Program-made: the position numbers and the translations under genes
The notes under the pieces: model-generated
What the model was told of the DNA's origin: nothing
Seen by the model: the letters and a program-made list of their open reading frames with translations, nothing else
The model's database searches: none
Part shown: positions 1 to 64,000 of the stretch, piece after piece
Position numbering within the stretch: position 1 is the first letter of the stretch
How the letters are laid out: each line of letters begins with the position of its first letter
IMG/VR virus record: IMGVR_UViG_2690316068_000002
DNA from: a virus
Taxonomy: Duplodnaviria; Heunggongvirae; Uroviricota; Caudoviricetes
Strand: one strand, 5' to 3'
DNA: 64,000 nucleotides

Positions 1-56
1 CTAACATCCTGTCAGCGCCACAATGATAGTAAATTAGTACTTACTTATCCAGATAC

Positions 57-392
57 TTAAGCCTCAAATACTTGTCTGAATGTAGCAGTTAAGACACAGT
101 ACCCCTGATATCGCTTGACCGTATGACTGTCACATACAACTACAATCTGCTTGCCTCTTGGATTAACCCAATAGAACGATTCAACGCCTGATCGCTCAGT
201 CAGGAAGTCATCGATTGCATTAATTTCGTTGTATGATCTTGTAAAGGTTAACGACCATTCTTCTTTAATACGATTAAGACCTTGAGCCTGTCGCTGCTCG
301 TAGTCATCACCAAAATTAAGTACCGTTACATTCGGTTTTACGCTTTTTTCAGATTCGTAATCTGGATACCAATTAAACGTTTGTCTTTCCAT
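57..392 (-). CDS. Minor tail protein, lambda gpM-like
   Basis: 111 aa; spaced similarity to lambda gpM (F.W...GDGY.QR...GLN ... F.W..P ... V.C); sits directly downstream of the tape measure gene as in lambda (H then M). Confidence 0.6.
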   Translation of the reverse strand: MERQTFNWYPDYESEKSVKPNVTVLNFGDDYEQRQAQGLNRIKEEWSLTFTRSYNEINAIDDFLTERSGVESFYWVNPRGKQIVVVCDSHTVKRYQGYCVLTATFRQVFEA

Positions 393-434
393 CTCACATC
401 CTTGTGAGACTGCCCCGACCGGGGCAGTCGATAG

Positions 435-3400
435 TTAGTTACGTTGAGTGTTTGGGTTGAGTGATCCGCCAGGGCGTTTCTCTTGAGCGATAGTCTCAAG
501 CGCGATTGCTTTCATCCGTTGAGCGGCATTGTTCCATATGCTTTCTGTATCGCCGGATTCAGTTGTGCTACCGTCACTATGGACGTTGATCTCAATTGAT
601 ACCGGAGAAAGAACATTTCCTCCTCCACTCATACCATCGGTACTGAGCGTTACAGGGATTGTTCGACCATCAGGCAATGGAACATACGCCTCATTCATAT
701 CGCCTTCCCCAAACAACGCCAATTGAGGTGAGTTGGCGATACCGCCTTTCTGGTATGCCCGGAGCGGGATCACGCCGTCTTTTCCGAATATGCCACCATT
801 TGCAAACTTCGGAATTGCAGGAATACCATTCGTGCCATCGGCAGCAGAACTGGTCAGATTGTTGAACCCGGAAGTTGAGCCAGAAGAACCGGACATCAAT
901 CCATCGAATCCACCACCAGCCCATACTGAAACCAAACCAGATGCAACTGTCGCGCCGAAATTCAACCACTTATTACCAGAGCCGGAAGCATTAGCTCCAA
1001 GCATTGCAAACGCGGCAGACAGAGCGCCGGTAACAGAGCTGAGGTTCTGCATCGAGAAGATGGAGTCCTTCACTGCTTTTGTCTCAGCATCTTTGGCTTC
1101 GGTGCTATTAAATAGCCCTGATACCCAGCTACCAATCGCATTTGTTGCTGTGCCAATTGCGCTGGTGGTCTGCTGTGTCGTTTGCCCCAATCCAGTTACC
1201 GAACTGGACGTCTCCTTCGTGGCTTCTCCTACCGACTTGTCGCCATTAACAGTGTTGCTTATGCGCACACCTTGATTGGCAACTGCGGAAGCAACCCCGG
1301 TGAGCAAATTACCACTCTGTGAACTACCAGCTGCGGTGGTTCCCATCCCCAACATGTTCATTAGAGGCAGCGTGATCTGCGACTTCACGACCATATTGGT
1401 GATATCTTTCAAAATGGACTGAGATAGGCTGGAGAAGCTCATCTTCCCGTTAATAACGAAATCAGTCAGGACATCAGTTAAGCCACTAAACAAATCAGTC
1501 CAGGTGCTTTCGATCTGCTCTGCCAGATTTTCGTATTCCAGTGCCAACTTCTGCGTCGCAGTCCCCGTCTCTTTAATAAGCGCGGTATTGCCAGCAGCAA
1601 TCAGTTGATTGATTTTCTTTGTATAAAGCGCCACAACTTTAGGATCAGACGCCTTATCACGAAGTTCTATCAACGCTTTGAGATTGCGGTTGTAGGTGTC
1701 TTCGAAATCAGCAACTTTCTCTTCGCGAGACGGCGTATAGCCAGCACTAATAATGGAATCCGCCTCCGGTGCCCAAGTGGAGATCATCTGCTCAACATTG
1801 CGGCGATTAAACATCTCGCGATATTCAGGTGTCGCATTTTTGAGGTCTTCAAGACGTTTTTTCGCCTTGTCGATCATCTCTTGAGTGATGAACTCGTTAG
1901 GTACCGCATTAGCCAAATCTGTCAGCGATTTCGTTGTATCGCGAAGAGACTGATCAAACGATACCGTAGCCTTAGAGCTTTCACCCATTTGCCCCATAAG
2001 CTGATCAGCTTTGTCCAGAGCCTTCTGGTATCCGGCTGCCAGTTTCTGTTGCGCTGCCTGTTCCTTCTTGGCCGCACGCTGCGAGGCGTTAGCTGATCGT
2101 TGGGCTGCTTTCTCGGCAGCTGCTGCATCCTGTTCACGAGCTTTAGTAAGTGCGGCAATGGCTGCGGCACGCTCTTCATCGCTCATTTTCTCCAGAGAGC
2201 TGGCACTGGATGCTTTCTGCAAATTAAGCTGCGTCTTGAGTTGTTTAGGCCCAATAATCGGCTTACCTTCGAAGTCCATCATCGGAGTGCCGTCAGGCAA
2301 AGTACGCTGATAAGTCGCAGAATCCATCTGGTTTCGCATATATTGCGCCAACGCCTTCTGAGCAGCTTTATCAGTTGTACCTAACCCAAGAACAGTCCCC
2401 TGGTTTGACATTACGCCCTTACCAGTTTTGGCCGCGTTATCTCTCTCGAACTCTGCCTGAGTAAGTTCCTGAGCAACGGCTTCCAAATGCTCCTGATAAC
2501 CACGAATACTGCCTTGCAGTTTCTGGATTTGCTCGGTATTGCCATCCTTTTTGGCTTTTTCAAGCTGATCATTAAGAGTCGCGATTTGCTTCTCGGTCGC
2601 ATTCTTACGAGAAGAAAGTGAATCAACCAGTTTTTGCGCAGGCTCCAGATAGCTTTTGTTTACCGTTTCACGTAACGGTGCCAATAGCTTGTTCTTTTCG
2701 TCATCTGAAAGTGAACCGTCATCATTGATTTTCTGGATCTTATCCAGAGCCTCCTGCCGGGCTTTCACGAATGTTGCCGCGAAAATCTGGTTTTCCGCTC
2801 GAATTTTCTCAATCTGAGATTCGGCAGCCTCTTTAGCCAAACGCTTTGCTACAGCGCCGTCACCAAGAGCTATCGTGCCGGTTATCTTTTGATACTCTTC
2901 CTGATTTTTTTTCAGGCGTGCTTCGATGTCAGCCTTCGACTCTTTGTGAGTAATAACACCGGCAGAGTTAGATACGTAATTAACACCATCACCAGTTTTT
3001 AATGCTCGTTGATCAGCAAGAATCTGCTTTTCGAGCTTTTCTGCGCGGTCGGCCATTTGTGCACGTTTGGCCGCCGTCATCGCCTCTGGTATTTTCCTAA
3101 TCTCGTCAACGACCTTTGAAGTTTCGCTGCGGAGCATGGTCATGTACGTGATTAGGCCAGCAACAGCTACAGTGGCAACTGTAAATGCTGCCCCTATAGG
3201 GTTTGCTGCAATGAACGCCGTTAATCCAGCAAAAGCGCCTTTAAGCCCCGTAATCGCCCCACGGATGGCGAAAATAAGAGAGGGGATCGGAGCCAGCCCC
3301 ATACGTGCCGCACGATTGAATCGGGTTACTGCTGTAGCGCCGAGGTTAAATGGAGTCTGTATGGCGGTCGCCATCGTGGCAAAGGTGCTAACCATCTGGC

Positions 3401-5027
3401 TGCCTGCGCCAACTACCCCCATGATCCCTGCTCGCATCAGTTTGAACGCAACCATCGCGGCCACGACCTTACCGAGATTAATTACCAGCTCTTGGTTCTT
3501 TGCTAACCATTGAGCAAGCTGACGCAACCCATCGATTGCCGTCGTTAACCCCGAACCTAAAGAATTGGCAAACGAAATCCCTTCGGCGCTATTCATGATT
3601 GAAGCCAGTTCTTTCATCCCCTTCGATAGAGAATCCAGATATCCGGCCTGACCAACCCGATCAGCAAATAACGTGAATGACGTCTGAAGTTGCGCCAGCG
3701 CACCTGTGTAGGTTTGCATCATGTCTTTCGCTGCGTTCTCATTCTCCGCACGCAGACCAACAAACATCAGAGACAACGCCTGTTTTGCCTCAACCGTACC
3801 GCTGGCAACGGCTTTAGTCAGTTCCCCCATAGTGATGCCTGCGGCGTCTGCCATTGCCTGCATCGCGTTAGGAACGGCTTCACCTAATTGCTGACGTAGC
3901 TCTTCCATTGACACAACGCCCTTACCGGACATCTGCTGAACGGCCACAGCCGCACGTTTCAACAGCTCACTATCACCACCAAAACGAGCAACGGAGTCCA
4001 CCAGCGCCTTCAGAGAACCATCGGTTGGATCTAAGCCAGCAGAACGAAACTTCACGAAGGAGTCTGTTAACGCCTGCATCGCGAACGGCGCATTTTGAGC
4101 CATGTCTACGATGTACTTCATATCATCAGCGGCAGCCTGGCCCGGGTTGGACTTCTCCTTATTCAACCCTCGAAGCATCACCCGCATACGTTCCATTTCG
4201 GCCGCAGCTTCAACAATAGGCTTCTGCCACCCAAACATGATGTCAGTAACCGTTCTGGCTGCATCTCCGATCTCGCCAAGCAGAAAAATGTTGCCACGAA
4301 GGCCAGAGAACATACCTCCTTCGTTACTTTTACCGCTATGGCCAGAAGCGCCGCTACGCCGCCCGCTACCACCATCGCCACTTCCAGATGTACGAACGCG
4401 TACCGGCTTGCTAATCAGTTGCTGACGTCCGATAACTTCGTCCATCTGCTCACGAACCTTTTTCAGTCCCTCGGCAGCCTGACTCGTTGTGACACCCCAA
4501 TTACTGAGTCGCTTCGTCGTGGTATTAAGGCGCGTATTCATGCCACTCACGGACACAGAGGCTTCTTTGACCTCCGTACCAAAGCGGCTTGCGCTTTTGC
4601 TTGCATAGGTCGCCCAATCAGAGAAATCATTTAGCTCTGATTGCACTTTACGTAATGACGCGGTGAGTTTATCTACTGAAGAAGTTGTCGTATCGACGCG
4701 CTCAATCAGGGCTTTAAGACCAGAATTGAGGCTGGTGATGTTGCCACGCATTTTACGCGTAGCATCTGAAGCAAGCTCAAAACCGGCAGCTACATCCTGT
4801 AGTTTATCTGCCGTAGAATCGAGCTTGCTTTCCAGAACGCCAATGATACGGGCGACCGAACCCAAAGAGCGTTCAAAGGTTTGGATTTTTTGAGCAGGCT
4901 TTGTTACCTGCTCACCAAATCGAGTAAGCAGTTTCCCCGCACGATCGATTGACGCTGTAAACTGTTTGTCTTCCAGCGACAGGATAAACTCTACGTTTTG
5001 TGACATTCCCTTGTCATCCTCTGCCAA
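435..5027 (-). CDS. Tail tape measure protein
   Basis: 1530 aa; long coiled-coil-rich N-terminal half, hydrophobic Gly/Ala-rich membrane-like segment, Gly/Ser-rich C-terminus; sits between chaperone pair and gpM-like gene. Confidence 0.85.
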   Translation of the reverse strand: MAEDDKGMSQNVEFILSLEDKQFTASIDRAGKLLTRFGEQVTKPAQKIQTFERSLGSVARIIGVLESKLDSTADKLQDVAAGFELASDATRKMRGNITSLNSGLKALIERVDTTTSSVDKLTASLRKVQSELNDFSDWATYASKSASRFGTEVKEASVSVSGMNTRLNTTTKRLSNWGVTTSQAAEGLKKVREQMDEVIGRQQLISKPVRVRTSGSGDGGSGRRSGASGHSGKSNEGGMFSGLRGNIFLLGEIGDAARTVTDIMFGWQKPIVEAAAEMERMRVMLRGLNKEKSNPGQAAADDMKYIVDMAQNAPFAMQALTDSFVKFRSAGLDPTDGSLKALVDSVARFGGDSELLKRAAVAVQQMSGKGVVSMEELRQQLGEAVPNAMQAMADAAGITMGELTKAVASGTVEAKQALSLMFVGLRAENENAAKDMMQTYTGALAQLQTSFTLFADRVGQAGYLDSLSKGMKELASIMNSAEGISFANSLGSGLTTAIDGLRQLAQWLAKNQELVINLGKVVAAMVAFKLMRAGIMGVVGAGSQMVSTFATMATAIQTPFNLGATAVTRFNRAARMGLAPIPSLIFAIRGAITGLKGAFAGLTAFIAANPIGAAFTVATVAVAGLITYMTMLRSETSKVVDEIRKIPEAMTAAKRAQMADRAEKLEKQILADQRALKTGDGVNYVSNSAGVITHKESKADIEARLKKNQEEYQKITGTIALGDGAVAKRLAKEAAESQIEKIRAENQIFAATFVKARQEALDKIQKINDDGSLSDDEKNKLLAPLRETVNKSYLEPAQKLVDSLSSRKNATEKQIATLNDQLEKAKKDGNTEQIQKLQGSIRGYQEHLEAVAQELTQAEFERDNAAKTGKGVMSNQGTVLGLGTTDKAAQKALAQYMRNQMDSATYQRTLPDGTPMMDFEGKPIIGPKQLKTQLNLQKASSASSLEKMSDEERAAAIAALTKAREQDAAAAEKAAQRSANASQRAAKKEQAAQQKLAAGYQKALDKADQLMGQMGESSKATVSFDQSLRDTTKSLTDLANAVPNEFITQEMIDKAKKRLEDLKNATPEYREMFNRRNVEQMISTWAPEADSIISAGYTPSREEKVADFEDTYNRNLKALIELRDKASDPKVVALYTKKINQLIAAGNTALIKETGTATQKLALEYENLAEQIESTWTDLFSGLTDVLTDFVINGKMSFSSLSQSILKDITNMVVKSQITLPLMNMLGMGTTAAGSSQSGNLLTGVASAVANQGVRISNTVNGDKSVGEATKETSSSVTGLGQTTQQTTSAIGTATNAIGSWVSGLFNSTEAKDAETKAVKDSIFSMQNLSSVTGALSAAFAMLGANASGSGNKWLNFGATVASGLVSVWAGGGFDGLMSGSSGSTSGFNNLTSSAADGTNGIPAIPKFANGGIFGKDGVIPLRAYQKGGIANSPQLALFGEGDMNEAYVPLPDGRTIPVTLSTDGMSGGGNVLSPVSIEINVHSDGSTTESGDTESIWNNAAQRMKAIALETIAQEKRPGGSLNPNTQRN

Positions 5028-5283
5028 ATATTTGCATCAGTTGCTCTTTGGCGTCAGGGTCTGCCTTATCCTGGCTTGGATCGTAGACTTTATCTGTTAC
5101 GACTGGTCTTCCAATCCTGAGTTGCAAACCCTCCATGAACGCCTTCACAGCCTCGCCATCCGCCTGGGACGCACGAGCGACTTGTAAGTTGCGGACATCC
5201 TCTTCCGCACGCAGACGGTCTATATTGCGACTGAGCATCCAGAACATCGTGAGAGGAACGTTCAGTAGCTCTAATGGCGACAC
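5014..5283 (-). CDS. Tail assembly chaperone, gpT-like frameshift extension
   Basis: ORF in the -1 frame relative to the upstream G-like ORF; this frame is open from about 5400, overlapping the 3' end of the G-like gene, the classic G/G-T arrangement before the tape measure. Confidence 0.45.
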   Translation of the reverse strand: MSPLELLNVPLTMFWMLSRNIDRLRAEEDVRNLQVARASQADGEAVKAFMEGLQLRIGRPVVTDKVYDPSQDKADPDAKEQLMQIFGRG

Positions 5284-5363
5284 GGCGTAGTGAGCAACTA
5301 CACGACTGAAATAGAATCCGAGATCTATTGAGACGGTCCTTGTCCCGGATTCATCGCGGGAAA

Positions 5364-5681
5364 TTACTTTGCCCCTTCGCCAGCCGCTTTTTCGTTTTCT
5401 TCATCAATCACTTCCATAGCGAAGGTGAAGATCTGCTGGAGTTGCGGAACAGTCAGTTTTTCAAGAACTTCATCAGGCACTGAAGGGATAACCTTACGAA
5501 CCAGATCTGCATAAGCTGTCACTTGCTCAACAGGAGACATGTTCATGAGATCTTTGCCTTCCATCTGCTTGATGGAAACGAACAAACCTACCGTCATTTC
5601 AACGATGGGATATTCCTGACCGCCAAATTTGATGCTTTTCTTCGGAGGCAGAATGGAATCGAGATCGAGTAATTTGGTCAT
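5364..5681 (-). CDS. Tail assembly chaperone, gpG-like
   Basis: 105 aa acidic protein between tail tube and tape measure; -1 frame ORF overlaps its 3' end. Confidence 0.55.
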   Translation of the reverse strand: MTKLLDLDSILPPKKSIKFGGQEYPIVEMTVGLFVSIKQMEGKDLMNMSPVEQVTAYADLVRKVIPSVPDEVLEKLTVPQLQQIFTFAMEVIDEENEKAAGEGAK

Positions 5682-5736
5682 TGGTTAAAATCCTTTTAAA
5701 AGAGAGGCCCATCCTGAGCCTCTGCTTAATTACTGA

Positions 5737-6519
5737 TTAATCTGCGGGGTTAATCGTTACTGACTTAGTTGTCTTCTTACCACCGCTATTGCTGGTGAAG
5801 GAGATATTTGTAGAACCCTGCGCCACACCACGTACCAGACCCGTTTGATCTACCGTGGCCTTTTCCTGGTCTTCGGATTCCCAAACACCGGTTTTGTCTG
5901 CGGCATCAGCTGGAGTGATTTCGGCTGTCAGTTGCACAGTTTCTCCAGCTTTTACGGTTGGAGATTCCGGTGAGATCGACACAGTTTTTACCGGTTTAGG
6001 ACCGCTCATTTTGCCCAGAACGCCTTCATCATCCGGGTATGCGCTGAACTGAACAGAGAACACACGAACATCATCAGACTGGTAGGTCATAGTGAAGTTG
6101 CCCGCGGTTGCCGCTTTCGGGATGGTCAACACATAGTCGGTGGTGTCCTGCGGAGTCAGAACCAGCTCCTTCGCCACATCAATCAGGTTAACGCCCTGTG
6201 CAGATGTGATCGTGACAGAGTTGTCATCTTCGCTCAGAGTAGAACCAGGCATCAGGTCAACCATGTTTTGGAGTACAGACTCAGCCAGAGGCGCGGTGAT
6301 GGTAATGTTGCGCCCCTGAACTAATTCGGAAATTACGGTCTGCCCCAACTGATCGACGGTGACTTTCAGCGTTTCAGTGGCTACTTCAACCTGAACACCA
6401 CCTTTGGTGTAACCCAAATCCACACCACCAAACGACACCTTACAGGCACCAAGTTTGATGTTTTTTACATGGGTATTAGACATTGATGGAAAACTCCTTT
6501 TTCCGTTAATTCTACGCAT
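5737..6519 (-). CDS. Major tail tube protein with C-terminal Ig-like (Big_2-type) domain
   Basis: Position upstream of chaperone pair; C-terminal ~80 aa is Thr/Val-rich Ig-like repeat (TVKAGETVQLTAEITPADAADKTGVWESEDQEKATVDQTGLV...). True start probably the internal Met near 6483 (MSNTHVKNIKLG). Confidence 0.7.
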   Translation of the reverse strand: MRRINGKRSFPSMSNTHVKNIKLGACKVSFGGVDLGYTKGGVQVEVATETLKVTVDQLGQTVISELVQGRNITITAPLAESVLQNMVDLMPGSTLSEDDNSVTITSAQGVNLIDVAKELVLTPQDTTDYVLTIPKAATAGNFTMTYQSDDVRVFSVQFSAYPDDEGVLGKMSGPKPVKTVSISPESPTVKAGETVQLTAEITPADAADKTGVWESEDQEKATVDQTGLVRGVAQGSTNISFTSNSGGKKTTKSVTINPAD

Positions 6520-6557
6520 TCATTGCGCTAATAGTAAGTATATACTTACTAATTGAG

Positions 6558-7064
6558 TTAATTCAATAAATAGCCAGCAAATTCAACAGGAATGCCTGCT
6601 TCTATTAATGCCCCATCATTTTTGGGATAAATGATTGGCATCGCCATCGGTCGTACAAGTCGAAAATAAACACCACCAGATTCCGTTTCCTCTACTGGAA
6701 ACATCTCAATGATTTTATTGGCTTTCTCAACCGTCGTAGTAATTGACGAACCACGCACAATGATTGTGAATGATTCGAGATAAAAGCCCTGTAGCTCATG
6801 ATCGATGCTGATACCGGTATTTGGGTTAATAAGCAGGACGCCAGATTTCACATTGGCAGGCAAGTAGTGACAGAAAATGTCAGTCCCGACCGTGCCAATC
6901 TTTGCCTTCTGCATCAAACTTGCAAACGCTTCAATAAACACATTAACCTCTCGTAAATCCGGCTTTTCTGGCAGCCTCAAGAATCGCTTCTGAGAACTGC
7001 TTCTCGCTAATTTCCACCGCTCTTTCCAGAAAGTGTGGCCCAACACGAGGTTTAACACCGGCAA
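6558..7064 (-). CDS. Putative tail completion/terminator protein
   Basis: Position only (between head-tail genes and tail tube); ORF-track start may be too far upstream. Confidence 0.35.
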   Translation of the reverse strand: MPVLNLVLGHTFWKERWKLARSSSQKRFLRLPEKPDLREVNVFIEAFASLMQKAKIGTVGTDIFCHYLPANVKSGVLLINPNTGISIDHELQGFYLESFTIIVRGSSITTTVEKANKIIEMFPVEETESGGVYFRLVRPMAMPIIYPKNDGALIEAGIPVEFAGYLLN

Positions 7065-7416
7065 TTGGTGGGTTTGTCACGTTCTTCATTCGAGAAAGAT
7101 AACCGAGTCGGTATTTACCCAGCTCCATGTACTTAGCATAGTCACCGACTTCTACGCCAGGATGCCCCTGACGTGGTTTTGCTCCAGACACAGAAAGCTC
7201 AATGCGCAGCCCTGAATAACCTTCTTTAATCACCCTGGCAAAGATAGCTGTCTCCAGAGATCCGGTTTCCAGCGGGGCCATTGCACGGCTAAGGCGCTCA
7301 ACCAAACGCGCCAGCTTTTCCATGTCCCGAATAAGATATCGCTTAAATGCTTTCTGGCTGTTGTTGAGTCGATTCCCCGCACGTTTGAACTGATGCGCAT
7401 CGTATTTCAGACCCAT
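6943..7416 (-). CDS. Putative head-tail joining protein (HK97 gp10-like by position)
   Basis: 157 aa basic protein in head-tail connector region; assignment is positional. Confidence 0.35.
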   Translation of the reverse strand: MGLKYDAHQFKRAGNRLNNSQKAFKRYLIRDMEKLARLVERLSRAMAPLETGSLETAIFARVIKEGYSGLRIELSVSGAKPRQGHPGVEVGDYAKYMELGKYRLGYLSRMKNVTNPPIAGVKPRVGPHFLERAVEISEKQFSEAILEAARKAGFTRG

Positions 7417-7847
7417 ATATTCGCCCCTACTTCAAGATGCCCAGGTCTTCCTCGTAGCCCCCAGCGGCGATGAACACTGGACACCTTTAATTTTTGACCT
7501 TCAAGGATCAGTACATCATCAAGTTGTACAGCCGCTTCTAAAGGGACAACTAACACAGCATCAAACAGCTCCAGACTCGCCTTACCACGACTACCAGAGC
7601 TATCAGCACGAACTGACGATTTCTCATTACTCTGTTCGAACTTAACCACGCCGACATTCGTCTTCCTGACGAATTGTAATTGCGCCTCGCCGTAAACGTT
7701 CTTTGCGCCAAAGCGGTAGATCGCAATTTCTGTTTGCCACGAAATATTCATGCTCTCTCTCTGTTGTTGCCGGTCGCTCTCATTACTGGCCAAAAACCCT
7801 TTCGACCAAAAGTAAATAATGCGACTGGCGTTACGCACGGCGAACAA
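7407..7847 (-). CDS. Putative head-tail adaptor/head closure protein
   Basis: 146 aa, overlapping start/stop with neighbours, structural-module position. Confidence 0.35.
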   Translation of the reverse strand: MFAVRNASRIIYFWSKGFLASNESDRQQQRESMNISWQTEIAIYRFGAKNVYGEAQLQFVRKTNVGVVKFEQSNEKSSVRADSSGSRGKASLELFDAVLVVPLEAAVQLDDVLILEGQKLKVSSVHRRWGLRGRPGHLEVGANIWV

Positions 7848-8664
7848 TCATACGGTTGTTGATGTAACTGACCAGCAAGCGCCAGGTACTGCGAGCCACA
7901 TGCACGTTTGCAGCTTTACCGGTACGGTACATGTTGGTTGTTTCACCGATTGACTCTGACAAAATGCCATCCTCTCGTGCTGCGGCAACATCATTGCCAT
8001 TTGCGATCTCACACGCTTCGTTGACAACGGCAAGCATCAACGCTTCTTTGAAGTAGTCAGGGAACTCTTCAAACTTCTCTTGCGTCATCTTTTCCCAATC
8101 GACTAAATCATGCCGGTACGCTCCATCTGCTCCCCACGGAATGTCATACACATTCAGCATATTTTGAGGGCGATCGTATCGGTCAAAGTCGATACGTAGA
8201 ATTTTGCGGATTGAGAACGGTAAAGTTTTAATTCGTCTGGTAGCCTCAATGAGACGCTTGCGCATTAAGCCTTCACCATCCGACAGCAAAGTGTCCCCAT
8301 TCAGCATATCGATCGCCTGCATTTGAGCATCAGCGACAGTTGCAAACGACTGTTCTGGTATCGACAGTTCAAAACTATTCAGCAGAACATACATTTGCCG
8401 CTCTTCATGCGTCAGACCCGATGCAACAGCCTTCACAATGACGTACCGCAGATCGCGTTCTTTCTCAGAGAGCTGGTTATATTCAGCCGACACGACAACC
8501 GGAATCGACATTTGACCGCTGGTAATTTCTAGCGGCTCGCCATCAACGAGAATAGCCCCGGTGCTGTCCTTTACTGTGTAGGTGGCAGATTCGATATCCA
8601 GCACGTTGAAGGCAAATGAAAGAGAAACAGCTTCACCGCTACGATACGAGTCGATCTGCGCCAT
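7831..8664 (-). CDS. Hypothetical structural protein
   Basis: 277 aa ORF in structural module; no recognisable motif. Confidence 0.4.
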   Translation of the reverse strand: MAQIDSYRSGEAVSLSFAFNVLDIESATYTVKDSTGAILVDGEPLEITSGQMSIPVVVSAEYNQLSEKERDLRYVIVKAVASGLTHEERQMYVLLNSFELSIPEQSFATVADAQMQAIDMLNGDTLLSDGEGLMRKRLIEATRRIKTLPFSIRKILRIDFDRYDRPQNMLNVYDIPWGADGAYRHDLVDWEKMTQEKFEEFPDYFKEALMLAVVNEACEIANGNDVAAAREDGILSESIGETTNMYRTGKAANVHVARSTWRLLVSYINNRMIVRRA

Positions 8665-9098
8665 TACTCACCGCCTTGTGCTTTCAGGATGCCTTCAATC
8701 ATCTCGACAATTCCTTTCGCTTTGACACCAACCTGATTACCAATCACACGTAGACCGGCAATGCCTTCATTGTCTGCAATTGACTCCAACTCTTCTCGTG
8801 TGAAAGTCTGGATCTGTTTGGCCGGTTCATCTGGTGTCCCACGTTTCATTGGCACAATGTCAGGTGCTGCTGGCTCGGTAATCAGGTCTGCGGTCAACTC
8901 GCCACGATCACTGTATGCGGCAGACGGAGAAACATTTTTGCCCTCGACTGTTGATGCTCGCATTGAGGCACAAATCCTTTGCTGATCGATAAAAGGCAAC
9001 TCCGCTACGGACACCCCGTTCTCGAACTGAACGCCGCACAACATTCCCGAATAACCGGAAAATTGCGGTTCTAATAAAACAATTTTTGCTGGTTTCAT
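8664..9098 (-). CDS. Hypothetical structural protein
   Basis: 144 aa ORF abutting neighbouring genes, between decoration and head-tail genes. Confidence 0.4.
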   Translation of the reverse strand: MKPAKIVLLEPQFSGYSGMLCGVQFENGVSVAELPFIDQQRICASMRASTVEGKNVSPSAAYSDRGELTADLITEPAAPDIVPMKRGTPDEPAKQIQTFTREELESIADNEGIAGLRVIGNQVGVKAKGIVEMIEGILKAQGGE

Positions 9099-9142
9099 AA
9101 CGCATTCTCTCTACATGGGCGGCTTTCGCCGCCCAATATTGA

Positions 9143-10063
9143 TTATTCCTGTGCAGCAGTGACTTCTATGGTCGCTGTCGCTTTGTGGCTACCATCTTGG
9201 GTAGTAACCTCGATTGTGGCAGTACCAGCCGCAACGCCAGTTACAACACCGGTTTCGCTATCCACCGTTGCAAACTCGGTATTTTTGGATTCCCAAGTAA
9301 CGGTTTTATTTGTTGCTCCTGCCGGCTCGACATTTGCGGTCAGCTGAACAGTTTTGTTTGCCTCAACGGTTGTGCTATTTGGGTCGATTTCGACGCCGGT
9401 AACAGCCACAACAGGCGCAGTTACTTCCACCGTTGCAGTTCCCTTTTTGCTGCCATCTTGGGAAACGATCTCAATCGTCGCAGTGCCAACTTCTACACCA
9501 GTAACGTTCCCGCTCTGGTCTACCGTTGCCTTATCTTCATTTTTGGAAGACCAGGTAACAGCCTTATTCGTCGCATTTGACGGCTGAACATTCGCTTTCA
9601 GACTGACTGATTTCCCTTTCTCAACAGACGTTGATTCTGGCGTTACCGTTACGGATTGAACGGCTACCGGATTTACGGTGACTTCCACTGAAGCGGAAAG
9701 CTGGGTTTCCTGATCAGTTGCAGTAATTTTTACTTTGCCTGGTGCTACGCCAGTTACTAATCCAGTGCCGTTAACGGTTGCAATTTGGTCATTTGCTGAC
9801 TTCCAGGTGAATGAACTAGCACTCTTACCCATACTAATACCTGCACTAAGTTGAACAGTTTTCCCAACCAAAACTGACGGTGAAGCCGGGGTTATGTTTA
9901 CGGATTGGGAGAGGGGAACCGCCTGCAAACAAGCAGATAGCTGACTTTGTTGCCGCTCGGTTAAAGGTTCATCGGAGATAGAATTGGTAAATCCGGCACG
10001 GCACATATGCCCCGTAAAATCCGAAAATGCCTCTTCCGTAATCTTCATCTTTTGTTCTGGCAT
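9143..10063 (-). CDS. Ig-like (Big_2) repeat protein, probable capsid decoration protein
   Basis: Three tandem ~85-aa Ig-like repeats (KTVQLTANVEPAGATNKTVTWESKN...ATVD..GVVTGV..GTATIEV); immediately downstream of capsid gene. Confidence 0.6.
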   Translation of the reverse strand: MPEQKMKITEEAFSDFTGHMCRAGFTNSISDEPLTERQQSQLSACLQAVPLSQSVNITPASPSVLVGKTVQLSAGISMGKSASSFTWKSANDQIATVNGTGLVTGVAPGKVKITATDQETQLSASVEVTVNPVAVQSVTVTPESTSVEKGKSVSLKANVQPSNATNKAVTWSSKNEDKATVDQSGNVTGVEVGTATIEIVSQDGSKKGTATVEVTAPVVAVTGVEIDPNSTTVEANKTVQLTANVEPAGATNKTVTWESKNTEFATVDSETGVVTGVAAGTATIEVTTQDGSHKATATIEVTAAQE

Positions 10064-10136
10064 TTCTTGCTCCTACAAAAAGGGTGGGCGTATAGCCCAC
10101 CCTTAAACATAGATAATTACTTATCTACCACACTGA

Positions 10137-11012
10137 TTAAATTTTTACATTGGTCAGTGCAGCGATAGCCTTATCGTGCTTATTCGCCAGAGAGCAGTAC
10201 CACTTCACACGGGTACGTACTGCGTCTTTGTTCTGTACAGTACCAATGTTTTCAACAACGATACCTGCGTTATCGCCGCCATACAGACCAGTAACGCCGT
10301 TCTCTTCTGACAGATGCAAGCAGTAGATGCTTGCTTTGCCAGCATCGGTCGGGATGAAGTCGTTGATGATGAACGGAACGCCGTTATGACACAGCATCGG
10401 ACGACCGAAGTTCTCCATCATGATTTCAGACGGACCTACATTTACTGTACGCAGCAGCGCACGGTAAGCACGAAGGTGCTCTGAACGCATCATGATGCAG
10501 TCAGCACCAAGATCTTTCACCGCATCGACCAGTTCGTCGAACATAGAGAAAGTCATAGATGCACCGGCGATATCGATCTTCTGATCTGCGTGCATCAGGC
10601 GTGGAATACCGTCGAACGCTTTGTTGTTGGAGCTGGAGTCACCCAAAATCAGGTTGCGGCGGAACGCACGAGCCAGACCTTTAACTTTCTGACGAACCTG
10701 AATAGCCAACTGGTTATTGGTGTCGGCCATAGTGGTTGCCAGGAATTTATCAACGTCTACGTCACCAGCCAGAATACGCAGTTTCGCAACGCATTCTTCG
10801 AAGGTTGCTGCACCTTCAGGGATGGTGTCGTTAACGTCGATGAAGGTAGCTTCACTCAGCGTTTTTTCACGGTTGTACAGATATGCCTTTGAATTAATTT
10901 TCATAAAAGGCAGGATGGCAAACAGGTCATCGCGATCGATGATAGTTTCGATCACACCCTGTTCAAGTTCGTTGTTAGATAGCTTTTCAGCTTCTTCACG
11001 CAGTAATGGCAT
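10137..11012 (-). CDS. Major capsid protein (positional)
   Basis: 291 aa, strong codon usage, between scaffold-like and decoration genes; no motif-level proof of fold. Confidence 0.6.
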   Translation of the reverse strand: MPLLREEAEKLSNNELEQGVIETIIDRDDLFAILPFMKINSKAYLYNREKTLSEATFIDVNDTIPEGAATFEECVAKLRILAGDVDVDKFLATTMADTNNQLAIQVRQKVKGLARAFRRNLILGDSSSNNKAFDGIPRLMHADQKIDIAGASMTFSMFDELVDAVKDLGADCIMMRSEHLRAYRALLRTVNVGPSEIMMENFGRPMLCHNGVPFIINDFIPTDAGKASIYCLHLSEENGVTGLYGGDNAGIVVENIGTVQNKDAVRTRVKWYCSLANKHDKAIAALTNVKI

Positions 11013-11037
11013 CTATCAATTCCCTTTGATTTAGATG

Positions 11038-11925
11038 TTACTTAAGTCCAATTTTCCCCAGACCGGAGGCCAACTTATCCATAGTCGACTTGTTCTTCGG
11101 TTGGGATATTGTGTAGGTCGATTTGGAATGTGAGCCTACACCCTGCTTGGCTTCGCTACGCATCAATGCGTCAGCTTCCGGATCTGCCCGCACAATGCGT
11201 TCAATCGCGGATTCAAACGGCAACGGCTTACCTTCACCGTCAACCAGAACAGCTCGTTCTTTGTGACCTGCCGGTTTGTCATAACCCACTACGCTACCGT
11301 CTTCACCCACTTCAAAATGAGAACCGTAGATCACGCGGGCTTTTGCCGGGGTCATCAGAACTTTGTCACGTAGGAAGAGAGAGTTACTGAAGGAAGCGCC
11401 CACGGTCATCTCGACTAATTGAGATTTCAGTGATGCGTTTTCACTTTCCAGTGCTGCATAACGTTCGTCACGCTGTGCCAGCTCTGCCTGGTGTGCTTCG
11501 ATCATCTGTTTTTTAACAGCATCGAACTCACCACGACGCTCCAGTTCAGCTTGCTCCGCCTCACGACGTGCGTTTTCTGCGGCCTGTTCAGCTTCTAAAA
11601 GCTGGCGAGCACGAGCCGGATCGATATCACCGTACTGAGCAAGCTGATCGGCCAATGTGCGCTCTTTCTCTTTGCGCTTCATGTTCTCCTTCAGCAGTTC
11701 AGCACCAGCTTTCTTGGTTTTACGAAGTTCGGCCAGTAACTCTTCCTGAGTCATGCCAGCGTATTCGTCATCGCCCTTCGGCTGCTCTTTTTGTTCACCC
11801 TGTTTGTCAGGATCTTGTGTACTCTGCTCATTATCAGCAGCTACACCGCCAGCGCCTCCACGCTCATGCGCTTCAGCGACATCCATCAGACCACGACGGG
11901 CCAAAAGCATTTGCCACAGATTCAT
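11038..11925 (-). CDS. Scaffolding protein
   Basis: 295 aa, highly charged coiled-coil-type composition (EAEQAAENARREAEQAELERR...), between portal and capsid genes. Confidence 0.6.
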   Translation of the reverse strand: MNLWQMLLARRGLMDVAEAHERGGAGGVAADNEQSTQDPDKQGEQKEQPKGDDEYAGMTQEELLAELRKTKKAGAELLKENMKRKEKERTLADQLAQYGDIDPARARQLLEAEQAAENARREAEQAELERRGEFDAVKKQMIEAHQAELAQRDERYAALESENASLKSQLVEMTVGASFSNSLFLRDKVLMTPAKARVIYGSHFEVGEDGSVVGYDKPAGHKERAVLVDGEGKPLPFESAIERIVRADPEADALMRSEAKQGVGSHSKSTYTISQPKNKSTMDKLASGLGKIGLK

Positions 11926-11946
11926 AAAAATTCCTTTTGTTACTTA

Positions 11947-13521
11947 TCACTCGTTCTCTTGAGTAGATGAGTCCCCATTCCCTCGGGGTTGATCTTGCCC
12001 GCTTTCTTGGGCTGCACCACGATCATAAGTAAGTACTGACTTATTTTCAAGGGTATTTAGATCATTTTTTGGAGGAAAATTCAAGAGATCTTTATCAAAT
12101 TCCTTTTTCATCGCCTCAGTAATGTTCGGGAAAATCTTCTCAATAAGCATTTCCATCTGGTGACGACGTACAGAGTCCGGTGCCTGAAGTAATGACAGTT
12201 TCTCGGCAACAGAAAATTCATCAGTAAGGCCACGAATATCGAAACTTTCTGGATACGCAATTAAAGAGTGGTCTTCGTCCAGATCTACCCCCATCCATTT
12301 CGCAACCAGTAGCATGATTTGGCGTTCAGCCCTTTCCAGACGCTCTGCTTTTGTGACAAGCAAGCTATTTACACGCTGGAAGTCATACATTTTTGCGGCA
12401 CCAGATGAATTATCGATTCCCTGTGCGTTGTCCTGCTTCGTTCGCTCACCAGCTACACCAACTGAATGGTAGATTTCGTTAATCACCGTCTTAATCGTAG
12501 TGATGATCATCTGAGCTTGTTTCGGGTCTGGTGACAGATAAAACGGCTGGTTTCCACCTTCAGAATCGTAGGTGAAGACTCGCTTTGTGCCCATTTCAAG
12601 CACTTTAGTGTGGTTTTCATCACCAGGTAAAAGCGACTGTACCGGTATAGCCAACTGGCTAAATGTCTGATCCTGAATAATGGCATCAAGGTTTGACAGA
12701 TAGTTTGCAACCGCACGATCAAGATAAGCGATATCATCGATCAACGATGGGCTGAAATACGGTGATTCACTTTCTCCAATACAATCAACAGGAAACACAG
12801 GAACTACGCCGAGATTATGCGCGCCGCTGTCCTCTAAAATAACTTTTGCCTGACGACGACCTGCTCCACCAGCCCCCTTCTTCACTTCCTCACGGAACAG
12901 ATACCACTCGTTTTGTGTCCACAGACGATAACGTTGGTATTCCTGACCTGTAGAAGTAAAAGGATCTGCGTCATCGCGAGCGACTTCCACAATTAACGCC
13001 CATAACATATTCCCGTCGTCGTCCCATGCCACATCCAGCATTTGCTGAGGTGAAATCCAGTAGGCGTAGGCGCGAGCATCTTTCTTTTTCTCGTCAGCTA
13101 CTGACTCAACATCACCACTCATCGTGCTATCGACAACAACCCATATGCGACCGTAAATAGACGACTGCAAATCAATAGCGGCCATAAATGAGTCAATAGA
13201 GGCATTCTGGCGAGTCGCACGTTTCCAGAAATTGCGGATCTGCTCTGGTGCCTCTTCGATATTTCTATGAATGTCTTCTTTAAAGAGATATTTGTTGATG
13301 AGGTTTACCACCTCACGAGTGTGGTTGAAGCGATAAGCACGCTCAACTCGCTCCTTAAACTCCTGATCTCCCTCTTTAAAGTAACGAAAGATATTGTCTG
13401 TAAACCAACCACGCCCGCCAGCGTAAGTGCTGGCGAGGAAGTCCCAATGTTCTTTTTTCTTTTCGTATTCCGGGTGGCGTCGCGCCACCAGATCCTTAAT
13501 TTGTTTGTCGTTCAATTCCAT
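11947..13521 (-). CDS. Portal protein
   Basis: 524 aa, immediately downstream of large terminase and upstream of scaffold; acidic C-terminus. Confidence 0.7.
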   Translation of the reverse strand: MELNDKQIKDLVARRHPEYEKKKEHWDFLASTYAGGRGWFTDNIFRYFKEGDQEFKERVERAYRFNHTREVVNLINKYLFKEDIHRNIEEAPEQIRNFWKRATRQNASIDSFMAAIDLQSSIYGRIWVVVDSTMSGDVESVADEKKKDARAYAYWISPQQMLDVAWDDDGNMLWALIVEVARDDADPFTSTGQEYQRYRLWTQNEWYLFREEVKKGAGGAGRRQAKVILEDSGAHNLGVVPVFPVDCIGESESPYFSPSLIDDIAYLDRAVANYLSNLDAIIQDQTFSQLAIPVQSLLPGDENHTKVLEMGTKRVFTYDSEGGNQPFYLSPDPKQAQMIITTIKTVINEIYHSVGVAGERTKQDNAQGIDNSSGAAKMYDFQRVNSLLVTKAERLERAERQIMLLVAKWMGVDLDEDHSLIAYPESFDIRGLTDEFSVAEKLSLLQAPDSVRRHQMEMLIEKIFPNITEAMKKEFDKDLLNFPPKNDLNTLENKSVLTYDRGAAQESGQDQPRGNGDSSTQENE

Positions 13522-13547
13522 TTGAATAACCTTAGATAATTACTTAC

Positions 13548-14804
13548 CTATCTAGAACCACCAAGAATAACACGGTTTTTGACTGGATACCTACGATGTA
13601 CTGGATAGCCCAATGCGTCTGCACTATGCTCAATGCCACCTGTCTTATCCATATCTCGTGTTCCAGGCTTGTAGATGACTTTTTCCAATGAATCAATCAA
13701 ATGCTTGCACTTCGGATCGATATACAGCCGGATATCTCCAGATGCGGTCATCAGCATTCGGTTAACAGCATTAACACGATCCGCAATTGGCGGGTGCTTT
13801 TTCGAATAATCGACACGTAAGAATCCCTTCTCTTTGAATATGTCGACGTCAGACTCCCCGCGAGCATGTTGGCGATAAGCACCTGCCGGATCTGGAAATA
13901 CCGTTATCTGTGATTTCCAGCGCCAGAAGCGTCTCTCAAGCTCATCACAAACCTCTGCCGTGTTAGAGGAAAAGAGCACCAATTCATCAATTGCCCATAG
14001 CTCACCATTTGGCTGAGGTTGCAAAATTACTGAAGACATCGGGTCAATGTTGAAGTCCTGCCCTACCCATATAGGCAACCGAGGGTTGAACTGAAGCGGT
14101 TTTACATGCACGTTACGATCGAACGGGTAGTAAACGCGCCCGGACATGTTCTCAAAGCTCGCCAGGTACTCCTGAGCGAACGATTTCGGGTCCATATCGT
14201 TCTTAGCAGCTTCAATTTCCGCCGTAGGCACAAACGGAGAATCAGCAGTTACAAACTGCCAGCTCTTCCACTGTCCCTTTCTTTGCAGCTCTACGTTCTG
14301 GCCTATAGTCCACAGTTTGTGAAATTCCGAGAAGCCTTTTGGCGTACCAATGATCAGTGCACCGCCGCGTGTCGATGAAAGAGTAGGTCGTAACACCTTG
14401 TACCAAGTGTCAGCCTTCATATCCTGAAATTCATCAAGCACTACAAAATGCAACGCTACGCCGCGCAGAGTGTCAGGCTTATCAGCACCTTTGAGGGCGA
14501 TCTCCGAACCGTTCTTCAACACGATTGTCATCGTGGTGTCGTTCTTTTTCCTAACCCACTTACGAGGCAGAACTTCCTGTAGATCGTCCCACAAAATCTG
14601 GCGAGCCATCTGGTAAGTAGGAGCGACATACCAGACCCTTTGCTTTTTTTCCTTTGCCGCCGCACGAATAATAGTGGAGATCGACAACCGGGATTTTCCC
14701 CAGCGTCGACCAGCACAAACAACTTTAAATCGATGCGGAGACTGGAAGACTTTCATCTGTCCAGAATGCAGTTGCACAAGACTGAGCGAGGACGGGATTG
14801 CCAT
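13548..14804 (-). CDS. Terminase large subunit
   Basis: 418 aa; Walker A (CAGRRWGKS), Walker B (HFVVLDEFQD), C-terminal nuclease-type acidic motifs (WVGQDFNIDP). Confidence 0.85.
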   Translation of the reverse strand: MAIPSSLSLVQLHSGQMKVFQSPHRFKVVCAGRRWGKSRLSISTIIRAAAKEKKQRVWYVAPTYQMARQILWDDLQEVLPRKWVRKKNDTTMTIVLKNGSEIALKGADKPDTLRGVALHFVVLDEFQDMKADTWYKVLRPTLSSTRGGALIIGTPKGFSEFHKLWTIGQNVELQRKGQWKSWQFVTADSPFVPTAEIEAAKNDMDPKSFAQEYLASFENMSGRVYYPFDRNVHVKPLQFNPRLPIWVGQDFNIDPMSSVILQPQPNGELWAIDELVLFSSNTAEVCDELERRFWRWKSQITVFPDPAGAYRQHARGESDVDIFKEKGFLRVDYSKKHPPIADRVNAVNRMLMTASGDIRLYIDPKCKHLIDSLEKVIYKPGTRDMDKTGGIEHSADALGYPVHRRYPVKNRVILGGSR

Positions 14805-15436
14805 TATTCGTCCTCCCCTTCACTTCCATCATCTGTCGCGTCAAATTCGCTTAGAGCTTCTTCTTCCAACGTCTCAAGCAATTCGTCATCGATGATTTCA
14901 GGCTCGTCGTCTTCCTGACGTAATTTCGCCACCTGGGAAGGCGTAAGCTCACCAAATACCAGGTTCGGAATTTCTTCCTCGTCATTTTCCGCATGATCCA
15001 TGCCCAATGCTTTGGACGAAACTTCAAAGCATTTTGCAAGGGTATTACTGGCTCTCTGTAAGCTCTTGAGAGAATCCTCAATCGCCCCTAAAGGCTTACC
15101 CTCACGTTTGGCCGTAGTGACTTCGACCATCACCATCTGCCCCAACGCATACGCCCAGCCGTCATAACGTGTACGACGTTCTTCTATCTTTTCCGCACGG
15201 GCTTTAGCGCGAAGCTCTGCGTCAGATTTAAGAGACTCACGAACCATCTTCCCAACAGAGTCCGCGCCTTTCTCTAATCCTCGCTTTTTGAAATGTCTGG
15301 AGAGTGTTTCACGACGAATGCCGTACTCTTCCTCCAGCTTTGAGAGTGTATATTCGCCTGACGTCCATTTGGCTTCAGCTTCGGCCCACTCCGCTGGTGT
15401 CAGGCGAGTTTTTACCTCGTCTTTTTCGACCGTCAT
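14804..15436 (-). CDS. Terminase small subunit (putative)
   Basis: 210 aa immediately upstream of and abutting terL; N-terminal HTH-like region, acidic C-terminal tail. Confidence 0.5.
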   Translation of the reverse strand: MTVEKDEVKTRLTPAEWAEAEAKWTSGEYTLSKLEEEYGIRRETLSRHFKKRGLEKGADSVGKMVRESLKSDAELRAKARAEKIEERRTRYDGWAYALGQMVMVEVTTAKREGKPLGAIEDSLKSLQRASNTLAKCFEVSSKALGMDHAENDEEEIPNLVFGELTPSQVAKLRQEDDEPEIIDDELLETLEEEALSEFDATDDGSEGEDE

Positions 15437-15550
15437 AGATCCCTCTAAAACACACAGAGCGCGTCCATGCGCTCTAAAACAACTTGTTTACTGCATCTGC
15501 TAACCAACTTGTTTTCTGGGTTGTTTAATTAGGTCTGGCATGTCTTACGA

Positions 15551-15609
15551 AGCCTGCTTCCGTATATATTTAATAAGTTACTTATTATTTATATATACAG
15601 AAGCAGGTC
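15551..15609. repeat. 59-bp AT-rich palindromic element, copy 1
   Basis: agcctgcttccgtatatat...atatatacagaagcaggtct; 19-bp stem around an AT-rich centre; a second near-identical copy lies at 47941-47999. Confidence 0.8.
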
Positions 15610-15631
15610 TTTAAATAAGCTCCCAGACCGA

Positions 15632-15898
15632 TTACATCACCAGTAACTTCGCTTTGGCTCGACCTAAAGTGGTTAACCCAAGAGTTCGGCGGTGATAGCG
15701 ATTGTCACTGCGTTGGCGCGTATGCCCTTTCTCCACCAGCCCCTTTTTTATCAGAGCGCGAATTGAGAACTGGATACTTTGCTTGGTTGTCTTGTACGGC
15801 AAAACTTCAAGCAATTCGTCCAGGTCAAGTAGATGACCTCGCTCATAACCGAGATTGAGCGTTTTGATGATGTCCTTTTGTTTATCGGTTAACGTCAT
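15632..15898 (-). CDS. Small winged-helix-type DNA-binding protein (putative)
   Basis: 88 aa, basic C-terminus; weak HTH resemblance. Confidence 0.35.
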   Translation of the reverse strand: MTLTDKQKDIIKTLNLGYERGHLLDLDELLEVLPYKTTKQSIQFSIRALIKKGLVEKGHTRQRSDNRYHRRTLGLTTLGRAKAKLLVM

Positions 15899-15907
15899 GG
15901 CAAATCC

Positions 15908-16798
15908 TTATGCCGGTAAAGCAATTTCTAACGGTTTATCCAAAGGTTGTTTGTCGAATGCCAGCAGTGGCAGCGTGTCAGGCAGTCGACGGCCAAAGTC
16001 AGGGTTTCGGTACACACCATACAACGGAGACGTAAAGCTCAGGTTGTGAATGTCCTTGAGCAGCTTCACAATGCTGGCCTCGTCCACCAGACTGTCGGCA
16101 ATGTCCTGAATCGTCGTGCCACGATTCCGCCCAGCTTTTGCCAGGGAACTGTTCTTGTGGTAGTCCGCTACCAGATCACGCAGTGCACGGCGACGACGAG
16201 ACTCGCTCATTGCGAACAACTCTTTGACGATCGCCTCGTTATCACCCGGGTCGGAACGGAAATGGCGCTGGAATACACGCAGTGCACTTTCATAGCTCTT
16301 CGGTCGCTCAGGGCGGATGAACTTAAACCCTGCTTTCATGGCGAAGGGATTGTATTTGCTCATCGAGGACTGGATCTCAATGATTGGCCGGTCATGCATC
16401 CTGCTAACCAGGTTAATCATTCGATAAGAGACGCCTACGCCACGATACTGAGTATCCACAACTGAGCGACTGATCACCGCAAAGTTGTTATTCACGTACC
16501 GACCCCAGTACTGGTTAGCCACGGTGGTATTAGTGGTTGGTTTCAACTTAGGAAACATGCGGTGGCGAGGTGCCAGCAGTAGTTTCGGGTAAGCCATAAC
16601 CACGACGCCCACCAGACGGTCATCAAGTTCGCAGCGATAGTAAGTTGGCGCGAAAGGTTTGCCGTCTGTTTTGTAGTGAAGCGACTTAAGAGCGTGCCAG
16701 TCCTCTACAGTTCCCTTTGTGACAGTCATTCGCTCCAGAAAGTCCAGATGACGCGGAAACTCTTCAGGGCGGTAGCGTTTAATGATGATGTCCGTCAT
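15908..16798 (-). CDS. GNAT-fold acetyltransferase-like protein (tentative)
   Basis: 296 aa; candidate acetyl-CoA motif R-x-x-G-x-G (YRGVGVSYRMINLV) in a beta-strand-rich context; stop overlaps start of downstream ABC ATPase gene. Confidence 0.4.
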   Translation of the reverse strand: MTDIIIKRYRPEEFPRHLDFLERMTVTKGTVEDWHALKSLHYKTDGKPFAPTYYRCELDDRLVGVVVMAYPKLLLAPRHRMFPKLKPTTNTTVANQYWGRYVNNNFAVISRSVVDTQYRGVGVSYRMINLVSRMHDRPIIEIQSSMSKYNPFAMKAGFKFIRPERPKSYESALRVFQRHFRSDPGDNEAIVKELFAMSESRRRRALRDLVADYHKNSSLAKAGRNRGTTIQDIADSLVDEASIVKLLKDIHNLSFTSPLYGVYRNPDFGRRLPDTLPLLAFDKQPLDKPLEIALPA

Positions 16799-17460
16799 AA
16801 ATGAACCTCATCATGACTACCATTGTGATATTCCACCTTCACGCGTTCTTTGTAGTGCTTGGTGATCTGCATATCCGGGCGCAGCGCGTTCTTCAGGTCT
16901 TCGTGAGTCGTCGCCACCATTACCGTCGCACCAACCTTTCGAGCGGCACGCTGGAGGTTAGATGCCACAACCTGAGCGGTTACACGGTCTAGAACAGCAC
17001 CGAACTCGTCAGCAGCCCACACTTTAGCGCCTGACTCAATCAGTTTGGCAATCTTGAGACGATATTTCTGACCGTCTGACATTTCAGAAGGCTTGCGAAC
17101 AAACAGATATGCATCGTTCAGACCAGCCATAGATAACAACCCAAGCGCATCGCTGGTCGTTTTGCCCAACTGATCGATGACGTTAACCTCATTATCGAAG
17201 GTAAAATCATCGATGGAGGCTACAGACAGCCCTTCATCCTTCATCTGTCGTTGCAACTCGCGCAGCACAACGGATTTGCCGGAACCGGATTGGCCGGTGA
17301 TGTACACCACATCGCCCTGCTTCACTTCCAGCTCCAGATTGTCGTAAAGCGTCCACTCTTTTTCGTCCAGGCCAAGCCCGAACGACTCAGCGATTTCCAA
17401 CGTGCGCGTGGTTTTATTTACGCGTGTCTGAAACGATACGTTGATGATGTATTTGCTCAT
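16795..17460 (-). CDS. Stand-alone ABC-type ATPase
   Basis: 221 aa; Walker A GQSGSGKS, ABC signature-like SDGQKYRL, Walker B VWAADEF, H-loop TTHED. Confidence 0.7.
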   Translation of the reverse strand: MSKYIINVSFQTRVNKTTRTLEIAESFGLGLDEKEWTLYDNLELEVKQGDVVYITGQSGSGKSVVLRELQRQMKDEGLSVASIDDFTFDNEVNVIDQLGKTTSDALGLLSMAGLNDAYLFVRKPSEMSDGQKYRLKIAKLIESGAKVWAADEFGAVLDRVTAQVVASNLQRAARKVGATVMVATTHEDLKNALRPDMQITKHYKERVKVEYHNGSHDEVHL

Positions 17461-18158
17461 GCAGCCATCTCCCCGGAAGAGATCTTCTCCGCATATGCCA
17501 CAAATGCGTCTACCCCGCTTTCTCCCGTCATTTCTTCCATGTGGGCAAGCAAATCACCAACAACAATGGCAGAGCCAGCAGGAAGCGTTTTAAAGCCCAA
17601 TACGTCGACAACACGTACTTCTTCCGCTGCAACTTCACGACTGATCTCGGTGTGTTCATCCTTCTGTCGTTTAGTTTCTTCGCCAAGATCGATAACTAGC
17701 GAGTCGGTGTCCATTTCTTCTGTCATGCTGCCAACGAGAACATTCAACTCACGCTCTTCAAAGCCGAAAACCTCGATATCGTCCAGAACAAGCGACTCAA
17801 GCTCTTTCTGTAGCTTAATTGCATCGTAATCAATGCTGGCAAGTCGGTTATCTTCAAGGCGCTTCGCACGAACCTCGTCATCACTGAGATCATCGCGAAC
17901 AATAACCGGTACGCGCTCAAGTCCAGCAAAAATTGCAGCCTCACGGCGGCCGTGGCCAGTAATAATTACGTCGTTCTTATCGACCGTAATTGGCTGGTCA
18001 AATCCGCGCTTTTTAATGGCTGCGGCTAGATCTCGGATCTGCTGTTCATCATGCTTTTTGGCATTCATCTCATAGGGAATAAGATCTGCCGGGTCGCGAT
18101 ATACGATTTCAAACTTTTTGGTCATTACATACGCTCCTTGTAGTAGTCGACCAGCCAC
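17457..18158 (-). CDS. ParB N-terminal domain (ParB/Srx-like) protein
   Basis: 233 aa; ParB-type motif ITGHGRREAA; acidic C-terminal half. Confidence 0.6.
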   Translation of the reverse strand: MAGRLLQGAYVMTKKFEIVYRDPADLIPYEMNAKKHDEQQIRDLAAAIKKRGFDQPITVDKNDVIITGHGRREAAIFAGLERVPVIVRDDLSDDEVRAKRLEDNRLASIDYDAIKLQKELESLVLDDIEVFGFEERELNVLVGSMTEEMDTDSLVIDLGEETKRQKDEHTEISREVAAEEVRVVDVLGFKTLPAGSAIVVGDLLAHMEEMTGESGVDAFVAYAEKISSGEMAA

Positions 18159-18823
18159 ACCAGAGCCTCACCAGCGTTCTCCATTTCATTACCGGTGTTA
18201 ATAGCCTGCTCTTTGATGATGTTTTTTATGGTTTCTGCAACACGATCTGACGCATCGAAAGTTACTTTGAAGCGCATGGTCTGATGTTCCGCCCCCACAC
18301 GTTCGGTTTTCTCTCGTTTGTCGGTATCGACAGGCTCATCACTACCACGAGACAACGCCTCCAGTGCTTCAAGGTCGATTGCCGCCTCTTTTGCTAAAAC
18401 CATCGAGATTTCGTCGTCATACGGGGCGATTTCAGACAGTTGATAGTCAAGTTCTGACTGAATTTCTTCAATGAAGCGTTGCAATGCGATTTGGTCGTCT
18501 TCACCGTATCGCTCGTTGTCCACCAGTGACATCTGTTTAGCTACGACATCGCTAATTTTGCCCACAGAAAGCACCGGAACCGTTGAAATTCCTTGCTCAA
18601 TAGCAGCACGCCAGCGATGTTCGCCGCCGAGGATTTCAAAAAATCCATCTTCAAGTTCACGAGCCAAAATTGGCTTAAAAAAGCCCAATTTTTCGATAGA
18701 ACCTTTCAGTTTTTCAAAATTCTGCGCACCAACCGAATTGGTGTTCCAGGTATTCGGGCGAAGGTTGGCAACATCAACCTGCAAAATCGTGATTTTTACA
18801 TCCATTTTATTGCTACAATCCAC
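18125..18823 (-). CDS. ParB-like nuclease domain protein
   Basis: 232 aa; ParB-box-like ILGGEHRWRAA. Confidence 0.55.
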   Translation of the reverse strand: MDCSNKMDVKITILQVDVANLRPNTWNTNSVGAQNFEKLKGSIEKLGFFKPILARELEDGFFEILGGEHRWRAAIEQGISTVPVLSVGKISDVVAKQMSLVDNERYGEDDQIALQRFIEEIQSELDYQLSEIAPYDDEISMVLAKEAAIDLEALEALSRGSDEPVDTDKREKTERVGAEHQTMRFKVTFDASDRVAETIKNIIKEQAINTGNEMENAGEALVWLVDYYKERM

Positions 18824-18887
18824 TAAGTAATCACTTACTTATTATAATAGCCAAATAACATACAAAAGGCACTAAGGAAAGAGGTTT

Positions 18888-20447
18888 ATGACTGTTCGGA
18901 TTGTATCTAACGCAGTAAATGCGCTTATTTCTGGCGCAGATGACAAGGTAAAGCAACTGGTGCAGCAAATGTTGAGCTACGAAGTCGAGACTGGCGACTG
19001 GAAGGGCACAAGCACGATGTTCAACTGGAGTAAAAACTCGTTCCCTGCTGGCTTTGCCAAGCCTGTAGCGGCGAACTTGAACAAGGCGGGCATCAAATGT
19101 GTTCATATCCGCAAAGACAAAGCCCCGGCGCTTGGTAAACCAAATCCGGCGGTTAACCCATTCCCATACAATCCTGATTATGCGTATCAGGATCAGACTG
19201 TGGAAACACTGGTTCGAGAGGGAATGATGATTGCGCAGATCGCTACTGGTGGCGGGAAATCTAATGTTGCCTGCAAAGCAGCTGCACGTATCGGTCGAAT
19301 GACATTATTTTTAACAACCCGCTCTGTTCTGATGTTTCAAATGGCCGAAAACTTCCAGAGATCCATCGACTACCGCGCCGAAAATGGCGAACCGTGGTTA
19401 AAGGGCCAAAAGGTTGGAGTCATTGGCTCGGGTGAGTTCCAGGTATCACGACATATCAACGTCGCTACAGTTCAAACTCTGGCAAGTTTCCTTGAAGAAC
19501 CACCACGCGATGCAACACCAGATAAAAAGAGCTACCACCTCAAACGTCGGGAGCTAGTGAAACGCTTCCTTTCAAGTGTGTCTCTGCTTATTCTGGAAGA
19601 AGCGCATGAGTCTTCAGGCTCTAATTTCTATGACATTGCCAGATTATGTGTGAACGCAGACTATCGTCTGGCGCTTACGGCCACGCCGTTCATGAAGGAT
19701 TCTACAGAAGCCAACATGCGTCTGATGGCTGTGGCCGGTCGAATTGAAATTAAAGTCACAGAAAAGTACCTGATTGATCGAGGCATTCTGGCAAAACCGT
19801 ACTTCCTTTATCATAAAGTTGCTTACAAGCCAGACGAGGTCAGAATCAAGGCGGAACTTGCCAACAAACACCTTAATTTTAGAGTAGGTATGAGCACAGC
19901 CTACCAAAAGGCTTATCAGTTGGGGATCGTGTATAATTTGGGACGTAACGAGGCCATTGTGCGCGAAGCATTGCTCTATAAGCAACATTCTCTCAATTGC
20001 ATGACTCTGGTTCGTCTTAAACGCCACGGGCAAATCCTGATGGAGATGATGAAAGAGTCCGGCCTTAGAGTTGACTTCATCTATGGGGAATCGAACCAGG
20101 CGACAAGGCAAGCAAAGCTGAACAGTTTAGCGTCTGGAGAAATAGATGTTTTAATAGGCTCGACTATTCTGGATGTCGGTGTTGATGTGCCAAGCGTGGG
20201 CGCGGTCATTCTTGCTGGTGGTGGGAAAGCAGAAGTTGAAATGAGGCAGCGTGTCGGTCGAGGCTTACGAGCCAAGAAGAATCAGGCAAACGTGTGTTTT
20301 ATCACTGATTTCATTGACATTAGCAACAAATACCTGTTGTCTCACTCTTATGAGCGAAAACACATCATCGACACCACACCTGGCTTTGCAGAAGGTGTAT
20401 TGCCTATTGATGGCGCATTCGATTTTGGAGTTCTGAAACGAGATTAG
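18888..20447 (+). CDS. SF2 (DEAD/DEAH-like) helicase
   Basis: 519 aa; Walker A TGGGKS, motif II LEEAH, motif III TATP, motif VI QRVGRGLR. Confidence 0.8.
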   Translation: MTVRIVSNAVNALISGADDKVKQLVQQMLSYEVETGDWKGTSTMFNWSKNSFPAGFAKPVAANLNKAGIKCVHIRKDKAPALGKPNPAVNPFPYNPDYAYQDQTVETLVREGMMIAQIATGGGKSNVACKAAARIGRMTLFLTTRSVLMFQMAENFQRSIDYRAENGEPWLKGQKVGVIGSGEFQVSRHINVATVQTLASFLEEPPRDATPDKKSYHLKRRELVKRFLSSVSLLILEEAHESSGSNFYDIARLCVNADYRLALTATPFMKDSTEANMRLMAVAGRIEIKVTEKYLIDRGILAKPYFLYHKVAYKPDEVRIKAELANKHLNFRVGMSTAYQKAYQLGIVYNLGRNEAIVREALLYKQHSLNCMTLVRLKRHGQILMEMMKESGLRVDFIYGESNQATRQAKLNSLASGEIDVLIGSTILDVGVDVPSVGAVILAGGGKAEVEMRQRVGRGLRAKKNQANVCFITDFIDISNKYLLSHSYERKHIIDTTPGFAEGVLPIDGAFDFGVLKRD

Positions 20448-20449
20448 TT

Positions 20450-20728
20450 ATGAGCGAAAAGAAAACAACTTATTGCCAGGTGGCATTGTCCGATAAGGCC
20501 AATGACAAACTTGGAAAGTTTCAAATGAAACTAAAAGAAAAAAACATCAAAATGTCTAAGGCTGAAGTTATCAATACCATTCTGGAAGCGATGACAATGG
20601 CTGAATTTGACAAAGTTTCATCTGCCGTTGGAGTCTCTGCTAAGGCTCGTGAGAAAATCATGCGCATCTATGAGAACTCTAATATGACAAAGGAAGATTT
20701 AGAGCAAATTCTAAGCAAACTGCCATAA
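20450..20728 (+). CDS. Hypothetical protein
   Basis: 92 aa ORF starting 3 nt after helicase stop. Confidence 0.45.
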   Translation: MSEKKTTYCQVALSDKANDKLGKFQMKLKEKNIKMSKAEVINTILEAMTMAEFDKVSSAVGVSAKAREKIMRIYENSNMTKEDLEQILSKLP

Positions 20729-20982
20729 CATTTCACATTGCCTCCATCCGCCAATTCCAAGATGTGCTTACTTGTAAAAGGAGCACATCAATTGATGTGG
20801 CCTAAAGAATGAATTTAATCAAGACAAACATTGAATGATTAATAGACTACGATAGTGTCCAACAGGGCATTCTCATGTGACATTTGTCACATTTTTAACC
20901 GCATAAGTCTCCGGCTGAAAAAAGTTCTTGATTGGCTGAATGATATTTGTAGGCTTATCAATGTTTAGAGCCGGAGGTGTGA

Positions 20983-21525
20983 ATGGGTGTACTTGACATT
21001 GATAGTAATTACTTAAGTGCAAGGCGAATAAAGGAATGTGTTCATATCTATTGTAAATCAAAGCAGTCTTGTTTAGAAAAGCAGGCGTACCTAACATCGT
21101 CTCAAAAAGGAGAGCACAAACTCATCAAATATAAACTAAAGGCTTCGCGCAAAGATCGTTATGAGCACTATATATACGTAAAGGATATTGAAGGTACCAA
21201 GACAAATTGCGGTATTATCTTTTATCCCTATGATATATCAAGACTGTTCTCCATTATGAAATCCTGTGTCGGCGTAGCTCCAGGTAAATTAGAGTTGCAT
21301 TCAAACTTATACGATTACCCAAATGCTCAAAAACAGATAAACGATAGTACTTCGCCCTATGGATTTTCGTTTCTCTTCAAGAATCATCTCGCATTGAAAG
21401 ATTTCATCGAAAAATACAATGAAGGAATAATATCAGGCGAATTAAATTTCAACAAAATCTGCGGAGATATAAAGAGGGACGACCTTTTAATAGATATTTA
21501 CAATAGAACCCAAGTTAACGTGTAA
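20983..21525 (+). CDS. Hypothetical protein (AT-rich cargo)
   Basis: 180 aa ORF in strongly AT-rich DNA, first of a four-gene plus-strand cassette. Confidence 0.5.
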   Translation: MGVLDIDSNYLSARRIKECVHIYCKSKQSCLEKQAYLTSSQKGEHKLIKYKLKASRKDRYEHYIYVKDIEGTKTNCGIIFYPYDISRLFSIMKSCVGVAPGKLELHSNLYDYPNAQKQINDSTSPYGFSFLFKNHLALKDFIEKYNEGIISGELNFNKICGDIKRDDLLIDIYNRTQVNV

Positions 21526-21552
21526 CCATCCATTAATCATAGCCAGACAAAT

Positions 21553-21972
21553 ATGAAAGTAACAAACCTATTTATTCTAACACTAGCCACATCACTAATT
21601 GGGTGTTCATCTTCATCTATATCTGTTTCAAAGGCAAAGTATGCACCTCAAAGCAGAATATTTAAATATCAAACACCACATGAGTCTAGTCTAACAATAG
21701 TTAGAGACAAAGGCCTGGTTGGTTCTGGATGTAACGCTTCCATATTCATCAATGGAGAAACGGCAGCAAAATTGGAACCTGGTGAAAAAGCAACTTTCTA
21801 TCTTAATGAAGGAGATTGGATCGTTGGGGCATCAATTGAAAGTTCAGGTCTTTGCGCATTTAACCCCTCTAGGATGGAGCGAGAAATAAAACTAAAGCAA
21901 GGCGACGCGAAAACATATCGGGTTTTCACTACCTGGGATGGTACAATGGATATATTGCCAACCACTTTATAA
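21553..21972 (+). CDS. Putative lipoprotein
   Basis: 139 aa; signal peptide with lipobox (LIGC) at residues 15-18. Confidence 0.6.
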   Translation: MKVTNLFILTLATSLIGCSSSSISVSKAKYAPQSRIFKYQTPHESSLTIVRDKGLVGSGCNASIFINGETAAKLEPGEKATFYLNEGDWIVGASIESSGLCAFNPSRMEREIKLKQGDAKTYRVFTTWDGTMDILPTTL

Positions 21973-21979
21973 TGATATG

Positions 21980-22501
21980 ACGACGAAAGACATCACCTAC
22001 GGTGTGCCAGCAGAAGTCTGGCCGCGAGATTACACTAACGTTGAAAAACTACTGATGTTCTGGCGCAGAGAACAAATTCCTGTAAGGGTCACTCTCGAAG
22101 ATGGCCAGGCGTTTTGCATGTACGTTTATGGCCTCATGCCATCTCGTAACAAAGTTGACCTTTGCCCAGCCCCTTTTGACAAAGAAAATCGTATAAGGCT
22201 CCCACTTGAACGCATTAGTACAATTGAATCAGGTGTGGTTGACAGTATCGCTCACGATTTCAAAGGTCGACTAACAGTTCACCCTGATTATGTCGATAAT
22301 CGGCCATCACGCCGCGATTTTTTTGCAATTTGCAACCAAGCCTACAAAGCAAACAAATCTATAAGGGTGTACATGGCGGATGGCCGTGAAATTGAGGGGG
22401 TGTCAGCAGGCGCAGATGCTTGTCAGGTTACACTACGTGTCGAGAACGGTAGAAAAATAGTTGTTTTGTTCGATTGGGTTGAACGAATTTTGCCTTTTTG
22501 A
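21980..22501 (+). CDS. Hypothetical protein
   Basis: ORF-track 21938-22501 overlaps the lipoprotein gene; an internal Met (MTTKDITYG) just after its stop is the likelier start. Confidence 0.45.
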   Translation, partial: TTKDITYGVPAEVWPRDYTNVEKLLMFWRREQIPVRVTLEDGQAFCMYVYGLMPSRNKVDLCPAPFDKENRIRLPLERISTIESGVVDSIAHDFKGRLTVHPDYVDNRPSRRDFFAICNQAYKANKSIRVYMADGREIEGVSAGADACQVTLRVENGRKIVVLFDWVERILPF

Positions 22502-22504
22502 GTT

Positions 22505-22813
22505 ATGAAATCGATATTGTTACCACCATTATTTTTACTTTGCTCAGTTGCGGCAAATGCAATGGACTATAAGCCTGTCATTCAGTCGCTGATGAATGAC
22601 GTGTGCTCAACGTCTCAGAATGTATCAGTTTGCATGTATCAATTTTCGGCAGCCGTAAAAGCAGGAAAAGCGATAGGTGAGAATGTGGAACTGTGTAAGA
22701 AAGTGGCAAATGAAGAACGGGCAATGTTGGATTGCGAATCTAGCGAGTCATCGGCACAGTTCGTTGATGCGCTATTTGACACCAATCGTAAGGCTGTAGA
22801 GTCTGTTCAATAA
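22505..22813 (+). CDS. Putative secreted/periplasmic protein
   Basis: 102 aa; N-terminal signal peptide (MKSILLPPLFLLCSVAANA) and several Cys. Confidence 0.55.
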   Translation: MKSILLPPLFLLCSVAANAMDYKPVIQSLMNDVCSTSQNVSVCMYQFSAAVKAGKAIGENVELCKKVANEERAMLDCESSESSAQFVDALFDTNRKAVESVQ

Positions 22814-23096
22814 ATCTATAAGGTTAATAACCGGCTAAGTCCGGTTATTATTTTTCACATCACTTCTTTATATCTACAAATCAAATAACCTAAATATATA
22901 TAAGGTCTAAAGCCGCAATCGATTATTTATTTAGGGAACACCTTCGACGATCTCGCTTTTATTTCTAGGACTTTCATCCCTGCAAAAAATTTAAAAAAAA
23001 CACTTGCAATCTTTTTTCGCGTATCGATAATTGAACTCGTCGAAAGCGAAGACGCTAACGACAATAAATTTTAAATTTACATAAGGAAAAATTATC

Positions 23097-23747
23097 ATGG
23101 CTAACATTATCATTTCTAAAAAGTCCATCATTGAAGCTGCATCTATTGTATCCGACGAGCTGCGCGAAAAAGCAGATCTGGCAACTCAAACATATAACGA
23201 ACATTATAAAAATGGTACGCACACTAAAGCAGACAAAGCAAATATGCAAGCTGCGACCACTAAACTTGCTTACTTCATCAACAACGTTGTAAACGCTGTA
23301 GAAGACGAAAAATTATGCTCTGTTTTCTACTATGCGATTAAAGCAAGCAAACAAGCGCCAGAAGTATTTTTCCGTGATGCAATGACTAATAGTTATTCTC
23401 TGGAAAAACTGGTTTATCTGGTTAAATCCATTAAAGCTGGTAAATGCGTTTATTCCGTCGCTGATATGTCTGGATCTCGTGTATTCGCTTTAATCGATAT
23501 GATTAACGACGAGATCGACACGTTCACTAATGGCGCTGTTTTCGATTTAATGAATGAAGCTAAAAAAGCGTGCGAAATTAAATTGGACGCTGGCTATACT
23601 CAAGCCAACCAGTTGATCAATCTTTGCGAACGTCTTGGACTTGTTGAAAAAGTCAAAGGAGCTGGGAGCGCGAAAGCTGGTACTCAGCAATATCGCTTCG
23701 TTAAAAATGATTTCTACAATTATTTAGCTGATGCTTTTAAAGCGTAA
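23097..23747 (+). CDS. Hypothetical protein
   Basis: 216 aa ORF after an AT-rich promoter-like region. Confidence 0.5.
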   Translation: MANIIISKKSIIEAASIVSDELREKADLATQTYNEHYKNGTHTKADKANMQAATTKLAYFINNVVNAVEDEKLCSVFYYAIKASKQAPEVFFRDAMTNSYSLEKLVYLVKSIKAGKCVYSVADMSGSRVFALIDMINDEIDTFTNGAVFDLMNEAKKACEIKLDAGYTQANQLINLCERLGLVEKVKGAGSAKAGTQQYRFVKNDFYNYLADAFKA

Positions 23748-23795
23748 TTAATGGAATCAAGCGCCCACAATGGGCGCTTTAAAGGAGCTTTAAAA

Positions 23796-23999
23796 ATGGT
23801 CAGCTATGACAAGATCCGCGCGGAATATCGCGCAAAGTATCGCGCTTATAAACTGGAATTAATCGATGTTTTGATCGCGCAACGCGACCAATTAAATTTT
23901 ACGTTTTCTGATTTGCTTAACAGTAAACGAGATTGTAAGCGTAAACGTGAATATTTACGTTTAAGCGCATTAATCGGAAAACTGCAAAATTCTATTTAA
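23796..23999 (+). CDS. Hypothetical small basic protein
   Basis: ORF-track start at 23751 would place a terminator-type hairpin (agcgcccacaatgggcgct) inside the coding region; internal Met (MVSYDKIR) is more plausible. Confidence 0.35.
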   Translation: MVSYDKIRAEYRAKYRAYKLELIDVLIAQRDQLNFTFSDLLNSKRDCKRKREYLRLSALIGKLQNSI

Positions 24000-24019
24000 T
24001 TTTTTTAAGGAGCTTAATC

Positions 24020-24250
24020 ATGTTTGTTCTTATCGCTGACGTTAACGTCCACAATGAATATTATGTTAATCGCATCGCTGGGATCGCTGGTTACGCTGGG
24101 CGCGCAGTCGAGCTTATAGATGAAACGACGCGCAAAATTGACTTATTGAGCGACCAGGAGCGAAAAAAAGCAGACGTGAACGACGCTGATATTTTTTTAA
24201 TGTTAAAAGCGTTTGTAGAAATGGGATTTAAAATCAGTTTACACAAATAA
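24020..24250 (+). CDS. Hypothetical protein
   Basis: 76 aa ORF followed directly by a hairpin plus T-run. Confidence 0.45.
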   Translation: MFVLIADVNVHNEYYVNRIAGIAGYAGRAVELIDETTRKIDLLSDQERKKADVNDADIFLMLKAFVEMGFKISLHK

Positions 24251-24254
24251 AATC

Positions 24255-24280
24255 GAGCGCCCACTATGGGCGCTTTTTTC
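24255..24280 (+). terminator. Rho-independent terminator (hairpin + T-run)
   Basis: agcgccca-cta-tgggcgct followed by tttttt. Confidence 0.6.
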
Positions 24281-24699
24281 GTTTCCAATACTCCCACCAT
24301 AACGCGCCAATGATGGCGCGTTTTTATTGTCTTTAACTCACTCCAACAACATAAAAATAAGCGCCAAAATAACGCCATAGACGCGCTTTTACATCCTTAC
24401 CAGTACATACCCATTACTTAACACATTAACGCGCTTAAAACGCGTTATATTGCGTTATGGTGTATGGTTAATCATTGGCTTTTATTCTTGCTATGTGATC
24501 CGCGTTTATTTGTCGGTGCGGATCGGCATTTTGTTTTGTTCTGTATCCGCTCGCGTATTATGTGCGCGTGATTTTTCACATAATCACACCACTTAATCAC
24601 GTATGTGATTATGCTACGAAAGAAATCTGGATGTCTCAGGTGACGAAAGTCATCATAATTTTCCCCGCTCACCTGTCCGACAACCGCTGGTTGGATTCC

Positions 24700-24860
24700 A
24701 CCAGCTTCCCGATGTTTTTTCTACATAAAGGCGAATGCAGCCGTTTCCCGAAAAAATCCTGGCCGTTTCCCGTCGGCTCATGAATACGTTCCTCGCCGTT
24801 TCTGAAAATTTCCCTGCGGCAGCTGGTGGCTATAGAGAAAGGGCCGTTTCTGGCCCTCTT
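24700..24860. repeat. Iteron-like direct repeat cluster 1 (GCCGTTTCCCGAAA-type)
   Basis: Five to six imperfect direct copies of ccgtttccc/ccgtttctg spaced ~20-35 bp, plus ccctgcggc...tatagagaaa shared with 27126-27146. Confidence 0.6.
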
Positions 24861-24865
24861 CTCAG

Positions 24866-25348
24866 TTACACGCCATCAAGGATGTGGATGCGGTTGCTTG
24901 CGTATACATTCAGCATAAAGTTAGCGCAAAACAGTTTCCATGTATCAACGCCAGCGGTATACGTAATGTTTTTGCATTTAATCGCATTGTTGGCGATCCG
25001 CATCCCCTGCGATACTGCTTCATCGTCGGAAAATTTGAACGACGATTGAGTTTTAATCCAGACAGAAATCTGCGTAGCGAACTCAATCAGCTTGGACTGG
25101 CAGAATCGCCCGGAGCGTACCGGGAAGACGAACGTTCCGAATCCAGAATTTACCACATATGCTTTCTCAAATACCCGCGAGTAACGACGATTGCCAATGA
25201 TGTCGCGTGCAATAATGCATTTTTCTTGTGCTGACAGTTCTACCGTCTCATTGTCGCGCCATGCACCAAGTACTCGTTTTTCAATGTCAGAGAACGTTAC
25301 AGCGATATTGCCATGTGCGGGTGCGTTTACAGTAGCGATAAAATTCAT
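24866..25348 (-). CDS. Hypothetical protein
   Basis: 160 aa ORF; palindromic motif-1 immediately upstream (25366-25402). Confidence 0.5.
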   Translation of the reverse strand: MNFIATVNAPAHGNIAVTFSDIEKRVLGAWRDNETVELSAQEKCIIARDIIGNRRYSRVFEKAYVVNSGFGTFVFPVRSGRFCQSKLIEFATQISVWIKTQSSFKFSDDEAVSQGMRIANNAIKCKNITYTAGVDTWKLFCANFMLNVYASNRIHILDGV

Positions 25349-25698
25349 GATTGATTCCTTATCGTAAATAACAAATTGTTTTCTTGTTGGTGTTAATTAT
25401 CGTTGTACGAATAAGGCGTCAAAGTGGAAAGTTGCGGTAGCCGGACGGGAACAGGTGGGTTTGTCGGTTGCCTGGAGGTAAGAGGTTGGTGTTTTTAGCC
25501 TGCGGGAAACAGGATGGTCATTTAAGGCCACCAATGCTGATGGCCTTAATAATTATCGACCTATTACGCTAAGGATCTTTTCCTCAACTGATTTGTTGTT
25601 GCGACTAAACTGCCTTGCGTATCTGATGACAGAAGAGGCGTTTTGCTTTCTGACCATCTCGGCTCTTTCCTTCAGGCGTTTCTTGAAATCGCCCATAT

Positions 25699-26115
25699 TT
25701 ACCACCAGGCGCAGAAGGTCAGTCTGTTATTGTGAAAGTCGTGGTTCCTGATCAGGTCTTCCACAAGTTTTTTCAGCTTATCCACGTCATGCCAGTAACC
25801 TTCATCGTACTCCTGACTGCCGAAGAAAAAACCTTCCCGGGTAGGCAAGTACTCTTCGCAATTACTTTCGTTTATGTGCATCAAATGAGCCTTCAGAAAA
25901 CAAATGTCATTCATCGTTAATTCTAAAAGCTCACAATTTTCGACTTCACCTACGTTGCGCTCCATCCACCCAACGAGCGCATTGAACTTACGGAAGTAAG
26001 CAACCTGCTTTCTGGATGCCTCGTTATTCAGATCGTTTTTAGGCTGCGTCTCGATATAGATATCAAGTCCCATGATGGTTTCCTTATTAAGTTGCTTCAG
26101 TGAAATCATTTTCAC
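25699..26115 (-). CDS. Hypothetical protein
   Basis: 138 aa ORF (true start may be internal MGLDIY); motif-1 copy upstream (26128-26150). Confidence 0.45.
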   Translation of the reverse strand: MKMISLKQLNKETIMGLDIYIETQPKNDLNNEASRKQVAYFRKFNALVGWMERNVGEVENCELLELTMNDICFLKAHLMHINESNCEEYLPTREGFFFGSQEYDEGYWHDVDKLKKLVEDLIRNHDFHNNRLTFCAWW

Positions 26116-26190
26116 AAATCAGATAAGGCAGAAAACAAATTGTTATCGGGCATAAGAAAATGGCGCGGTTTACGCGCCATTCAAAGAGGA

Positions 26191-26652
26191 TTAAGCGAAT
26201 ACGCTTTCAGGGATTAAGGTGTCGGCAGGAATGCCAGAGGTAATGCGCAGACCGTACTGGCCAATCCAGGTGGTGCTGGTGTTCAGGCTGGAGGCGAATA
26301 CGGTGTTAACCATATTCATCATGGTTTCAAACACCTCTTCGTCAACCTGGCGGAAGTAGTTCTCGATTTTCAGCAGCAGCGGGTCAGTTGCATCGAGAAT
26401 GGACTGGTATTGAGTCGCGTACTCGCCGCCGGAGGCATCACCTTTACGCACGATCGTACTGGCCTGGACTTCGGCACCAGTTTCGGTGTTGTACGTAACA
26501 ACGGTGATTTTTGCCACATTCTTACCTTCGGCGGTTTCAGAGGCATAGTAAACATCAACTGTCAGTTTTTCGCGTTTAACGGTCATTTCACTCTCCGTAG
26601 TGTATTGGTTATTTTTATATTCTATGATCGTAAGTATGTACTTACAATACAA
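26191..26652 (-). CDS. Hypothetical protein
   Basis: 153 aa ORF-track call; likely start is the internal Met (MTVKREKL, ~26586) since the extension runs into a terminator hairpin. Confidence 0.45.
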   Translation of the reverse strand: MYCKYILTIIEYKNNQYTTESEMTVKREKLTVDVYYASETAEGKNVAKITVVTYNTETGAEVQASTIVRKGDASGGEYATQYQSILDATDPLLLKIENYFRQVDEEVFETMMNMVNTVFASSLNTSTTWIGQYGLRITSGIPADTLIPESVFA

Positions 26653-26678
26653 AAAAGCCCCGTAAGGATGGCGGGGCT
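26650..26678 (-). terminator. Rho-independent terminator
   Basis: agccccg-taaggatgg-cggggct hairpin with T-run on the minus strand, downstream of the gene ending at 26713. Confidence 0.55.
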
Positions 26679-26712
26679 GTCGTACTGTCGACTAATTACC
26701 ACTTGCACATTA

Positions 26713-27054
26713 TCAGGCTATTGCCATCACTGATGCTCTCTGAATTTCTTGCTGGGCCACGCGGTTAACTTCCATCAAGGCCAGTTCGAGCTGATGTTCC
26801 GGCCACATTCTTTGAAATGCCACCCATCCTTTTCCACGCTGGCGACGAACATTCATTACATAACGAGTAAAGGTGTTTTTATCGAAAGACACCGCTGTTT
26901 CACGGAACAGACGAATAGAGGTTCCATTGGCAACGATGTCCAGCAAAGTTAATTGAGCAACCAGCGCAGGCTTCTCTTTTCTCTTCTGGTCTTTGTCCAG
27001 ACCAAGAACCAATGATTTTTTCATTACAACTCCGTAAACAACTTGTTTTCTCAA
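26713..27054 (-). CDS. Hypothetical basic protein
   Basis: 113 aa ORF-track call; probable start at the internal MKKSLVLG; motif-1 upstream (27045-27068). Confidence 0.45.
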   Translation of the reverse strand: MRKQVVYGVVMKKSLVLGLDKDQKRKEKPALVAQLTLLDIVANGTSIRLFRETAVSFDKNTFTRYVMNVRRQRGKGWVAFQRMWPEHQLELALMEVNRVAQQEIQRASVMAIA

Positions 27055-27177
27055 TGGCGTAAATAATACCAGTAAGAAAACGGCTACAAAGCATATTGAT
27101 CAGGTGCATGAGCGATATGCAGGTTCTTCCCTGCGGCTATAGAGAAATTAAGCCAGCAATGCTGGCTTTGGTTGAGG

Positions 27178-27525
27178 TTACGCGAATACCTCAAGAAATT
27201 CCTGAACGTCCCAATGCTGGACAAGGTGAAGATAGACCTTAGAAATCACGTCATTCTCGCTATCGCATGTGAAGTAGTACTTCTGGCTGCGGTTGTATGT
27301 GTCTACACAAAATTCGCTCATATCCATAAAGTCAGCATCTTCACCCATGTCGCAAATCATCAAAGCAGGTGCGTCATCACGAGTCATCAGCTCAAGCACC
27401 CACCGCGAATTGATCAGAGTGGAAGACCAACCTTCTAACTCATAAAACTGATCAAACTCTTTTTGAGTTAATTTCTTGATTTGGTTGATGTCGATATTTG
27501 CAAACATAAAGCAATCCTTAAACAA
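27178..27525 (-). CDS. Hypothetical acidic protein
   Basis: 115 aa ORF; motif-1 immediately upstream (27527-27565). Confidence 0.5.
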   Translation of the reverse strand: MFKDCFMFANIDINQIKKLTQKEFDQFYELEGWSSTLINSRWVLELMTRDDAPALMICDMGEDADFMDMSEFCVDTYNRSQKYYFTCDSENDVISKVYLHLVQHWDVQEFLEVFA

Positions 27526-27864
27526 GATGTTTTCTTAATGGTGTTATTATCGCAATAACGCACAGGCGAAAAAGGATTTTATTCCGGTGAATGTGGTTTT
27601 GGCAGTGAGTTTTCAGGTTCAGTACCGAGTACACTTTTTACATTATTCTGATTTAGTGGCCGAAGGTGGCTGGTGGGCAGAATAATCCTCTCCCCGAAAA
27701 CCTACTGAAATCGATTGTGACCCGTTGGCTGTCTGGCACAATTACGCTGTAGCTGGGCATTCAGAGGGAGTCCAACGGTAAGTTAGTCCGCCTGCACGTG
27801 AGCGCCTCTCTTCTTCCCGCACATTACAGGTGTGTAGCCGCAACTCTCCCTCTCGCTATACCGG

Positions 27865-28010
27865 TACGCCGCCGTTCCTGAACCGGCATCGATCCTTTTC
27901 CCGAAATCCATACAGGCAACTCGACCGTTTCCCTGAAAATCCCCAGCCGTTCCCCGAAGGCAACCCAGCCATTTCTGTAGCGGGATGCAACCTTTTCCCT
28001 GTATGGACCG
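27865..28010. repeat. Iteron-like direct repeat cluster 2 (CCGTTTCCCTGAAA-type)
   Basis: Six imperfect direct copies (gccgttcctgaa, ccttttcccgaaa, accgtttccctgaaaa, gccgttccccgaa, gccatttctg, accttttccctg) at ~24-30 bp spacing; same repeat family as 24700-24860. Confidence 0.65.
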
Positions 28011-28039
28011 AAGGCTGACCGTAGGGGTGTTACGGGGGA

Positions 28040-28920
28040 TAAAATCAGGAGTTGAATAAATACGAAAAAGGAGGCGACACCCCTCCTTCCCTCCCCACTT
28101 ATACATACCTGGCTTCTTCGCTATACATGTTGTGTTTTCTTCGTGTTTTATCTGTCTCAACCTCTCTATAGGCGTTAATGCTCACTCCTTCCAGAACGTT
28201 CTATACGGCGACTATTTCTGTTGGTGAATTGGGTGTGTTGTTTTCTCTGTCGGTGTATGTGGTTTCGTTCGTTTTGCGGTGGTTCTTCTAGGGGGTGTTC
28301 TCGTCGTTTTGGTGATTGTTCTTCTCCATGTATGGAGTAATGGCAGGTGGGCGATTCCTTTCGTTATTGTGTTTGAGTTGTTTGTCTGGAGTGTGTGAAA
28401 GGCTTTTGTAGTTATTCGTGTATTGGGTAATGGCGTTTCCCGTGATTGTTATGCTTCGAGTCTTTTGGGATTGAGAGAATCCTTGCGGTTACAGGCTTCG
28501 TTGGGGTTTCAGTGATTCTGGTGTTTCTTCGCTGTTTGGGGAATGGCGTGTCGTGGGTATCGCGCGTATGAATGTTTTCGGATTGCCTGTGAAAGTTAGG
28601 TTGGTTGTCCGGTAGCCTGGGAAGAAGAGGTGGGTCTTTTCGGTAGCCTGCCATAAAGAGGTTGGTTGTTTTGGGTAATGGCATATGTGTTATTTAGTTG
28701 TTTTGTTATGCCTGAAAATAAGTTGTTTATATGGTTGTGTAACGCAACGGGAGCGATTTTGAGCGTGTGTTTTTGTTGGTAGTGTGTTGGGTCGTCTGTG
28801 GTGAAAATTGGACGCTGTGGCGCTGTCTGCTGCGTAGAATTACGGGTATAAGAAGTGATGTGTGAATACGTCAATTTTTTAGACCAAATCGGGTGAAAGC
28901 GTTGACGTTTCGTTGATCTG
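28040..28920. other. ORF-free, strongly GT-skewed region with loose ~100-bp periodic motifs
   Basis: About 75% G+T on the plus strand over ~0.9 kb; recurring GG(G/A)TAATGGC and GGTAGCCTG...AGAGGTnGGT motifs; no credible ORF on either strand. Confidence 0.6.
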
Positions 28921-29081
28921 TTATTTAGTTGTTTTCTTATTGGTATAAACAACGTTAACCTATTGATATTTAAAGGTGTGATTGCAGGTATGGAAGAAGA
29001 GTAGTGGCGATCAACGGATTCTTATAGAAAAGAATCAAATTGTGACCGCCATTATCAACTGATTGATTAAGCTAATTACAC

Positions 29082-30311
29082 TCAAACATCCCCGTTCTTA
29101 ATCCACTGCCTGACTTGCTCGTCTTGTGCGACTTCTTTCTCATGTTTGGCAATATACAAGTCTGGCAATAGGGGTGGAGCGAATTCAGGCTCTGTCGCAC
29201 GCCACTTTTCATATGCGTCACGCATGGATTTCTCAACATTCCAATGCTCCAACTCTTGGTATTCAATCGGCCAGTTATCCTGCAATCTCTTCACTGCATT
29301 AGCCAGGTCGTATCGGAAGTAAGGATTAAGACCAATGAAATTACCAGCCAGCATGTCATCAACCTCCTTCACTCTGGCAATCTTAGAAAACTTACCAATA
29401 GCAATGTTGAGGTCCCAATCTGACACGAACAACAAAAGTGCTGCAAATGCCAGAAACTTAGCTTCCCCGTATGCTCTGTCGCTAACCGTTTTTGTCTGAA
29501 ACTCAATGTAATTGCCCATCACAAAACTAGTAAGCTTATAGGTCTTACTTATCTCGTCCTCCAAATGCGATGGATCGAGAATTGTGCGGTCACGATTATT
29601 GTTTATGTGTTCTAAGATTACAGCAATGTCTCTATGTGAGACTGAAATTTCACGCAATTGCTGGAGAGTCTTGATGTGAACTCTTAGCACCTCTTTGTCA
29701 ATCGCACGCTTCCAAGAAAAACCAGGCACAGTAACCTGAATGGGCGCGAAAGGTAGAATATCAGGAGTTGTCCATGCTAGATATGCATCACGTAACCCAC
29801 TAATATAATAAAGCCAGTCTAAATGCTCGCTTTCTAACCATATTTCAAATGTGGAATCCTTTCGCTTATTGAAGAACCATTCCCTCATCTGCCACATTTT
29901 TTCTTGAGTAAATATCCCTTCCTGTATGCCGGCACAGACCAGCTTTCGTATTACCTGCGAATACTTTGTTCGATCTTTTGTGAATGAGACAAGGTGCTGC
30001 TTCACCTCAGATGTTAGTCTATCTCCATAGAAATCACATGATGGATGATGGCCTTGACCATCTTCACCGGTAAATCTGAAATGCGCCTTCTTGTGATAGC
30101 CACCATTCCTAGTGGCTCTAACGAACGAACCACCTCCAACTTTGCAAATGGGGCAGATGATATCGTCACGGGCAATAGCATGAACCGAGCTGTCATCTAA
30201 ATTCTTTAGCGCCAAGTACTGCTCAGGATCGACTTCTTTTTGTAACGATTTTGAAAAAGCGGTATCAGTCATTCCAAGCTCCGAGCAAGGGGTTATTTGT
30301 TCAATTATCAT
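29082..30311 (-). CDS. Hypothetical protein with N-terminal Cys/His zinc-ribbon-like motif
   Basis: 409 aa; CPICK...(28 aa)...HHPSCDF cluster near N-terminus; no other recognisable domain. Confidence 0.55.
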   Translation of the reverse strand: MIIEQITPCSELGMTDTAFSKSLQKEVDPEQYLALKNLDDSSVHAIARDDIICPICKVGGGSFVRATRNGGYHKKAHFRFTGEDGQGHHPSCDFYGDRLTSEVKQHLVSFTKDRTKYSQVIRKLVCAGIQEGIFTQEKMWQMREWFFNKRKDSTFEIWLESEHLDWLYYISGLRDAYLAWTTPDILPFAPIQVTVPGFSWKRAIDKEVLRVHIKTLQQLREISVSHRDIAVILEHINNNRDRTILDPSHLEDEISKTYKLTSFVMGNYIEFQTKTVSDRAYGEAKFLAFAALLLFVSDWDLNIAIGKFSKIARVKEVDDMLAGNFIGLNPYFRYDLANAVKRLQDNWPIEYQELEHWNVEKSMRDAYEKWRATEPEFAPPLLPDLYIAKHEKEVAQDEQVRQWIKNGDV

Positions 30312-30442
30312 TCGGAATTATTTACTGTCTCGCCCAGTTTCACGTCATTTTATTCCCTAGTCTAGCTTTTCTAGGGTATACAGCTTATTACAAGCTCCTC
30401 ATTATTAACTGTTTCCGTAACTCATTGATCCGCTTATACACT

Positions 30443-30751
30443 CTACCAACACCAGCACTCAAGCCCTTCAACGATCGGCGCACCACAATCAAAATGTACA
30501 GAGTCAAAGCCTACATCAAGTACTTTCTGAATGTTAGCAATCGCGCCTTCGGATATACCATATCGACGCAAGTTGTCTTTCCAGACATCATCCTGTAACC
30601 CGGCGTGGACAATACAACCGCCGTCAATTTGTGAAACCCAATCCAGCTCATTGCTTGCGATCATGAACCGGCGAGCATCTTCCTCTGATGTATGAGATGA
30701 ACTGATCAATGCCACCTGGTAGGCTTGGGTAATGTTCAACATTTCAACCAC
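30443..30751 (-). CDS. Hypothetical protein
   Basis: 102 aa ORF; motif-1 copies in both orientations immediately upstream (30754-30825). Confidence 0.5.
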   Translation of the reverse strand: MVEMLNITQAYQVALISSSHTSEEDARRFMIASNELDWVSQIDGGCIVHAGLQDDVWKDNLRRYGISEGAIANIQKVLDVGFDSVHFDCGAPIVEGLECWCW

Positions 30752-30903
30752 TCCGAAACAATTTGTTTTCTTATGTGGCTTATTATCTCAATCAACAAAA
30801 GGTAGAAAACAAATTATTTTAGGGCTTGTGTAAATCAGGAGGGATTGTGTCTATATGAAAATGCCCAGCGTGTTGCCGGGCATTGTGAAGAATGGTTGTT
30901 TAG

Positions 30904-32937
30904 TTACTTAACTTGGTGGCCTGGTTTAGCACCAGCATCCGGGCTTAACAGGAAGATATCTTTTCCGCCAGGGCCAGCAGCCATCACCATGCCTTCAGAG
31001 ATACCGAAGCGCATTTTACGCGGAGCCAGGTTAGCCACCATAATTGTGTGACGACCAATCAGTGCCTGTGGGTCTGGATAAGCAGAACGGATGCCTGAGA
31101 AGACATTACGCTTTTCACCACCGAGATCCAGTGTCAGGCGCAACAGTTTGTCAGAACCTTCAACAAACTCCGCGTTTTCAATCAGCGCCACACGCAGGTC
31201 AACTTTGGCGAAGTCGTCAAAGGTGATGGTTTCCTGAATCGGGTCGTCAGCCAGTGGGCCAGTTACCGGTGCGGCTGTGGCTTTCACTTCTTCTTTGGAT
31301 GCTTCCACCAGTGCTTCCACCTGTTTCATATCGATACGGTTATACAGTGCCTTGAACGGATTCACTTTATGGCCCAGCAGCGGTTGCTGGATACCATCCC
31401 AGGTCAGTTCTGTATTCAGGAATGCTTCTGCACGTTCAGTCAGTTTCGGCAGTACCGGTTTCAGGTACGTCATCAGCACGCGGAACAGGTTAATGCCCAT
31501 AGAGCAAATCGCCTGCAGATCGGCATCGCGCCCTTCCTGCTTCGCCACCACCCACGGAGCCTGTTCATCGACATAGCGGTTAGCCAGGTCAGCCAATGCC
31601 ATGATTTCACGGATAGCTTTACCAAATTCGCGGCTTTCCCATGCTTCGCCAATCACTTCAGCGGCATCAGTAAAGGTTTTGTACAGTTGCGGGTCAGCCA
31701 GTTCGCTTGCCAGCACGCCGTCAAAACGCTTGTTGATAAAGCCTGCATTACGGGAGGCCAGGTTAACCACTTTGTTCACGATATCGGCATTCACGCGCTG
31801 AACGAAATCCTCCAGGTTGAGATCGATATCATCAATGCGCGAAGAGAGTTTCGCAGTGTAGTAGTAACGCAGGCTGTCGGCGTCAAAATGATTCAGCCAG
31901 GTGCTGGCTTTAATAAAGGTGCCGCGAGACTTGGACATCTTCGCGCCGTTCACCGTCACATAGCCATGAACAAACAGGTTGGTCGGCTTGCGGAAGTTGC
32001 TGCCTTCCAGCATGGCAGGCCAGAACAGGCTGTGGAAGTAAACAATATCTTTACCGATGAAGTGGTACAGCTCGGCGGTGGAGTCTTTCTTCCAGTATTC
32101 ATCGAAGCTGGTGGTATCGCCGCGCTTGTCGCACAGATTCTTGAAGGAACCCATGTAGCCAATCGGCGCGTCCAGCCAGACGTAGAAATATTTGCCCGGC
32201 GCGTTCGGAATTTCAAAACCGAAGTAAGGCGCATCTCGGGAGATATCCCACTGTTGCAGGCCGGATTCAAACCATTCCTGCATTTTGTTCGCCACCTGCT
32301 CCTGCAACGCGCCGCTGCGGGTCCATGCCTGCAACATTTCGCTGAAAGAAGGCAGATCAAAGAAGAAGTGTTCGGAATCACGCATTACCGGGGTAGCGCC
32401 AGAAACCACCGATTTCGGCTCGATCAATTCAGTCGGGCTATATGTTGCGCCGCAGACTTCACAGTTATCGCCGTATTGATCTGGCGCTTTACATTTCGGG
32501 CAGGTGCCTTTTACAAAACGATCCGGCAGGAACATGCCTTTTTCCGGGTCGTACAACTGAGAGATAGTGCGGTTTTTAATAAAACCGTTCTCTTTCAGGC
32601 GAGTATAGATAAGCTCAGACAACTGACGGTTCTCTTCGCTGTGCGTCGAGTGATAGTTGTCATAGCTGATGTTAAAGCCTGCGAAATCAGTCTGGTGTTC
32701 CTGACTCATTTCGCCAATCATCTGCTCCGGTGTGATACCAAGCTGCTGTGCTTTCAGCATGATCGGCGTACCGTGGGCATCGTCGGCACAGATGAAATTA
32801 ACCTCGTGGCCGCGCATTCGCTGGTAACGAACCCAGACATCAGCCTGGATGTGCTCCAGCATATGGCCGAGGTGGATTGAGCCGTTAGCGTACGGCAGCG
32901 CGCACGTCACCAGAATTTTCTTCGCGACTTGGGTCAT
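30904..32937 (-). CDS. metG: Methionyl-tRNA synthetase
   Basis: 677-aa product from [29 protein letters not shown] (HIGH motif), KMSKS motif, C-terminal tRNA-binding domain; near-identical to enterobacterial MetG from memory. ORF-track upstream extension (to 33066) rejected. Confidence 0.95.
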
Positions 32938-33094
32938 AGTAGGCATTACTTCTTTGTAGTGAAAAGGGGCTTGATAGTAACAAAATGGCCTTATGTCTGC
33001 CATGTGATAACAGCATTTCTCATAAATGATTAAATGTCGTAGCTGGAGTACACTACAAGGCGACAATTGCGCAAATTAAAATAAAGGAGACGGG

Positions 33095-34195
33095 ATGAGC
33101 GAGTCCAAATCGCCGGATGCCCTGAGAGCAATGGTAGCCGGTACGCTGGCTAATTTTCAGCACCCAACCCTGAAACACAACCTGACTACGCTTAAAGCGT
33201 TACACCATGTTGCGTTGATGGATGACACACTGCATGTCGAACTAATCATGCCTTTCGTGTGGAATAAGCCTTTTGAAGACCTGAAAGAGCAATGTAATGG
33301 TGATCTGCTCCGTATCACTGGCGCAAAGGCTATTGACTGGAAGCTGTCGTACAACATTGCCACGCTTAAGCGCGTCAAAAACCAACCAGGTATTAATGGC
33401 GTTAAGAACATTATCGCCGTCAGCTCAGGCAAGGGCGGCGTGGGTAAATCCTCCACGGCGGTAAACCTGGCACTGGCGTTGGCTGCTGAAGGTGCGAAAG
33501 TTGGTATTTTGGATGCCGATATCTATGGTCCATCAATTCCAACCATGCTGGGCGCGGAAAACCAACGTCCAACCTCACCTGACGGTACTCACATGGCACC
33601 TATCATGTCTCATGGCCTGGCAACCAACTCTATTGGTTATCTGGTCACCGACGACAATGCAATGGTGTGGCGTGGACCGATGGCCAGCAAGGCGCTGATG
33701 CAGATGTTGCAGGAAACTCTATGGCCTGATCTGGACTATCTCGTTCTCGATATGCCGCCGGGCACTGGTGATATTCAGTTGACGCTGGCGCAGAACATTC
33801 CTGTAACTGGTGCGGTTGTGGTAACTACGCCGCAAGACATCGCGCTGATCGATGCGAAGAAAGGCATTGTGATGTTCGAAAAAGTCGAAGTGCCGGTACT
33901 GGGTATCGTCGAAAACATGAGTGTGCATATTTGCAGTAACTGCGGTCATCACGAGCCAATTTTTGGCACCGGTGGCGCACAGAAACTGGCCGAGAAATAC
34001 AACACGCAGTTGTTAGGCCAAATGCCACTTCATATCTCTCTTCGTGAAGATCTGGATAACGGAACACCAACCGTTATTAGTCGTCCAGATAGCGAATTTA
34101 CGGCTATTTATCGTGACCTCGCAGATCGCGTTGCTGCCCAAATGTATTGGCAAGGTGAAGTAATACCTGGCGAAATCGCATTCCGCGCAGTGTGA
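33095..34195 (+). CDS. apbC: Fe-S cluster carrier ATPase ApbC/Mrp
   Basis: 366 aa; P-loop SSGKGGVGKSS, CxxC motif (CSNCGHH), divergent from metG as in enterobacterial chromosomes. Confidence 0.9.
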   Translation: MSESKSPDALRAMVAGTLANFQHPTLKHNLTTLKALHHVALMDDTLHVELIMPFVWNKPFEDLKEQCNGDLLRITGAKAIDWKLSYNIATLKRVKNQPGINGVKNIIAVSSGKGGVGKSSTAVNLALALAAEGAKVGILDADIYGPSIPTMLGAENQRPTSPDGTHMAPIMSHGLATNSIGYLVTDDNAMVWRGPMASKALMQMLQETLWPDLDYLVLDMPPGTGDIQLTLAQNIPVTGAVVVTTPQDIALIDAKKGIVMFEKVEVPVLGIVENMSVHICSNCGHHEPIFGTGGAQKLAEKYNTQLLGQMPLHISLREDLDNGTPTVISRPDSEFTAIYRDLADRVAAQMYWQGEVIPGEIAFRAV

Positions 34196-34232
34196 TAAAA
34201 AGGCGGTGCATTGCACCGCCTAATCAGTTCTC

Positions 34233-34622
34233 CTACATCACGGGACAATCATCAAACTCGCCACTTCTTGCGTCGTTGATAATGTGAGTGATCACACCAA
34301 ACACGGCATTGCTGCCCGTGCATCCATCGTCATCCTTTGGCAATGCTTCCTTCTTACCGGTTCTTAAATCCTCCAGATGCTGACGTGGATACTTCCGGTA
34401 TCTTTTTACGCGATATTCCCCATCCAGAGCGCATACAAGCAGAGAACCATCAACCGGGGTAAGTGAGGAATCGACCACCAGCAATGCACCCTGTAATATT
34501 CCCTCACGATGATGACTATCAGCTGCCCTCATGAAGTAGGTCGCTGAAGGATGTCTAATTATCTGCTGATCAAGAGAAATACGGCTCTCAGCATAATCCG
34601 CCGCAGGAGAAGGGAAGCCCAT
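34233..34622 (-). CDS. UmuD'-like S24 peptidase-family protein (N-terminally short relative to UmuD)
   Basis: 129 aa; begins MGFPSPAADY, i.e. at the position equivalent to the RecA-facilitated Cys24-Gly25 cleavage site of UmuD; Ser (ADSH) and Lys (RVKRY) positions conserved; C-terminal insertion relative to UmuD. Confidence 0.7.
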   Translation of the reverse strand: MGFPSPAADYAESRISLDQQIIRHPSATYFMRAADSHHREGILQGALLVVDSSLTPVDGSLLVCALDGEYRVKRYRKYPRQHLEDLRTGKKEALPKDDDGCTGSNAVFGVITHIINDARSGEFDDCPVM

Positions 34623-34638
34623 AATACTCGCCTCTTAA

Positions 34639-34658
34639 TACTGTATATACATACAGTA
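34639..34658. promoter_or_regulatory. LexA (SOS) box
   Basis: taCTGTatatacatACAGta, a perfect CTGT-N8-ACAG palindrome, 17 bp upstream of the UmuD'-like start codon and its AAGAGG Shine-Dalgarno. Confidence 0.75.
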
Positions 34659-35284
34659 TATGTTGAAGCTATATATTTTTGAACTCTATCTCTTAAAAAA
34701 GATGTTAATAAGATGCTAACTATTGAAAGGCATAAATATATACAATTCCAACAAACGTTATTTTTAACAAATTTTTTCTCTCTGTTGACTTTTGCGAAAG
34801 CCTTGTCTGGCCTAAATTGCGCGGAAGCTACTTTTTCCTTCCTGAGTTATCCACAGAGTTATGCACTTGCATGCATAACCTATACACACTATCTTAATTC
34901 GCAAGACACTGATGTTGCGGTATTGAAGGTTCATTGGGTTAAAAATAGACATTAAAAAGCCCAGTTGACTAGGCTGGGCTTTTTAAAAGGAAACAGAGTT
35001 TGCGGCTCTGTTCCTGAGCCATAAGTATCTGGCGACTGAATTAAGATTAACCGAATGTACTGGATTCATCAAGAAACGTTGAGTGGTCATACCAGGTAAT
35101 AATGACCATTTACTAAACATCGTTGTTCTCAAAGAAGATTTAAGTCCAGGTTTTTGGTGACTCTAAAACCTTACCTTAACTCGAAATCGTGCCGTAAGTA
35201 TCTGGCGACTACAGATATTGCAACTGCAAAGGCAAGCCCAAAGGTATTTGCAGCTAGGCGCGATAAAACTAAGTGAGGCCTGTT

Positions 35285-35368
35285 ATGGTTAACTTACTGT
35301 TCAAAATCGTGCCGCCGATGTTCGCGATTATCAAAGCGATCATTGAGTACGTAAACCAGCGTCCATAA
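35285..35368 (+). CDS. Candidate 27-aa hydrophobic peptide (MVNLLFKIVPPMFAIIKAIIEYVNQRP)
   Basis: Short ORF followed by a hairpin (ggccccatcaagagcatggggcc); lies in an intergenic block with 16-bp perfect direct repeats (taagtatctggcgact at 35023 and 35205). Confidence 0.25.
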   Translation: MVNLLFKIVPPMFAIIKAIIEYVNQRP

Positions 35369-35423
35369 CGCTAGTTGCTACAGGCCCCATCAAGAGCATG
35401 GGGCCTCTTTATCGTACTATTGC

Positions 35424-36050
35424 TTATTTTTTACGGACTGAGTTGTTCACTGCTCTGGCAATCTTCTCCCGCAATTGCTGCGTTCCGTGGTACTGAACCG
35501 CAATATCTCTCAACTCGTTCACCAGTTCTCGAATCTGGTGATCTTTAAGCTCATTATTTGGGTGATTGGTAACAACTCTGGTTAATTCACCCTTGTCTTT
35601 TGCTCTTACGTATGCAGCTCTTGTGCATTCGACCCATGTATTACCGCCTACATTAACTTCGTAGATTAGGCTGGACTTATCTGTCAATTCGGAACAAATA
35701 CGGGCCGTGGTCTGGCAACTAGAGCATTCGCAGTTATCGCGGAAACCGTGATCTACCGGTCGAGAAAGAGGTTTAACTTTTTCATCCAACTTCATCACAG
35801 CATCGTGATAAGCGTTCCAGCCGTCATCTTTACCAAGTTGATAAATCTCTGAAGGCTCCATGTAGTCTATATCGCAACCTTCTTCATCCGATCTATCTGG
35901 TCGCTTCCCTGGTAATCGCTCATAAAAACAATTTCTGTCTCGACGTTCGGCTCTCAGTGCTAACGCAAGAAGTTGCTCAAGCGAGGTATTTGCACCAGCA
36001 ATAATTTCATTGAGAATATCTTCTGTGAGATCTTTCGCTACCGTGCTCAT
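35424..36050 (-). CDS. Hypothetical protein
   Basis: 208 aa ORF, Cys-containing, no recognisable motif. Confidence 0.5.
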   Translation of the reverse strand: MSTVAKDLTEDILNEIIAGANTSLEQLLALALRAERRDRNCFYERLPGKRPDRSDEEGCDIDYMEPSEIYQLGKDDGWNAYHDAVMKLDEKVKPLSRPVDHGFRDNCECSSCQTTARICSELTDKSSLIYEVNVGGNTWVECTRAAYVRAKDKGELTRVVTNHPNNELKDHQIRELVNELRDIAVQYHGTQQLREKIARAVNNSVRKK

Positions 36051-36430
36051 TTATCTCTCTCAGTATGTTGCGATGGCGTAAATTTGACGACATCAAATAT
36101 TTTGGATGGCATCAACTTTATCCGCGAGCTTAGTTCGGCTCTTCTCTGTAATGCGGTTAATAATGTTTTCGTTCTGACGCCTTCGTGTATCCTCATCCCT
36201 GGCACAAGAACTACATCGCAGGGGAGATGCTCAGGTGACAAATCATTTTGGGCATCGCTAATCAGTCGTGTAATCTCTCTTTCAAGCCGACCGCCTAGCT
36301 CTGTTTTAGTGCAATGTTCTGACCAATCGCCAGCCTCAAGCAGCGCGAGAATGCTTAAAATATCGTCCAATAGATCAGTGGTATTATCGACTTCCTTCTG
36401 AAACTCACCGGCTACTGATTTATGCATCAT
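36047..36430 (-). CDS. Hypothetical protein
   Basis: 127 aa ORF with overlapping start/stop with neighbours. Confidence 0.45.
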   Translation of the reverse strand: MMHKSVAGEFQKEVDNTTDLLDDILSILALLEAGDWSEHCTKTELGGRLEREITRLISDAQNDLSPEHLPCDVVLVPGMRIHEGVRTKTLLTALQRRAELSSRIKLMPSKIFDVVKFTPSQHTERDK

Positions 36431-37080
36431 TCGTCATCCTCATCCGAGTCATCCTCATCAAAGGATGAGAGTAGTGGGTTAGTCATTCGCCCTACTTGAG
36501 TGGCGTAGCCACGCCGACAGAGATTGCGCAGCACACTGTATATTTCGAACATCTCGGTTCGTTCATCGCCAACATCAAGCTCAGATGCTATAGCGTGGCA
36601 TTCAGTCGCGAGAGCCGATATTTTCTGAAATAACTCTGCATTATTCACTGTTCGACTCCTGCGGCGTTCTGGTAGTGGCATCCAGTGTGTGACATTGCTA
36701 ATCAGACCATATTCATTAGTTTGAGGATGGTTGCCGTTATCGTCTCCGTATTTAAGACTCTCCATAAAGCCATAATGCCTATCACCATTAACGCTCACAA
36801 AGCCGTAATAAGCAGGTATAACGCCGATCTCACACGTAACCAGTAAAGGAAAACTAGTTCTCCAATTTAGCTCGCCAATTACAGGCATTCGCTCACTACA
36901 GCTTATCCAACCATCCTTAGATGCGGCTGTATTGGCATAGGCCTTACGGTGCTTCTGTAGCTCTGCTGCAATCGCTCTCACGACTTCAACTGGTGCCCTT
37001 GCAGCAAACTCAATGTTGGTGATCAGCTCATTAAGATATTTCTCGCTTGGGTAGCATTTCTTATTGTTAACGGTGGTCAT
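36427..37080 (-). CDS. Hypothetical protein, DUF551-like motif
   Basis: 217 aa; W..C.ERMP / HWMPLPE pattern typical of a phage domain of unknown function; acidic C-terminus. Confidence 0.45.
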   Translation of the reverse strand: MTTVNNKKCYPSEKYLNELITNIEFAARAPVEVVRAIAAELQKHRKAYANTAASKDGWISCSERMPVIGELNWRTSFPLLVTCEIGVIPAYYGFVSVNGDRHYGFMESLKYGDDNGNHPQTNEYGLISNVTHWMPLPERRRSRTVNNAELFQKISALATECHAIASELDVGDERTEMFEIYSVLRNLCRRGYATQVGRMTNPLLSSFDEDDSDEDDE

Positions 37081-37265
37081 TAGGCAGCTCTCTCAACAAC
37101 AAGCAATTCGTCGTAGTCATAATCAGTTTCGGAACCATCCGTACCGAACAGAGTCACTTTGTCATTTTCCATCCAAAAAGATTTAACCGCACATTGTTGA
37201 CCTTTAGATGTTATGAGCACATCACCAGGGATTACGTCTTCAGCGCGAACCTCTAGTGTTCTCAT
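37080..37265 (-). CDS. Hypothetical small protein
   Basis: 61 aa ORF tightly packed between neighbours. Confidence 0.35.
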   Translation of the reverse strand: MRTLEVRAEDVIPGDVLITSKGQQCAVKSFWMENDKVTLFGTDGSETDYDYDELLVVERAA

Positions 37266-37921
37266 CGTGCTGCCCCCTCTTTGGTGAAAATGCCTGCTGC
37301 AATGCTGTTTATGATGCTGTCAGTGCATGGAGTAGAAAGCTGGGCATCTCCAGCAATTTTCATGACCTCAACATCCGCATATCGAATACCGAGGTGTATC
37401 AGACCGGCTATACCTGACTTAAGTCGAACATTTTCCATAAACAGATCTTTTTCCCGCTGTTTAGCGGCTTCCAACTCCATCGACAATTTTTCCAACTGCT
37501 CTTTATGCTTCTTGTATTCCTGATACGCGTGCCAAGACTGACCTTTGCGCACACTATCAGCGATATCAGCAACCTGCTCTGGTGTTAGCGTGGTCAGTGG
37601 CTGTGATGGAAAAATCATCACTTGCCCGGCATCCCAATCAAAACCCGCCTGAATTGACTGAACCTCAACTGATGGTGTTGAACCGATGCGACCAGGCGAA
37701 TGAACAACGATCGTTACATCCATATCGCGACGATGGCTGTGGTTGTTGGACAAAATACGATTCACCAACTCAGAAAATTTGGATAATTTCATGCTGATCT
37801 CTCTTTCTCTCCCCGGATAATTCTGTTGCACACATCCACACACTCGTCGCAGATGAAAACGGCGTCCCCAGCAATTAACTTTTTGACGGCGTACTGGGAT
37901 TTGTTGCAGAAGCTGCAACAA
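37262..37921 (-). CDS. Hypothetical protein
   Basis: 219 aa ORF; C-terminal coiled-coil-like segment. Confidence 0.45.
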
Positions 37922-38112
37922 AGTGTTCGCCTGACTGATAAGGATGGAGCGCCAGATGTCAGCCGCTCCATATCGTTCTTGCGACGCAATATCACACGGC
38001 TGAACTCAACCAGTTTCTCCGGGGATATCTCCTCCTCCGTAGCGAGCGTCTCTAGTCGTTCGAGTATGTTGAAGGCTTTTTCTTGGGTAATAGCAGAGTG
38101 CGATGTGGTCAT
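37789..38112 (-). CDS. Small protein with ClpX-type C4 zinc-binding domain
   Basis: C-terminal [38 protein letters not shown] closely parallels the ClpX N-terminal zinc-binding domain ([37 protein letters not shown]); no AAA+ module. Confidence 0.6.
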
Positions 38113-38510
38113 TTTCTTTCACCTTCAATGTTCGTGGCGCTGGCAAGATTGTCCTTGCGAAGAAGAGCGGCTATGCGCTTACTTCCATCCGAGATAACGC
38201 CCTCGTAATACTCACGCTGCTCGTTGAGTTTTGATTTTGCCAACTCCAGTTGTTTTGTTAGTTCCGCAATACGGCAAACATCGTTGATACGCGTTTCCTC
38301 TAATGCGTTGATCTCATCCAGTAGTGCCAGCACGGTTTCTGGTCCGGCCAGAAATTTGAAGGCGTTGAGGGCATCAATATCAACACCGCTATCTTTAAGT
38401 TCCTGTTCGCATATCAGATCATCATCAACTGGCAACATTAACAGGCGTTCCATTGCCGGAATTGCACGCTCTGCCGCCTCACGCAGTGCCTGATAGTCAA
38501 TCTTGCTCAC
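38109..38510 (-). CDS. Hypothetical protein
   Basis: 133 aa acidic ORF. Confidence 0.45.
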
Positions 38511-39007
38511 TGGATGACTCCTTTACGAAGCTGTTCAGCAATACTTACGCATATCTCTGCGCCTCTAATCAGCCCCGGAACGTTCTTGTTTGGCCCAACT
38601 TCACCATCAACAAAATCAATCATCGCGTTACGAGCCATATCCACGCCCTGCGCACGTACTTCAGCCAGAAAAGCATCGGTGGCTGGAGTCTCCGTTAATT
38701 CGCTAACCCAATTATCTCCGTGTTCCTCGGCACACATCGCATCGAATGCTCGCTCAGATTCTTTCAGGGCTGCATTCTCCGCCGCTAATGCGTCTCTCTG
38801 CGCTCGCAACTTCTCAATTTCGGCAGCCATGTAGTAACCAACCATAGCGAAAGTGGCGAAAGGGTAGTCAGAATCATCAGGAGATACGGAGGCCATTAGC
38901 AGACCATCGTGCATGTTCTGGCTTCCATCAGTGATGGATACCGCATAAGAATCGCTGGTTTCCCGTTTATACAATACGACGACCGGGTTCTTGATTTTCT
39001 CTCTCAT
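38507..39007 (-). CDS. Hypothetical protein
   Basis: 166 aa ORF. Confidence 0.45.
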   Translation of the reverse strand: MREKIKNPVVVLYKRETSDSYAVSITDGSQNMHDGLLMASVSPDDSDYPFATFAMVGYYMAAEIEKLRAQRDALAAENAALKESERAFDAMCAEEHGDNWVSELTETPATDAFLAEVRAQGVDMARNAMIDFVDGEVGPNKNVPGLIRGAEICVSIAEQLRKGVIQ

Positions 39008-39561
39008 TACGATGCCTCTAACTTATCTAACTCTTTCAGCCCTTCACGTACCGCGTTCACAATGCGTTCCAGATACTGGTATTTCGGGTTTGGTACCGTT
39101 GGCCAGTCGGCATACCACGGATCATCACCAAAGAGATTCAGCAGTTTGTTACCGACGCCGAAACAACAGCAGCTTTCTTTTACGTCATCGGTGTTTTCCG
39201 CCTCGTCCCACATTTCACGAGCCAGTACGGCGTCGATTTCTCTCTCTCTTCGTAACTTTATGATTTCTGACTTCACGAAAAGCAGATTTGCATCGTTGTC
39301 ATCGTCGACCGTGCTTCGCAGTTGAGAGTCGAAATAGCCGATTAGATACTCGTTGCTGACCCGCTTAATGAACGTCTGCACATCATCACCGCCCATAGCA
39401 AACCAAGCCGCAGTCCACGCTTTTCCGTAGCAGATGATGGTGATTCTTCCCTTACCAGGTTCGTAGTTTTCAATCATCACTCGAACCGGATCGAGGCGTT
39501 CCAGATCCGTCAGCACAAAGGAAAGAACATCTATTTTTTCGACCTTCATGCAGCCTCCCAC
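39007..39561 (-). CDS. Hypothetical protein
   Basis: 184 aa ORF. Confidence 0.45.
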   Translation of the reverse strand: MGGCMKVEKIDVLSFVLTDLERLDPVRVMIENYEPGKGRITIICYGKAWTAAWFAMGGDDVQTFIKRVSNEYLIGYFDSQLRSTVDDDNDANLLFVKSEIIKLRREREIDAVLAREMWDEAENTDDVKESCCCFGVGNKLLNLFGDDPWYADWPTVPNPKYQYLERIVNAVREGLKELDKLEAS

Positions 39562-40187
39562 GCGCTCCAGATCAGCGATTTGTGTTTTTCATAACGTTTG
39601 ATGTGTACCGGTTTCAGAAGCGCAATACCTTCAGTGACTTTCGCCATTGCGCTTAATAGCAACGGGTGTTCTATACCTATCCTCTCCATGTACTCGACAA
39701 CATCAGCGTTGGCACCAATCTCTTTGCCGTGAAAGAGTACGTCCAGCATCAGTTCTTTCTCTGCGAGGTAGACAGCTGAAAACTCGGGATCGCGACTCAC
39801 GATAGAAGAGGTATTGTCGAGCAGGTCAGCCAGCTTGATCATGCGCGTCTGCATGTCGAGATTTTGCTCCAGCTCCCGGACATTGATGATGAAACGCTGT
39901 ATTCGATTGCCGTCTTCTGGCCTTGCAATGTTGGTCAGAGCCTGAACCATTTCAGCTACGCGCTCACCGAAGTGATCACGAACCATCTCTATGGTTACAT
40001 GGGTGTCTTCGACCACATCATGCAGAAGCGCCGCGATTTGCATCTCCACGGTTCCGTCATGCAATGCAACAATCTCTCGGACAGCAACCGGGTGGTTGAT
40101 GTAGTCTTCGCCGGTATATTTTCTTTTCTGACCAACGCCACCATGAGCGCCAGCGGCGAACATATGAGCTTCGGAAATACTAGACAT
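39546..40187 (-). CDS. HD-domain phosphohydrolase, SpoT/Mesh1-type small alarmone hydrolase-like
   Basis: 213 aa; INHPVAVREIV...AALLHDVVEDT matches the (p)ppGpp-hydrolase HD motif of SpoT/RelA; no synthetase domain. Confidence 0.7.
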   Translation of the reverse strand: MSSISEAHMFAAGAHGGVGQKRKYTGEDYINHPVAVREIVALHDGTVEMQIAALLHDVVEDTHVTIEMVRDHFGERVAEMVQALTNIARPEDGNRIQRFIINVRELEQNLDMQTRMIKLADLLDNTSSIVSRDPEFSAVYLAEKELMLDVLFHGKEIGANADVVEYMERIGIEHPLLLSAMAKVTEGIALLKPVHIKRYEKHKSLIWSAWEAA

Positions 40188-40306
40188 TCTTAACTCCGTT
40201 GTTTTCTAGTTGTGGTTATTTTCACAAATAAGAAAAGGTAGAAAACAATTTATTTAAGGCCACAACTTATGGCCTTTATTTATTCATGCCGAAGGATTTG
40301 TAGCGT

Positions 40307-40687
40307 CTAATTGCCGGATAAAATGGGGTGAGGTGCTTGCCAGTAGGCTCCACCGGTCCATGTGAACCCCATGCGAATAAGAGTGTTTATTGCGGCTTTG
40401 GTAGACTCCGATTCGACACTGGCTTTTCGAAACTCTTGAACCTCTTTCGCCAACTTGTATGTAATTGTGCAGGGGACGATTGCAGCCCAGCCTTTCTCAT
40501 GACTGTTAATGACCATCTGGATGTGACCATCCAGAATAGGTTGATTAGGCATGTTATTGAAAATGTCTGCCTGTTTTTGAATGTGAAGAAAAAGCCTTGC
40601 CAGCTCCATTTGCTCACTACGAGACAAGGGATTATCAAGAGGGCTTTTTGCAAAAGCGGCTATACGCTGTGCGTCAATGCCAAACAT
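40307..40687 (-). CDS. Hypothetical protein
   Basis: 126 aa ORF. Confidence 0.4.
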   Translation of the reverse strand: MFGIDAQRIAAFAKSPLDNPLSRSEQMELARLFLHIQKQADIFNNMPNQPILDGHIQMVINSHEKGWAAIVPCTITYKLAKEVQEFRKASVESESTKAAINTLIRMGFTWTGGAYWQAPHPILSGN

Positions 40688-41391
40688 CAGCGCACCTCAC
40701 CATCTTTATGGCTGGAGTTAACTTCCGCCATTAAATGTCTGACGTAATCGACAAGAGAGCCACCTGGTGGAATCTGGCATTCCTCAACTAACTGGAAGTA
40801 GATATCCGCTGCATTACGTGTATTGCTACCCGCACATATTCTTTCTTCCCGAAGTGCATGAAGCTCGTTGATCAAACGGTCACACTCTCCGTTACGCTGA
40901 TCCACAACGGCCTCAAGCTCTGCGACGCGTTCACCTGGCGTCTTACCTTCTTTGCGTTGGATGGTAACGACGAAATCGCCAATTGCAGGGACGTTGTAAT
41001 CCAGCTCAAGGTAGTTTTTGGCACCGCTGCGGACGAACTCACCCGCGAACATGGTGGCGAACATCGCAGAGGCCACTTCGCCGTTGAAAAGTGACTCCAG
41101 ATCTAACGGAGTCCCGGCATCAAGAGCCTCTTTTGCTGTATCCATTGCATCCATGAACCGATCAAACTCATTGGCGCGCTTTTCCAGGTTTTTCCATTGC
41201 TCGCTCCAACGTTTGGCAACGAAGTCTATGAATGTTTTCGCGGATTCATCAAAATCCCCCTCAAACTTAACGATGCCTTTATCAATAATGATCTGGCCTA
41301 CCGCATCCTCTGCATAACCTTTCAATGTAAACTTGAAAGGAAAATCAGAATGGCCTGTGACGTTAAAATGCTCTAACTGGAGGTTGTTCAT
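40687..41391 (-). CDS. Hypothetical protein
   Basis: 234 aa ORF. Confidence 0.45.
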   Translation of the reverse strand: MNNLQLEHFNVTGHSDFPFKFTLKGYAEDAVGQIIIDKGIVKFEGDFDESAKTFIDFVAKRWSEQWKNLEKRANEFDRFMDAMDTAKEALDAGTPLDLESLFNGEVASAMFATMFAGEFVRSGAKNYLELDYNVPAIGDFVVTIQRKEGKTPGERVAELEAVVDQRNGECDRLINELHALREERICAGSNTRNAADIYFQLVEECQIPPGGSLVDYVRHLMAEVNSSHKDGEVR

Positions 41392-41452
41392 GTGTTTTTC
41401 TCTTATCGTTTAGTAACTACATTCTTACACAAATTAGGTAAGTATTTACCTA

Positions 41453-43138
41453 TCATTTAACGCGTTTGAAAACGTATACGCTGACTGTGATCCCTGTGTC
41501 TTCAAACTCGTTGGTAAACGACTTCCCTCTGGCATAAACGTAATTATCCATCGTCATCCAGTCCAGTATTGGCGCAGTGCCCGGCAATACTGCTACAAGA
41601 CGCCCGCCGACTTTCAGATGCCCCAGCGCAGCCAGCGTGTGCTCTCTATGACGACCAAGCGAGTACGGCGGGTTCATAACGATTTTGTCGAACTGATAAC
41701 CTACGTTGTCCTCAGACCACTTTATGAAGTCGCAGCAAATCGTGTTCGTATACCCTTTTCCGCGCAGGATATCAGCGAAGAGAGGTGCGATTTCTATGCA
41801 GGTAACATCTTCCAGATCGGCGTTGATATAGGCCAGAAGATCCCCACGTCCGGCTTGAGGCTCCAGCAGCTTCTCACCAGACTTCAATTCAGTGGCTCTG
41901 GCAACGTACTCAGCAATCAAGCGTGGGGTAGGGTAGAACTGGTGTGATTTTGTATCCGGTATTAATCCGGTAGCCACAATCGTATTTAGCGTATGGCCGA
42001 TCTCATACGGGAACTGCCAGTGCTTTTTCTCCTGCACGCCGCCAATGAAGCTCAGTGTGCGCTCAAGCTCTTCCACCTGCGACTTCTGGAGAGCTGAATC
42101 AGAGAAGTACCATACGCCTTTGTCTTTGCTTAATCGCCCGTCACGAAGCGCAGTGCGAACCGGCACGGAGATCGTCTTCTGGATTAACCCGAACTGCTTT
42201 GGTGCCCGTGTTTTTGGCGCGGTGCGACATGGCGCGGGGATTGCAGCAGGCATACTGTAAGCCAGCACCTCATTCAACTTCCAGGCCACGTCAGGATGTA
42301 TTTCAAAGTGAACGTTGCCGTTCTTGAACATCTTCACGCGCATTAGATTTCCATCGACGTTCATCCAGTCACCGGTCTGGCAGTCGTTTGCCCGATACGC
42401 AGCTGATAGCACCTCAGCAGTGCGGTTGATGGTAATAAATTCTTTGTGCGCGAAGAAATGAAGCAAGACACGCAGATCGTCGATATAGTCCTCTTTGCGA
42501 TAGTTCACACTAACGCTGTCCCGCCAGAAATCAGAAATGCAGTCAGCGATTATCAGACGTTCGCTGAAACCGTTTGTCTTATTTGTCTTGTGCGCAGGAC
42601 TCAGCGCCTTAAACAAGCCATACACGCGCTCAGAGAGATATTTGTGCCTGTCATTCAGCAAATTAAGCATCGTGGGTATGACCGTTTCTGCTTTGAACTC
42701 CGGTACACCAACGAACTCTTTAACCTTCATCTGGTAGCCGGTTCTGTCAGTTTTGATGACTTCCTGTTTGCCCTCTATAAACTGCTCGCGCCACTCATCT
42801 CGACGGGAAGCTGGCATGATCAGCAAAACGTTAGTCATGTCCGTGACCTTCCTCCAGTACTCGGCCCAAATATTCTGTTTCACCCATTCCAGATCGACTT
42901 TATCCAACCAACCTCGATTTAAACGCGAGCGATCTTCATCTGGTCGATGGTTTAGTCTCAGCAGGCGATTAATCATGTTGTGGCGTTCGTCGCCATAAAC
43001 GAAGTCGTGTACCTGATACATGAAGGCGATCTCTTTCTCGCACTCGGCCACAATTTCGTGGATGACGTTCATTTCCTGCCGATAGTCGATAGCAGTGTTT
43101 GAGTTGGCATCGTCGATGATGGAAAGGGCTGTATTCAT
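41453..43138 (-). CDS. DNA methyltransferase (amino-MTase, NPPY motif) with large N-terminal domain
   Basis: 561 aa; C-terminal AdoMet-binding-like EPQAGRGDL followed by catalytic NPPY. Confidence 0.65.
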   Translation of the reverse strand: MNTALSIIDDANSNTAIDYRQEMNVIHEIVAECEKEIAFMYQVHDFVYGDERHNMINRLLRLNHRPDEDRSRLNRGWLDKVDLEWVKQNIWAEYWRKVTDMTNVLLIMPASRRDEWREQFIEGKQEVIKTDRTGYQMKVKEFVGVPEFKAETVIPTMLNLLNDRHKYLSERVYGLFKALSPAHKTNKTNGFSERLIIADCISDFWRDSVSVNYRKEDYIDDLRVLLHFFAHKEFITINRTAEVLSAAYRANDCQTGDWMNVDGNLMRVKMFKNGNVHFEIHPDVAWKLNEVLAYSMPAAIPAPCRTAPKTRAPKQFGLIQKTISVPVRTALRDGRLSKDKGVWYFSDSALQKSQVEELERTLSFIGGVQEKKHWQFPYEIGHTLNTIVATGLIPDTKSHQFYPTPRLIAEYVARATELKSGEKLLEPQAGRGDLLAYINADLEDVTCIEIAPLFADILRGKGYTNTICCDFIKWSEDNVGYQFDKIVMNPPYSLGRHREHTLAALGHLKVGGRLVAVLPGTAPILDWMTMDNYVYARGKSFTNEFEDTGITVSVYVFKRVK

Positions 43139-43241
43139 AATTGCACCATTAAGAAGTGATTTGTTTAATGGTGCAATTATTTCAAAAATGAAAAGGTACT
43201 AAATAGAAATAAACAGGCAATCCTTCAAATAAAGGCATTGG

Positions 43242-43913
43242 CTAATCATACTTGGAGGTATTTATCACCAGAATTTTGTTTGTATAAATCTTCTTAATAT
43301 CCCATGTGACATTACCGGAATACCATTGACCGTTATATACTTGGTTTCCAGTTGCACCTGTCATTGTTACATAGACAGGTCTGTCGTAATCGGTTCGTCT
43401 ATAGTTATATACCCCAACCATAGCAGGCATTACCGCACATGGATACCCCATATCTATTGTAAATTGAGGGTCAGAAATAGTGATAAGTTTCGCATCAAGG
43501 GGCATCATCTCACCGTGATACACCATTGCGCCTGCGCTGTTATACATGGCAATGCCATAGCCAGAATGTGGTAACACCATATCAGAAAAAGCATAAACTG
43601 TTATTGTTCCGGGGCTACCATTTACCTGATGCAATCTGAGAGCATTGTATCCGTTACTATGCTCATGAATAAACATCATGTTCGCCTTATTACTGCTTTT
43701 TATGAAGAAAAAGCATGATTTGTTTGATGGGATTGATGTTTGAAAAACAGAACCTTTAGATGTAGACATTGTCCCTTTATTAATCAGATTTTGCGGAGTA
43801 AATTCTGGACTCATCCACAAACTTCCATCTGATTGAGTAATTGACATCCCGAACATAATTATCCCCAGTATGTGTATATGTAAGAACCAAGCCCCGTATA
43901 TAAATTTGACCAA
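43242..43913 (-). CDS. Hypothetical protein (AT-rich island)
   Basis: 223 aa ORF in low-GC DNA; overlaps the next ORF in another frame. Confidence 0.4.
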   Translation of the reverse strand: MVKFIYGAWFLHIHILGIIMFGMSITQSDGSLWMSPEFTPQNLINKGTMSTSKGSVFQTSIPSNKSCFFFIKSSNKANMMFIHEHSNGYNALRLHQVNGSPGTITVYAFSDMVLPHSGYGIAMYNSAGAMVYHGEMMPLDAKLITISDPQFTIDMGYPCAVMPAMVGVYNYRRTDYDRPVYVTMTGATGNQVYNGQWYSGNVTWDIKKIYTNKILVINTSKYD

Positions 43914-44140
43914 CTAACCGTATTTCCATTAATAGTAACTGTTGGAACAGGTAAATTAATGTAGTTGTCGTTGTTAAGAGGCATCAATGACCACACGGCA
44001 TGTAGCGATTTACCCGGTGGCGGATTGGAGTACGTCTTAGAGCCTGATGACGCAGTAAATCGATCAAGAAAAAAAATAGGAGTAAGGAAGCCAGTAACGT
44101 TAATTCCTTTATTGTTGTAAATCCCTGTACCGTATGCCAT
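43859..44140 (-). CDS. Hypothetical protein (AT-rich island)
   Basis: 93 aa ORF; 55-nt out-of-frame overlap with 43242-43913. Confidence 0.35.
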   Translation of the reverse strand: MAYGTGIYNNKGINVTGFLTPIFFLDRFTASSGSKTYSNPPPGKSLHAVWSLMPLNNDNYINLPVPTVTINGNTVSWSNLYTGLGSYIYTYWG

Positions 44141-44195
44141 TTTTCATCCTTGTTTTTTATCAACACAATATGGCCGATCATGCGGCCATATCAGA

Positions 44196-44765
44196 TCAAT
44201 TAGAGCTTTGAAAGGCTTTGTGTGGCTGTGTTGCGAGGTTATGTCGATGGCTTAACTCACGCATCATGTCTTCAAGCCGACTCTTTGTGTCGTCGAGTTG
44301 GTCGGCCATTGCTCCCAAAAGCTGACGAACGGCCATCGGATCATCGCTGTTTAGTGATGGCATTTTATAACCCGCCTGAGAAGACATAAGATTGAACGCA
44401 GACATCAACATCGTTAGAGAGGATGTAAGCCCAGCAATTTCACGATCTTTGCTGGCAATAATCGCCTCACTCTTGTTAGTGTCATCAGTTCGTTGAGTCT
44501 CGCTCACCATATCCAAAGTCGCCTGCAACTTATCAGCGCGCTCTTTTTCAGCAAGATAATGAACACCGAAATGATGTGCTAAAGCTACAACCTGAGTTGG
44601 CTCTTCAAAGGTGGACTCAAAATTAAGTGCTGTAACCACTCTCTCAAATATGGAAACGTCTTCTATTCCTCGAAGAATGGCTAACATTTTGACCAGTTCA
44701 TTAGCATCCATTTCTTCGAATAAGGCGTTTTGTTCATCAGCTATCGCTTTGCATTTCTTGCACAT
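44196..44765 (-). CDS. Hypothetical protein
   Basis: 189 aa ORF; motif-1 upstream (44781-44820). Confidence 0.5.
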   Translation of the reverse strand: MCKKCKAIADEQNALFEEMDANELVKMLAILRGIEDVSIFERVVTALNFESTFEEPTQVVALAHHFGVHYLAEKERADKLQATLDMVSETQRTDDTNKSEAIIASKDREIAGLTSSLTMLMSAFNLMSSQAGYKMPSLNSDDPMAVRQLLGAMADQLDDTKSRLEDMMRELSHRHNLATQPHKAFQSSN

Positions 44766-44780
44766 GTGTTTTTCCTAATG

Positions 44781-44820
44781 CTTAAACAAGTTGTTTTCTT
44801 ATTGGCTTTATTGTGATGTG
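44781..44820. promoter_or_regulatory. Palindromic upstream motif family 1, representative copy
   Basis: cttAAACAAgTTGTTTtcttattggctttattgtgatg; AAACAA-N-TTGTTT inverted repeat about 20-45 bp upstream of the start codon. Confidence 0.5.
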
Positions 44821-45062
44821 GCATAAAAGGGGAGCAAGCTAAACGTAAAGGTGCAAACTCTCTATTTCGGTCAACGAAACACAAGGGCCATTTGGCCCTT
44901 GTCATTAACACGTTGCTTTACGGACTAGCGGATAAGCGAAGTAGATCGCCAGACCAATGAGGACGCCATCAGAAATGACAGACATCATCTTTCCCGTAAA
45001 ATCCACCAACACCGCCATCACCAGAAGAGCAATGACGGTCACAAGCCGGAATCTCTCAAGCA

Positions 45063-45488
45063 TTAGAGATAAGCATCCAGTGACAACTGAAGCGCCTGTG
45101 CGATCTTTTTCAGGGCCAGCTCTTCTTGTTCGCCAATACCGTCTTGGTCGGCAATATCAAGGCACAGACACAGTACATCTACTGCATCATTAGTCCCGGC
45201 CACATCAGCCAGCTCACGTAAAGCCTGGGCATTAGCGCGGCGCGGTGAGGCTTCGTATTGAGCACGGATATTGGCGCTCATTTGGGCAATCTCACCAGCA
45301 AACGGAGAAAACGCAGGCAGAGCTGCAATTGTTTTCTCAAGAATGGAAATTTCCTTTGCGTCGCATGTGCCATCGGCATAGGAGATCATGTACGCGCCCC
45401 ACACGGTGGCTTCAACCGCATCTCGGTTCTCCATTTTTTTGACCTCGATAACAGCTTTACGAGTTTTCTTTTTGAATAAACCTAACAT
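45063..45488 (-). CDS. TerB-like domain protein
   Basis: 141 aa; helical pattern and acidic motifs resembling tellurite-resistance TerB-family proteins; motif-1 upstream (45511-45535). Confidence 0.55.
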   Translation of the reverse strand: MLGLFKKKTRKAVIEVKKMENRDAVEATVWGAYMISYADGTCDAKEISILEKTIAALPAFSPFAGEIAQMSANIRAQYEASPRRANAQALRELADVAGTNDAVDVLCLCLDIADQDGIGEQEELALKKIAQALQLSLDAYL

Positions 45489-45581
45489 GTGCTTTCCTTT
45501 TGTTATTTGTTAAAACAAGTTGTTTTCTAGTTACATGAATTGCTTACGAAAAGACGGTCAATGCATATGCACTAACAACCG

Positions 45582-45779
45582 TCAGAAATAACCAAGTACC
45601 GAACCGACTGGAAAAACAAAAATCCCAACAACACGAGCCAAGGTCATACCAGCCTGAAACTGGAGATCACCAGAGCAAACGAGTTTTACAATGTTCGATA
45701 CCCAACCGGCGGCCATGAGAGCTATGAAAGCCAGAATCGCCAGCCAAGTTTTTCCAAAGTGATTTGAAAACCAGTTCAT
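45582..45779 (-). CDS. Small membrane protein (two predicted TM helices)
   Basis: 65 aa with two hydrophobic stretches. Confidence 0.5.
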   Translation of the reverse strand: MNWFSNHFGKTWLAILAFIALMAAGWVSNIVKLVCSGDLQFQAGMTLARVVGIFVFPVGSVLGYF

Positions 45780-46027
45780 ACAACCGCCTTAGTCACAGCA
45801 TGATCCTGAGTAACTGGATGAACTTGAGGTATCGCATCCACCGTCATCCCATCCAGAGTGACAGGACGCTCTACTGGAGTGGTGGTAATTGTCGTCGACG
45901 GAGGTGTGGTGATGGATGAACCCGGCATCAAAAGGCTCTGGCCGGCTGGAACGGCTACCGTCGCCAGTGAAACTATAATGAGAACGTAGGCCATTGGTTT
46001 CAGCCTCTTTCTTTGAAAATTTTCCAT
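45776..46027 (-). CDS. Membrane-anchored Pro/Thr-rich protein
   Basis: 83 aa; N-terminal TM segment then PPSTTITTTP linker. Confidence 0.4.
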   Translation of the reverse strand: MENFQRKRLKPMAYVLIIVSLATVAVPAGQSLLMPGSSITTPPSTTITTTPVERPVTLDGMTVDAIPQVHPVTQDHAVTKAVV

Positions 46028-46283
46028 TCGAACTGTCCTTGTTGTTTTTCTCCTTCACTAAAGGCCGTGTACTTTTCGCTTCGCGTGAAGAACCAGAGGT
46101 AACAATCGCCCCCACGTTCGCAACAACTGACGCTTGCTTATCTAAACGTTCATTCAGCAACCGAACGGCAGTCTCTAGTTCATCAAGACGTGACAGAACA
46201 CGACCGCTAAATAATTCGGCCAAAATTTGACGTAGTGAACGAGGACGTTTAGTTGCAGAAGTGAAATAGGTTTGACGTGCCAT
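45789..46283 (-). CDS. Hypothetical protein (boundaries uncertain)
   Basis: 164 aa ORF whose N-terminal ~85 aa look protein-like; C-terminal part is low-complexity and overlaps 45776-46027 out of frame. Confidence 0.3.
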   Translation of the reverse strand: MARQTYFTSATKRPRSLRQILAELFSGRVLSRLDELETAVRLLNERLDKQASVVANVGAIVTSGSSREAKSTRPLVKEKNNKDSSNGKFSKKEAETNGLRSHYSFTGDGSRSSRPEPFDAGFIHHHTSVDDNYHHSSRASCHSGWDDGGCDTSSSSSYSGSCCD

Positions 46284-46428
46284 GTGGACTCCATCCAGTG
46301 TCAGAAAGAGTTGCGGCTGGCGATTGCCAGCCGCCTTTCTCGTTCCATCCTGGAACTGTGTCTTACCGACACATTGTCATCCTGACGCCGATAAGATACA
46401 TGATTTAAAATGATAGGTAAACACTTAC

Positions 46429-47022
46429 TTACTGCTTGTTGTAAACAAAACCAATATCTTTCTTGTGAGGCATATCTGCTGCGGAAAAAGCTGCGATCTT
46501 CGCGAGTCGATCACATATTTCATTTTCACGATGCCCGGCGTGACCTTTAACCCACTTCCAGCGAACATTATGTCGACTTGCAGCCTCATCCAGACGCTTC
46601 CACAGATCAACATTCTTTACCGGTTTTTTATCAGAAGTCATCCATCCATTACGTTTCCACCATTTCATCCACTGTGTCATGCCGTTTTTCAGATACTGGC
46701 TATCAGAGTACAAAATAACGTTGCATGGATATTTCAAACGCTCCAGCCCGATAAGTGCGCCCATCATCTCCATGCGGTTATTGGTGGTGCTATGAAAACC
46801 ATCTGAGAACTCGCGTTCCTCACCACGATACTGGAGAACGATACCGTAACCGCCCGGGCCACCCGGATTTTTAAGGCAAGAGCCATCACTAAAGATTTTC
46901 ACGGTTTTGAGCTGGGGATTGAACTCTACGACAGGCGTTGTGGGATTGGTGCGGGGAGATTTTTTGTTTTTGGCTTTTTTGCGAGTTTTTGCTTGCGATC
47001 GGGCTGGTGTCTTCGTCGTCAT
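46429..47022 (-). CDS. Ribonuclease H (RNase HI-like) with basic N-terminal extension
   Basis: Core IFSDGSC...GYG..L..R....S.TTNNRMEM...Y.DS.Y matches RNase HI active-site architecture; start placed at the Met preceded by GGAG. Confidence 0.75.
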
Positions 47023-47074
47023 ATAAACTCCTGAATCAAGCGCCGCGCCGATTTTTTCCTCGCGCGTGCGCACA

Positions 47075-47604
47075 CGCGTGCGTGTTAATAATTATTAAAA
47101 TAAACAAATTACTTCCCAGAACAGGTTTTTATAAACCTGAACTGAACGAACGAAGTGAGTGAAGTTCACCTCGAACGAAGTGAGAGGTTGTCTTTTCAGG
47201 TAATACTCTCCCAGGGAGGTGAGTATAAAATTCCTCACCAACCTGGTCGTTTCATAACCTGAAAAGCTATGGTCTAAGTCTACTGCCAGCTTAGACTTGG
47301 GAAGTTATGGATGACAGCACCCCAGAACCGAGATCTTCCCACACTTTATGAAGGGGAGTACTGGATTCAACCTCTCGAAACACCCCAGACTCGACAATCA
47401 TAAAGTGACCCTTGTCTCTGCTCACTTTGGTTCCCCCTTCCCCGACACCTAAACGGCACCGGTTCTACGCTGGTAGTGAGCTTTTTTAAACCTGACGCCA
47501 GTGACGCTTACCCCCACCCATCAGGTCGAGTCTCCAGTCTACGACTGGAAACTATCAGATCTTAGCACTTACAATTCACTTTATAAATAGTTTGTACTTA
47601 TCTA
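47075..47604. other. 530-bp intergenic region without ORFs
   Basis: Direct repeats (cgaacgaagtgag x2), hairpins (ggtgag...ctcacc), C-rich tracts; no ORF of 60 aa or more on either strand. Confidence 0.5.
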
Positions 47605-47859
47605 TCATTGTGATTGATTATTTTCTCGACCATGTAGTTGAACATTCAAGGCAAACACCTCATTGATCAACTCACCTAAAAGCTGTTCAACAAGTTCGCG
47701 ATGCTCGCCAAGATGCAAGCACTTAATTGCCCACTCGTACAAGTTGAAAGCCTGCTCACGATCTTTCATCATTTCACGAGCCTGGGCCAGAAAATCGCTC
47801 TCTACGAGCGCAACGACATTAGTCGGGTATGACATGTTGGTTTCCTTAAAGTGGTTCAT
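47605..47859 (-). CDS. Hypothetical protein
   Basis: 84 aa ORF. Confidence 0.45.
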   Translation of the reverse strand: MNHFKETNMSYPTNVVALVESDFLAQAREMMKDREQAFNLYEWAIKCLHLGEHRELVEQLLGELINEVFALNVQLHGRENNQSQ

Positions 47860-47940
47860 AAAATCGATTTTAAAGCGTCTGGGAAGGGGTTCTAGTGGAT
47901 TCTGTAGTGATGTTCAGGTCTGGAGTCTCTGATACAAAAC

Positions 47941-47999
47941 AGCCTGCTTCCGTATATTAATAATTAATATGTAGTTATTTATATATACAGAAGCAGGCT
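47941..47999. repeat. 59-bp AT-rich palindromic element, copy 2
   Basis: agcctgcttccgtatat...atatatacagaagcaggct; same arms as the copy at 15551-15609. Confidence 0.8.
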
Positions 48000-48020
48000 A
48001 ATTACAGACGCCAGAACAAA

Positions 48021-48614
48021 CTAAGCAGCCTTCTTTGATGGTCTTTTTTTCCTGATCACATTCGCAGGATCATACCCTCCCAGACTTTTCATGACGTCCA
48101 AAGGGATCTTGCTTATAGAGTGCCCAGCGTCCTGACAGAATCCTCGAAAAACAACGAGCATACTGCCACCGGGGTTGATGTTTACTTCTACCTGACCCAA
48201 ATTGACGTCAGGCTCGACAAACGCTACGCGGCCACCAGACAGAATAATCGTCTCATTCGCATACTCTGTTGCACGCTCATACCACTTTGTATCGAGGGAT
48301 TGAGGAATTAGCATCACTGTTGTAACTCCGCGAGCCTGCTCACGTATAGCAGCATCAATCCAGGGGGAGATTTTGGAGTAGGGTGGATTGAGGAAGGCAA
48401 TTGTACCTGGCTGTCCCCATTCAGATTTCAAAGCATCACGCTCAATGCCTATGAAATTAGGCAGCTTTGCGTTGTCCTTGTTGCAGGCAACGTCAACATC
48501 AAATGTCACTCCAAGATAACGTTGAATGGCAGAAAACAGCCAATCAGGTGTTCTCCAGAGGTCACGAAGAGAGTTGTCGCGCTTTCGCTGTTTGATTTTT
48601 TCGGCTGCAATCAT
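48021..48614 (-). CDS. DNA N6-adenine methyltransferase, phage Dam-like
   Basis: 197 aa; catalytic NPPYS motif in a small phage-type MTase scaffold. Confidence 0.7.
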   Translation of the reverse strand: MIAAEKIKQRKRDNSLRDLWRTPDWLFSAIQRYLGVTFDVDVACNKDNAKLPNFIGIERDALKSEWGQPGTIAFLNPPYSKISPWIDAAIREQARGVTTVMLIPQSLDTKWYERATEYANETIILSGGRVAFVEPDVNLGQVEVNINPGGSMLVVFRGFCQDAGHSISKIPLDVMKSLGGYDPANVIRKKRPSKKAA

Positions 48615-48623
48615 CTTCTTTCT

Positions 48624-48652
48624 CGATAGGTAAGTGATTACCTATTTTTGCA
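48624..48652. promoter_or_regulatory. Palindromic intergenic motif family 2, representative copy
   Basis: tcgATAGGTAAGTgatTACCTATtttt; about 14 related copies in intergenic positions across the window. Confidence 0.5.
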
Positions 48653-48675
48653 TTTGATTTTATGTCTGGCAATCA

Positions 48676-48724
48676 AATAAAACGCGCCAGAAATGCAAAC
48701 GAGAAGCTCTCTGGCGCGTTTTTG
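48676..48724. terminator. Bidirectional rho-independent terminator
   Basis: aacgcgccag...ctggcgcgtt hairpin flanked by A- and T-runs. Confidence 0.55.
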
Positions 48725-48797
48725 TGGTGCTGGATATGTGATTGGCTTACCCAGCACTATAAAGCTCTCTATGGGCTTTATTTTCAGTAGGGGGACG

Positions 48798-49607
48798 TCA
48801 TCCAATAGTGTACTCCGCTACAAACTTCTTAACGATCGGTGATTCTTCGTTCAATGTTAGATTTCCACCGTCTCTAACGGCAACTCCTGTCGCTGGAAAT
48901 ACAGCCATCATTTGCCCAGCCTGAGTTGACGCAGTGTTAAGCGGATACGGTTTTTCTGGATTGCTCATTAAAGCAATCTTAATACTATTACTTGTAGCCT
49001 TCTTTTCTGTGAGAAGGTGTCTCATGGAAATTACCGTGTAAACACTAATATCTGGACCTCCGCTAAACCAATTAAGAAGGTTTAATATCTTATCCTTTGC
49101 TTTGACAGGCGCGTTTTCGTAAGCGTCTAAGAAAATATCTGTTTCTAATCCTGCTTTATTGAAAAACGAATCATCTTTATCACTTAAAGTAAAACGAGGA
49201 CCTCTTGCAGTACGCGCTTTTTTATTTGTGTTGCTATCATTTGACTGTTGAACTTTTAATTCATCATTAACATCAACACACTCTTCAACCTCAATCAATC
49301 CCAATTGTTCTGGCTCGTTTTCGGCAGATTCAACACTTTCAGCGTTAATTACGTTTATAGGCTCATGCGCTAACTCCAACTCATTTAAAGCAGAGCTGAA
49401 ATCACCTGCTTTTTCTTCATTGAACAGTTCTTCGGCAACATCATCAGAACTCATGGCTACGCCAGCATCGAGGCCGAGCAGCAGATCGTCAATATCATCA
49501 GTATTTTCAACCTGTGCGGCTTTTTTTACTGGTTCATCAAGTGATTGCAACATGGCTGTCAGCTCGTCCAGATCATCATTTGTCATTACATTTTCAACCG
49601 AACTCAT
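48798..49607 (-). CDS. Highly acidic protein
   Basis: 269 aa; N-terminal ~120 aa are Asp/Glu-rich (DDLDELTAMLQSLDE...ENTDDIDDLLLGLD...), less acidic C-terminal half. Confidence 0.5.
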   Translation of the reverse strand: MSSVENVMTNDDLDELTAMLQSLDEPVKKAAQVENTDDIDDLLLGLDAGVAMSSDDVAEELFNEEKAGDFSSALNELELAHEPINVINAESVESAENEPEQLGLIEVEECVDVNDELKVQQSNDSNTNKKARTARGPRFTLSDKDDSFFNKAGLETDIFLDAYENAPVKAKDKILNLLNWFSGGPDISVYTVISMRHLLTEKKATSNSIKIALMSNPEKPYPLNTASTQAGQMMAVFPATGVAVRDGGNLTLNEESPIVKKFVAEYTIG

Positions 49608-49767
49608 GTAAGTCTCCTTCTGCTTGGTTACATTTGCGTTTCGATAGCTACATTTTGACTAAACCTATCAGGCGGAAAAGTATTAAATACAGGCAGGAAA
49701 TGATTGAAAGGCGGCTGTTCTTTAAAAGAAAGCCTGCTTTAAACTCTCTTTAAAGCAGGCTTTTGTT

Positions 49768-50322
49768 TTACACAATTTCAGAGGGTAATTTAAAAAATCC
49801 GTACTTATTACGTGCCTTAAAGAAGCATTGCATCATTAAGTTTGTGTCATATAAGGCACTATGTGCTTTAGTATGATCGTACATAAAGCCAAGAGAGAAG
49901 GCCAACTCTTCAAGGCGGGGACGTTTACCGTCTTCTGTGGCCCACAGGGAAAATATAGTGTCAATCAATGGGATGTCTGGAAGCGAAAAACCGTAACTTT
50001 TCAGCTCATGCCTAATAAACGGAATATCGAACGCTTCGCCGTTGTGGGCTATCCAAATATCGGAAGAAGAGAGATACGAAGCGACAGATGAAGCGTGATC
50101 GGCTAGTAACGGCTCGGCGGCTAAATCTTCAAGACTGATGCCGTGTACCGCTTGCGCTTTCGGATCGATACTGCGACGCGGGTTGAACCGCATTACAAAA
50201 CTATCAACCATTGTCTGTGTCTCCAGTTCATAGCGGGTAATTGCGATTTCAATAATTTTATGACCAGCAAGGAAATCCAGTCCCGTAGACTCGATATCGA
50301 TGCCTGCAACAATCGTTGTCAT
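49768..50322 (-). CDS. DnaQ-like 3'-5' exonuclease (DEDDh family)
   Basis: 184 aa; Exo I GIDIESTGL, Exo II HNGEAFDIPF, Exo III HSALYD. Confidence 0.8.
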   Translation of the reverse strand: MTTIVAGIDIESTGLDFLAGHKIIEIAITRYELETQTMVDSFVMRFNPRRSIDPKAQAVHGISLEDLAAEPLLADHASSVASYLSSSDIWIAHNGEAFDIPFIRHELKSYGFSLPDIPLIDTIFSLWATEDGKRPRLEELAFSLGFMYDHTKAHSALYDTNLMMQCFFKARNKYGFFKLPSEIV

Positions 50323-50331
50323 CAGAACTCC

Positions 50332-50751
50332 TTACAACTTCTTAGCGCCCTTAAGTAGTGCGCTACGTACAAATTGAGCCGCTTTTTTCAAAGTTTCTTC
50401 ACTGGTTTCACAGACAATCGGATCTTTCCACTTACCTGACGCAGTGTTGAGAATATTGATTTGGTTGCTATCCAGACAAACAGAGATATAAAGCACCGTG
50501 CCACCAGCCAGCATCAAATGCATAGGAAACAGAGGCTTTTTACTGTCTTCACTGAACTGAGACATGGCGATGTTAATGGCTTCACCTACTTGTGCGCCAA
50601 CAAGCCCTTGCGCAATTTCGAATACGGTACGAATAGCCAGACGAGCCTCTCGATCGCTCATAAGCGACCGGGAATGTTCGTCCGCTACACGAATCAAAGC
50701 CTCTGTTGTTTTCCGATCCAGTTCATCTTCAAGTAACATTTCACTAAACAT
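50332..50751 (-). CDS. Hypothetical protein
   Basis: 139 aa ORF. Confidence 0.45.
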   Translation of the reverse strand: MFSEMLLEDELDRKTTEALIRVADEHSRSLMSDREARLAIRTVFEIAQGLVGAQVGEAINIAMSQFSEDSKKPLFPMHLMLAGGTVLYISVCLDSNQINILNTASGKWKDPIVCETSEETLKKAAQFVRSALLKGAKKL

Positions 50752-50812
50752 TTTTTATCCTTAACCCATTTTGAGAGTTTTATTGTCGCAATGTCGAAGA
50801 GGCGAACAATTT

Positions 50813-51457
50813 CTAATGAACGGTTACTCGGCCACAGAACCGGTTTTCTATCTTTTCTACAGCGTTATCTAGCATTCTCATCACTGATCTGGCTCTTGCT
50901 TCAACCGTGCGATATCGGTTGGAAACGACGAAGGTTTGCAGATCTCCCCTTTGCGGATGCAGGTGAATTTTTGTCAGTTCCCCGCACATCAACGCATCAA
51001 TACGAGCGACATACAGACGGTCTAATGATGCTCGTTGTGATCGCAAGTAATCTCGCTCTGAGAGAGCGACCCCCGGGCGTAGGCCAGCAATGGCGTTAAA
51101 GTTTGAAATAGCAGTTTTGTGGCAAAACTTTTCGATATCGAGGGCTAACTCAATACACCGATCTTCATTTGTATGGCCAACCAAATCCAACGTGTAGGCC
51201 ATAACATCAGCAGGTGTGCGATCGATAACAAAGCCTTCAACACCACGTGTAAGTAGCTCTATATGCTTTGCTATTTCCATTTGAATCTGAAGCCGCTCAT
51301 ATAGAGGCATAGACTCACCTACTCGAACACCGAGGCGGCTCATCAAACTTCCGACACCAGCATCCACGTAAGGGATTCCGTAATGTTTGTCGATATATTT
51401 AGCCAGGGTTGTTTTCCCACTGCCCTGAGCACCAGTGATCCCAATCCGGTAATCCAT
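50813..51457 (-). CDS. P-loop nucleotide kinase (dNMP/nucleoside kinase-like)
   Basis: 214 aa; Walker A GAQGSGKTT at N-terminus; sits in the nucleotide-metabolism cluster. Confidence 0.55.
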   Translation of the reverse strand: MDYRIGITGAQGSGKTTLAKYIDKHYGIPYVDAGVGSLMSRLGVRVGESMPLYERLQIQMEIAKHIELLTRGVEGFVIDRTPADVMAYTLDLVGHTNEDRCIELALDIEKFCHKTAISNFNAIAGLRPGVALSERDYLRSQRASLDRLYVARIDALMCGELTKIHLHPQRGDLQTFVVSNRYRTVEARARSVMRMLDNAVEKIENRFCGRVTVH

Positions 51458-51933
51458 TACGACCTTCTGTATACGATCTGCGAAAAGCCAGGCTCTTCCT
51501 CGCTGGCTCGTTGGGTATAAGCTGTTTCAACAGGCACAAAGCCTAAGTTACGCATCATGCTTGCCGGGAAGAATGCATCGGCGTTTGGTACATCAACGCC
51601 GATGTGGGAGAGCCAAATCTCTTCAACATGCGGCATGAATAGCGAGTAAATTTGTTCCCCGCCAATCACCCACACAGGCTCTGGTAATCGCAACACATCA
51701 TCCACACCAGCAGGGTAGAATCCATTTGGTACAAAGCCATGAGAGCGCGTCAAAACGAGGTTATGACGCTCTGGAAGAGGGCGTTTGAGACTTTCCATCG
51801 TTTTACGCCCCATAACGACAGTGGCGTTTTTGGTGAGTCTCTTAAATAGCTTCAGATCGGTAGAACAACGCCAGGGCAGTTCGTTCGCTATGCCGATCTC
51901 ATAGTTACGGCCAACAGCAGCGATCATCTTCAT
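51457..51933 (-). CDS. Dihydrofolate reductase
   Basis: 158 aa; colinear with FolA (IAAVGRN..IG....PW, VVMGRKT, WVIGG..IY). Confidence 0.8.
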   Translation of the reverse strand: MKMIAAVGRNYEIGIANELPWRCSTDLKLFKRLTKNATVVMGRKTMESLKRPLPERHNLVLTRSHGFVPNGFYPAGVDDVLRLPEPVWVIGGEQIYSLFMPHVEEIWLSHIGVDVPNADAFFPASMMRNLGFVPVETAYTQRASEEEPGFSQIVYRRS

Positions 51934-52343
51934 TTGCTCACCTCATAGATGACCGGTCGATGGTGAGAGTCGGCTAAAGCGGCACGGAGTCGAGGATCGT
52001 GCACCAGCGCAGCGATAAGCAGATCGCCTTTATGCTCCGCTAATGTGCGCTTAATATGCTTCTCATAACTGGTGCCATTCGGTACGAGATGAAGCCAGTC
52101 ATAATCAACGCCAAAATCTTTCAGCCATCGTTTAGTTGGCGCTTCAAGAGTTTCAGAGCGGCTACTGATAAGCACCACTTCAGCCCCTGAGCGAGCAAAA
52201 CCACGCAACATACGGCTGGTGGGGAAAATGAGTTCATCACCGGCAATGAGCTGGCCTGCATCCGCGTCAGATACTGATTTACGATGGCTGGCATTTGCCA
52301 GCACACCTTCAATTTCGCATAAGACATACATACCTCTTGCCAT
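51930..52343 (-). CDS. Hypothetical protein
   Basis: ORF-track start (52391) overlaps thymidylate synthase by 47 nt; internal Met (MARGMYVLC) is used here. Confidence 0.4.
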   Translation of the reverse strand: MARGMYVLCEIEGVLANASHRKSVSDADAGQLIAGDELIFPTSRMLRGFARSGAEVVLISSRSETLEAPTKRWLKDFGVDYDWLHLVPNGTSYEKHIKRTLAEHKGDLLIAALVHDPRLRAALADSHHRPVIYEVSK

Positions 52344-52344
52344 A

Positions 52345-53448
52345 TCACACCGCCACTGGAACCTTGATCCACGGTAGAGGGTCATAGCCAAGAATTAAAA
52401 CCTCGTCCCATTTGAAATCATCCAACTCTGACCATTCATGAGGGAAAATAACGACCGGATCTGAATGCTCTGGAGCCTGTCGTTTCATTAGCTCACACAC
52501 ACCTTCCATGTGGTTGTTGTACAAATGCACGTCAAAGCCAAAATGCACAAATGCACCGGCCATGTGACCCGTAATCTTCGCGAGAAAATGAGTGAGAATG
52601 CCATAGCCAGCAATATTGAATGGCATACCAACAAAAGTGTCTACGCTACGCTGTACGAGGCAGGAGTTGAGGATGCGTTTGGGGATTCCAAGTTCATCCA
52701 GTTCAGCTTCAGTAACACTGCCGTCCATCTCCAGATCGTATAGCATCTTGGTGTAGATAGACTCGTAACCGAGGCGACTGTGTTGAAGACCAATGTCAGT
52801 TGCCATCGTTAAACGGGTTTCAAAATCCAGCTCACGACTCCACAAAGAGAAGACAAAGTGGCAAGGTGGCAGTTTCATATCCTCAAGCTCGCCTACGTTC
52901 CATGCGTTAAGCATGATGCGACGATCGGTAGGGTTCGTGCGCAGTGTATCGACAATACGCTGTAGCTGATCGATTTCACGGGACAGCACTACGCGATCTT
53001 CACTGATACCCAGGTATCCCTCGACTTTGTACCCGCGTTCACGGAAAGTAGCGATCTTGCTCAGATATTCACTATGGCTCACGATGCGGGTATCTTCCCA
53101 TCGACGCCACTGCTTACCGTAAACCGGCCCCAAATCGCCATTCTCATCGGCCCATGCATCCCAAATCTTAACGCCGTTATCCTTGAGAAATTGGATGTTG
53201 CCCGTGCCTTTCAGATACCACTCAAGTTCGACAAGTAGTGGCTTAAGATTTACCGCCTTTCCAGAAATAAGCGGCACAGTCCCACCAGTAAGCATGTAGT
53301 AAGAGGGAACGTAGCAGGTGCTTAAAGTGCCAGTGCCTGTGCGATCATCAGCCTGCACGCCGCTTTTAAGCACCGTCTCAATAACTTTTGCATACGATGC
53401 GTTTGTTACCTGACCGTTCGTATGCTCTCGATTCAAAAGGAGTGACAC
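52345..53448 (-). CDS. Thymidylate synthase family protein (ThyA-like, with insertions)
   Basis: DRTGTGT, YGKQWRRW, catalytic LPPCH, and QRS.D...G.PFNIA.Y motifs; larger than canonical ThyA, so a pyrimidine hydroxymethylase cannot be excluded. Confidence 0.75.
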   Translation of the reverse strand: MSLLLNREHTNGQVTNASYAKVIETVLKSGVQADDRTGTGTLSTCYVPSYYMLTGGTVPLISGKAVNLKPLLVELEWYLKGTGNIQFLKDNGVKIWDAWADENGDLGPVYGKQWRRWEDTRIVSHSEYLSKIATFRERGYKVEGYLGISEDRVVLSREIDQLQRIVDTLRTNPTDRRIMLNAWNVGELEDMKLPPCHFVFSLWSRELDFETRLTMATDIGLQHSRLGYESIYTKMLYDLEMDGSVTEAELDELGIPKRILNSCLVQRSVDTFVGMPFNIAGYGILTHFLAKITGHMAGAFVHFGFDVHLYNNHMEGVCELMKRQAPEHSDPVVIFPHEWSELDDFKWDEVLILGYDPLPWIKVPVAV

Positions 53449-53618
53449 AAAAACCTCACAAAGATAAGTAATTACTTATTCATCGTGTGAGTTTACATTC
53501 ATTGAGAGAACAAGACCAGACAGATAAAAAAATGGTGGCCATAGGCCACCAAAACGAATAGTCATTCCAGAGTTTTATTACGCATGTTAAATATACACAG
53601 ATAGATAACTACCTACAA

Positions 53619-54488
53619 TTATTTTTTGATCATTCCGTACATTGCTGAGGCTTTAGCTTGCTCAACAAAGGAGGATAAATCGACATCACTATAGGTTGGA
53701 GACTTCAGAATCTTTCCATCGGAAATTCGAAAACCGATCATCTTATCGGTGCCATCAGCATGGCGGAATCCCAGATCTGAAGAGTCGTATTTGCAGTTGG
53801 CCACAGCCTGGCGACGTTCCTCAACATCAGCAGGCCATAATTTTGTCATGTTAGACCGATGAATTTCGCCAACCAGCTCGACGACATTGATACCGAGGAA
53901 ATCAGCCAGTCGATAAGTCATCATGCACGCCACATAGATTTTGTTCATTACACGGCGCAGTTCCTGAATCAGCTCAGAATCCTTAACAGTCTTCTTCTCA
54001 AGTTTATCTGCCAGCTCTTCGAGCATACATGACGCCTCACGAGCTTCCTGAAATGGCATTGCCATATCATCGAAAACAGTGTTACCGGGCACAAAAATTG
54101 TCTGCATAAAGCGATCAATGCTCTGTTCCTGCGTGTAATAGGTCATGCCGGTAGAAATACCACCTTTGATGGAGACCATCGTACCAACACCAACGTATAA
54201 AAAGTCGGCCATTGCATCCAGCAGTTGCTCAATATCCCCATTCATTGCGGCTGGAATACCTTCCACTACAGCTTCTTCATGAATCAGGCTTGCACGGAGA
54301 CGAAGCAGCTCTGGTGTCGGCATAACGCGTCTCGGATGCTGGAAGAGTTCATGAAACTGATCGACCATCTTGTAAATACTTTCAGTGGCTACACCATGGC
54401 CTTCATGCAACTCATATGGTTCTGGCTTAAATCCAATGAGTCGATCGGTGGCAAGTTTCAGGTGGTCAGTCAGTTTGGTAAAGTTCAT
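53619..54488 (-). CDS. Putative nucleotide pyrophosphohydrolase (MazG-like), tentative
   Basis: Helical protein with EE..E...D acidic pattern (ASLIHEEAVVEGIPAAMNGDIEQLLDAMAD); start set at the Met preceded by an RBS, not the longer ORF-track start at 54686. Confidence 0.35.
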   Translation of the reverse strand: MNFTKLTDHLKLATDRLIGFKPEPYELHEGHGVATESIYKMVDQFHELFQHPRRVMPTPELLRLRASLIHEEAVVEGIPAAMNGDIEQLLDAMADFLYVGVGTMVSIKGGISTGMTYYTQEQSIDRFMQTIFVPGNTVFDDMAMPFQEAREASCMLEELADKLEKKTVKDSELIQELRRVMNKIYVACMMTYRLADFLGINVVELVGEIHRSNMTKLWPADVEERRQAVANCKYDSSDLGFRHADGTDKMIGFRISDGKILKSPTYSDVDLSSFVEQAKASAMYGMIKK

Positions 54489-54565
54489 GCTAGTTTTGTT
54501 CCTTCTTAATTCTTGTGATCCATTGTGGCCCAGCGTTGCCAGGCCACATAATGCTTTGTATCGGT

Positions 54566-55708
54566 TTACAGGTCTGCAAACTGGCTTAGAGAAGCCTTGT
54601 CCACGGTAGAATCGATCTGACCTACCAGATATGTGCTTTGCTCTGCCTCTTGTGGTGCAATTTGCAGTGTGTCGGTTAACAACCACTTGTTCATCCAGAC
54701 CAGCGGATCAGTGGTAACTTCTGGAAATAAAGCCTTCAGGCCAAGACGATTCATAGCCAGATTGGTTCGGTATTTTACATAGGTCTTCAGAATATCCGCG
54801 TTTAAACCAATCATCGAACCGTCTTTGAAGAGATAGTCTGCCCAGTTCATTTCTTGTTCGGCGACTGATTTCATGGTGTCGTAAATGACGTTTTCTTCAT
54901 CAGCAGCAATCTCTTTCCACAATAAACCTTCGCGACCGGTACGCATGAAGCGGATCATGCGTTCAGTTCCTTCGCAATGCAGAGCTTCATCACGGGCAAT
55001 AAAGCGCATAATTTTGGTGTTACCCTCAAGCAACTTCCGTTCGCCAAAGGCAAACGTACATGCAAAACTTACATAGAAACGGATCGCCTCAAGCGCATTA
55101 ATGGACACTAACGTGCGGAAAAGCTGACGGTGCAAAGGATATGGCTCCCAGCCATATTCATTTACGTACAGACGCTCAAATTCCTTCTCGCCTAACGACT
55201 GGCGATCGCAGGTCATCCCATAAAGCCTGTCATATTCAGCAGAGATACTGATGGCTCGGTTGATGATTTCTTCATCCGTAACAATACCGTCAAAAACAAT
55301 ACTCGGATCGTCCACCATGCCACGAATAATGTGGGTGTAGCTGCGGCTATGGATAGTCTCAGAGAAAGACCACGTTTCAACCCACGTTTCCAGTTCAGGA
55401 ATAGAGATAAGCGGCAGCAGAGTTGCGTTTGGGCTACGTCCCTGAACTGAATCGAGCAACGTTTGATAACGGAGATTACTCAGGAAAATGTGGCGTTCGT
55501 GGTCCCGCAGCTTCGTATTGAAGTCGATGCGATCGCTCGAAATATCAACTTCTTCCGGCCGCCAGAAGAAAGACAATTGACGTTCAATCAACTTTTCAAA
55601 ATCACGGTATTTTTGTTGATCGTAACGAGCCACGTTGACAGATTGTCCGAGGAACATAGGCTCTTTGGTTGCATCATTAGCACCCAAACGGAACGTTGAA
55701 TATGACAT
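54566..55708 (-). CDS. nrdB: Ribonucleotide reductase class Ia small subunit
   Basis: 380 aa, colinear with E. coli NrdB ([29 protein letters not shown], di-iron ligand region [12 protein letters not shown]); motif-1 upstream (55736-55760). Confidence 0.9.
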
Positions 55709-55808
55709 GTGTTTTTCCTTTTTTGATGTGTTTAAACAAGTTGTTATCTTATGTGTTTAAACAAGGCTTACAAATCAAAGATAAGGTGGGGATATACCCC
55801 ACCATATG

Positions 55809-58124
55809 TCAGATTTTGCAGGCTCCGTCGCACTCATCTTCTGGCTCGACGGCTACAGCTTGCGTAAGTGGATTCTGCGCTTCGTCGTCATCACGCTTTC
55901 CTGCACCATCTCTGGTGTTGTGGTAGTAAAGCGTTTTAACTCCCATCTTGTAGGCGAGAAGCAAATCTGACAGTAGCGTCATCATTGGGACTTTATCGCC
56001 TTCAAAGCGAGAAGGGTCATAGTTGGTATTAGCTGAAATAGCCTGGTCAAAGAACTTCTGGATGATCGCCACCTTTGTCAGATAGCCGCGGTTGTCCGGC
56101 ATATCCCACAGGTATTCATACTGTTCCTTCAGTTTTTCAAACTCAGGCACGACCATCTTAACGATGCCGTCCTTAGAAGATTTCACCGACACCGGGCCAC
56201 GAGGCGGTTCGATGCCGTTGGTGGAATTAGTGATCTGGCTGGAAGTCTCGCATGGCATTTGTGCCGTCAGAGTGGAGTTGCGAAGGCCGTATTTTGCAAT
56301 ACGTTCACGCAGTTCTTCCCACGGCATCTTTAACTCAAAGTTGGTTTCGCCGCTTTCGTCTAATGAAGAACGGTAATGGTCGATCGGCAACTGACCAATT
56401 GCGTATTTGGTCTGCTCAAACCAGTCACACTCACCTTTTGCTTCAGCAAGTCGGCAGCTGGCGTCAAGAAGGTAATACTGGATAGCTTCGAACGTTTCAT
56501 GCACCAGTTTATTGCCAGCGGTATCAGAATAACGAACGCCATTCTTTGCCAGGTAATAAGCAAAGTTGGTTACACCAATTCCCAGGCTACGACGAGCTTT
56601 GGCAGGCACTTCGGCTGCCTCCATCGGATAGTCTTGATAATCCAGTAACGAATCCAGTGCAGCAACGGCATAGAACGCCACCTCTTTAAGAGACTCCAGT
56701 GAACGGATGGCTCCGAGGTTAAAAGCGGATAAAGTGCATAGCGCGATCTCACCGTTCGGGTCGTCGGTAAATGCCAGTGGACGGGTGGGTAGAGTGATCT
56801 CCATGCACAGGTTTGACTGGCGAACAGGTGCAAGAGCAGGAATGAAAGCGCCATGCTCGTTAATATGATCGACGTTCGCAATATAAATTCGGCCCGTGGA
56901 CGCTCGTTCCTGCATCAGAGATGAGAACAGCTCAATGGCAGGTACTGACTTCTTGCGAATTGAATCATCGGCTTCGTATTTATGGTACAGCTTTTCAAAC
57001 AGATCCTGGTCTGTGAAGAAGGCTTCGTACATATCAGGCACATCATGCGGGCTGAACAGAGTGATGTTCTCGCTTCTGACGAGTCGACGGTACATTAGAC
57101 GGTTACTCATGACGCCGTAATCAAGATGGCGAACGCGGTTTTCATCAATACCACGGTTATTTTTCACCACCAGCAGACTTTCAACCTCAAGATGCCAAAT
57201 CGGGTAAAACGCTGTTGCTGCGCCACCACGAACACCACCTTGCGAACAAGATTTAACAGCCGTCTGGAAATGCTTCAGGAATGGAATAACTCCGGTATGG
57301 GTGGCTTCACCATTGCGGATCTCGCTGCCCAGCGCACGGATACGGCCAAAACCAATACCAATTCCAGCACGACGTGAAACGTAGTCGATAATTGCGGCTG
57401 AAGCTGCACTAATCCCTTTCAGACTATCGCCAGACTCAATCAGCACACAACTGGAGAACTGACGGGTTGGAGTACGGACGCCGGCCATGATTGGTGTGGG
57501 CAGAGACAGTTTGAACGTACTTGTAACGTCATAGAAACCTTTGACCATCTCCATACGTGTTTTGCCAGCGCAGTCGTCTTCCCAATTCTGGAACAGACAC
57601 ATGCCTACCAGCATATAGATATGTTGCGGCCCCTCATGAATCTCACCAGTAACACGGTTTTGAACGAGGTATTTGCTTTGCAACTGCACCGTAGCTGCAT
57701 AGCCAAAAAGATCGTCACGTTTCGGCTTAATGTAATTGCCGAGTTCTTCGATCTCTTCAAACGAATAATGTGTCAGCAAATCCTTGTCATAAACGCCCTT
57801 GTTAACGTTCTTGACAATGTGTTGGTAGAAGTTCGGATAGTCGTAACGACCGAAGGCATCTTTGCGGATTTTAAAAATGTTCAGGCGGGCAGCCACCTGT
57901 GAGTAATTTGGTGCTTCTGGTGAGATCAAATCAGCGGCAGATTTAACCAAAGCCTCATGCAACTGGCTGGTGGTAATCCCATCAAAAATGCTGGCCGCAG
58001 CTCCCATTGCTACAGCGGATGCGCTTACACCACGAATGCCTTCTACGCCATACATTACGACGCGGTTGTATTTTTCTTCGGATAACGGCTCTGTTTGGCC
58101 GTTACGTTTTACGATGCTTATCAT
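55809..58124 (-). CDS. nrdA: Ribonucleotide reductase class Ia large subunit
   Basis: 771 aa, colinear with E. coli NrdA (PTPIM.GVRTPTRQFSSCVLIE, KSCSQGGVRGGAAT, NLC.EI.LPT, C-terminal CxxxxC). Confidence 0.9.
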   Translation of the reverse strand: MISIVKRNGQTEPLSEEKYNRVVMYGVEGIRGVSASAVAMGAAASIFDGITTSQLHEALVKSAADLISPEAPNYSQVAARLNIFKIRKDAFGRYDYPNFYQHIVKNVNKGVYDKDLLTHYSFEEIEELGNYIKPKRDDLFGYAATVQLQSKYLVQNRVTGEIHEGPQHIYMLVGMCLFQNWEDDCAGKTRMEMVKGFYDVTSTFKLSLPTPIMAGVRTPTRQFSSCVLIESGDSLKGISAASAAIIDYVSRRAGIGIGFGRIRALGSEIRNGEATHTGVIPFLKHFQTAVKSCSQGGVRGGAATAFYPIWHLEVESLLVVKNNRGIDENRVRHLDYGVMSNRLMYRRLVRSENITLFSPHDVPDMYEAFFTDQDLFEKLYHKYEADDSIRKKSVPAIELFSSLMQERASTGRIYIANVDHINEHGAFIPALAPVRQSNLCMEITLPTRPLAFTDDPNGEIALCTLSAFNLGAIRSLESLKEVAFYAVAALDSLLDYQDYPMEAAEVPAKARRSLGIGVTNFAYYLAKNGVRYSDTAGNKLVHETFEAIQYYLLDASCRLAEAKGECDWFEQTKYAIGQLPIDHYRSSLDESGETNFELKMPWEELRERIAKYGLRNSTLTAQMPCETSSQITNSTNGIEPPRGPVSVKSSKDGIVKMVVPEFEKLKEQYEYLWDMPDNRGYLTKVAIIQKFFDQAISANTNYDPSRFEGDKVPMMTLLSDLLLAYKMGVKTLYYHNTRDGAGKRDDDEAQNPLTQAVAVEPEDECDGACKI

Positions 58125-58197
58125 GTATCACCAAATAAAGAGGGCCACTAAATATAGTGGCCCATGTTAATAGATAAGCACTTACCTATCAATGAAA

Positions 58198-58767
58198 TCA
58201 AATGAGAGACTTAAGAACATCGCGCACCTGGCGGAACTGATCTGTTTGCATACCGGTATGGATGGCAGCCACCGCATCAGCCAAATGTTCGTTTTTGTTC
58301 ACGAGAACATCCTGTCCAGATTGCTTACGACGCAGCCACGGTGCTTTAGGGTGTTTTTTCGTAGCCCACTGGATAATCTCTTCTTTCGATGTAGTAAGTT
58401 TATTGCCGACAAAATGCTTGATTTCGTTTGGAGTAACCTGGATCAATGGCTTATCCACACACGCAAGTACACCGATACAAATACCGTAAGACGTCTGCGA
58501 ACGAGAGTTTTGGCTCCCAACCGGTAGCTCACAAAAAACCATATTTGCCTTATCAATGATTGGCTTCGCAACACGCCATATTTCACTGGCGCGGCGCAGA
58601 TCGTCACTGTTCACACGAACGGTCTTTTTGTTACTCCCCGCTTTAGTCTCAACAAGAGTAAGGCCGTGAATCTCAAGTTCGTCCGTCTCAAGGTCTAAAG
58701 TGCCCACAGCAAGCCCAAAGTTGCTCATTGAGGGATCAACACCAACTACGCTGATTTTTTTACTCAT
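58198..58767 (-). CDS. RuvC-like Holliday junction resolvase (putative)
   Basis: 189 aa; N-terminal VVGVDPSMSNFGLAV resembles the RuvC/YqgF first catalytic-Asp strand. Confidence 0.55.
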   Translation of the reverse strand: MSKKISVVGVDPSMSNFGLAVGTLDLETDELEIHGLTLVETKAGSNKKTVRVNSDDLRRASEIWRVAKPIIDKANMVFCELPVGSQNSRSQTSYGICIGVLACVDKPLIQVTPNEIKHFVGNKLTTSKEEIIQWATKKHPKAPWLRRKQSGQDVLVNKNEHLADAVAAIHTGMQTDQFRQVRDVLKSLI

Positions 58768-58776
58768 ATAGTCTCC

Positions 58777-59520
58777 TTACCATGTTCCCCATATAGGGTT
58801 TTCCAATAATCTCGCCTCCAACGAATTGGCTACTATTGCCGTTTGCAACGTTGGTTGGGGATAGTTTGCAAAGTCTGAATACTCATTTTCCTGCGTGACA
58901 CGTTTATCTGCGGCATGTTTAACACCACTTGCTATGAAATGACGCATGATGCCCAATAGCCTCCGACTGTCTGCACTATCGTTTGCTAAAACATGAGGGA
59001 GCTGAAGTTCGATTTCTACCATTTCTCCATACTTACCAACAAACTGTAGTTTGTCCGCACTGTACTTTTTATCCCTCCTTTGGATAAGGAAACCAGTAAA
59101 AGCATCACCTGGCGATGCCAAACTATCCACCCGCTTATTGGCAAGTCGAATAAGGTTCGTGAAAGCCATACAGTGATGCGCACCCATTCCCCCAAAGAAC
59201 CCTTCGCTATTAATGTTAAGATCTTCAGTTTCATGGGATGCAATAAACCCAGGCCCGACGTTGGGAAGATATCCCCCCTCAACAAAAGGATTAATCAGGA
59301 TCGGCGCAATACATCCAGGTGGTAGTGATTTCAAACTTTGCATCAATGGCGTCTCGGATATTAGACCAAGCAACGCGGCGAATTGTACTCCGTCAATATT
59401 GTTGCTGCCCCACAGAATACGTGGAGCCGCACCATTGGAAGTATGCCCATTGATCAGTTTTATCGACTGCATCACTGCAAATACCTGCAAAAACTGCGAG
59501 CGGCTTAATTTAAACGACAT
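58777..59520 (-). CDS. Hypothetical protein
   Basis: 247 aa ORF between resolvase-like and SbcC-like genes. Confidence 0.45.
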   Translation of the reverse strand: MSFKLSRSQFLQVFAVMQSIKLINGHTSNGAAPRILWGSNNIDGVQFAALLGLISETPLMQSLKSLPPGCIAPILINPFVEGGYLPNVGPGFIASHETEDLNINSEGFFGGMGAHHCMAFTNLIRLANKRVDSLASPGDAFTGFLIQRRDKKYSADKLQFVGKYGEMVEIELQLPHVLANDSADSRRLLGIMRHFIASGVKHAADKRVTQENEYSDFANYPQPTLQTAIVANSLEARLLENPIWGTW

Positions 59521-61426
59521 AGCTGCGCCCCTCTTTAACTTCCAGCGTAATAGTTTCCCGGAACCATGACTTCATCTCTTTATGGGAGATAATCAGCACA
59601 GTACCTCGCTCGCGAGCTTTGGACTCCAGAATACCCATGAGACGTTCAAGACCGGCTGTATCGAGTGCATCGTCAATTTCGTCGCCGATAAACAAATCGA
59701 TGTTTTTACTCGCCCGGTTACTAACCAGATCCTGCAATGCCAAAGAACACGCAATGCGAACCTTCCGCTTCTCACCACCAGAGAGGGTTTGGAACGACTT
59801 ACTTGAACCTTTCTTCTGCACACTAATGTTGAATTTGTCGCGATACTCACCTTTTTTAGTGACATCCATCGTCGACCACTCAGCAGTAATATTCCCGTCA
59901 GACAACGTATTGAGATACTCGGCAGTGCGTGTATTCAGGAAAGGCGTAACAGACGTCAAAATATGAGAACGCACCCCGGCAGGAGAGTAGACCTGACGAG
60001 CTTTTTCCAATAGCAACGTTTGTTCCTGAATAGCCTTTAACTCATCTTTTAAGGACTTGAAGGTAGACTTACTGGATACCAAGTTATCTTCGTGTCTGGC
60101 GATAAGAGCAATAAACGGATTAATCTCTTTTGATATACGATCGACCTCAGTACGAGCACGAGTCACAAGAGACTCAATAGCAACAACCTCCTTCTCACGA
60201 TGACGCAAAGATGAGAGTTGTTTCGTAAGCTCTTCAATCCGGGCAATGATAGCCGTTACATCAGGTGTCGTTTTAACAAGGGCAGACTCAATGCTTAACG
60301 CTTTCTCAAGATTCGTTTTGTGTTTAGCCATTGCCTCTGCAAGTGTCTTCGCCTGACCAATTTCCTGACGTGCTTGTTCAATGAAATTCTCCTTCACCGT
60401 TGATAGATCTTCTTCGCAGTAGGCTTTGCCACAAGTAGGGCATGGTGATCCCACTTTAGTACCAACCTCTTCTGCTTTGGTCTTAAAATTACGCGCGCGG
60501 TTCATTGCATCAGCCTGACTATTTTCTGTAGCTTTGATGCTTGCCCGAATATCAGTTATCGCACCACGAACTTTGAGCAACTTGGCGTCATGTTCTTCTT
60601 TTGAGGCTAACTTTTTGCGCTCACTTTCGATTGCCTTCTCGGTATCACGTATCTGTTCGGGAAGAGTGCGGATCTCAAGTTCAACTTCCGTTAACTCAAC
60701 TTCGGCACTGGCCAGCCCAGCCAGGGCATCGTCATAACGTTTAGAACGCTCTTGCTCCCATGATTCAGAGGAGGCTTTCGCTGACTCAATTTCTGACTGT
60801 GTTGCCTCAATGGTCGAGATTGTCGACTCCAATTTGGTTTTAACCACATCCATACGTGCGGCAGCTGCATTAGCTCGCTCACGAGCAATAGCGTAGGCGC
60901 GTGTCAGTCTGTCAACGCCAGCGGCTTCTTCTACGATGGTTTTGAGGTTTTTGTCGGACATTCCAGGTAAATCTGGCATAGCTTCTTGGCTCGCATAGAT
61001 GGAAGCCATGAAAACCTCTTTAGATGCACCGATCAGACGCTCGACGAACTCCTGCGTCAGCGCATCTTTGCCTTTCGTCATATCGCCATCTTCACCACGA
61101 ACGATAAGACGATTTTTGAACTCTTTGTGTTTACGGTGACGAATGATTGCGTATCTCTTGCCTTCATCCTCGATGGTTACTGCAACACGACAGTTCTTTT
61201 CATGGTCGGTAGACAACACATCGTCACCCTTCACACCATGAGCTGTTTCGCCATAAAGACACCACATCAGGCTATTCATTAGAGTTGACTTTCCAGAGCC
61301 ATTACTTGATGCGGAACTATCATCACTATTAACACCCTGAATGAGCACTAAACCACGCTGATCTAACTCGACCTCCGCGCTGGCGATAGCCATAAAATTC
61401 TCAACCTGGAGTTTTAAAAACTTCAT
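59510..61426 (-). CDS. SbcC/Rad50-like recombination ATPase
   Basis: 638 aa; N-terminal Walker A (NGSGKST), long coiled-coil with central CxxC hook (CPTCGKAYC), C-terminal signature LSGGEKRK and Walker B DLFIGDEID. Confidence 0.8.
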   Translation of the reverse strand: MKFLKLQVENFMAIASAEVELDQRGLVLIQGVNSDDSSASSNGSGKSTLMNSLMWCLYGETAHGVKGDDVLSTDHEKNCRVAVTIEDEGKRYAIIRHRKHKEFKNRLIVRGEDGDMTKGKDALTQEFVERLIGASKEVFMASIYASQEAMPDLPGMSDKNLKTIVEEAAGVDRLTRAYAIARERANAAAARMDVVKTKLESTISTIEATQSEIESAKASSESWEQERSKRYDDALAGLASAEVELTEVELEIRTLPEQIRDTEKAIESERKKLASKEEHDAKLLKVRGAITDIRASIKATENSQADAMNRARNFKTKAEEVGTKVGSPCPTCGKAYCEEDLSTVKENFIEQARQEIGQAKTLAEAMAKHKTNLEKALSIESALVKTTPDVTAIIARIEELTKQLSSLRHREKEVVAIESLVTRARTEVDRISKEINPFIALIARHEDNLVSSKSTFKSLKDELKAIQEQTLLLEKARQVYSPAGVRSHILTSVTPFLNTRTAEYLNTLSDGNITAEWSTMDVTKKGEYRDKFNISVQKKGSSKSFQTLSGGEKRKVRIACSLALQDLVSNRASKNIDLFIGDEIDDALDTAGLERLMGILESKARERGTVLIISHKEMKSWFRETITLEVKEGRSYVV

Positions 61427-61701
61427 ATAACACCTCTGATACCGTGTGTTAGTTTTTGGCCTTCTTTCAATCTGAACTCCGTATGCGCCGGGAAGGATCT
61501 GCGCCTCAATACGCCTTTTCTGGTTAACCTTCCAAGATAAAACGCTACGGGATTTCCTTGTGGCGGGTAGGGCTTGTGAAACATCACCGTCTGGCCTCGT
61601 TCAAGTCTTTTCATCGTGATGGCAAAGTCTCGAAAGCTCCCATAACGACTTTGCCTCACACAGCCTCCGAACTCTCCGCTTCGGTGAGGATTTCCTGACA
61701 C
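61423..61701 (-). CDS. Small ORF in SbcD-SbcC spacer (doubtful)
   Basis: 92 aa ORF filling the ~230-bp gap between the two genes; basic, Arg-rich. Confidence 0.2.
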   Translation of the reverse strand: MSGNPHRSGEFGGCVRQSRYGSFRDFAITMKRLERGQTVMFHKPYPPQGNPVAFYLGRLTRKGVLRRRSFPAHTEFRLKEGQKLTHGIRGVI

Positions 61702-62741
61702 AAAATATCCAACTTGCTCAGATCAAATCCGCCGTCAGTATCGTGGACAATCTTGCAATAAGCAGATACCGACTCTCCCAGGCTATCGATTTTGCTGGTT
61801 TCCGTTGTGCTTGCTGTCCCTTCCATCATTGATGACTTACGGATGAAGTTGCACACAACACCTTTTGCACCCATTGTTTTGAGGATGTTCTGGTACTTAA
61901 TGCCTTCTTCGTCGTTCTCGATTACGGCGCGGAAACGCACGTAGTTGCCGCGAATTTGGTCATCAGCAACATAATCTTCCAGGTTAATGAATTTAGGCGC
62001 ACTAGTTTCGTAGTGACTAAAACTGCCGTCCGGGTTTACGATCATGTAACCAGCCAGAGAGCCAACATCCCCCCAATTTTGATGGGTCAGTGCACCGACA
62101 CTGATAACTCCAGGAATGACCTCTTTGTGGTTGTGGTAATGCCCACTAAGCACGAGACGAAAGCCGATATCCTTTAACTCCTGCGCATCAATACCGACGT
62201 CAGGCATTGTTGGAATGGCTTTGTTGATGGATGTATGGATAACAACGTCATGGTTATCACCTTCTACGCTCTTACGTAACGTTTTCAGATCGCTGATAAG
62301 CTCCGCATGATTGTTACGCCAGCTAATCAGGTGGACAGTGACATCACCAATTTTTATTGAGTGTGGGCGTTTTCCACATACGATTACCACGCCGATAGAA
62401 CTCAGCGATGCTGCTGCGTTGGCGCTATATACTGAATCGTTGGTTTCAAGATCGTGATTACCGGCCAGCATTACTACTGTCAGATCAAGCTCGTTGATAA
62501 TCCACTTGTACGTTTCAGTTACGTAATGCAGAACAGAAGGGGACACAGTTCCTCGGACGTGAAATGTATCACCGGCAACCAACATGTACTTACAACCAGC
62601 CTTCTTCATGGCGATGGCGGCTTCTTTCGTTGCTTCCAACTGTATTTCAAGTCTGGAGTTAAGCCCCTCAGCGTTCGTCGTGGAGAACGCATCCCATTTG
62701 TGGTAGTGGCAGTCAGAAATGACGCCGTATGGCAAAGTCAT
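61656..62741 (-). CDS. SbcD/Mre11-like nuclease
   Basis: Calcineurin-type phosphoesterase motifs (GVISDCHYH, VAGDTFH, GNHD, GHYH); start placed at MTLPYGV rather than the longer ORF-track extension to 62837. Confidence 0.8.
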   Translation of the reverse strand: MTLPYGVISDCHYHKWDAFSTTNAEGLNSRLEIQLEATKEAAIAMKKAGCKYMLVAGDTFHVRGTVSPSVLHYVTETYKWIINELDLTVVMLAGNHDLETNDSVYSANAAASLSSIGVVIVCGKRPHSIKIGDVTVHLISWRNNHAELISDLKTLRKSVEGDNHDVVIHTSINKAIPTMPDVGIDAQELKDIGFRLVLSGHYHNHKEVIPGVISVGALTHQNWGDVGSLAGYMIVNPDGSFSHYETSAPKFINLEDYVADDQIRGNYVRFRAVIENDEEGIKYQNILKTMGAKGVVCNFIRKSSMMEGTASTTETSKIDSLGESVSAYCKIVHDTDGGFDLSKLDILCQEILTEAESSEAV

Positions 62742-62967
62742 GTGTTTTTCCTTTGTGGTTATTTTGATACAGATATTAAGTGTGTTTGAGAGGCGAACAA
62801 TCCAGATAACACGGCCATTAAGAATGTTCACAGACACATGATTATGGCAAATTCATAGGTAAGTGAATACCTATTTTTATGGGCAGCAAAGATTTCTAGA
62901 TGTTACAAGCCACTCTATAATCGCAGTCACTTAATGATGACAACCAAACGAAAAAGGAGAACTGACG

Positions 62968-63471
62968 GTGAAACGCGTAATTATAGGGACGATGGCCATT
63001 GCTCTGATCGGATGCGTACCAAAACCACCTCAAGATGAAAAGTCAGCTGGCGGGTACGTTGATATTTACTCCACTTCAAGCGTAGCAATTGCCCAAGACA
63101 GAGCCGACAAATTGTGTGGAAGCCATGCCTATTATGTCTCTAACGACAATGATTTAACCAAAGTCATGGGTAGATACGCGCCTTCATTCCCAAAAATCAG
63201 GTTCAACTGTGATCTTGAAATGGCCGCTTATCTGGGCAGCAAAGAGGCAAAGGAGATCAAAATGAAACGCATAGAGGAAGCCTACAAGGAGATGTACAAG
63301 GCCCAATATGAGCTGAAAGAAGTGCGCCGTAAGAACGCTGATCCGAAGAAGCTGGAGTCTTACACAGAACGCGATCCGGACGGTACTATTCGCAGCTACA
63401 GCTTCTTGAATGGCAAGTCGTGCGAATCAATCGTGTACCCAGACGGCACGGGCAAAACGACTTGTGATTAA
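62968..63471 (+). CDS. Putative lipoprotein
   Basis: 167 aa; signal peptide with lipobox (LIGC); plus strand among minus-strand genes; followed by hairpin + T-run. Confidence 0.55.
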   Translation: MKRVIIGTMAIALIGCVPKPPQDEKSAGGYVDIYSTSSVAIAQDRADKLCGSHAYYVSNDNDLTKVMGRYAPSFPKIRFNCDLEMAAYLGSKEAKEIKMKRIEEAYKEMYKAQYELKEVRRKNADPKKLESYTERDPDGTIRSYSFLNGKSCESIVYPDGTGKTTCD

Positions 63472-63485
63472 TTCTTCAGGAGCAC

Positions 63486-63950
63486 CTCGTATGGGGTGCT
63501 TTTTATTTTGGGTCGCGAAACAGCATGTCGGCCATTTGCGAGGATTTGACGTAGCACTTTGCCATCATCGGCTGACTAGGGTTTGATGCGATCATGTCGG
63601 ACACCAGCATTGACCCATAGCCTTTTCCGCGAAGCTCTTTGACAATACTGACGGCACGGAGTTCAAGTCAAGGTGCGCCAGTCGGATCGAGTGCGGCACA
63701 GAACCAGATTAGTCCTACTTTTTGTCATCAGAACGATGCAGCAGGATGTAGATAAAATGCCCGGAGTATTGGCCCCGCTCGTTCGTCTTGATTGCCAGTC
63801 TGGTCTGCTGCTCAAAGGTTTTACCCCCCCTTTGATGTGAGGATCTCTTCGTAGAAGTGACCTTTGCGTGCGCCGTCCTCGAACTCAGCCATGATAAAAG
63901 GCATGTCTGTCACAGTTGCTGCCCTTGAATAAAATTCACTCATGTATTAA
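63486..63950 (-). pseudogene. Disrupted GNAT-family acetyltransferase gene
   Basis: Minus-strand reading gives MSEFYSRAATVTDMPFIMAEFEDGARKGHFYEEILTSKGG then frame changes; downstream frames encode ...LRGKGYGSMLVSDMIASN... (GNAT motif); a C7 homopolymer (63823-63829) sits at the first frame break. Confidence 0.45.
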
Positions 63951-64000
63951 TCCTAAAAGCCCTCAGTGTCTTTCTAATGCACCATATTTTATGCCTCGGT

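What the first reader, a model, noticed from the sequence alone, without database searches (positions are those of the whole stretch)
45063..46283. TerB-like protein followed by small membrane proteins with overlapping, ambiguous reading frames
A TerB-family domain protein sits upstream of a two-TM 65-aa protein and a Pro/Thr-rich membrane-anchored protein. The 164-aa and 83-aa ORFs overlap out of frame, suggesting a frameshift or sequencing error, or an embedded gene. Small membrane proteins next to a stress-domain protein could be a lysis-timing, exclusion or membrane-stress module.
Basis: inference. Interest (0 to 1): 0.4.

Follow-up and report, generated by a model that had tools for sequence, protein, structure and literature searches.

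The report
Overlapping phage genes beside TerB cassette
In this SSU5-like phage-plasmid of E. coli the two out-of-frame ORFs are a real, conserved gene-within-a-gene pair (not a sequencing error) that sits in one small accessory operon with a tiny membrane-protein gene and the already known P1-type tciA/tciB (TerB) cassette; what the overlapping pair does is still unknown.

Summary
The ORFs exist as described, but all lie on the minus strand, so the TerB gene is downstream of the small genes, not upstream. A and B are both intact in 79 of 81 related loci across about ten lineages. B always keeps its own Shine-Dalgarno and start codon, a basic N-terminus, a hydrophobic helix and a Pro/Thr-rich tail. 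In B's first 34 codons the B frame, not the A frame, is under purifying selection. A's frame staying open is itself improbable by chance (0.03-0.09 per lineage). So this is a true overlapping gene pair; frameshift or sequencing error is rejected. Genes C and tciAB are facultative neighbours, and tciAB occurs alone in P1 and lambdoid phages, so there is no obligate three-gene module. The canonical lysis cassette lies elsewhere. The function of A/B/C is unknown; I favour an envelope-directed accessory role such as exclusion, at low confidence.

The parts
46393..46421 (-). Candidate sigma-70 promoter for the operon: TTTACC (46421..46416), 17 nt spacer, TATCTT (46398..46393). It lies just downstream of the rnhA stop codon.
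   Evidence: Read from the sequence. It matches only 8 of 12 consensus positions, so the scan did not list it. Both hexamers are conserved in the lineages aligned; the -10 element is also seen in nearly all of the 35 upstream sequences (two variants carry TATTCT). Promoter activity is inferred, not shown.
46313..46386 (-). Structured 5' leader. It has a mini-hairpin GTCA-GGA-TGAC (46386..46376), hairpin GTGTC-GGTAA-GACAC (46372..46358), hairpin GTTCCA-GGA-TGGAAC (46356..46342) and a GC-rich terminator-like hairpin GCGGCTGGC-AATC-GCCAGCCGC (46334..46313). An invariant AACTCTTTCTGACA and the SD of gene A follow.
   Evidence: The leader is more conserved than the coding DNA in all lineages. 97.4% of cells are paired; 9 pairs change on both sides against 2.6 +/- 1.2 in shuffles (0/500), and slid controls give 0-2. 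The GC-rich hairpin is flagged as terminator-like. A weak CsrB-like Rfam hit (E 0.08) reflects the GGA loops. The element is single-copy in the window.
45789..46283 (-). Gene A, 164 aa. It has a basic N-terminus, a long helix (residues 17-65) and a disordered Ser/Gly/Asp/His/Cys-rich tail that ends in Cys-Asp. It has no TM segment. It belongs to phrog_10411 (function unknown).
   Evidence: SD GGAG lies 5 nt before the ATG. AlphaFold2 gives helices 17-25 and 28-65 with pLDDT up to 91, and pLDDT below 50 for residues 67-164. The best 17-residue hydropathy window scores only 0.9. Purifying selection acts on frame 0 in the N-terminal half (dNN/dSN 0.26). The ORF is open to the same stop position in 79/81 loci. 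The family has only 22 members among 1.84 billion representative proteins.
45776..46027 (-). Gene B, 83 aa, in the +1 frame inside gene A's 3' half and running 13 nt beyond A's stop. It has a basic N-terminus, a hydrophobic helix (residues about 12-28) and then a Pro/Thr-rich tail with a conserved LDGMxxDxIP motif. It is probably a Sec signal peptide or signal anchor. It matches phrog_15659.
   Evidence: Its own SD (AAGGA/GGAG, 8-10 nt upstream) and ATG are conserved in all lineages, with GTG in one. In the first 38 codons of the overlap the frame-specific substitution classes give dN/dS 0.32 for B against 1.67 for A. Over the first 34 codons, identity is 0.55 in B against 0.37 in A, in 21/21 pairs. 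Hydropathy is 1.6-2.8 in every lineage. AlphaFold2 gives helix 3-23 and then disorder. The PHROG hit has E 1e-48.
45582..45779 (-). Gene C, 65 aa (62 aa in most relatives), a two-TM inner-membrane protein. Its ATG overlaps B's TGA (ATGA), which implies translational coupling to B. It matches phrog_6006 (function unknown).
   Evidence: Searches give the two hydrophobic segments (residues 8-35 and 43-65). The ATGA or GTGA overlap is conserved wherever C is present. The family is restricted to SSU5-like elements. The holin Pfam hit is below threshold (14.6 against 22.2 bits).
45063..45488 (-). tciA: a 141-aa TerB-domain protein, orthologue of phage P1 TciA.
   Evidence: Pfam TerB E 1.2e-6, above the gathering score. 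phrog_632 'tellurite resistance' E 3e-62. It is 83% identical to P1 TciA over 141 aa, and the DNA is 77% identical to P1. It is annotated 'P1 TciA-like' in phage Cyrano.
44905..45063 (-). tciB: a 52-aa DUF3927 two-TM protein. Its start overlaps the tciA stop by 1 nt.
   Evidence: Pfam DUF3927 E 1.9e-12. phrog_1470 'TciB-like'. It is 39% identical to P1 TciB. Hydrophobic segments are shown.
44881..44902 (-). Intrinsic-terminator-like hairpin directly after tciB (ACAAGGGCC-AAAT-GGCCCTTGT followed by GTTTCGTT). It is the likely 3' end of the operon.
   Evidence: 9-bp stem, 6 G-C pairs. Termination itself was not tested.

Best explanation
The region is one minus-strand accessory operon of an SSU5-like phage-plasmid. 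It is built from two separable parts.

Part 1 is constant in the whole SSU5 supergroup and always follows rnhA. It is a bona fide same-strand overlapping gene pair.
- Gene A makes a cytoplasmic protein with a long helix (a possible coiled coil; oligomerisation was not tested) and a disordered Ser/Gly/Asp/His/Cys-rich tail.
- Gene B is translated independently from its own SD and ATG in the +1 frame of the DNA that encodes A's disordered tail. It makes an 83-aa exported or membrane-anchored Pro/Thr-rich protein.
- B's stop overlaps the start of gene C, a 2-TM protein. This implies that C is made by translational coupling to B.

Part 2 is the mobile tciA-tciB cassette, also found in P1: a TerB-domain protein plus a DUF3927 2-TM protein.

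The operon starts behind a conserved, covarying hairpin leader that ends in a terminator-like stem. It ends at a terminator after tciB.

Shown: the gene structure, its conservation, the selection on both frames, the lack of membership in the spanin or holin families, and the identity of tciAB.

Inferred, at low confidence (about 0.3): B and C act at the inner membrane or periplasm, with A as a cytoplasmic partner. Together they would form a non-essential envelope-directed accessory function, such as superinfection exclusion or resistance to incoming phage or colicin. This is analogous to T4 Sp+Imm. It is not a lysis function.
For: Gene structure:
- The same A/B arrangement is seen in E. coli, Salmonella SSU5, Klebsiella, Citrobacter, Enterobacter, Cronobacter, Kluyvera, Buttiauxella and metagenomic lineages.
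- It is intact in 79/81 loci, which carry 59 distinct allele sets.

Selection on B:
- In A's N-terminal half, substitutions peak at frame-0 codon position 3. In the overlap, position 3 is the least variable and position 1 (which is B's position 3) the most.
- In the first 38 overlap codons dNS is 0.48, against dNN 0.21 and dSN 0.13. This gives B a dN/dS of 0.32 (CI 0.22-0.48) and A 1.67.
- Identity over the first 34 overlap codons is 0.55 in B against 0.37 in A, in 21/21 pairs.
- SD and start codon are conserved in all lineages, whereas the internal Met12 is not.

Selection on A's tail:
- Given B's protein, frame 0 stays open in only 0.03-0.09 of synonymous recodings per lineage. The product over 7 lineages is 10^-8.7.
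- The stop position and the terminal Cys-Asp are conserved in the eight lineages, including the distant homologues P0050 and P0058. One further lineage (L084/85/87) ends in Ser-Asp.

The overlap is less diverged than A's N-terminal half (33% against 42% nucleotide differences between window and SSU5; amino-acid table).

Protein features come from AlphaFold2 and hydropathy, charge and composition.

Modularity: SSU5 and L021 have A/B/C without tciAB. L016 and L019 have A/B and tciA without C. P1 and about 40-kb temperate phages have tciAB alone.

Not lysis: the relative Cyrano has holin, endolysin, Rz and Rz1 elsewhere.

Operon limits: a covarying leader and a terminator after tciB.
Against: - There are no expression, ribosome-profiling or proteomic data for either frame.
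- Given A's Ser/His/Asp-rich sequence, the +1 frame would stay open by chance fairly often (0.015-0.72 per lineage). B therefore rests on the substitution pattern and conserved features, not on openness alone.
- In the second half of the overlap neither frame shows clear purifying selection (0.86 and 1.02).
- The alternative-frame dN/dS estimator is biased: it gives 0.56 for a fake +1 frame in the control region.
- A circulating allele that destroys both A's tail and B (T4 to T3) shows the pair is dispensable at least in that clone.
- The functional proposal has no homology support. Pfam, NCBIfam, PADLOC and PDB gave nothing for A, B or C. The PHROG families are of unknown function.
- The cleavable signal peptide in B is judged by eye only (small residue at -1 in all lineages); no predictor was run.
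Confidence: 0.75

Rival explanations
1. Only one of the two frames encodes a functional protein in the overlap. One possibility is that B is real and A's tail is a translated but functionless extension. It would be kept open only so that ribosomes reach the A/B/C junction. The other possibility is that A is real and B is a chance ORF allowed by A's Ser/Asp/His-rich composition.
For: - The +1 frame stays open by chance with probability up to 0.72, given A's sequence.
- A's tail is predicted to be disordered.
- Frame 0 shows dN/dS of about 1.7 in the first part of the overlap.
- Neither frame shows clear constraint in the second part.
Against: Against 'B is spurious':
- B's frame is the conserved one in 21/21 pairs.
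- Its SD, start codon, basic N-terminus, TM-grade hydrophobicity and ATGA coupling to C are kept in about ten lineages.

Against 'A's tail is junk':
- Frame 0 is open in every lineage, although the chance of this is 0.03-0.09 per lineage.
- The stop position and the SGW(D/N)...CD end are conserved even in homologues that match the family profile only at E 7e-5.
Confidence: 0.15
2. The overlap reflects a frameshift. It could be a sequencing or assembly error or a pseudogene in this window. Alternatively it could be a programmed ribosomal frameshift that makes an A-B fusion protein.
For: - Protein databases contain A(N-terminus)-B(C-terminus) fusion proteins (P0012, P0013, P0015, P0022, P0049, P0052).
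- One of them (P0015) is caused by loss of one T in a T4 run. It recurs in at least 4 independent samples.
Against: - The window is identical to an independent complete plasmid and to the dominant protein cluster (787 members).
- Fusion junctions differ between entries, and most are singletons.
- The T4 run is not conserved in other lineages, and no conserved slippery site exists in the 7-24 codons upstream of B's ATG where the +1 frame is open.
- B has its own conserved SD and start codon.
- The recurrent T3 allele is near-clonal (0-2 differences over 507 nt). It is therefore one mutation, not recoding.
Confidence: 0.04
3. A/B is a spanin-like (Rz/Rz1-type) embedded pair and C is a holin-like protein, so the module is an auxiliary lysis or lysis-timing cassette.
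For: - The architecture matches lambda Rz/Rz1: a small Pro-rich protein with an N-terminal export signal, embedded in the +1 frame of a larger helical (possibly coiled-coil) protein.
- C has two TM segments and a weak Phage_holin_4_1 hit (E 0.036).
Against: - A has no TM segment (maximum hydropathy 0.9).
- B has no lipobox, and no Cys at all in 5 of 8 lineages.
- C's holin hit is below the Pfam cut-off, and C lacks a charged C-terminal tail.
- No endolysin is adjacent. The relative Cyrano has holin, endolysin, Rz and Rz1 next to the tail-fibre gene, and SSU5's spanins are catalogued in the spanin survey (PMC6139136).
- The module sits among early DNA-metabolism genes.
Confidence: 0.03
4. A/B/C and TciA/TciB form one functional membrane or metal-stress system. 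A's His/Cys/Asp-rich tail and TerB would both bind metal, and the four small membrane or exported proteins would form the membrane part.
For: - tciA directly follows A/B(/C) in 5 of the lineages examined, including the two most divergent (L016, L019).
- All the genes lie between one leader and one terminator in this window.
- A's tail is rich in His, Cys and Asp.
Against: - SSU5-type, L021 and L084-type elements keep A/B without tciAB.
- tciAB is a self-contained cassette in P1 and lambdoid phages.
- tciAB is a variable, often-lost region in P1-like elements (PMC9603915).
- A conserved palindrome lies upstream of tciA; by inference it may give tciA its own control.
- No other ter genes (terC, terD, terZ and so on) are nearby.
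Confidence: 0.15

Closest known systems
[quoted passage not shown]
   Same: Window tciA is 83% identical to P1 TciA and tciB is 39% identical to P1 TciB. Gene order and the stop/start overlap are the same. In both elements the cassette is an accessory region of a phage-plasmid.
   Different: There is no tciC; a terminator follows tciB directly. In P1 the cassette lies in the ban operon, next to tRNA genes. Here it lies behind the A/B/C genes downstream of rnhA. The function is untested in both.
Lambda Rz/Rz1 (two-component spanin, embedded architecture)
   Same: In both, a small exported Pro-rich protein is encoded in the +1 frame within the 3' part of a larger gene for a helical (possibly coiled-coil) protein. 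Both frames are conserved.
   Different: A lacks the N-terminal TM domain of an i-spanin. B lacks the lipoprotein box and Cys of an o-spanin. B runs 13 nt past A's stop. The pair is not in the lysis cassette, and true Rz/Rz1 genes exist elsewhere in a close relative.
T4 Sp (spackle) plus Imm superinfection-exclusion proteins
   Same: This is a functional analogy only. Both sets combine a small periplasm-exposed protein with an N-terminal export signal and a small two-TM inner-membrane protein, encoded by a phage outside its lysis genes.
   Different: No sequence similarity was found in Pfam, PHROGs or NCBIfam. There is no overlapping-gene arrangement in T4 (my own knowledge). Exclusion activity was not tested here.
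TerB of the terZABCDEF tellurite-resistance operon (IncHI2 plasmids, O157 islands)
   Same: TciA carries the TerB domain (PF05099) above the Pfam threshold.
   Different: It is a stand-alone single-domain protein with a DUF3927 partner. No terC, terD, terE or terZ lies in the neighbourhood. No solved structure matches by sequence at E below 0.3.
Overprinted genes in viruses (a new frame arising inside a region that encodes a disordered segment)
   Same: The overlapped part of A is predicted to be disordered and of low complexity, the typical setting for overprinting (general reviews listed; only their titles and abstracts were seen). The overlap is the slowest-evolving part of the locus.
   Different: Which frame is ancestral was not determined. 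Both frames are already present in the most divergent lineages found.

Membership tests
TerB family (Pfam PF05099) / P1 TciA orthologue group | Significant match to the TerB domain profile over most of its length | tested here: met
   29.3 bits against a gathering cut-off of 24.4; residues 33-136 match profile positions 9-109 of 118. phrog_632 E 3e-62.
TerB family (Pfam PF05099) / P1 TciA orthologue group | Orthology to P1 TciA, with a DUF3927/TciB gene immediately downstream | tested here: met
   83% identity over 141 aa. TciB is 39% identical. DUF3927 E 1.9e-12. The two genes overlap by 1 nt.
ter (terZABCDEF) tellurite-resistance operon | Presence of the other ter genes (terC, terD/E/Z) next to terB | tested here: not met
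   None is annotated within the 50 kb around the locus in the identical plasmid.
ter (terZABCDEF) tellurite-resistance operon | Confers tellurite, colicin or phage resistance | not testable with these tools
   The literature describes tciABC function only by homology.
Two-component spanin (Rz/Rz1 type) | Small gene embedded in or overlapping the +1 frame of the larger gene | tested here: met
   B is in the +1 frame of A, with a 239-nt overlap, conserved in 79/81 loci.
Two-component spanin (Rz/Rz1 type) | i-spanin has an N-terminal transmembrane domain | tested here: not met
   The best 17-residue hydropathy window in A scores 0.35-1.25 in the 8 lineages. AlphaFold2 shows only a soluble-type long helix.
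Two-component spanin (Rz/Rz1 type) | o-spanin is a lipoprotein (lipobox with an invariant Cys) | tested here: not met
   B has no Cys in 5 of 8 lineages, and no conserved lipobox.
Two-component spanin (Rz/Rz1 type) | Located in the lysis cassette with holin and endolysin | tested here: not met
   The neighbours are rnhA, dam and exonuclease genes. Holin, endolysin, Rz and Rz1 are at CYRAN_22-25 in the relative Cyrano.
Holin (gene C) | Match to a holin family above threshold, a charged C-terminal tail, and adjacency to an endolysin | tested here: not met
   Phage_holin_4_1 scores 14.6 bits against a cut-off of 22.2. C ends in ...GSVLGYF, with no charged tail. No endolysin is nearby.
Programmed ribosomal frameshift gene | Conserved slippery site, with the alternative frame open from that site and no independent start | tested here: not met
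   B has a conserved SD and ATG. The T4 run used by the natural fusion allele is not conserved in other lineages.
Known anti-phage defence systems (PADLOC) | Match of any of the five proteins to a defence-system model | tested here: not met
   No hits for A, B, C, TciA or TciB at E up to 0.1.
Same-strand overlapping (overprinted) gene pair | Both frames are maintained and at least the alternative frame is under purifying selection across diverged relatives | tested here: met
   Translation of both products is not testable with these tools.

The most novel reading that the evidence does not exclude
A/B/C is a previously unrecognised core system of the SSU5 supergroup of phage-plasmids, which includes pHCM2-type plasmids of Salmonella and common Klebsiella and E. 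coli plasmids. About 240 nt are truly dual-coding, for the disordered Cys-rich tail of a cytoplasmic helical (possibly coiled-coil) protein and for a secreted Pro/Thr-rich peptide. The three products act together at the envelope, for example in superinfection exclusion or host-envelope remodelling. The operon is switched by the conserved hairpin leader, either by terminator read-through or by host CsrA binding to the GGA loops and the SD.
Probability: 0.2. Interest if true: 0.6.

Novelty: new variant of a known kind. Interest (0 to 1): 0.4.

Why it matters
SSU5-like phage-plasmids are very common in clinical Enterobacteriaceae: 910 PLSDB plasmids matched this 1.7-kb stretch at least in part. 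Standard annotation (PGAP and most phage records) omits gene B.

The result adds a well-supported same-strand overlapping gene pair to the short list known in tailed phages. It corrects the annotation. It shows that the TerB cassette is a separable neighbour, identical in kind to P1 tciAB. It also defines a compact, testable operon (leader, A/B, C, tciAB) whose products are directed to the cell envelope.

If the operon proves to be an exclusion or host-modulation system, it would bear on how these plasmid-prophages compete and persist. If not, it remains a clean natural case for studying how a disordered tail and a secreted peptide share one DNA sequence.

Tried and rejected
- **Sequencing error or frameshift.** Rejected by identity to an independent plasmid and by conservation across lineages.
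- **ORF openness as proof of B.** Rejected as insufficient: randomisation shows the +1 frame is often open, given A's composition. I relied instead on substitution classes and conserved features.
- **Whole-overlap dN/dS for the alternative frame.** Not used as evidence, because the control region gives a similar biased value of 0.56. Only the first 38 codons, where the contrast is large, are used.
- **Spanin and holin membership.** Tested and not met.
- **Homology searches for function.** All of these gave nothing for A, B or C:
  - Pfam, PHROGs, NCBIfam and PADLOC;
  - PDB by sequence;
  - a 5.8-billion-protein word search for A, B and C;
  - a full HMM search of 1.84 billion representatives with the A profile, which found only 22 members, all in the same context.
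- **AlphaFold2 models of A and B.** They show only a helix plus disorder, so no fold search was run; it would be meaningless.
- **Apparent truncated or odd homologues.** They proved to be contig ends or error-ridden assemblies (P0017, P0043).
- **Rfam.** No family reached threshold in the region.
- **Literature.** Nothing on these genes in SSU5-type elements. The P1 genome paper could not be retrieved under the PMC id I tried from memory.
Full report
**What is there**

The window is part of an SSU5-like phage-plasmid of E. coli. Region 44800-46500 is 100% identical to plasmid pYLMB30c (NZ_CP073971.1). It is 95-96% identical to phages PhiR41_1, Cyrano and CMS-2020a. Window coordinates equal pYLMB30c coordinates minus 47708.

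All genes of the finding lie on the minus strand. In the direction of transcription the order is:
- rnhA, 47073..46429;
- a 145-nt intergenic leader;
- gene A, 46283..45789 (164 aa);
- gene B, 46027..45776 (83 aa, +1 frame relative to A);
- gene C, 45779..45582 (65 aa);
- tciA, 45488..45063 (141 aa, TerB domain);
- tciB, 45063..44905 (52 aa, DUF3927);
- a terminator-like hairpin, 44902..44881.

Two points need correcting. The TerB gene is the downstream partner, not the upstream one. The small membrane protein that truly follows TerB (TciB) was missed.

**The TerB part is known**

- TciA passes the Pfam TerB threshold.
- TciA is 83% identical to P1 TciA, and TciB is 39% identical to P1 TciB.
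- Cyrano's annotators already call the two genes 'P1 TciA-like' and 'P1 TciB-like'.
- The same pair occurs in P1, SJ46, JL22 and many temperate phages of about 40 kb without genes A, B or C.
- The literature treats tciABC as a variable accessory operon of P1-like phage-plasmids, with a function inferred only from TerB homology (PMC11652158 and PMC9603915).
- No other ter genes are nearby.

**The overlap is a real, conserved gene pair**

I collected related loci from annotated phages and plasmids, from contigs that encode distant homologues, and from genome and viral contig scans.

In 79 of 81 loci, with 59 distinct allele combinations, both frames are intact. These loci come from E. coli, Salmonella, Klebsiella, Citrobacter, Enterobacter, Cronobacter, Kluyvera, Buttiauxella and metagenomes. 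The two exceptions are frameshift fusions.

B has the following features in every lineage:
- It is 81-92 aa long.
- It starts at a conserved ATG (GTG once), preceded by AAGGA or GGAG at 8-10 nt.
- It has a net positive N-terminus.
- It has a hydrophobic 17-mer with Kyte-Doolittle score 1.6-2.8.
- It has a Pro/Thr/Ser-rich tail with an L(D/E)GMxxDxIP motif.
- It stops 13 nt after A's stop, or 10 nt in one lineage.

The internal Met12, used as the start in phrog_15659, is not conserved. The 83-aa start is therefore the likely one.

**Tests against chance**

*Codon positions.* In A's N-terminal half, differences peak at codon position 3. In the overlap, frame-0 position 3 is the least variable, and position 1 (B's third position) is the most.

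*Substitution classes.* I counted frame-specific classes over four lineages. For the first 38 overlap codons:

| Class | Rate |
|---|---|
| Changes that alter A but not B (dNS) | 0.48 |
| Changes that alter both (dNN) | 0.21 |
| Changes that alter B but not A (dSN) | 0.13 |

This gives B a dN/dS of 0.32 (bootstrap 0.22-0.48) and A a value of 1.67. In the remaining overlap all classes are about equal (0.32-0.37). That is lower than the rate of A-synonymous changes in A's N-terminal half (0.58), as expected if most changes hurt one frame or the other. Neither frame dominates there. The estimator is biased: a fake +1 frame in the control region gives 0.56. I therefore rely only on the first segment.

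*Ungapped identity.* Over the first 34 overlap codons, identity is 0.55 for B and 0.37 for A, with B higher in 21/21 lineage pairs.

*Randomisation.* Given A's protein, the +1 frame stays open by chance rather often (0.015-0.72 per lineage). Openness alone therefore does not prove B. Given B's protein, frame 0 stays open in only 0.03-0.09 of synonymous recodings per lineage. The product over 7 lineages is 10^-8.7 if they are treated as independent, which overstates the significance.

*A's end.* A's stop position and terminal Cys-Asp, and an SG(W/G)(D/N)..G.D motif, persist even in homologues that match the family profile only weakly (P0050, P0058).

*Divergence.* The overlap is less diverged than A's unique half. 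In distant pairs it is far better conserved: for window against L016, identity is 0.15 in the N-terminal half, 0.41 in A's overlap and 0.42 in B.

Together these results support two functional frames. The evidence is firmer for B's N-terminal part and for maintenance of A's ORF. It is softer for the amino-acid sequence of A's tail.

**Frameshift and error explanations**

Databases hold several fusion proteins made of A's N-terminus and B's C-terminus, with different junctions. Most are singletons.

One fusion (P0015) comes from loss of one T in a T4 run (window 45931..45934). It recurs in at least four independent samples, but with 0-2 differences over 507 nt, so it is one circulating mutant clone. 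The mutation truncates B after 32 residues and replaces A's last 47 residues. The pair is therefore dispensable for that clone. The T-run is not conserved in other lineages, which argues against programmed recoding.

**What the proteins look like**

- **A:** AlphaFold2 gives helices at residues 17-25 and 28-65 (pLDDT up to 91). Everything from residue 67 is disordered. There is no hydrophobic segment.
- **B:** a helix at residues 3-23 and then disorder. By inspection, every lineage has a helix-breaking Pro after the hydrophobic core and a small residue (S, A or G) at the position before a conserved Leu (…P-x-x-Q-S/A/G | L…). This is compatible with a cleavable Sec signal peptide. This is inference; no predictor was available.
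- **C:** two hydrophobic segments and no charged tail.

Pfam, NCBIfam, PADLOC and PDB give nothing significant for A, B or C. Their PHROGs are of unknown function. The A family has only 22 members among 1.84 billion representative proteins, all downstream of rnhA. B and C are equally restricted.

**Modularity**

A/B always follows rnhA and the leader. C is coupled to B by an ATGA or GTGA overlap when present. The neighbours vary:

| Feature | Lineages |
|---|---|
| C absent | L016, L019, L084/85/87 |
| C truncated | L007, L064, L065, L076 |
| tciAB present | E. coli, Klebsiella and Cronobacter types, L016, L019 |
| tciAB absent | SSU5 type, L010, L021, L084 type |

A/B is an invariant unit, while C and tciAB are facultative additions.

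**Not the lysis cassette**

Cyrano carries holin, endolysin, Rz and Rz1 next to its tail-fibre gene. SSU5's spanins are catalogued in the spanin survey (PMC6139136). A lacks an i-spanin TM domain, and B lacks a lipobox. The resemblance to Rz/Rz1 is architectural only.

The rnhA-A spacer is more conserved than the coding DNA in all lineages. Its elements are:
- a candidate promoter, TTTACC-17-TATCTT;
- four hairpins, three of which covary: 9 pairs change on both sides against 2.6 +/- 1.2 in shuffles (0/500), and slid controls give 0-2;
- GGA triplets in two hairpin loops, and a third GGA in the SD region. These resemble CsrA sites, and Rfam gives only a weak CsrB-like hit;
- a last hairpin that is GC-rich and terminator-like.

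This suggests control by attenuation or read-through, or by CsrA. This is a hypothesis only.

**Most likely function**

Shown: an exported or anchored small protein (B), a coupled two-TM protein (C) and a cytoplasmic helical protein (A, possibly a coiled coil). They sit in a non-essential operon among early and DNA-metabolism genes of a temperate element. In half of the lineages the tciAB cassette is attached.

Inferred: an envelope-directed accessory role, such as superinfection exclusion or resistance to incoming phage or colicin. In kind this is comparable to T4 Sp plus Imm. I give the functional guess about 0.3. I give the gene-structure conclusion about 0.85. The overall statement gets 0.75.

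**Novelty and score**

The tciAB part is already known. The overlapping A/B pair and the leader are, as far as the searchable literature shows, undescribed and mostly unannotated. They are a new variant of a known kind of arrangement, namely embedded +1-frame genes in phages. Interest is moderate (0.4): a solid, widespread overlapping gene pair with unknown function.

Noticed in passing
window 46313-46421 (minus strand), between rnhA and gene A: A highly conserved leader. It has a candidate promoter (TTTACC-17-TATCTT) and four hairpins, three of which covary. GGA triplets sit in two loops and at the SD, which resembles CsrA sites. The last hairpin is GC-rich and terminator-like. The leader is more conserved than the flanking genes in all lineages and is single-copy in the window.
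   Followed up: partly
window 45931-45934 (T4 run on the coding strand); loci L027-L030: A natural allele with T4 reduced to T3 truncates B after 32 aa and fuses A(1-117) to B(34-83), giving a 168-aa protein (P0015). It is found in at least 4 independent samples with 0-2 differences over 507 nt, so it is one circulating mutant clone rather than random error.
   Followed up: yes
window 45512-45526 (about 30 nt upstream of the tciA start): The palindrome AAAACAA-N-TTGTTTT is conserved upstream of tciA in the E. coli, Klebsiella, Cronobacter and L019 lineages. It is degenerate in L016 and absent upstream of P1 tciA. It may be an operator or a separate control site for tciA.
   Followed up: partly
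window 43242-44140 (minus strand): Two further small accessory genes lie downstream. One is a 93-aa 'outer membrane protein' (phrog_557, 43859..44140), which PGAP does not annotate in the identical plasmid. The other is a protein of about 204-223 aa described as 'membrane associated' (phrog_425, 43242..43913). Their longest ORFs overlap by about 55 nt. They are annotated as adjacent genes in Cyrano.
   Followed up: no
window 32126-42590: The phage-plasmid carries host-like genes metG (methionine-tRNA ligase) and apbC, an S24 peptidase gene and a complete type I restriction-modification system (hsdM, hsdS, hsdR) just upstream of this region. This cargo is absent at that position in Cyrano, PhiR41_1 and SSU5.
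   Followed up: no
window 45582-45779 (gene C): This window's C protein has a 3-residue insertion in TM1 (65 aa, against 62 aa in most relatives). Both length variants circulate in the E. coli clade.
   Followed up: partly
L012/L013 (Cronobacter) 4001-4490: In two NCBI Cronobacter assemblies the called gene range for the A homologue is 490 nt, which is not a multiple of 3. It ends at B's stop, although the DNA over the gene region (locus positions 3961-4700) in L012 is identical to L014, where A is called normally. This appears to be an annotation inconsistency caused by the two frames.
   Followed up: partly

Follow-up and report, generated by a model that had tools for sequence, protein, structure and literature searches.

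The gap upstream of rnhA in an SSU5/pHCM2-type phage-plasmid of E. coli probably houses the gene for a new large structured non-coding RNA of ~450 nt, which we propose is expressed from its own promoter on the minus strand and acts in trans. That a structured RNA gene of some kind lies on this strand is very likely, judging from comparative analysis of the locus. Compensatory changes in at least five lineages show that at least 13 predicted helices are kept by strand-specific selection. We refer to this RNA as type A; a second structured RNA, type B, takes its place in other SSU5-like lineages.

The gap and its neighbors

The window, i.e. the whole stretch of 64,000 nt analyzed, contains a gap between rnhA and a gene for a 76-aa protein that the initial annotation had described as 530 bp long, ORF-free and unusually large for its surroundings. 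The gap is real and larger still, spanning 582 bp (47023-47604) from the rnhA start annotated at 47022, rather than the GTG at 47073, to the end of the 76-aa gene at 47605. It is indeed exceptional in length, other gaps in the same operon measuring ~10-190 bp, yet it is not devoid of ORFs, as frames of 30-48 aa are present on both strands. The locus sits within an operon of early genes for replication and nucleotide metabolism, where Dam is also a neighbor beside RNase HI and the 76-aa helical protein, and rnhA may be co-transcribed with the RNA. ARAGORN detected no tRNA or tmRNA gene in the window.

The local features reported earlier were largely reproduced. The 13-nt direct repeat CGAACGAAGTGAG occurs exactly twice; by our own estimate an exact 13-mer pair within ~500 bp has a chance of ~0.002 and is not expected. 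Several hairpins had been noted, and both strands fold better than their shuffles (z = -3.3 and -3.7). The C-rich tracts of the plus strand correspond to G-rich conserved segments of the minus-strand RNA.

The 76-aa protein is modeled by AlphaFold as a confident three-helix unit (pLDDT 85). A Foldseek search of the PDB returned nothing below E = 4, the protein has no Pfam family, and its PHROG family has no assigned function. Its identification as a Rop-like RNA-binding protein was rejected for lack of an informative fold match or Pfam family. Among GTDB representative genomes, only two Kluyvera contigs match it.

Table 1. Features of the type-A RNA locus, in window coordinates
Feature	Coordinates	Strand	Evidence or remarks
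rnhA (RNase HI, basic N-terminal extension), downstream neighbor	46429..47022	-	Pfam RNase_H E = 1e-45; annotation
GC-rich palindrome, conserved	47058..47082	.	between RNA and rnhA ribosome-binding site
Predicted RNA, ~450 nt	47100..47553	-	5' end from promoter; 3' end from conservation stop
Conserved core, 423 nt	47108..47530	-	identity to relatives; covariation
Tandem hairpins P16 (CCUC/GAGG, 47187-47169) and P17 (UGAACU/AGUUCA, 47168-47138)	47138..47187	-	loops carry the 13-nt repeat
13-nt repeat copy 2	47147..47159	-	loop of P17
13-nt repeat copy 1, RNA reads CUCACUUCGUUCG	47172..47184	-	loop of P16
Long hairpin arm CUUUUCAGGU...ACCUGAAAAG	47192..47266	-	encloses CCAGG/CCUGG and GGUGAG/CUCACC
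Hairpin P13 (GUCUAAGCUG...UAGACUUAGAC), conserved CUGGCA loop	47272..47296	-	10 pairs, 5 compensatory
Helix P11 (UGGGAAG/CUUCCCA)	47298..47341	-	7 pairs, 3 compensatory
Helix P8 (CACUUUAUG/CAUAAAGUG)	47342..47407	-	9 pairs, 3 compensatory; part of covariance model R1
Candidate pseudoknot 3' half UCCCCUU	47351..47357	-	partner AAGGGGG 47433-47439
Helix P4 (CUCAC/GUGAG)	47421..47480	-	5 pairs, 3 compensatory
Candidate pseudoknot 5' half AAGGGGG	47433..47439	-	partner UCCCCUU 47351-47357
Helix P3, long hairpin with invariant GAUGGGUGGRGG	47490..47526	-	13 pairs, 4 compensatory
5'-terminal hairpin UUUCCAGUC GUA GACUGGAGA	47531..47551	-	sequence varies, structure kept
Predicted sigma70-type promoter: -35 TTTATA 47587-47582, 17-nt spacer, -10 TAAGAT 47564-47559	47559..47587	-	
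Degenerate copy of 20-bp operator-like palindrome, sense GATAGATAAGTACAAACTAT	47587..47606	.	abuts and overlaps -35 of RNA promoter
76-aa gene (phrog_5343)	47605..47835	-	constant upstream neighbor of type A and type B RNAs

Conservation and strand-specific covariation

The region is present in 687 PLSDB plasmids and 12 phages, and in 232 of 5,426 complete E. coli genomes (~4%), where it is unannotated in each record listed. Elements of E. coli, Salmonella, Klebsiella and Enterobacter carry the RNA. In comparisons with elements from Salmonella, Klebsiella and Citrobacter, its core shows 89-95% identity and the flanking coding sequences 74-81%, and only a few columns vary among 57 unique sequences. 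Conservation ceases abruptly at 47108 and gives way to a U-rich stretch; the 3' end of the RNA is uncertain. A variable AT-rich stretch (47083-47107) follows the core, and the conserved palindrome beyond it probably falls outside the RNA core.

Covariation was assessed in an alignment of 25 sequences (A4) that includes a clade, A', with 68% identity. RNAalifold predicts 96 pairs from it, 33 of which show compensatory changes, although a small number of deep branches (A versus A', L203 and L201) account for most of these changes and the independent events are fewer than the alignment cells. In A4, 99.3% of cells are paired, compared with 33-49% when the partners are slid, and none of 500 shuffles is as good. 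A more diverse alignment (A5) retains 82 pairs, 48 of them compensated. The covariation check that had been proposed is therefore positive, and of the options raised in the initial annotation (structured RNA, origin or regulatory region) the first is strongly supported by comparative evidence. A covariance model (R1) was built on the central 143 nt, leaving out the very divergent L201 and L202; its single match in the window scores 168 bits (minus strand, 47270-47413), and it recovers both excluded sequences (E = 6.5e-9).

The initial annotation had not stated a strand. The alignment contains 299 G·U cells, and pairing holds for 99.3% of cells on the sense strand versus 87.1% on the antisense. 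Because the G·U cells are legal only on the minus strand, it is this strand, the same as that of the genes, that carries the RNA.

Database and literature searches

The recommended Rfam scan was negative for the window, A' and type B alike. None of the 4,227 families of Rfam 15 matched anywhere in the window at the gathering threshold, so type A is not a known family. With E-values up to 10, the interval 46900-48100 drew only sub-threshold hits, largely to eukaryotic miRNA, snoRNA and lncRNA models, and A' behaved likewise; type B gave no match at all. In exact-pattern scans of IMG/VR with the conserved motifs, all true matches were SSU5-like contigs. Stray, unrelated contigs were discarded, as they did not match the element or matched the probe motif only, and a 21-nt match in L177, L180 and L186, which lies within an ORF of 442 aa in a phage unrelated to these elements, was treated as chance.

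Our literature search turned up no publication that describes an RNA, an origin or a regulatory element at the locus in question for SSU5/pHCM2-type elements, though a 2023 catalogue of 10,006 candidate viral structured RNAs (PMC10690425) may list this one. A 2026 preprint on phage-plasmid heteroresistance concerns a different family.

Architecture of the type-A RNA

The predicted helices of the core (table 1) connect a series of invariant, often purine-rich segments. All cells of P3 are paired. Inside P4 lie hairpin P5, the invariant UACCAGCG and the purine-rich GGGGAAGGGGGAACCAAAG, and P8 encloses P9 (5 pairs, 3 compensatory), P10 and the invariant AGAGGUUG and UCCCCUU. P11, which surrounds P12 and the invariant AUCUCGGUUCUGGGG, illustrates the compensation well: UGGGAAG/CUUCCCA is replaced by AGGAAGG/CCUUCCU. 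In P13, the G·U intermediates are valid on the minus strand only. The long arm folds as a single long hairpin in every lineage with its arms compensated, and its inner part is helix 15 of the RNAalifold prediction; its outer helix is a candidate, with which P14, a local alternative from RNAalifold, competes. Of the tandem hairpins, P17 has three compensatory pairs and P16 is invariant among A and A', and distant lineages keep hairpins with CUUCG loops.

A further interaction may form within the core. Pairing of AAGGGGG with UCCCCUU is suggestive of a pseudoknot: A' has one compensatory change (G-C to A-U), the putative partners in L201 are GCAGGAG and CUCCUGC, and the duplex energies range from -13 to -20 kcal/mol in all lineages. 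As both the pseudoknot and the outer long-arm helix are out of register in the MAFFT alignment, they rest on per-sequence checks.

Two ideas about the motifs were rejected. The RNA does not resemble a CsrB-like sponge, its seven GGA motifs in ~460 nt (counted manually) being the chance expectation, and A' does not retain UCACCUCC, the long-arm sequence considered as an anti-Shine-Dalgarno mimic. A search of the 64-kb window revealed no further sites or targets of the repeated loop sequence.

Promoter and RNA ends

A predicted sigma70-type promoter places the start of the RNA at ~47553. Its pattern, TTTAnn-17-TAnnAT, is conserved in position across all lineages while the spacer sequence varies. 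The promoter scan flagged the homologous sites of SSU5 (TTTAAA-17-TAAAAT, with a TG extension) and of a type-B plasmid (TTTACT-17-TATGAT); the window's own copy scores 8/12, just below the scanner threshold. The 5'-terminal hairpin that follows is conserved, along with the promoter, in A, A' and B, and its arms always pair in spite of their divergent sequences (CCAGUC/GACUGG, CCGGA/UCCGG, UUUCGAC/GUCGAAA and GCUGGCAGA/UCUGCCAGC).

It had been stated that neither motif family 1 nor the iteron repeat is obvious inside the gap. No iteron-like array is present, in agreement with this, but a degenerate copy of a 20-bp palindromic motif, presumably the motif family 1 in question, was overlooked at the right edge. 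Palindromes like ATAGGTAAGTACTTACCTAT number at least 10 in the window, compared with 0 expected by chance, and recur ahead of many genes of the early, replication and nucleotide-metabolism operon. A' and type-B elements feature a lineage-specific palindrome at the same position.

Downstream genes and a second RNA at the same locus

In most elements rnhA lies directly downstream of the RNA, although the link to any one downstream gene or pathway is not constant. An intact type-A RNA is instead followed by betT in L008, by a DUF7557-like ORF in A', and by a 183-aa ORF with no Pfam match in L201, and the type-B RNA of L089-L091 is followed by a convergent gene. Since loss or replacement of rnhA leaves the RNA in place, it is probably more than an rnhA leader.

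Type B is ~480 nt long, with a covarying structure, a promoter, a 5' hairpin and a terminator of a hairpin plus U8 that stands between the RNA and rnhA; no intrinsic terminator is recognizable before rnhA in type A. One example of type B is in pCAV1099-111 (NZ_CP011594.1, 108940-109509). Type B has also been swapped between backbones (L206). No homology between A and B was detected with nhmmer (single and expanded profiles), shared k-mers or R1, bearing in mind that divergence may hide a link. These data suggest that the two types solve one task and are interchangeable. Toxin-antitoxin and restriction-modification modules fill this slot in other lineages.

Proposed mode of action

Going by the arrangement of these elements, host RNA polymerase would transcribe the RNA from its own sigma70-type promoter. 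As the -35 abuts the operator-like palindrome that recurs before the operon genes, the RNA would be switched on together with them. The transcript would begin with a protective 5' hairpin and would be neither an rnhA leader nor a replication primer. We tentatively suggest a trans-acting role, in which the folded RNA would bind one or several proteins as a scaffold or decoy, a reading to which we give rather less than even weight. Candidate protein contacts are the invariant purine-rich junctions GAUGGGUGGRGG, GGGGAAGGGGGAACCAAAG and AGAGGUUG, together with the two tandem hairpin loops.

A broader and more doubtful extension is that types A and B represent a new class of phage-plasmid 'effector' RNAs, housed in a variable accessory hotspot and acting in trans on induction. 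Such large, autonomously folding RNAs might be swapped between backbones like anti-defense genes, and could serve as decoys or scaffolds that neutralize a host nuclease or defense protein, or organize the phage replication machinery.

Alternative explanations

The strongest alternative, which we nevertheless consider unlikely, is a cis-acting leader: an extended 5' UTR would sense a signal, or modify RNA polymerase, and so control read-through into rnhA and the rest of the operon, whether by attenuation or by processive antitermination of the HK022 put/EAR kind. In most elements the RNA immediately follows a promoter and immediately precedes rnhA, and because no terminator is recognizable before rnhA, type A may belong to the rnhA mRNA as its 5' portion and act in cis. 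In type B, the hairpin and U8 terminator between RNA and rnhA form a classic attenuator layout. HK022 put RNA consists of two tandem hairpins, which P16 and P17 may recall, and the likeness extends to a position downstream of a promoter that heads a long series of co-oriented genes, and to the type-B terminator. Yet type A is 4-6 times larger and has no Rfam similarity to put/EAR, and the genes downstream vary (A', L008, L201, L089-L091) while the RNA stays intact in all. At 430-480 nt and at least 13 helices, these RNAs far exceed known attenuators and antiterminator RNAs, and A' has not kept the terminator/antiterminator-like choice seen in the E. coli sequences, where CUUCCCA has two UGGGAAG copies to pair with. 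As to a possible expression platform, type B has a terminator and type A none that is recognizable.

A lytic replication origin of the ColE1/T4 R-loop type, in which a persistent RNA-DNA hybrid of the G-rich minus-strand transcript would be trimmed to a primer by the adjacent phage RNase HI, is improbable. The RNA does adjoin rnhA within a replication and nucleotide-metabolism operon, has G runs on the transcript and is followed after its core by the AT-rich variable stretch. ColE1 RNA II is a large, extensively folded pre-primer RNA, and type A resembles it in size (~500 nt for RNA II), folding, G-rich segments, sigma70-dependent transcription (predicted here) and residence on a plasmid-like replicon. 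RNA II is associated with RNase H activity, and type A with RNase H through gene adjacency. The type-A RNA is kept where rnhA is absent, although host RNase HI could substitute. A canonical intrinsic terminator ends and releases the type-B RNA. No antisense RNA I gene was found: the promoter scan, a weak test, flagged no plus-strand promoter-like site inside 47100-47530, and Rfam RNAI (RF00106) gave no match. Cumulative GC skew runs straight through 46-48 kb with no inflection near 47 kb, and conservation stops at 47108 instead of continuing through priming and downstream primosome sites. Iteron or DnaA origins fare no better, as repeats in the gap occur in two copies only, where an array would take at least three. 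For the plasmid mode, typing assigns these elements an IncFIB/RepA replicon, which lies elsewhere. The origin proposed in the initial annotation is accordingly disfavored, with no iterons, skew switch or antisense promoter and a constraint that is strand-specific at the RNA level.

A structured single-stranded DNA signal, be it a site for single-strand initiation and primosome assembly, recombination or packaging, is more improbable still. Strand-specific covariation alone would be compatible with it, because folded single-stranded DNA also tolerates G·T pairs, and known ssi/sso elements are strand-specific hairpin clusters. Against this, a transcript is framed by a conserved promoter, correctly oriented and constant in its distance, by a 5' hairpin where the RNA is predicted to start, and by the type-B terminator; at least 13 helices and a likely pseudoknot over 420 nt go far beyond known ssi/sso signals, and no XerCD-, cos- or iteron-like repeats were seen. 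Finally, missed small protein-coding genes have a negligible probability: the mechanical ORFs of 30-48 aa on both strands are not conserved between lineages, which differ by indels of 1, 2 and 7 nt, the three phases take even shares of the substitutions (63/62/54) with no third-position pattern, and nucleotide identity, at 89-95%, is exceptional and above that of nearby real coding sequences.

Comparison with known RNA systems

The trans-acting RNA that we favor finds its closest likeness in GOLLD and ROOL, which likewise measure several hundred nucleotides, contain many covarying helices and pseudoknots (a candidate one in type A), occur on temperate phage genomes untied to a single downstream gene, and have no assigned function. 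The work of Weinberg et al. in 2009 and 2017 reportedly places GOLLD and ROOL in similar genomic contexts, where they may be interchangeable; by analogy, this may resemble the replacement of A by B at one locus. The likeness is in kind only, as no Rfam 15 model of GOLLD, ROOL, OLE or HEARO matches type A. The hosts also differ, being Lactobacillales, rumen or lake organisms for GOLLD and ROOL and carriers of Enterobacteriaceae phage-plasmids here, and type A is shorter (~450 nt) and, unlike them, has no adjacent tRNA genes.

Smaller phage RNAs offer weaker parallels. P1/P7 c4 and P4 CI are also ncRNAs of temperate elements whose sequence type differs between related elements, but they are antisense RNAs of 70-80 nt with identifiable targets, whereas type A is six times larger and no complementary target of its conserved loops occurs in the 64-kb window. 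A ToxI-like antitoxin RNA was rejected: type III toxin-antitoxin systems need tandem repeats of ~36 nt and an adjacent endoribonuclease toxin gene, in contrast to a lone 13-nt repeat, its two copies spaced 25 nt apart, and neighbors that encode RNase HI, Dam and the 76-aa protein.

Implications

To our knowledge, bacteria and phages rarely have large structured ncRNAs (>300 nt) that covary strongly, and those we know of, namely RNase P, group I/II introns, tmRNA, OLE, GOLLD and ROOL, each proved catalytic or structurally unprecedented. The present RNA, which is unannotated, occurs in hundreds of phage-plasmids from Klebsiella, Enterobacter and Salmonella (pHCM2 of Typhi among them), and such elements spread resistance genes as well. 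We found no characterization of lytic replication or early gene control in SSU5-like phage-plasmids in the literature, and even a giant leader or an R-loop primer, if true, would still be new biology for this group. GOLLD and ROOL have been shown to multimerize (bioRxiv 10.1101/2024.12.08.627333); should types A and B do the same, RNA-only assemblies would extend to Enterobacteriaceae elements that are common in the clinic and open to genetic work in E. coli K-12 (phages SSU5, Cyrano and PhiR41_1). Because the phages plate on E. coli K-12 and Salmonella LT2, genetics, pull-downs and cryo-EM would be straightforward, unlike for GOLLD and ROOL, and the non-homologous type B at the same locus provides a natural swap experiment.

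A conserved gap in an SSU5-like phage-plasmid

The 1-kb stretch around the gap matches E. coli plasmid pRHB31-C19_2 (CP057251.1) at 100% identity and shares 80-99% identity with Salmonella phage SSU5, the Escherichia phages Cyrano and PhiR41_1, phage-plasmids of Klebsiella and several hundred plasmids in PLSDB; on this basis the window is assigned to the SSU5/pHCM2-type phage-plasmids. Across >30 kb around the gap nearly all genes lie on the minus strand, forming an early replication and nucleotide-metabolism module (nrdAB, thyA, a dihydrofolate reductase gene, a 3'-5' exonuclease, Dam and rnhA). The long interval between RNase H and a small gene reported in the initial annotation is indeed present, and its direct repeat is a 13-mer, CGAACGAAGTGAG, found exactly twice in the window, at 47147 and 47172. 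The reported hairpins agree with folding better than shuffled sequence on both strands (z = -3.3 and -3.7). The phage RNase HI itself carries a lysine/arginine-rich N-terminal extension of ~40 residues before its RNase_H domain.

With the gap alone as BLAST query, 687 plasmids and 12 phages were matched, over a conserved block at 47028-47530. In a nine-way alignment 47108-47530 is nearly invariant, and the flanking genes vary mainly at third codon positions. Identity of this core is 95.3% with SSU5, 90.8% with a K. pneumoniae plasmid and 95.5% with a Citrobacter plasmid, against 76-82% for rnhA, 75-78% for the 76-aa gene and 75-76% for Dam. Since the non-coding stretch evolves several-fold more slowly than its coding neighbours, it is under strong selection. 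It occurs in 232 of 5,426 complete E. coli genomes, nearly always plasmid-borne, and no record listed in that search has an annotated feature under the match.

The initial annotation had called the gap ORF-free and had named the joint absence of conservation and transcript, or a small conserved gene, as findings that would speak against its candidate. Mechanical ORFs of 30-48 aa are in fact present; none is conserved between lineages, and the stretch itself is strongly so. A protein-coding gene is ruled out by ORFs that vary between lineages, by indels of 1, 2 and 7 nt, and by the even split over three phases (63/62/54) of the 179 differences between the window's type, A, and A', a divergent clade comprising the Cronobacter sp. 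JZ38 and Enterobacter sp. CP102 plasmids (68% RNA identity).

Covariation supports a minus-strand RNA

The covariation analysis that had been proposed strongly supports the first of the annotation's three options, a structured RNA. Even in a set of 57 unique close relatives, what little variation there is falls into compensatory pairs, with G·U intermediates legal on the minus strand only. Searching with the neighbouring 76-aa protein added A' and further divergent lineages: L205, L203 (with additional inserted hairpins) and the very divergent L201/L202. The structure predicted by RNAalifold for 25 sequences has 96 pairs, of which 33 show compensatory double changes; many of these are common to whole clades, leaving fewer independent events than cells, and at least five lineages contribute differing pair types. 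Standard pairs fill 99.3% of cells, compared with 33-49% in controls whose 3' partners were shifted by 1-3 columns, and these controls yield 1-6 compensated pairs. The observed values were not attained in any of 500 column shuffles. In a more diverse set of 12 sequences, 48 of 82 pairs are compensated. The structure holds 299 G·U cells, and its plus-strand mirror pairs only 87.1% of cells. Moreover, when a covariance model was built on the central 143 nt, its single match in the window was 47270-47413 on the minus strand (168 bits), and it also recovered L201/L202, which were left out of its building (E = 6.5e-9). These comparisons show a predicted strand-specific, multi-helix fold under strong selection and framed by a conserved putative promoter, and we regard the gap as very probably a structured RNA gene on the minus strand.

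Anatomy of the type A RNA

Predicted features of the RNA locus (window positions unless stated; sense is the minus strand for all RNA parts)
Feature	Position	Strand	Remarks
76-aa gene	47605-47835	minus	phrog_5343; without Pfam
Gene-free gap	47023-47604		582 bp, between rnhA and 76-aa gene
20-bp palindrome	47606-47587		first element in sense direction
Promoter	TTTATA 47587-47582; TAAGAT 47564-47559	minus	17-nt spacer
Start	~47553	minus	
5' hairpin	47551-47531	minus	directly after start; pairing kept, sequence freely changing
P3	47526-47490	minus	carries invariant GAUGGGUGGRGG
P4	47480-47476 with 47425-47421	minus	encloses invariant UACCAGCG and GGGGAAGGGGGAACCAAAG
P8/P9	47407-47342	minus	
P11/P12	47341-47298	minus	
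P13 hairpin	47296-47272	minus	
Long hairpin arm	47266-47192	minus	
P16 and P17	47187-47138	minus	tandem hairpins
GC-rich palindrome CGCGCGTGCGCACACGCGTGCG	47058-47082		conserved; between RNA and rnhA ribosome-binding site
rnhA	46429-47022	minus	RNase_H domain at residues 40-178
20-bp palindrome copies	29-48, 10109-10128, 12025-12044, 13532-13551, 18823-18842, 41434-41453, 48626-48645, 53464-53483, 58170-58189, 62855-62874		
Degenerate copies	46413-46432, 47587-47606		
Type B RNA, ~480 nt	L082 3226-3795 (K. oxytoca pCAV1099-111, NZ_CP011594.1 108940-109509)		also L083, L085-L091, L171-L173, L206-L208

The promoter pattern TTTAnn-17-TAnnAT is fixed in position in type A, A' and the type B RNA described below, with a spacer of varying sequence; a promoter scanner flags the homologous site in SSU5 and in one type B plasmid. 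Free sequence change with retained pairing, as in the first hairpin, is typical of a stabilising 5' stem-loop. RNAalifold prefers a local hairpin in competition with the long arm's outer helix, and per-lineage folding favours the long arm. Each copy of the 13-nt repeat forms the loop of one of the tandem hairpins, P16 and P17, and reads CUCACUUCGUUCG in the RNA sense; because distant lineages keep only CUUCG in these loops, the exact repeat is a feature of the common lineage. A candidate pseudoknot, AAGGGGG/UCCCCUU, has one compensation in A' and reads GCAGGAG/CUCCUGC in L201. Beyond 47108 (UUCUGGGAAGUAA), where conservation stops, the sequence is variable and U/A-rich.

The most conserved segment of the RNA, AACCTCTCACTNCGTTCGAGG, has an exact 21-nt match (one N) in IMG/VR contigs L180 (6304-6330), L177 and L186, within a 442-aa ORF of an unrelated phage where an 8-bp hairpin is possible. 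We judged this a chance match, given ~0.2 expected by our estimate for the collection and three contigs that represent one phage.

A second, apparently non-homologous RNA at the same locus

pCAV1099-111 and ~30 other distant SSU5-like Klebsiella plasmids have an equal-sized gap of different sequence in the same place. This apparently non-homologous counterpart, type B, repeats the type A layout of palindrome, promoter (TTTACT-17-TATGAT), 5' hairpin and ~450 nt of covarying helices, and ends in a hairpin and U8 terminator. Nhmmer profiles, shared k-mers and the covariance model detect no similarity between the two. The two RNAs are exchanged between backbones, because L206/L207 have a type-A-like backbone, with a 76-aa protein 70% identical to that of the window, and carry a type-B-like RNA. 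Two tandem rnh genes follow the RNA in L206/L207. In three type B plasmids a convergent gene lies behind the retained RNA.

Since other modules fill the slot after the 76-aa gene in distant relatives, the locus behaves like a variable accessory hotspot: ParE/MazE/HicAB toxin-antitoxin modules in Xenorhabdus, an inverted 426-aa gene and rnh in Morganella, and a type I restriction subunit in Moellerella, with neither RNA detected in these three. The 76-aa protein is the one constant neighbour of both RNAs and the hotspot. Its AlphaFold model is a confident three-helix unit (pLDDT 85), with no significant PDB fold match, no Pfam domain and an uninformative PHROG annotation.

The Rfam scan suggested initially did not name the RNA: nothing in Rfam 15 matches the window, A' or type B. 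Type A very probably represents a new, large structured RNA family that is common among the phage-plasmids of Enterobacteriaceae. Closest in kind are GOLLD and ROOL, two large and ornate RNAs that temperate phages carry, that have no assigned function and that replace each other in similar contexts, but type A does not match their covariance models. GOLLD/ROOL multimer structures are described in a preprint (bioRxiv 10.1101/2024.12.08.627333). We found no paper describing the locus in a comparison that lay outside the bulk viral candidate-RNA catalogue (PMC10690425).

Possible modes of action

We tentatively favour a trans-acting scaffold or decoy. Host polymerase would make the RNA together with the early genes, possibly under a regulator binding the palindromes; the 5' hairpin would stabilise it, and it would work in folded form. 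No partner for the RNA was found, nor a complementary site for the repeated loop elsewhere in the window. Phages of E. coli and Salmonella would allow its role to be tested directly.

An unlikely alternative is a cis-acting leader or antiterminator. rnhA directly follows the RNA in most elements, and co-transcription with type A is likely because no intrinsic terminator was seen between them; against a leader stand the RNA's size and downstream genes that change between elements. In E. hormaechei p1_020038 betT takes the place of rnhA, with a breakpoint inside the GC-rich palindrome, a DUF7557-like ORF follows the RNA in A', and an ORF without Pfam hit does so in L201. Because the RNA is intact where rnhA is gone, these loci speak against both a leader dedicated to rnhA and a primer system in which the RNA and RNase H are obligatory partners. 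An R-loop primer or replication origin, the latter also raised initially, is highly improbable: the likeness to ColE1 RNA II covers size and the association with RNase H, but RNA I and other origin features are missing, iterons and an antisense promoter are absent, GC skew is flat, type B ends in a terminator, and the RNA persists without rnhA.

Regulation of the RNA may involve the 20-bp palindrome (consensus ATAGGTAAGTACTTACCTAT), which has at least 10 copies in the window versus 0 expected by chance. Copies usually lie 10-60 nt upstream of a start codon or adjoin a sigma70-like promoter, and related lineages have other palindromes at corresponding places (TAAATAGC..GCTATTTA in A', TAAGTAA..TTTACTTA in type B plasmids). 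The copies look like operators of a lineage-specific regulator spread over the window, much as P1 has dispersed C1 operators. This palindrome is probably the initial annotation's motif family 1, said there not to be obvious inside the gap; a degenerate copy sits at its right edge. The GC-rich palindrome could serve rnhA as a signal for translation or processing.

Elsewhere in the window, host-like metG (methionine-tRNA ligase, minus) and apbC (plus) are carried at 30904-34195; GC skew turns locally positive there, which suggests an acquired chromosomal segment.

Follow-up and report, generated by a model that had tools for sequence, protein, structure and literature searches.

Evidence for a multi-hit GNAT acetyltransferase pseudogene with a length-variable G tract in an SSU5/pHCM2-type phage-plasmid lineage of Escherichia coli

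The GNAT acetyltransferase gene on the minus strand of the window (63503-63943; the window is the whole 64,000-nucleotide stretch of IMG/VR record IMGVR_UViG_2690316068_000002 analysed here) is, with high confidence from comparison with its relatives, a non-functional, multi-hit remnant of a small accessory gene in an E. coli SSU5/pHCM2-type phage-plasmid lineage, in which four mutations would have become fixed after selection on the gene was lost. The initial annotation had placed three explanations of the broken gene side by side, namely a sequencing artefact, a true pseudogene and slipped-strand phase variation. The second is borne out by four lesions relative to intact orthologues, recurring in independent plasmids. 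In practical terms, an apparently switchable homopolymer on a phage-plasmid is here a by-product of gene decay, and the locus can be recorded as a pseudogene and no longer counts as a candidate for phase variation.

The extent of the remnant was established by orthologue identification, alignment and tblastn. It runs from an ATG at 63941-63943, preceded by AGGA, to the original TAA at 63503-63505, a narrower interval than the 63486-63950 first assigned to the gene, and its length is 441 bp compared with 495 bp in intact orthologues. Followed from 63943 down towards 63503, the minus strand reads MSEFYSRAATVTDMPFIMAEFEDGARKGHFYEEILTSKGG, then TAA right behind seven G. The pHCM2 protein matches this strand at 63515-63943 with E = 5e-61 (tblastn), upholding the earlier recognition of an acetyltransferase here, and the conceptually repaired translation has 92% identity to that protein across 143 aa, with the RGKGYG motif preserved. 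Identity to SSU5_071/WP_001288958.1-type genes is ~92% for both the DNA and the repaired protein. On Pfam PF00583 (Acetyltransf_1; curated cut-off 20.7 bits), the repaired translation scores 21.5 bits and intact orthologues 21.0 and 23.8 bits, each with a small margin over the cut-off, and the actual ORFs of the remnant (40 aa and 54 aa) stay under it. The acetyl-CoA-binding motif A (Q/R-x-x-G-x-G/A) is present as RGKGYG in the C-terminal fragment, beyond the reach of any ORF from the native start, and with two frameshifts, a nonsense codon and an 18-codon deletion the remnant has no complete GNAT domain in one uninterrupted ORF. The intact protein is assigned to phrog_15387, which PHROGs labels just 'acetyltransferase', and finds weak GNAT matches among solved structures (E > 0.3).

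The surrounding DNA places the gene in a well-populated group of elements. The 701 bases at 63300-64000 are 91.8% identical to Salmonella phage SSU5 and have matches in 248 PLSDB plasmids (Enterobacter, Yersinia, Salmonella, Escherichia and Citrobacter); DNA identity is 91.8-92.4% to SSU5 and to ~160 plasmids in which the GNAT gene at this place is annotated as intact, the annotation in SSU5 and pHCM2 being a 164-aa GNAT family N-acetyltransferase (SSU5_071, YP_006906703.1; WP_001288958.1). Because of this match to SSU5 and the plasmids, together with the same GNAT annotation and the same neighbours, the window is part of an SSU5/pHCM2-type phage-plasmid, a group described in PMC7969092. One recent large phage-plasmid survey makes no mention of acetyltransferases, pseudogenes or homopolymers.

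We aligned the window with the intact SSU5, pHCM2 and pZ1323CEC0004-2 alleles and with five near-identical E. coli plasmids. The comparison with intact orthologues, which the initial annotation had proposed, brings out four separate disabling lesions relative to about 30 intact copies, and all four can be read directly from the alignment. The gene is indeed broken at the C7 run, as had been noted, but the run is not the lone lesion: a change from A6 to A5, a TGA and a 54-bp deletion had been missed. The first lesion is a G7 homopolymer on the minus strand (C7 on the plus strand; 63824-63830, not 63823-63829 as first given), where intact alleles have G6 or GGGTGG. The resulting +1 frameshift brings a TAA (63821-63823) into frame at once and leaves a 40-aa ORF; the minus strand here reads AAG GGG GGG TAA, and the first frame break does sit on the run. 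The second lesion is an A5 tract (63719-63723, minus strand) that is A6 in intact alleles, a -1 frameshift that turns GACAAAAAAG into GACAAAAAG, with a TAG at 63715-63717 in the incoming frame. The third is a TGA nonsense codon at codon 92 (63668-63670, minus strand), where CCA CGA has become CCT TGA; CGA (Arg) is present in all intact alleles readable at the site. The fourth is the in-frame loss of 54 bp between two direct repeats of ATGCT, with its junction (63527/63526, within 63522-63531, minus strand) reading GGCCGACATGCTGTTTCGCGACCC. This deletion removes codons 140-157, MLKRRGFHLFDTSPKGTQ, including the conserved C-terminal "KRRGF" strand region, a stretch that corresponds to the conserved helix-strand element near the C-terminus of the GNAT fold. 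Because the +1 and -1 shifts cancel, homologous pieces are held in two frames, codons 1-40 and ~76-146 in one and codons 40-75 in the other; tblastn puts residues 1-40 and ~76-143 in a common frame, and the frames are two and not the three reported initially.

The same allele occurs in seven further E. coli plasmids (pE16EC0562-7, ESBL242, pRHB31-C19_2, pEc-JB2-4, pAMPD01, pLR-48_2 and pRHB23-C03_2). They were recovered on three continents, from human blood and faeces, from cattle, sheep and a giant panda, and from a rabbit farm; the eight copies as a whole trace to Korea, the UK, China, Ecuador and a laboratory strain. The occurrence of the lesions in independent plasmids is directly visible: every one of the eight E. 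coli copies has A5, TGA and the 54-bp deletion, and five of them have G7, namely the window and four other independent plasmid records whose 701-bp stretch is 99.7-100% identical to that of the window. Both marks by which a pseudogene is recognised, homology to an intact gene and lesions that recur in independent records, are thus present.

These records also bear on the suggestion that the gene is truly intact and that its break comes from a wrong count of the homopolymer in this assembly. Sequencing errors are well known to occur at homopolymers, and the length of the tract does vary between related records, but other homopolymers are stable across the assemblies. In a control, 24-47 kb of the window's backbone was set against that of four sister plasmids, from which it differs by 1-2% in substitutions. 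Of the 46 comparable homopolymers of 6 bases or more, 43 were identical and 3 differed in length, these being mostly A/T runs with just one other G/C run of at least 6 (C6) comparable. All 11 comparable A/T runs of at least 7 were invariant across the same four sister plasmids. The assemblies are not generally noisy at homopolymers. A miscount in this assembly is very improbable when the same G7 stands in four other independent assemblies and the other three lesions stand in all seven sisters, and the pseudogene is real because the nonsense substitution and the 54-bp deletion cannot be homopolymer miscounts. Since the assemblies are not generally noisy at such sites, the differences between G7, G8 and G9 in the sister records probably reflect biological slippage rather than assembly error; for the G8 and G9 of three sister records, assembly errors peculiar to the G/C homopolymer are conceivable.

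The C7 run cannot serve as an on/off switch, because it is just one of four disabling lesions. From the native ATG, simulated tract lengths of G4 to G12 give ORFs of 39-94 aa that never reach RGKGYG or the catalytic core, so that the lack of a restoring tract length is a matter of direct observation. The product is 75 aa at G6, 40 aa at G7, 93 aa at G8 and 76 aa at G9, and the 6- or 8-C tract once considered able to restore an uninterrupted ORF therefore does not do so. The same holds for the single-base indel that had been envisaged as restoring one full ORF: in simulation, the best indel anywhere yields 93 aa, and none reaches RGKGYG. Stepwise repair gives 75 aa for the G tract alone, 91 aa for the G and A tracts together and 146 aa once the TGA is repaired as well, and this triple-repaired product is still without 18 C-terminal residues.

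The cancelling of the +1 and -1 shifts, which returns the last segment to the original frame, is also what recoding would build on: a programmed ribosomal frameshift or slippage during transcription, at G7 and at A AAA AG, would then rebuild the full-length protein. Homopolymers can support polymerase slippage, but A5 is too short for efficient transcriptional slippage by E. coli RNA polymerase, the intact orthologues are plain single ORFs without a conserved frameshift, and the sisters with G8 and G9 would require different shifts. Neither a conserved shift nor a complete shifted product, as expected of programmed frameshifting, is found at the remnant. We regard recoding as extremely improbable and reject it, because, even with both shifts, a TGA stays in frame and 18 conserved residues are still missing.

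Within the 64-kb window, C7 is the sole G/C run of at least 7, and chance at this composition and length would give ~2.6 such runs of C and ~1.2 of G where one is seen. The run is unremarkable by itself, and its meaning comes only from the orthologue comparison. Across the eight copies (the window and the seven plasmids) the tract is G7 in five, G8 in two and G9 in one, while the 441-bp remnant differs by 0-2 substitutions within the broken clade, a pattern in keeping with slippage being much more frequent than substitution at a homopolymer of at least 7 G. Functional slipped-strand phase variation, in which tract length would toggle the acetyltransferase on and off, could draw on these lengths of 7, 8 and 9 among otherwise nearly identical remnants and on the position of the tract early in the coding sequence (codon 38-40), but it has no ON state, as the ORFs at G4 to G12 are at most 94 aa and end before RGKGYG; three more lesions downstream are fixed in all copies, and all 12 intact alleles with a G6 tract keep both G6 and the 164-aa ORF, with no switching seen. 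A functional switch is accordingly a most unlikely reading, refuted in that no tract length rebuilds the ORF. The phase variation first suggested survives in the weak sense of length differences of 7, 8 and 9, and fails as a functional switch. It is equally hard to credit that the tract is a live hypermutable site choosing among N-terminal peptides of 40, 93 and 76 aa, one of which would have acquired a function of its own. Tract-length variation is a consequence of decay and not a switch.

The substitutions offer some indication of when the gene decayed. The copy in the window shows ~22 synonymous and ~10.5 non-synonymous differences from intact alleles, and its dN/dS against them is 0.11-0.12, a low value that, for a broken allele, carries no information on current constraint. 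Pairs of intact alleles give 0.09-0.46, and because the dN/dS of the broken allele lies within this range, the inactivation is comparatively recent, with most of the 7-8% divergence having arisen before it under purifying selection. As the cause of decay we infer relaxed selection. Under this scenario, selection on the accessory acetyltransferase would have been lost in the E. coli phage-plasmid lineage, and the gene would then have accumulated a +1 slip in the G6 tract, a -1 slip in the A6 tract, a C to T change converting CGA to the nonsense codon TGA, and a 54-bp deletion mediated by the ATGCT microhomology. After the death of the gene, the lengthened G tract would drift neutrally by replication slippage to 7, 8 or 9. 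No intermediate allele of the sub-lineage of the window, whether intact or with only some of the lesions, was found in IMG/VR, in one genome per GTDB species or in JGI metagenomes. A residual role for the truncated peptide or the RNA of the remnant is formally conceivable.

A wider survey of the same three sources, with the invariant first 26 nt of the GNAT gene as query, returned 32 matches (12 IMG/VR contigs, 3 GTDB species genomes and 17 metagenome contigs), none of which belongs to the sub-lineage of the window. Among the 30 matches long enough to classify, 25 encode an intact 164-aa protein, including all G6 alleles without another lesion. The other five are broken in different ways: A5 in two and A7 in one, on a pHCM2-like haplotype, and an 84-bp internal deletion in two, common to a Buttiauxella gaviniae contig and an IMG/VR contig. 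The A5 and A7 changes lie in metagenome contigs and may each be a real change or an assembly error. To judge from these alleles, the GNAT gene seems to have been repeatedly lost or broken, with the A6 tract as a second weak point.

The remnant is part of a larger variable segment. Convergent to it lies an intact 167-aa gene (504 bp; 62968-63471, plus strand) with a full-length match to phrog_18989, and a hairpin followed by a T-run (63478-63503, plus strand), which resembles a terminator for the convergent gene, stands between the two gene ends. With the GNAT remnant, the 167-aa gene makes up a ~1.25-kb accessory cassette, located between a conserved 645-bp gene, itself next to the replication gene, and an SbcD-like metallophosphoesterase gene. 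The adjacent backbone has matches in 249 plasmids from complete E. coli genomes, and in ~211 of these it matches at 95% or more until similarity breaks off at ~62780; p09EL50 was the one examined, and there ~225 bp of unrelated sequence takes the place of the cassette (its 3276-3500 versus 62780-64000). The cassette is a dispensable, variable accessory module. For annotators of SSU5-type phage-plasmids, the slot for the GNAT and 167-aa genes is usually absent in E. coli, and the GNAT gene is broken where the slot is present. The 240-kb plasmid pEc-JB2-4 has, facing its GNAT remnant, a convergent gene annotated at just 216 bp, compared with 504 bp elsewhere, and an IS91-family transposase gene lies ~130 bp past the end of the shortened gene (2030-3575 of the segment compared). 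The shortened gene represents further decay of the same cassette.

Several other sites of the phage-plasmid also vary among its relatives. A tract at 47052-47057 (T6 on the plus strand, A6 on the minus strand) lies ~30 nt ahead of the probable start codon of rnhA (ATG 47019-47021, minus strand), in the leader or promoter region of the RNase HI gene and just past a GC-rich palindromic stretch. Its length differs in all five plasmids compared, being T6 in the window, T7 in pE16EC0562-7, T8 in pRHB23-C03_2, T9 in pLR-48_2 and T10 in pAMPD01. Annotated rnhA lengths vary as well (594, 645 and 651 bp), and pLR-48_2 is without an rnhA CDS in the PLSDB gene table. The rnhA-leader tract is a better candidate than the GNAT tract for tract-length-dependent expression. 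Elsewhere, ~30900-34100 holds the phage-plasmid's own pair of metG (methionyl-tRNA synthetase) and apbC, ~90% identical to the E. coli chromosomal copy; as a query it finds 222 plasmid places among complete E. coli genomes, with 216 records matching at 95% or more. The pair has the look of chromosome-type housekeeping genes that were acquired from a different enterobacterium and have been retained by SSU5-type plasmids. Indel-dense patches at ~24000-24330 and ~49950-50215 stand far above the 1-2% backbone divergence from the sister plasmids, and a 6-bp CTTTTT repeat-unit indel at 55718 is common to pLR-48_2 and pAMPD01; these patches and the indel probably mark recombination mosaicism among phage-plasmids.

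Among known systems, the nearest relative is the GNAT gene of SSU5 (SSU5_071) and pHCM2, which has the same position as the remnant, with the 645-bp gene upstream, the convergent 167-aa gene and the SbcD-like gene adjoining; unlike that gene, the remnant has +1 and -1 frameshifts, a nonsense codon and an 18-codon deletion and cannot encode the protein. Like the homopolymer contingency loci of Neisseria, Haemophilus and Campylobacter, it has a G/C homopolymer close to the 5' end of its coding sequence, polymorphic in length among close relatives. Such loci also have at least one repeat length that gives a full-length product, whereas in the remnant no tract length from G4 to G12 gives a complete frame and the other lesions are fixed. 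In multi-hit accessory pseudogenes of plasmids and prophages, by contrast, the same traits recur as in the remnant: several types of lesion shared by descent in one lineage, selection acting until recently, and independent loss or breakage of the gene in related elements. No difference from these pseudogenes was found, and the remnant is an ordinary pseudogene, a known kind of feature.
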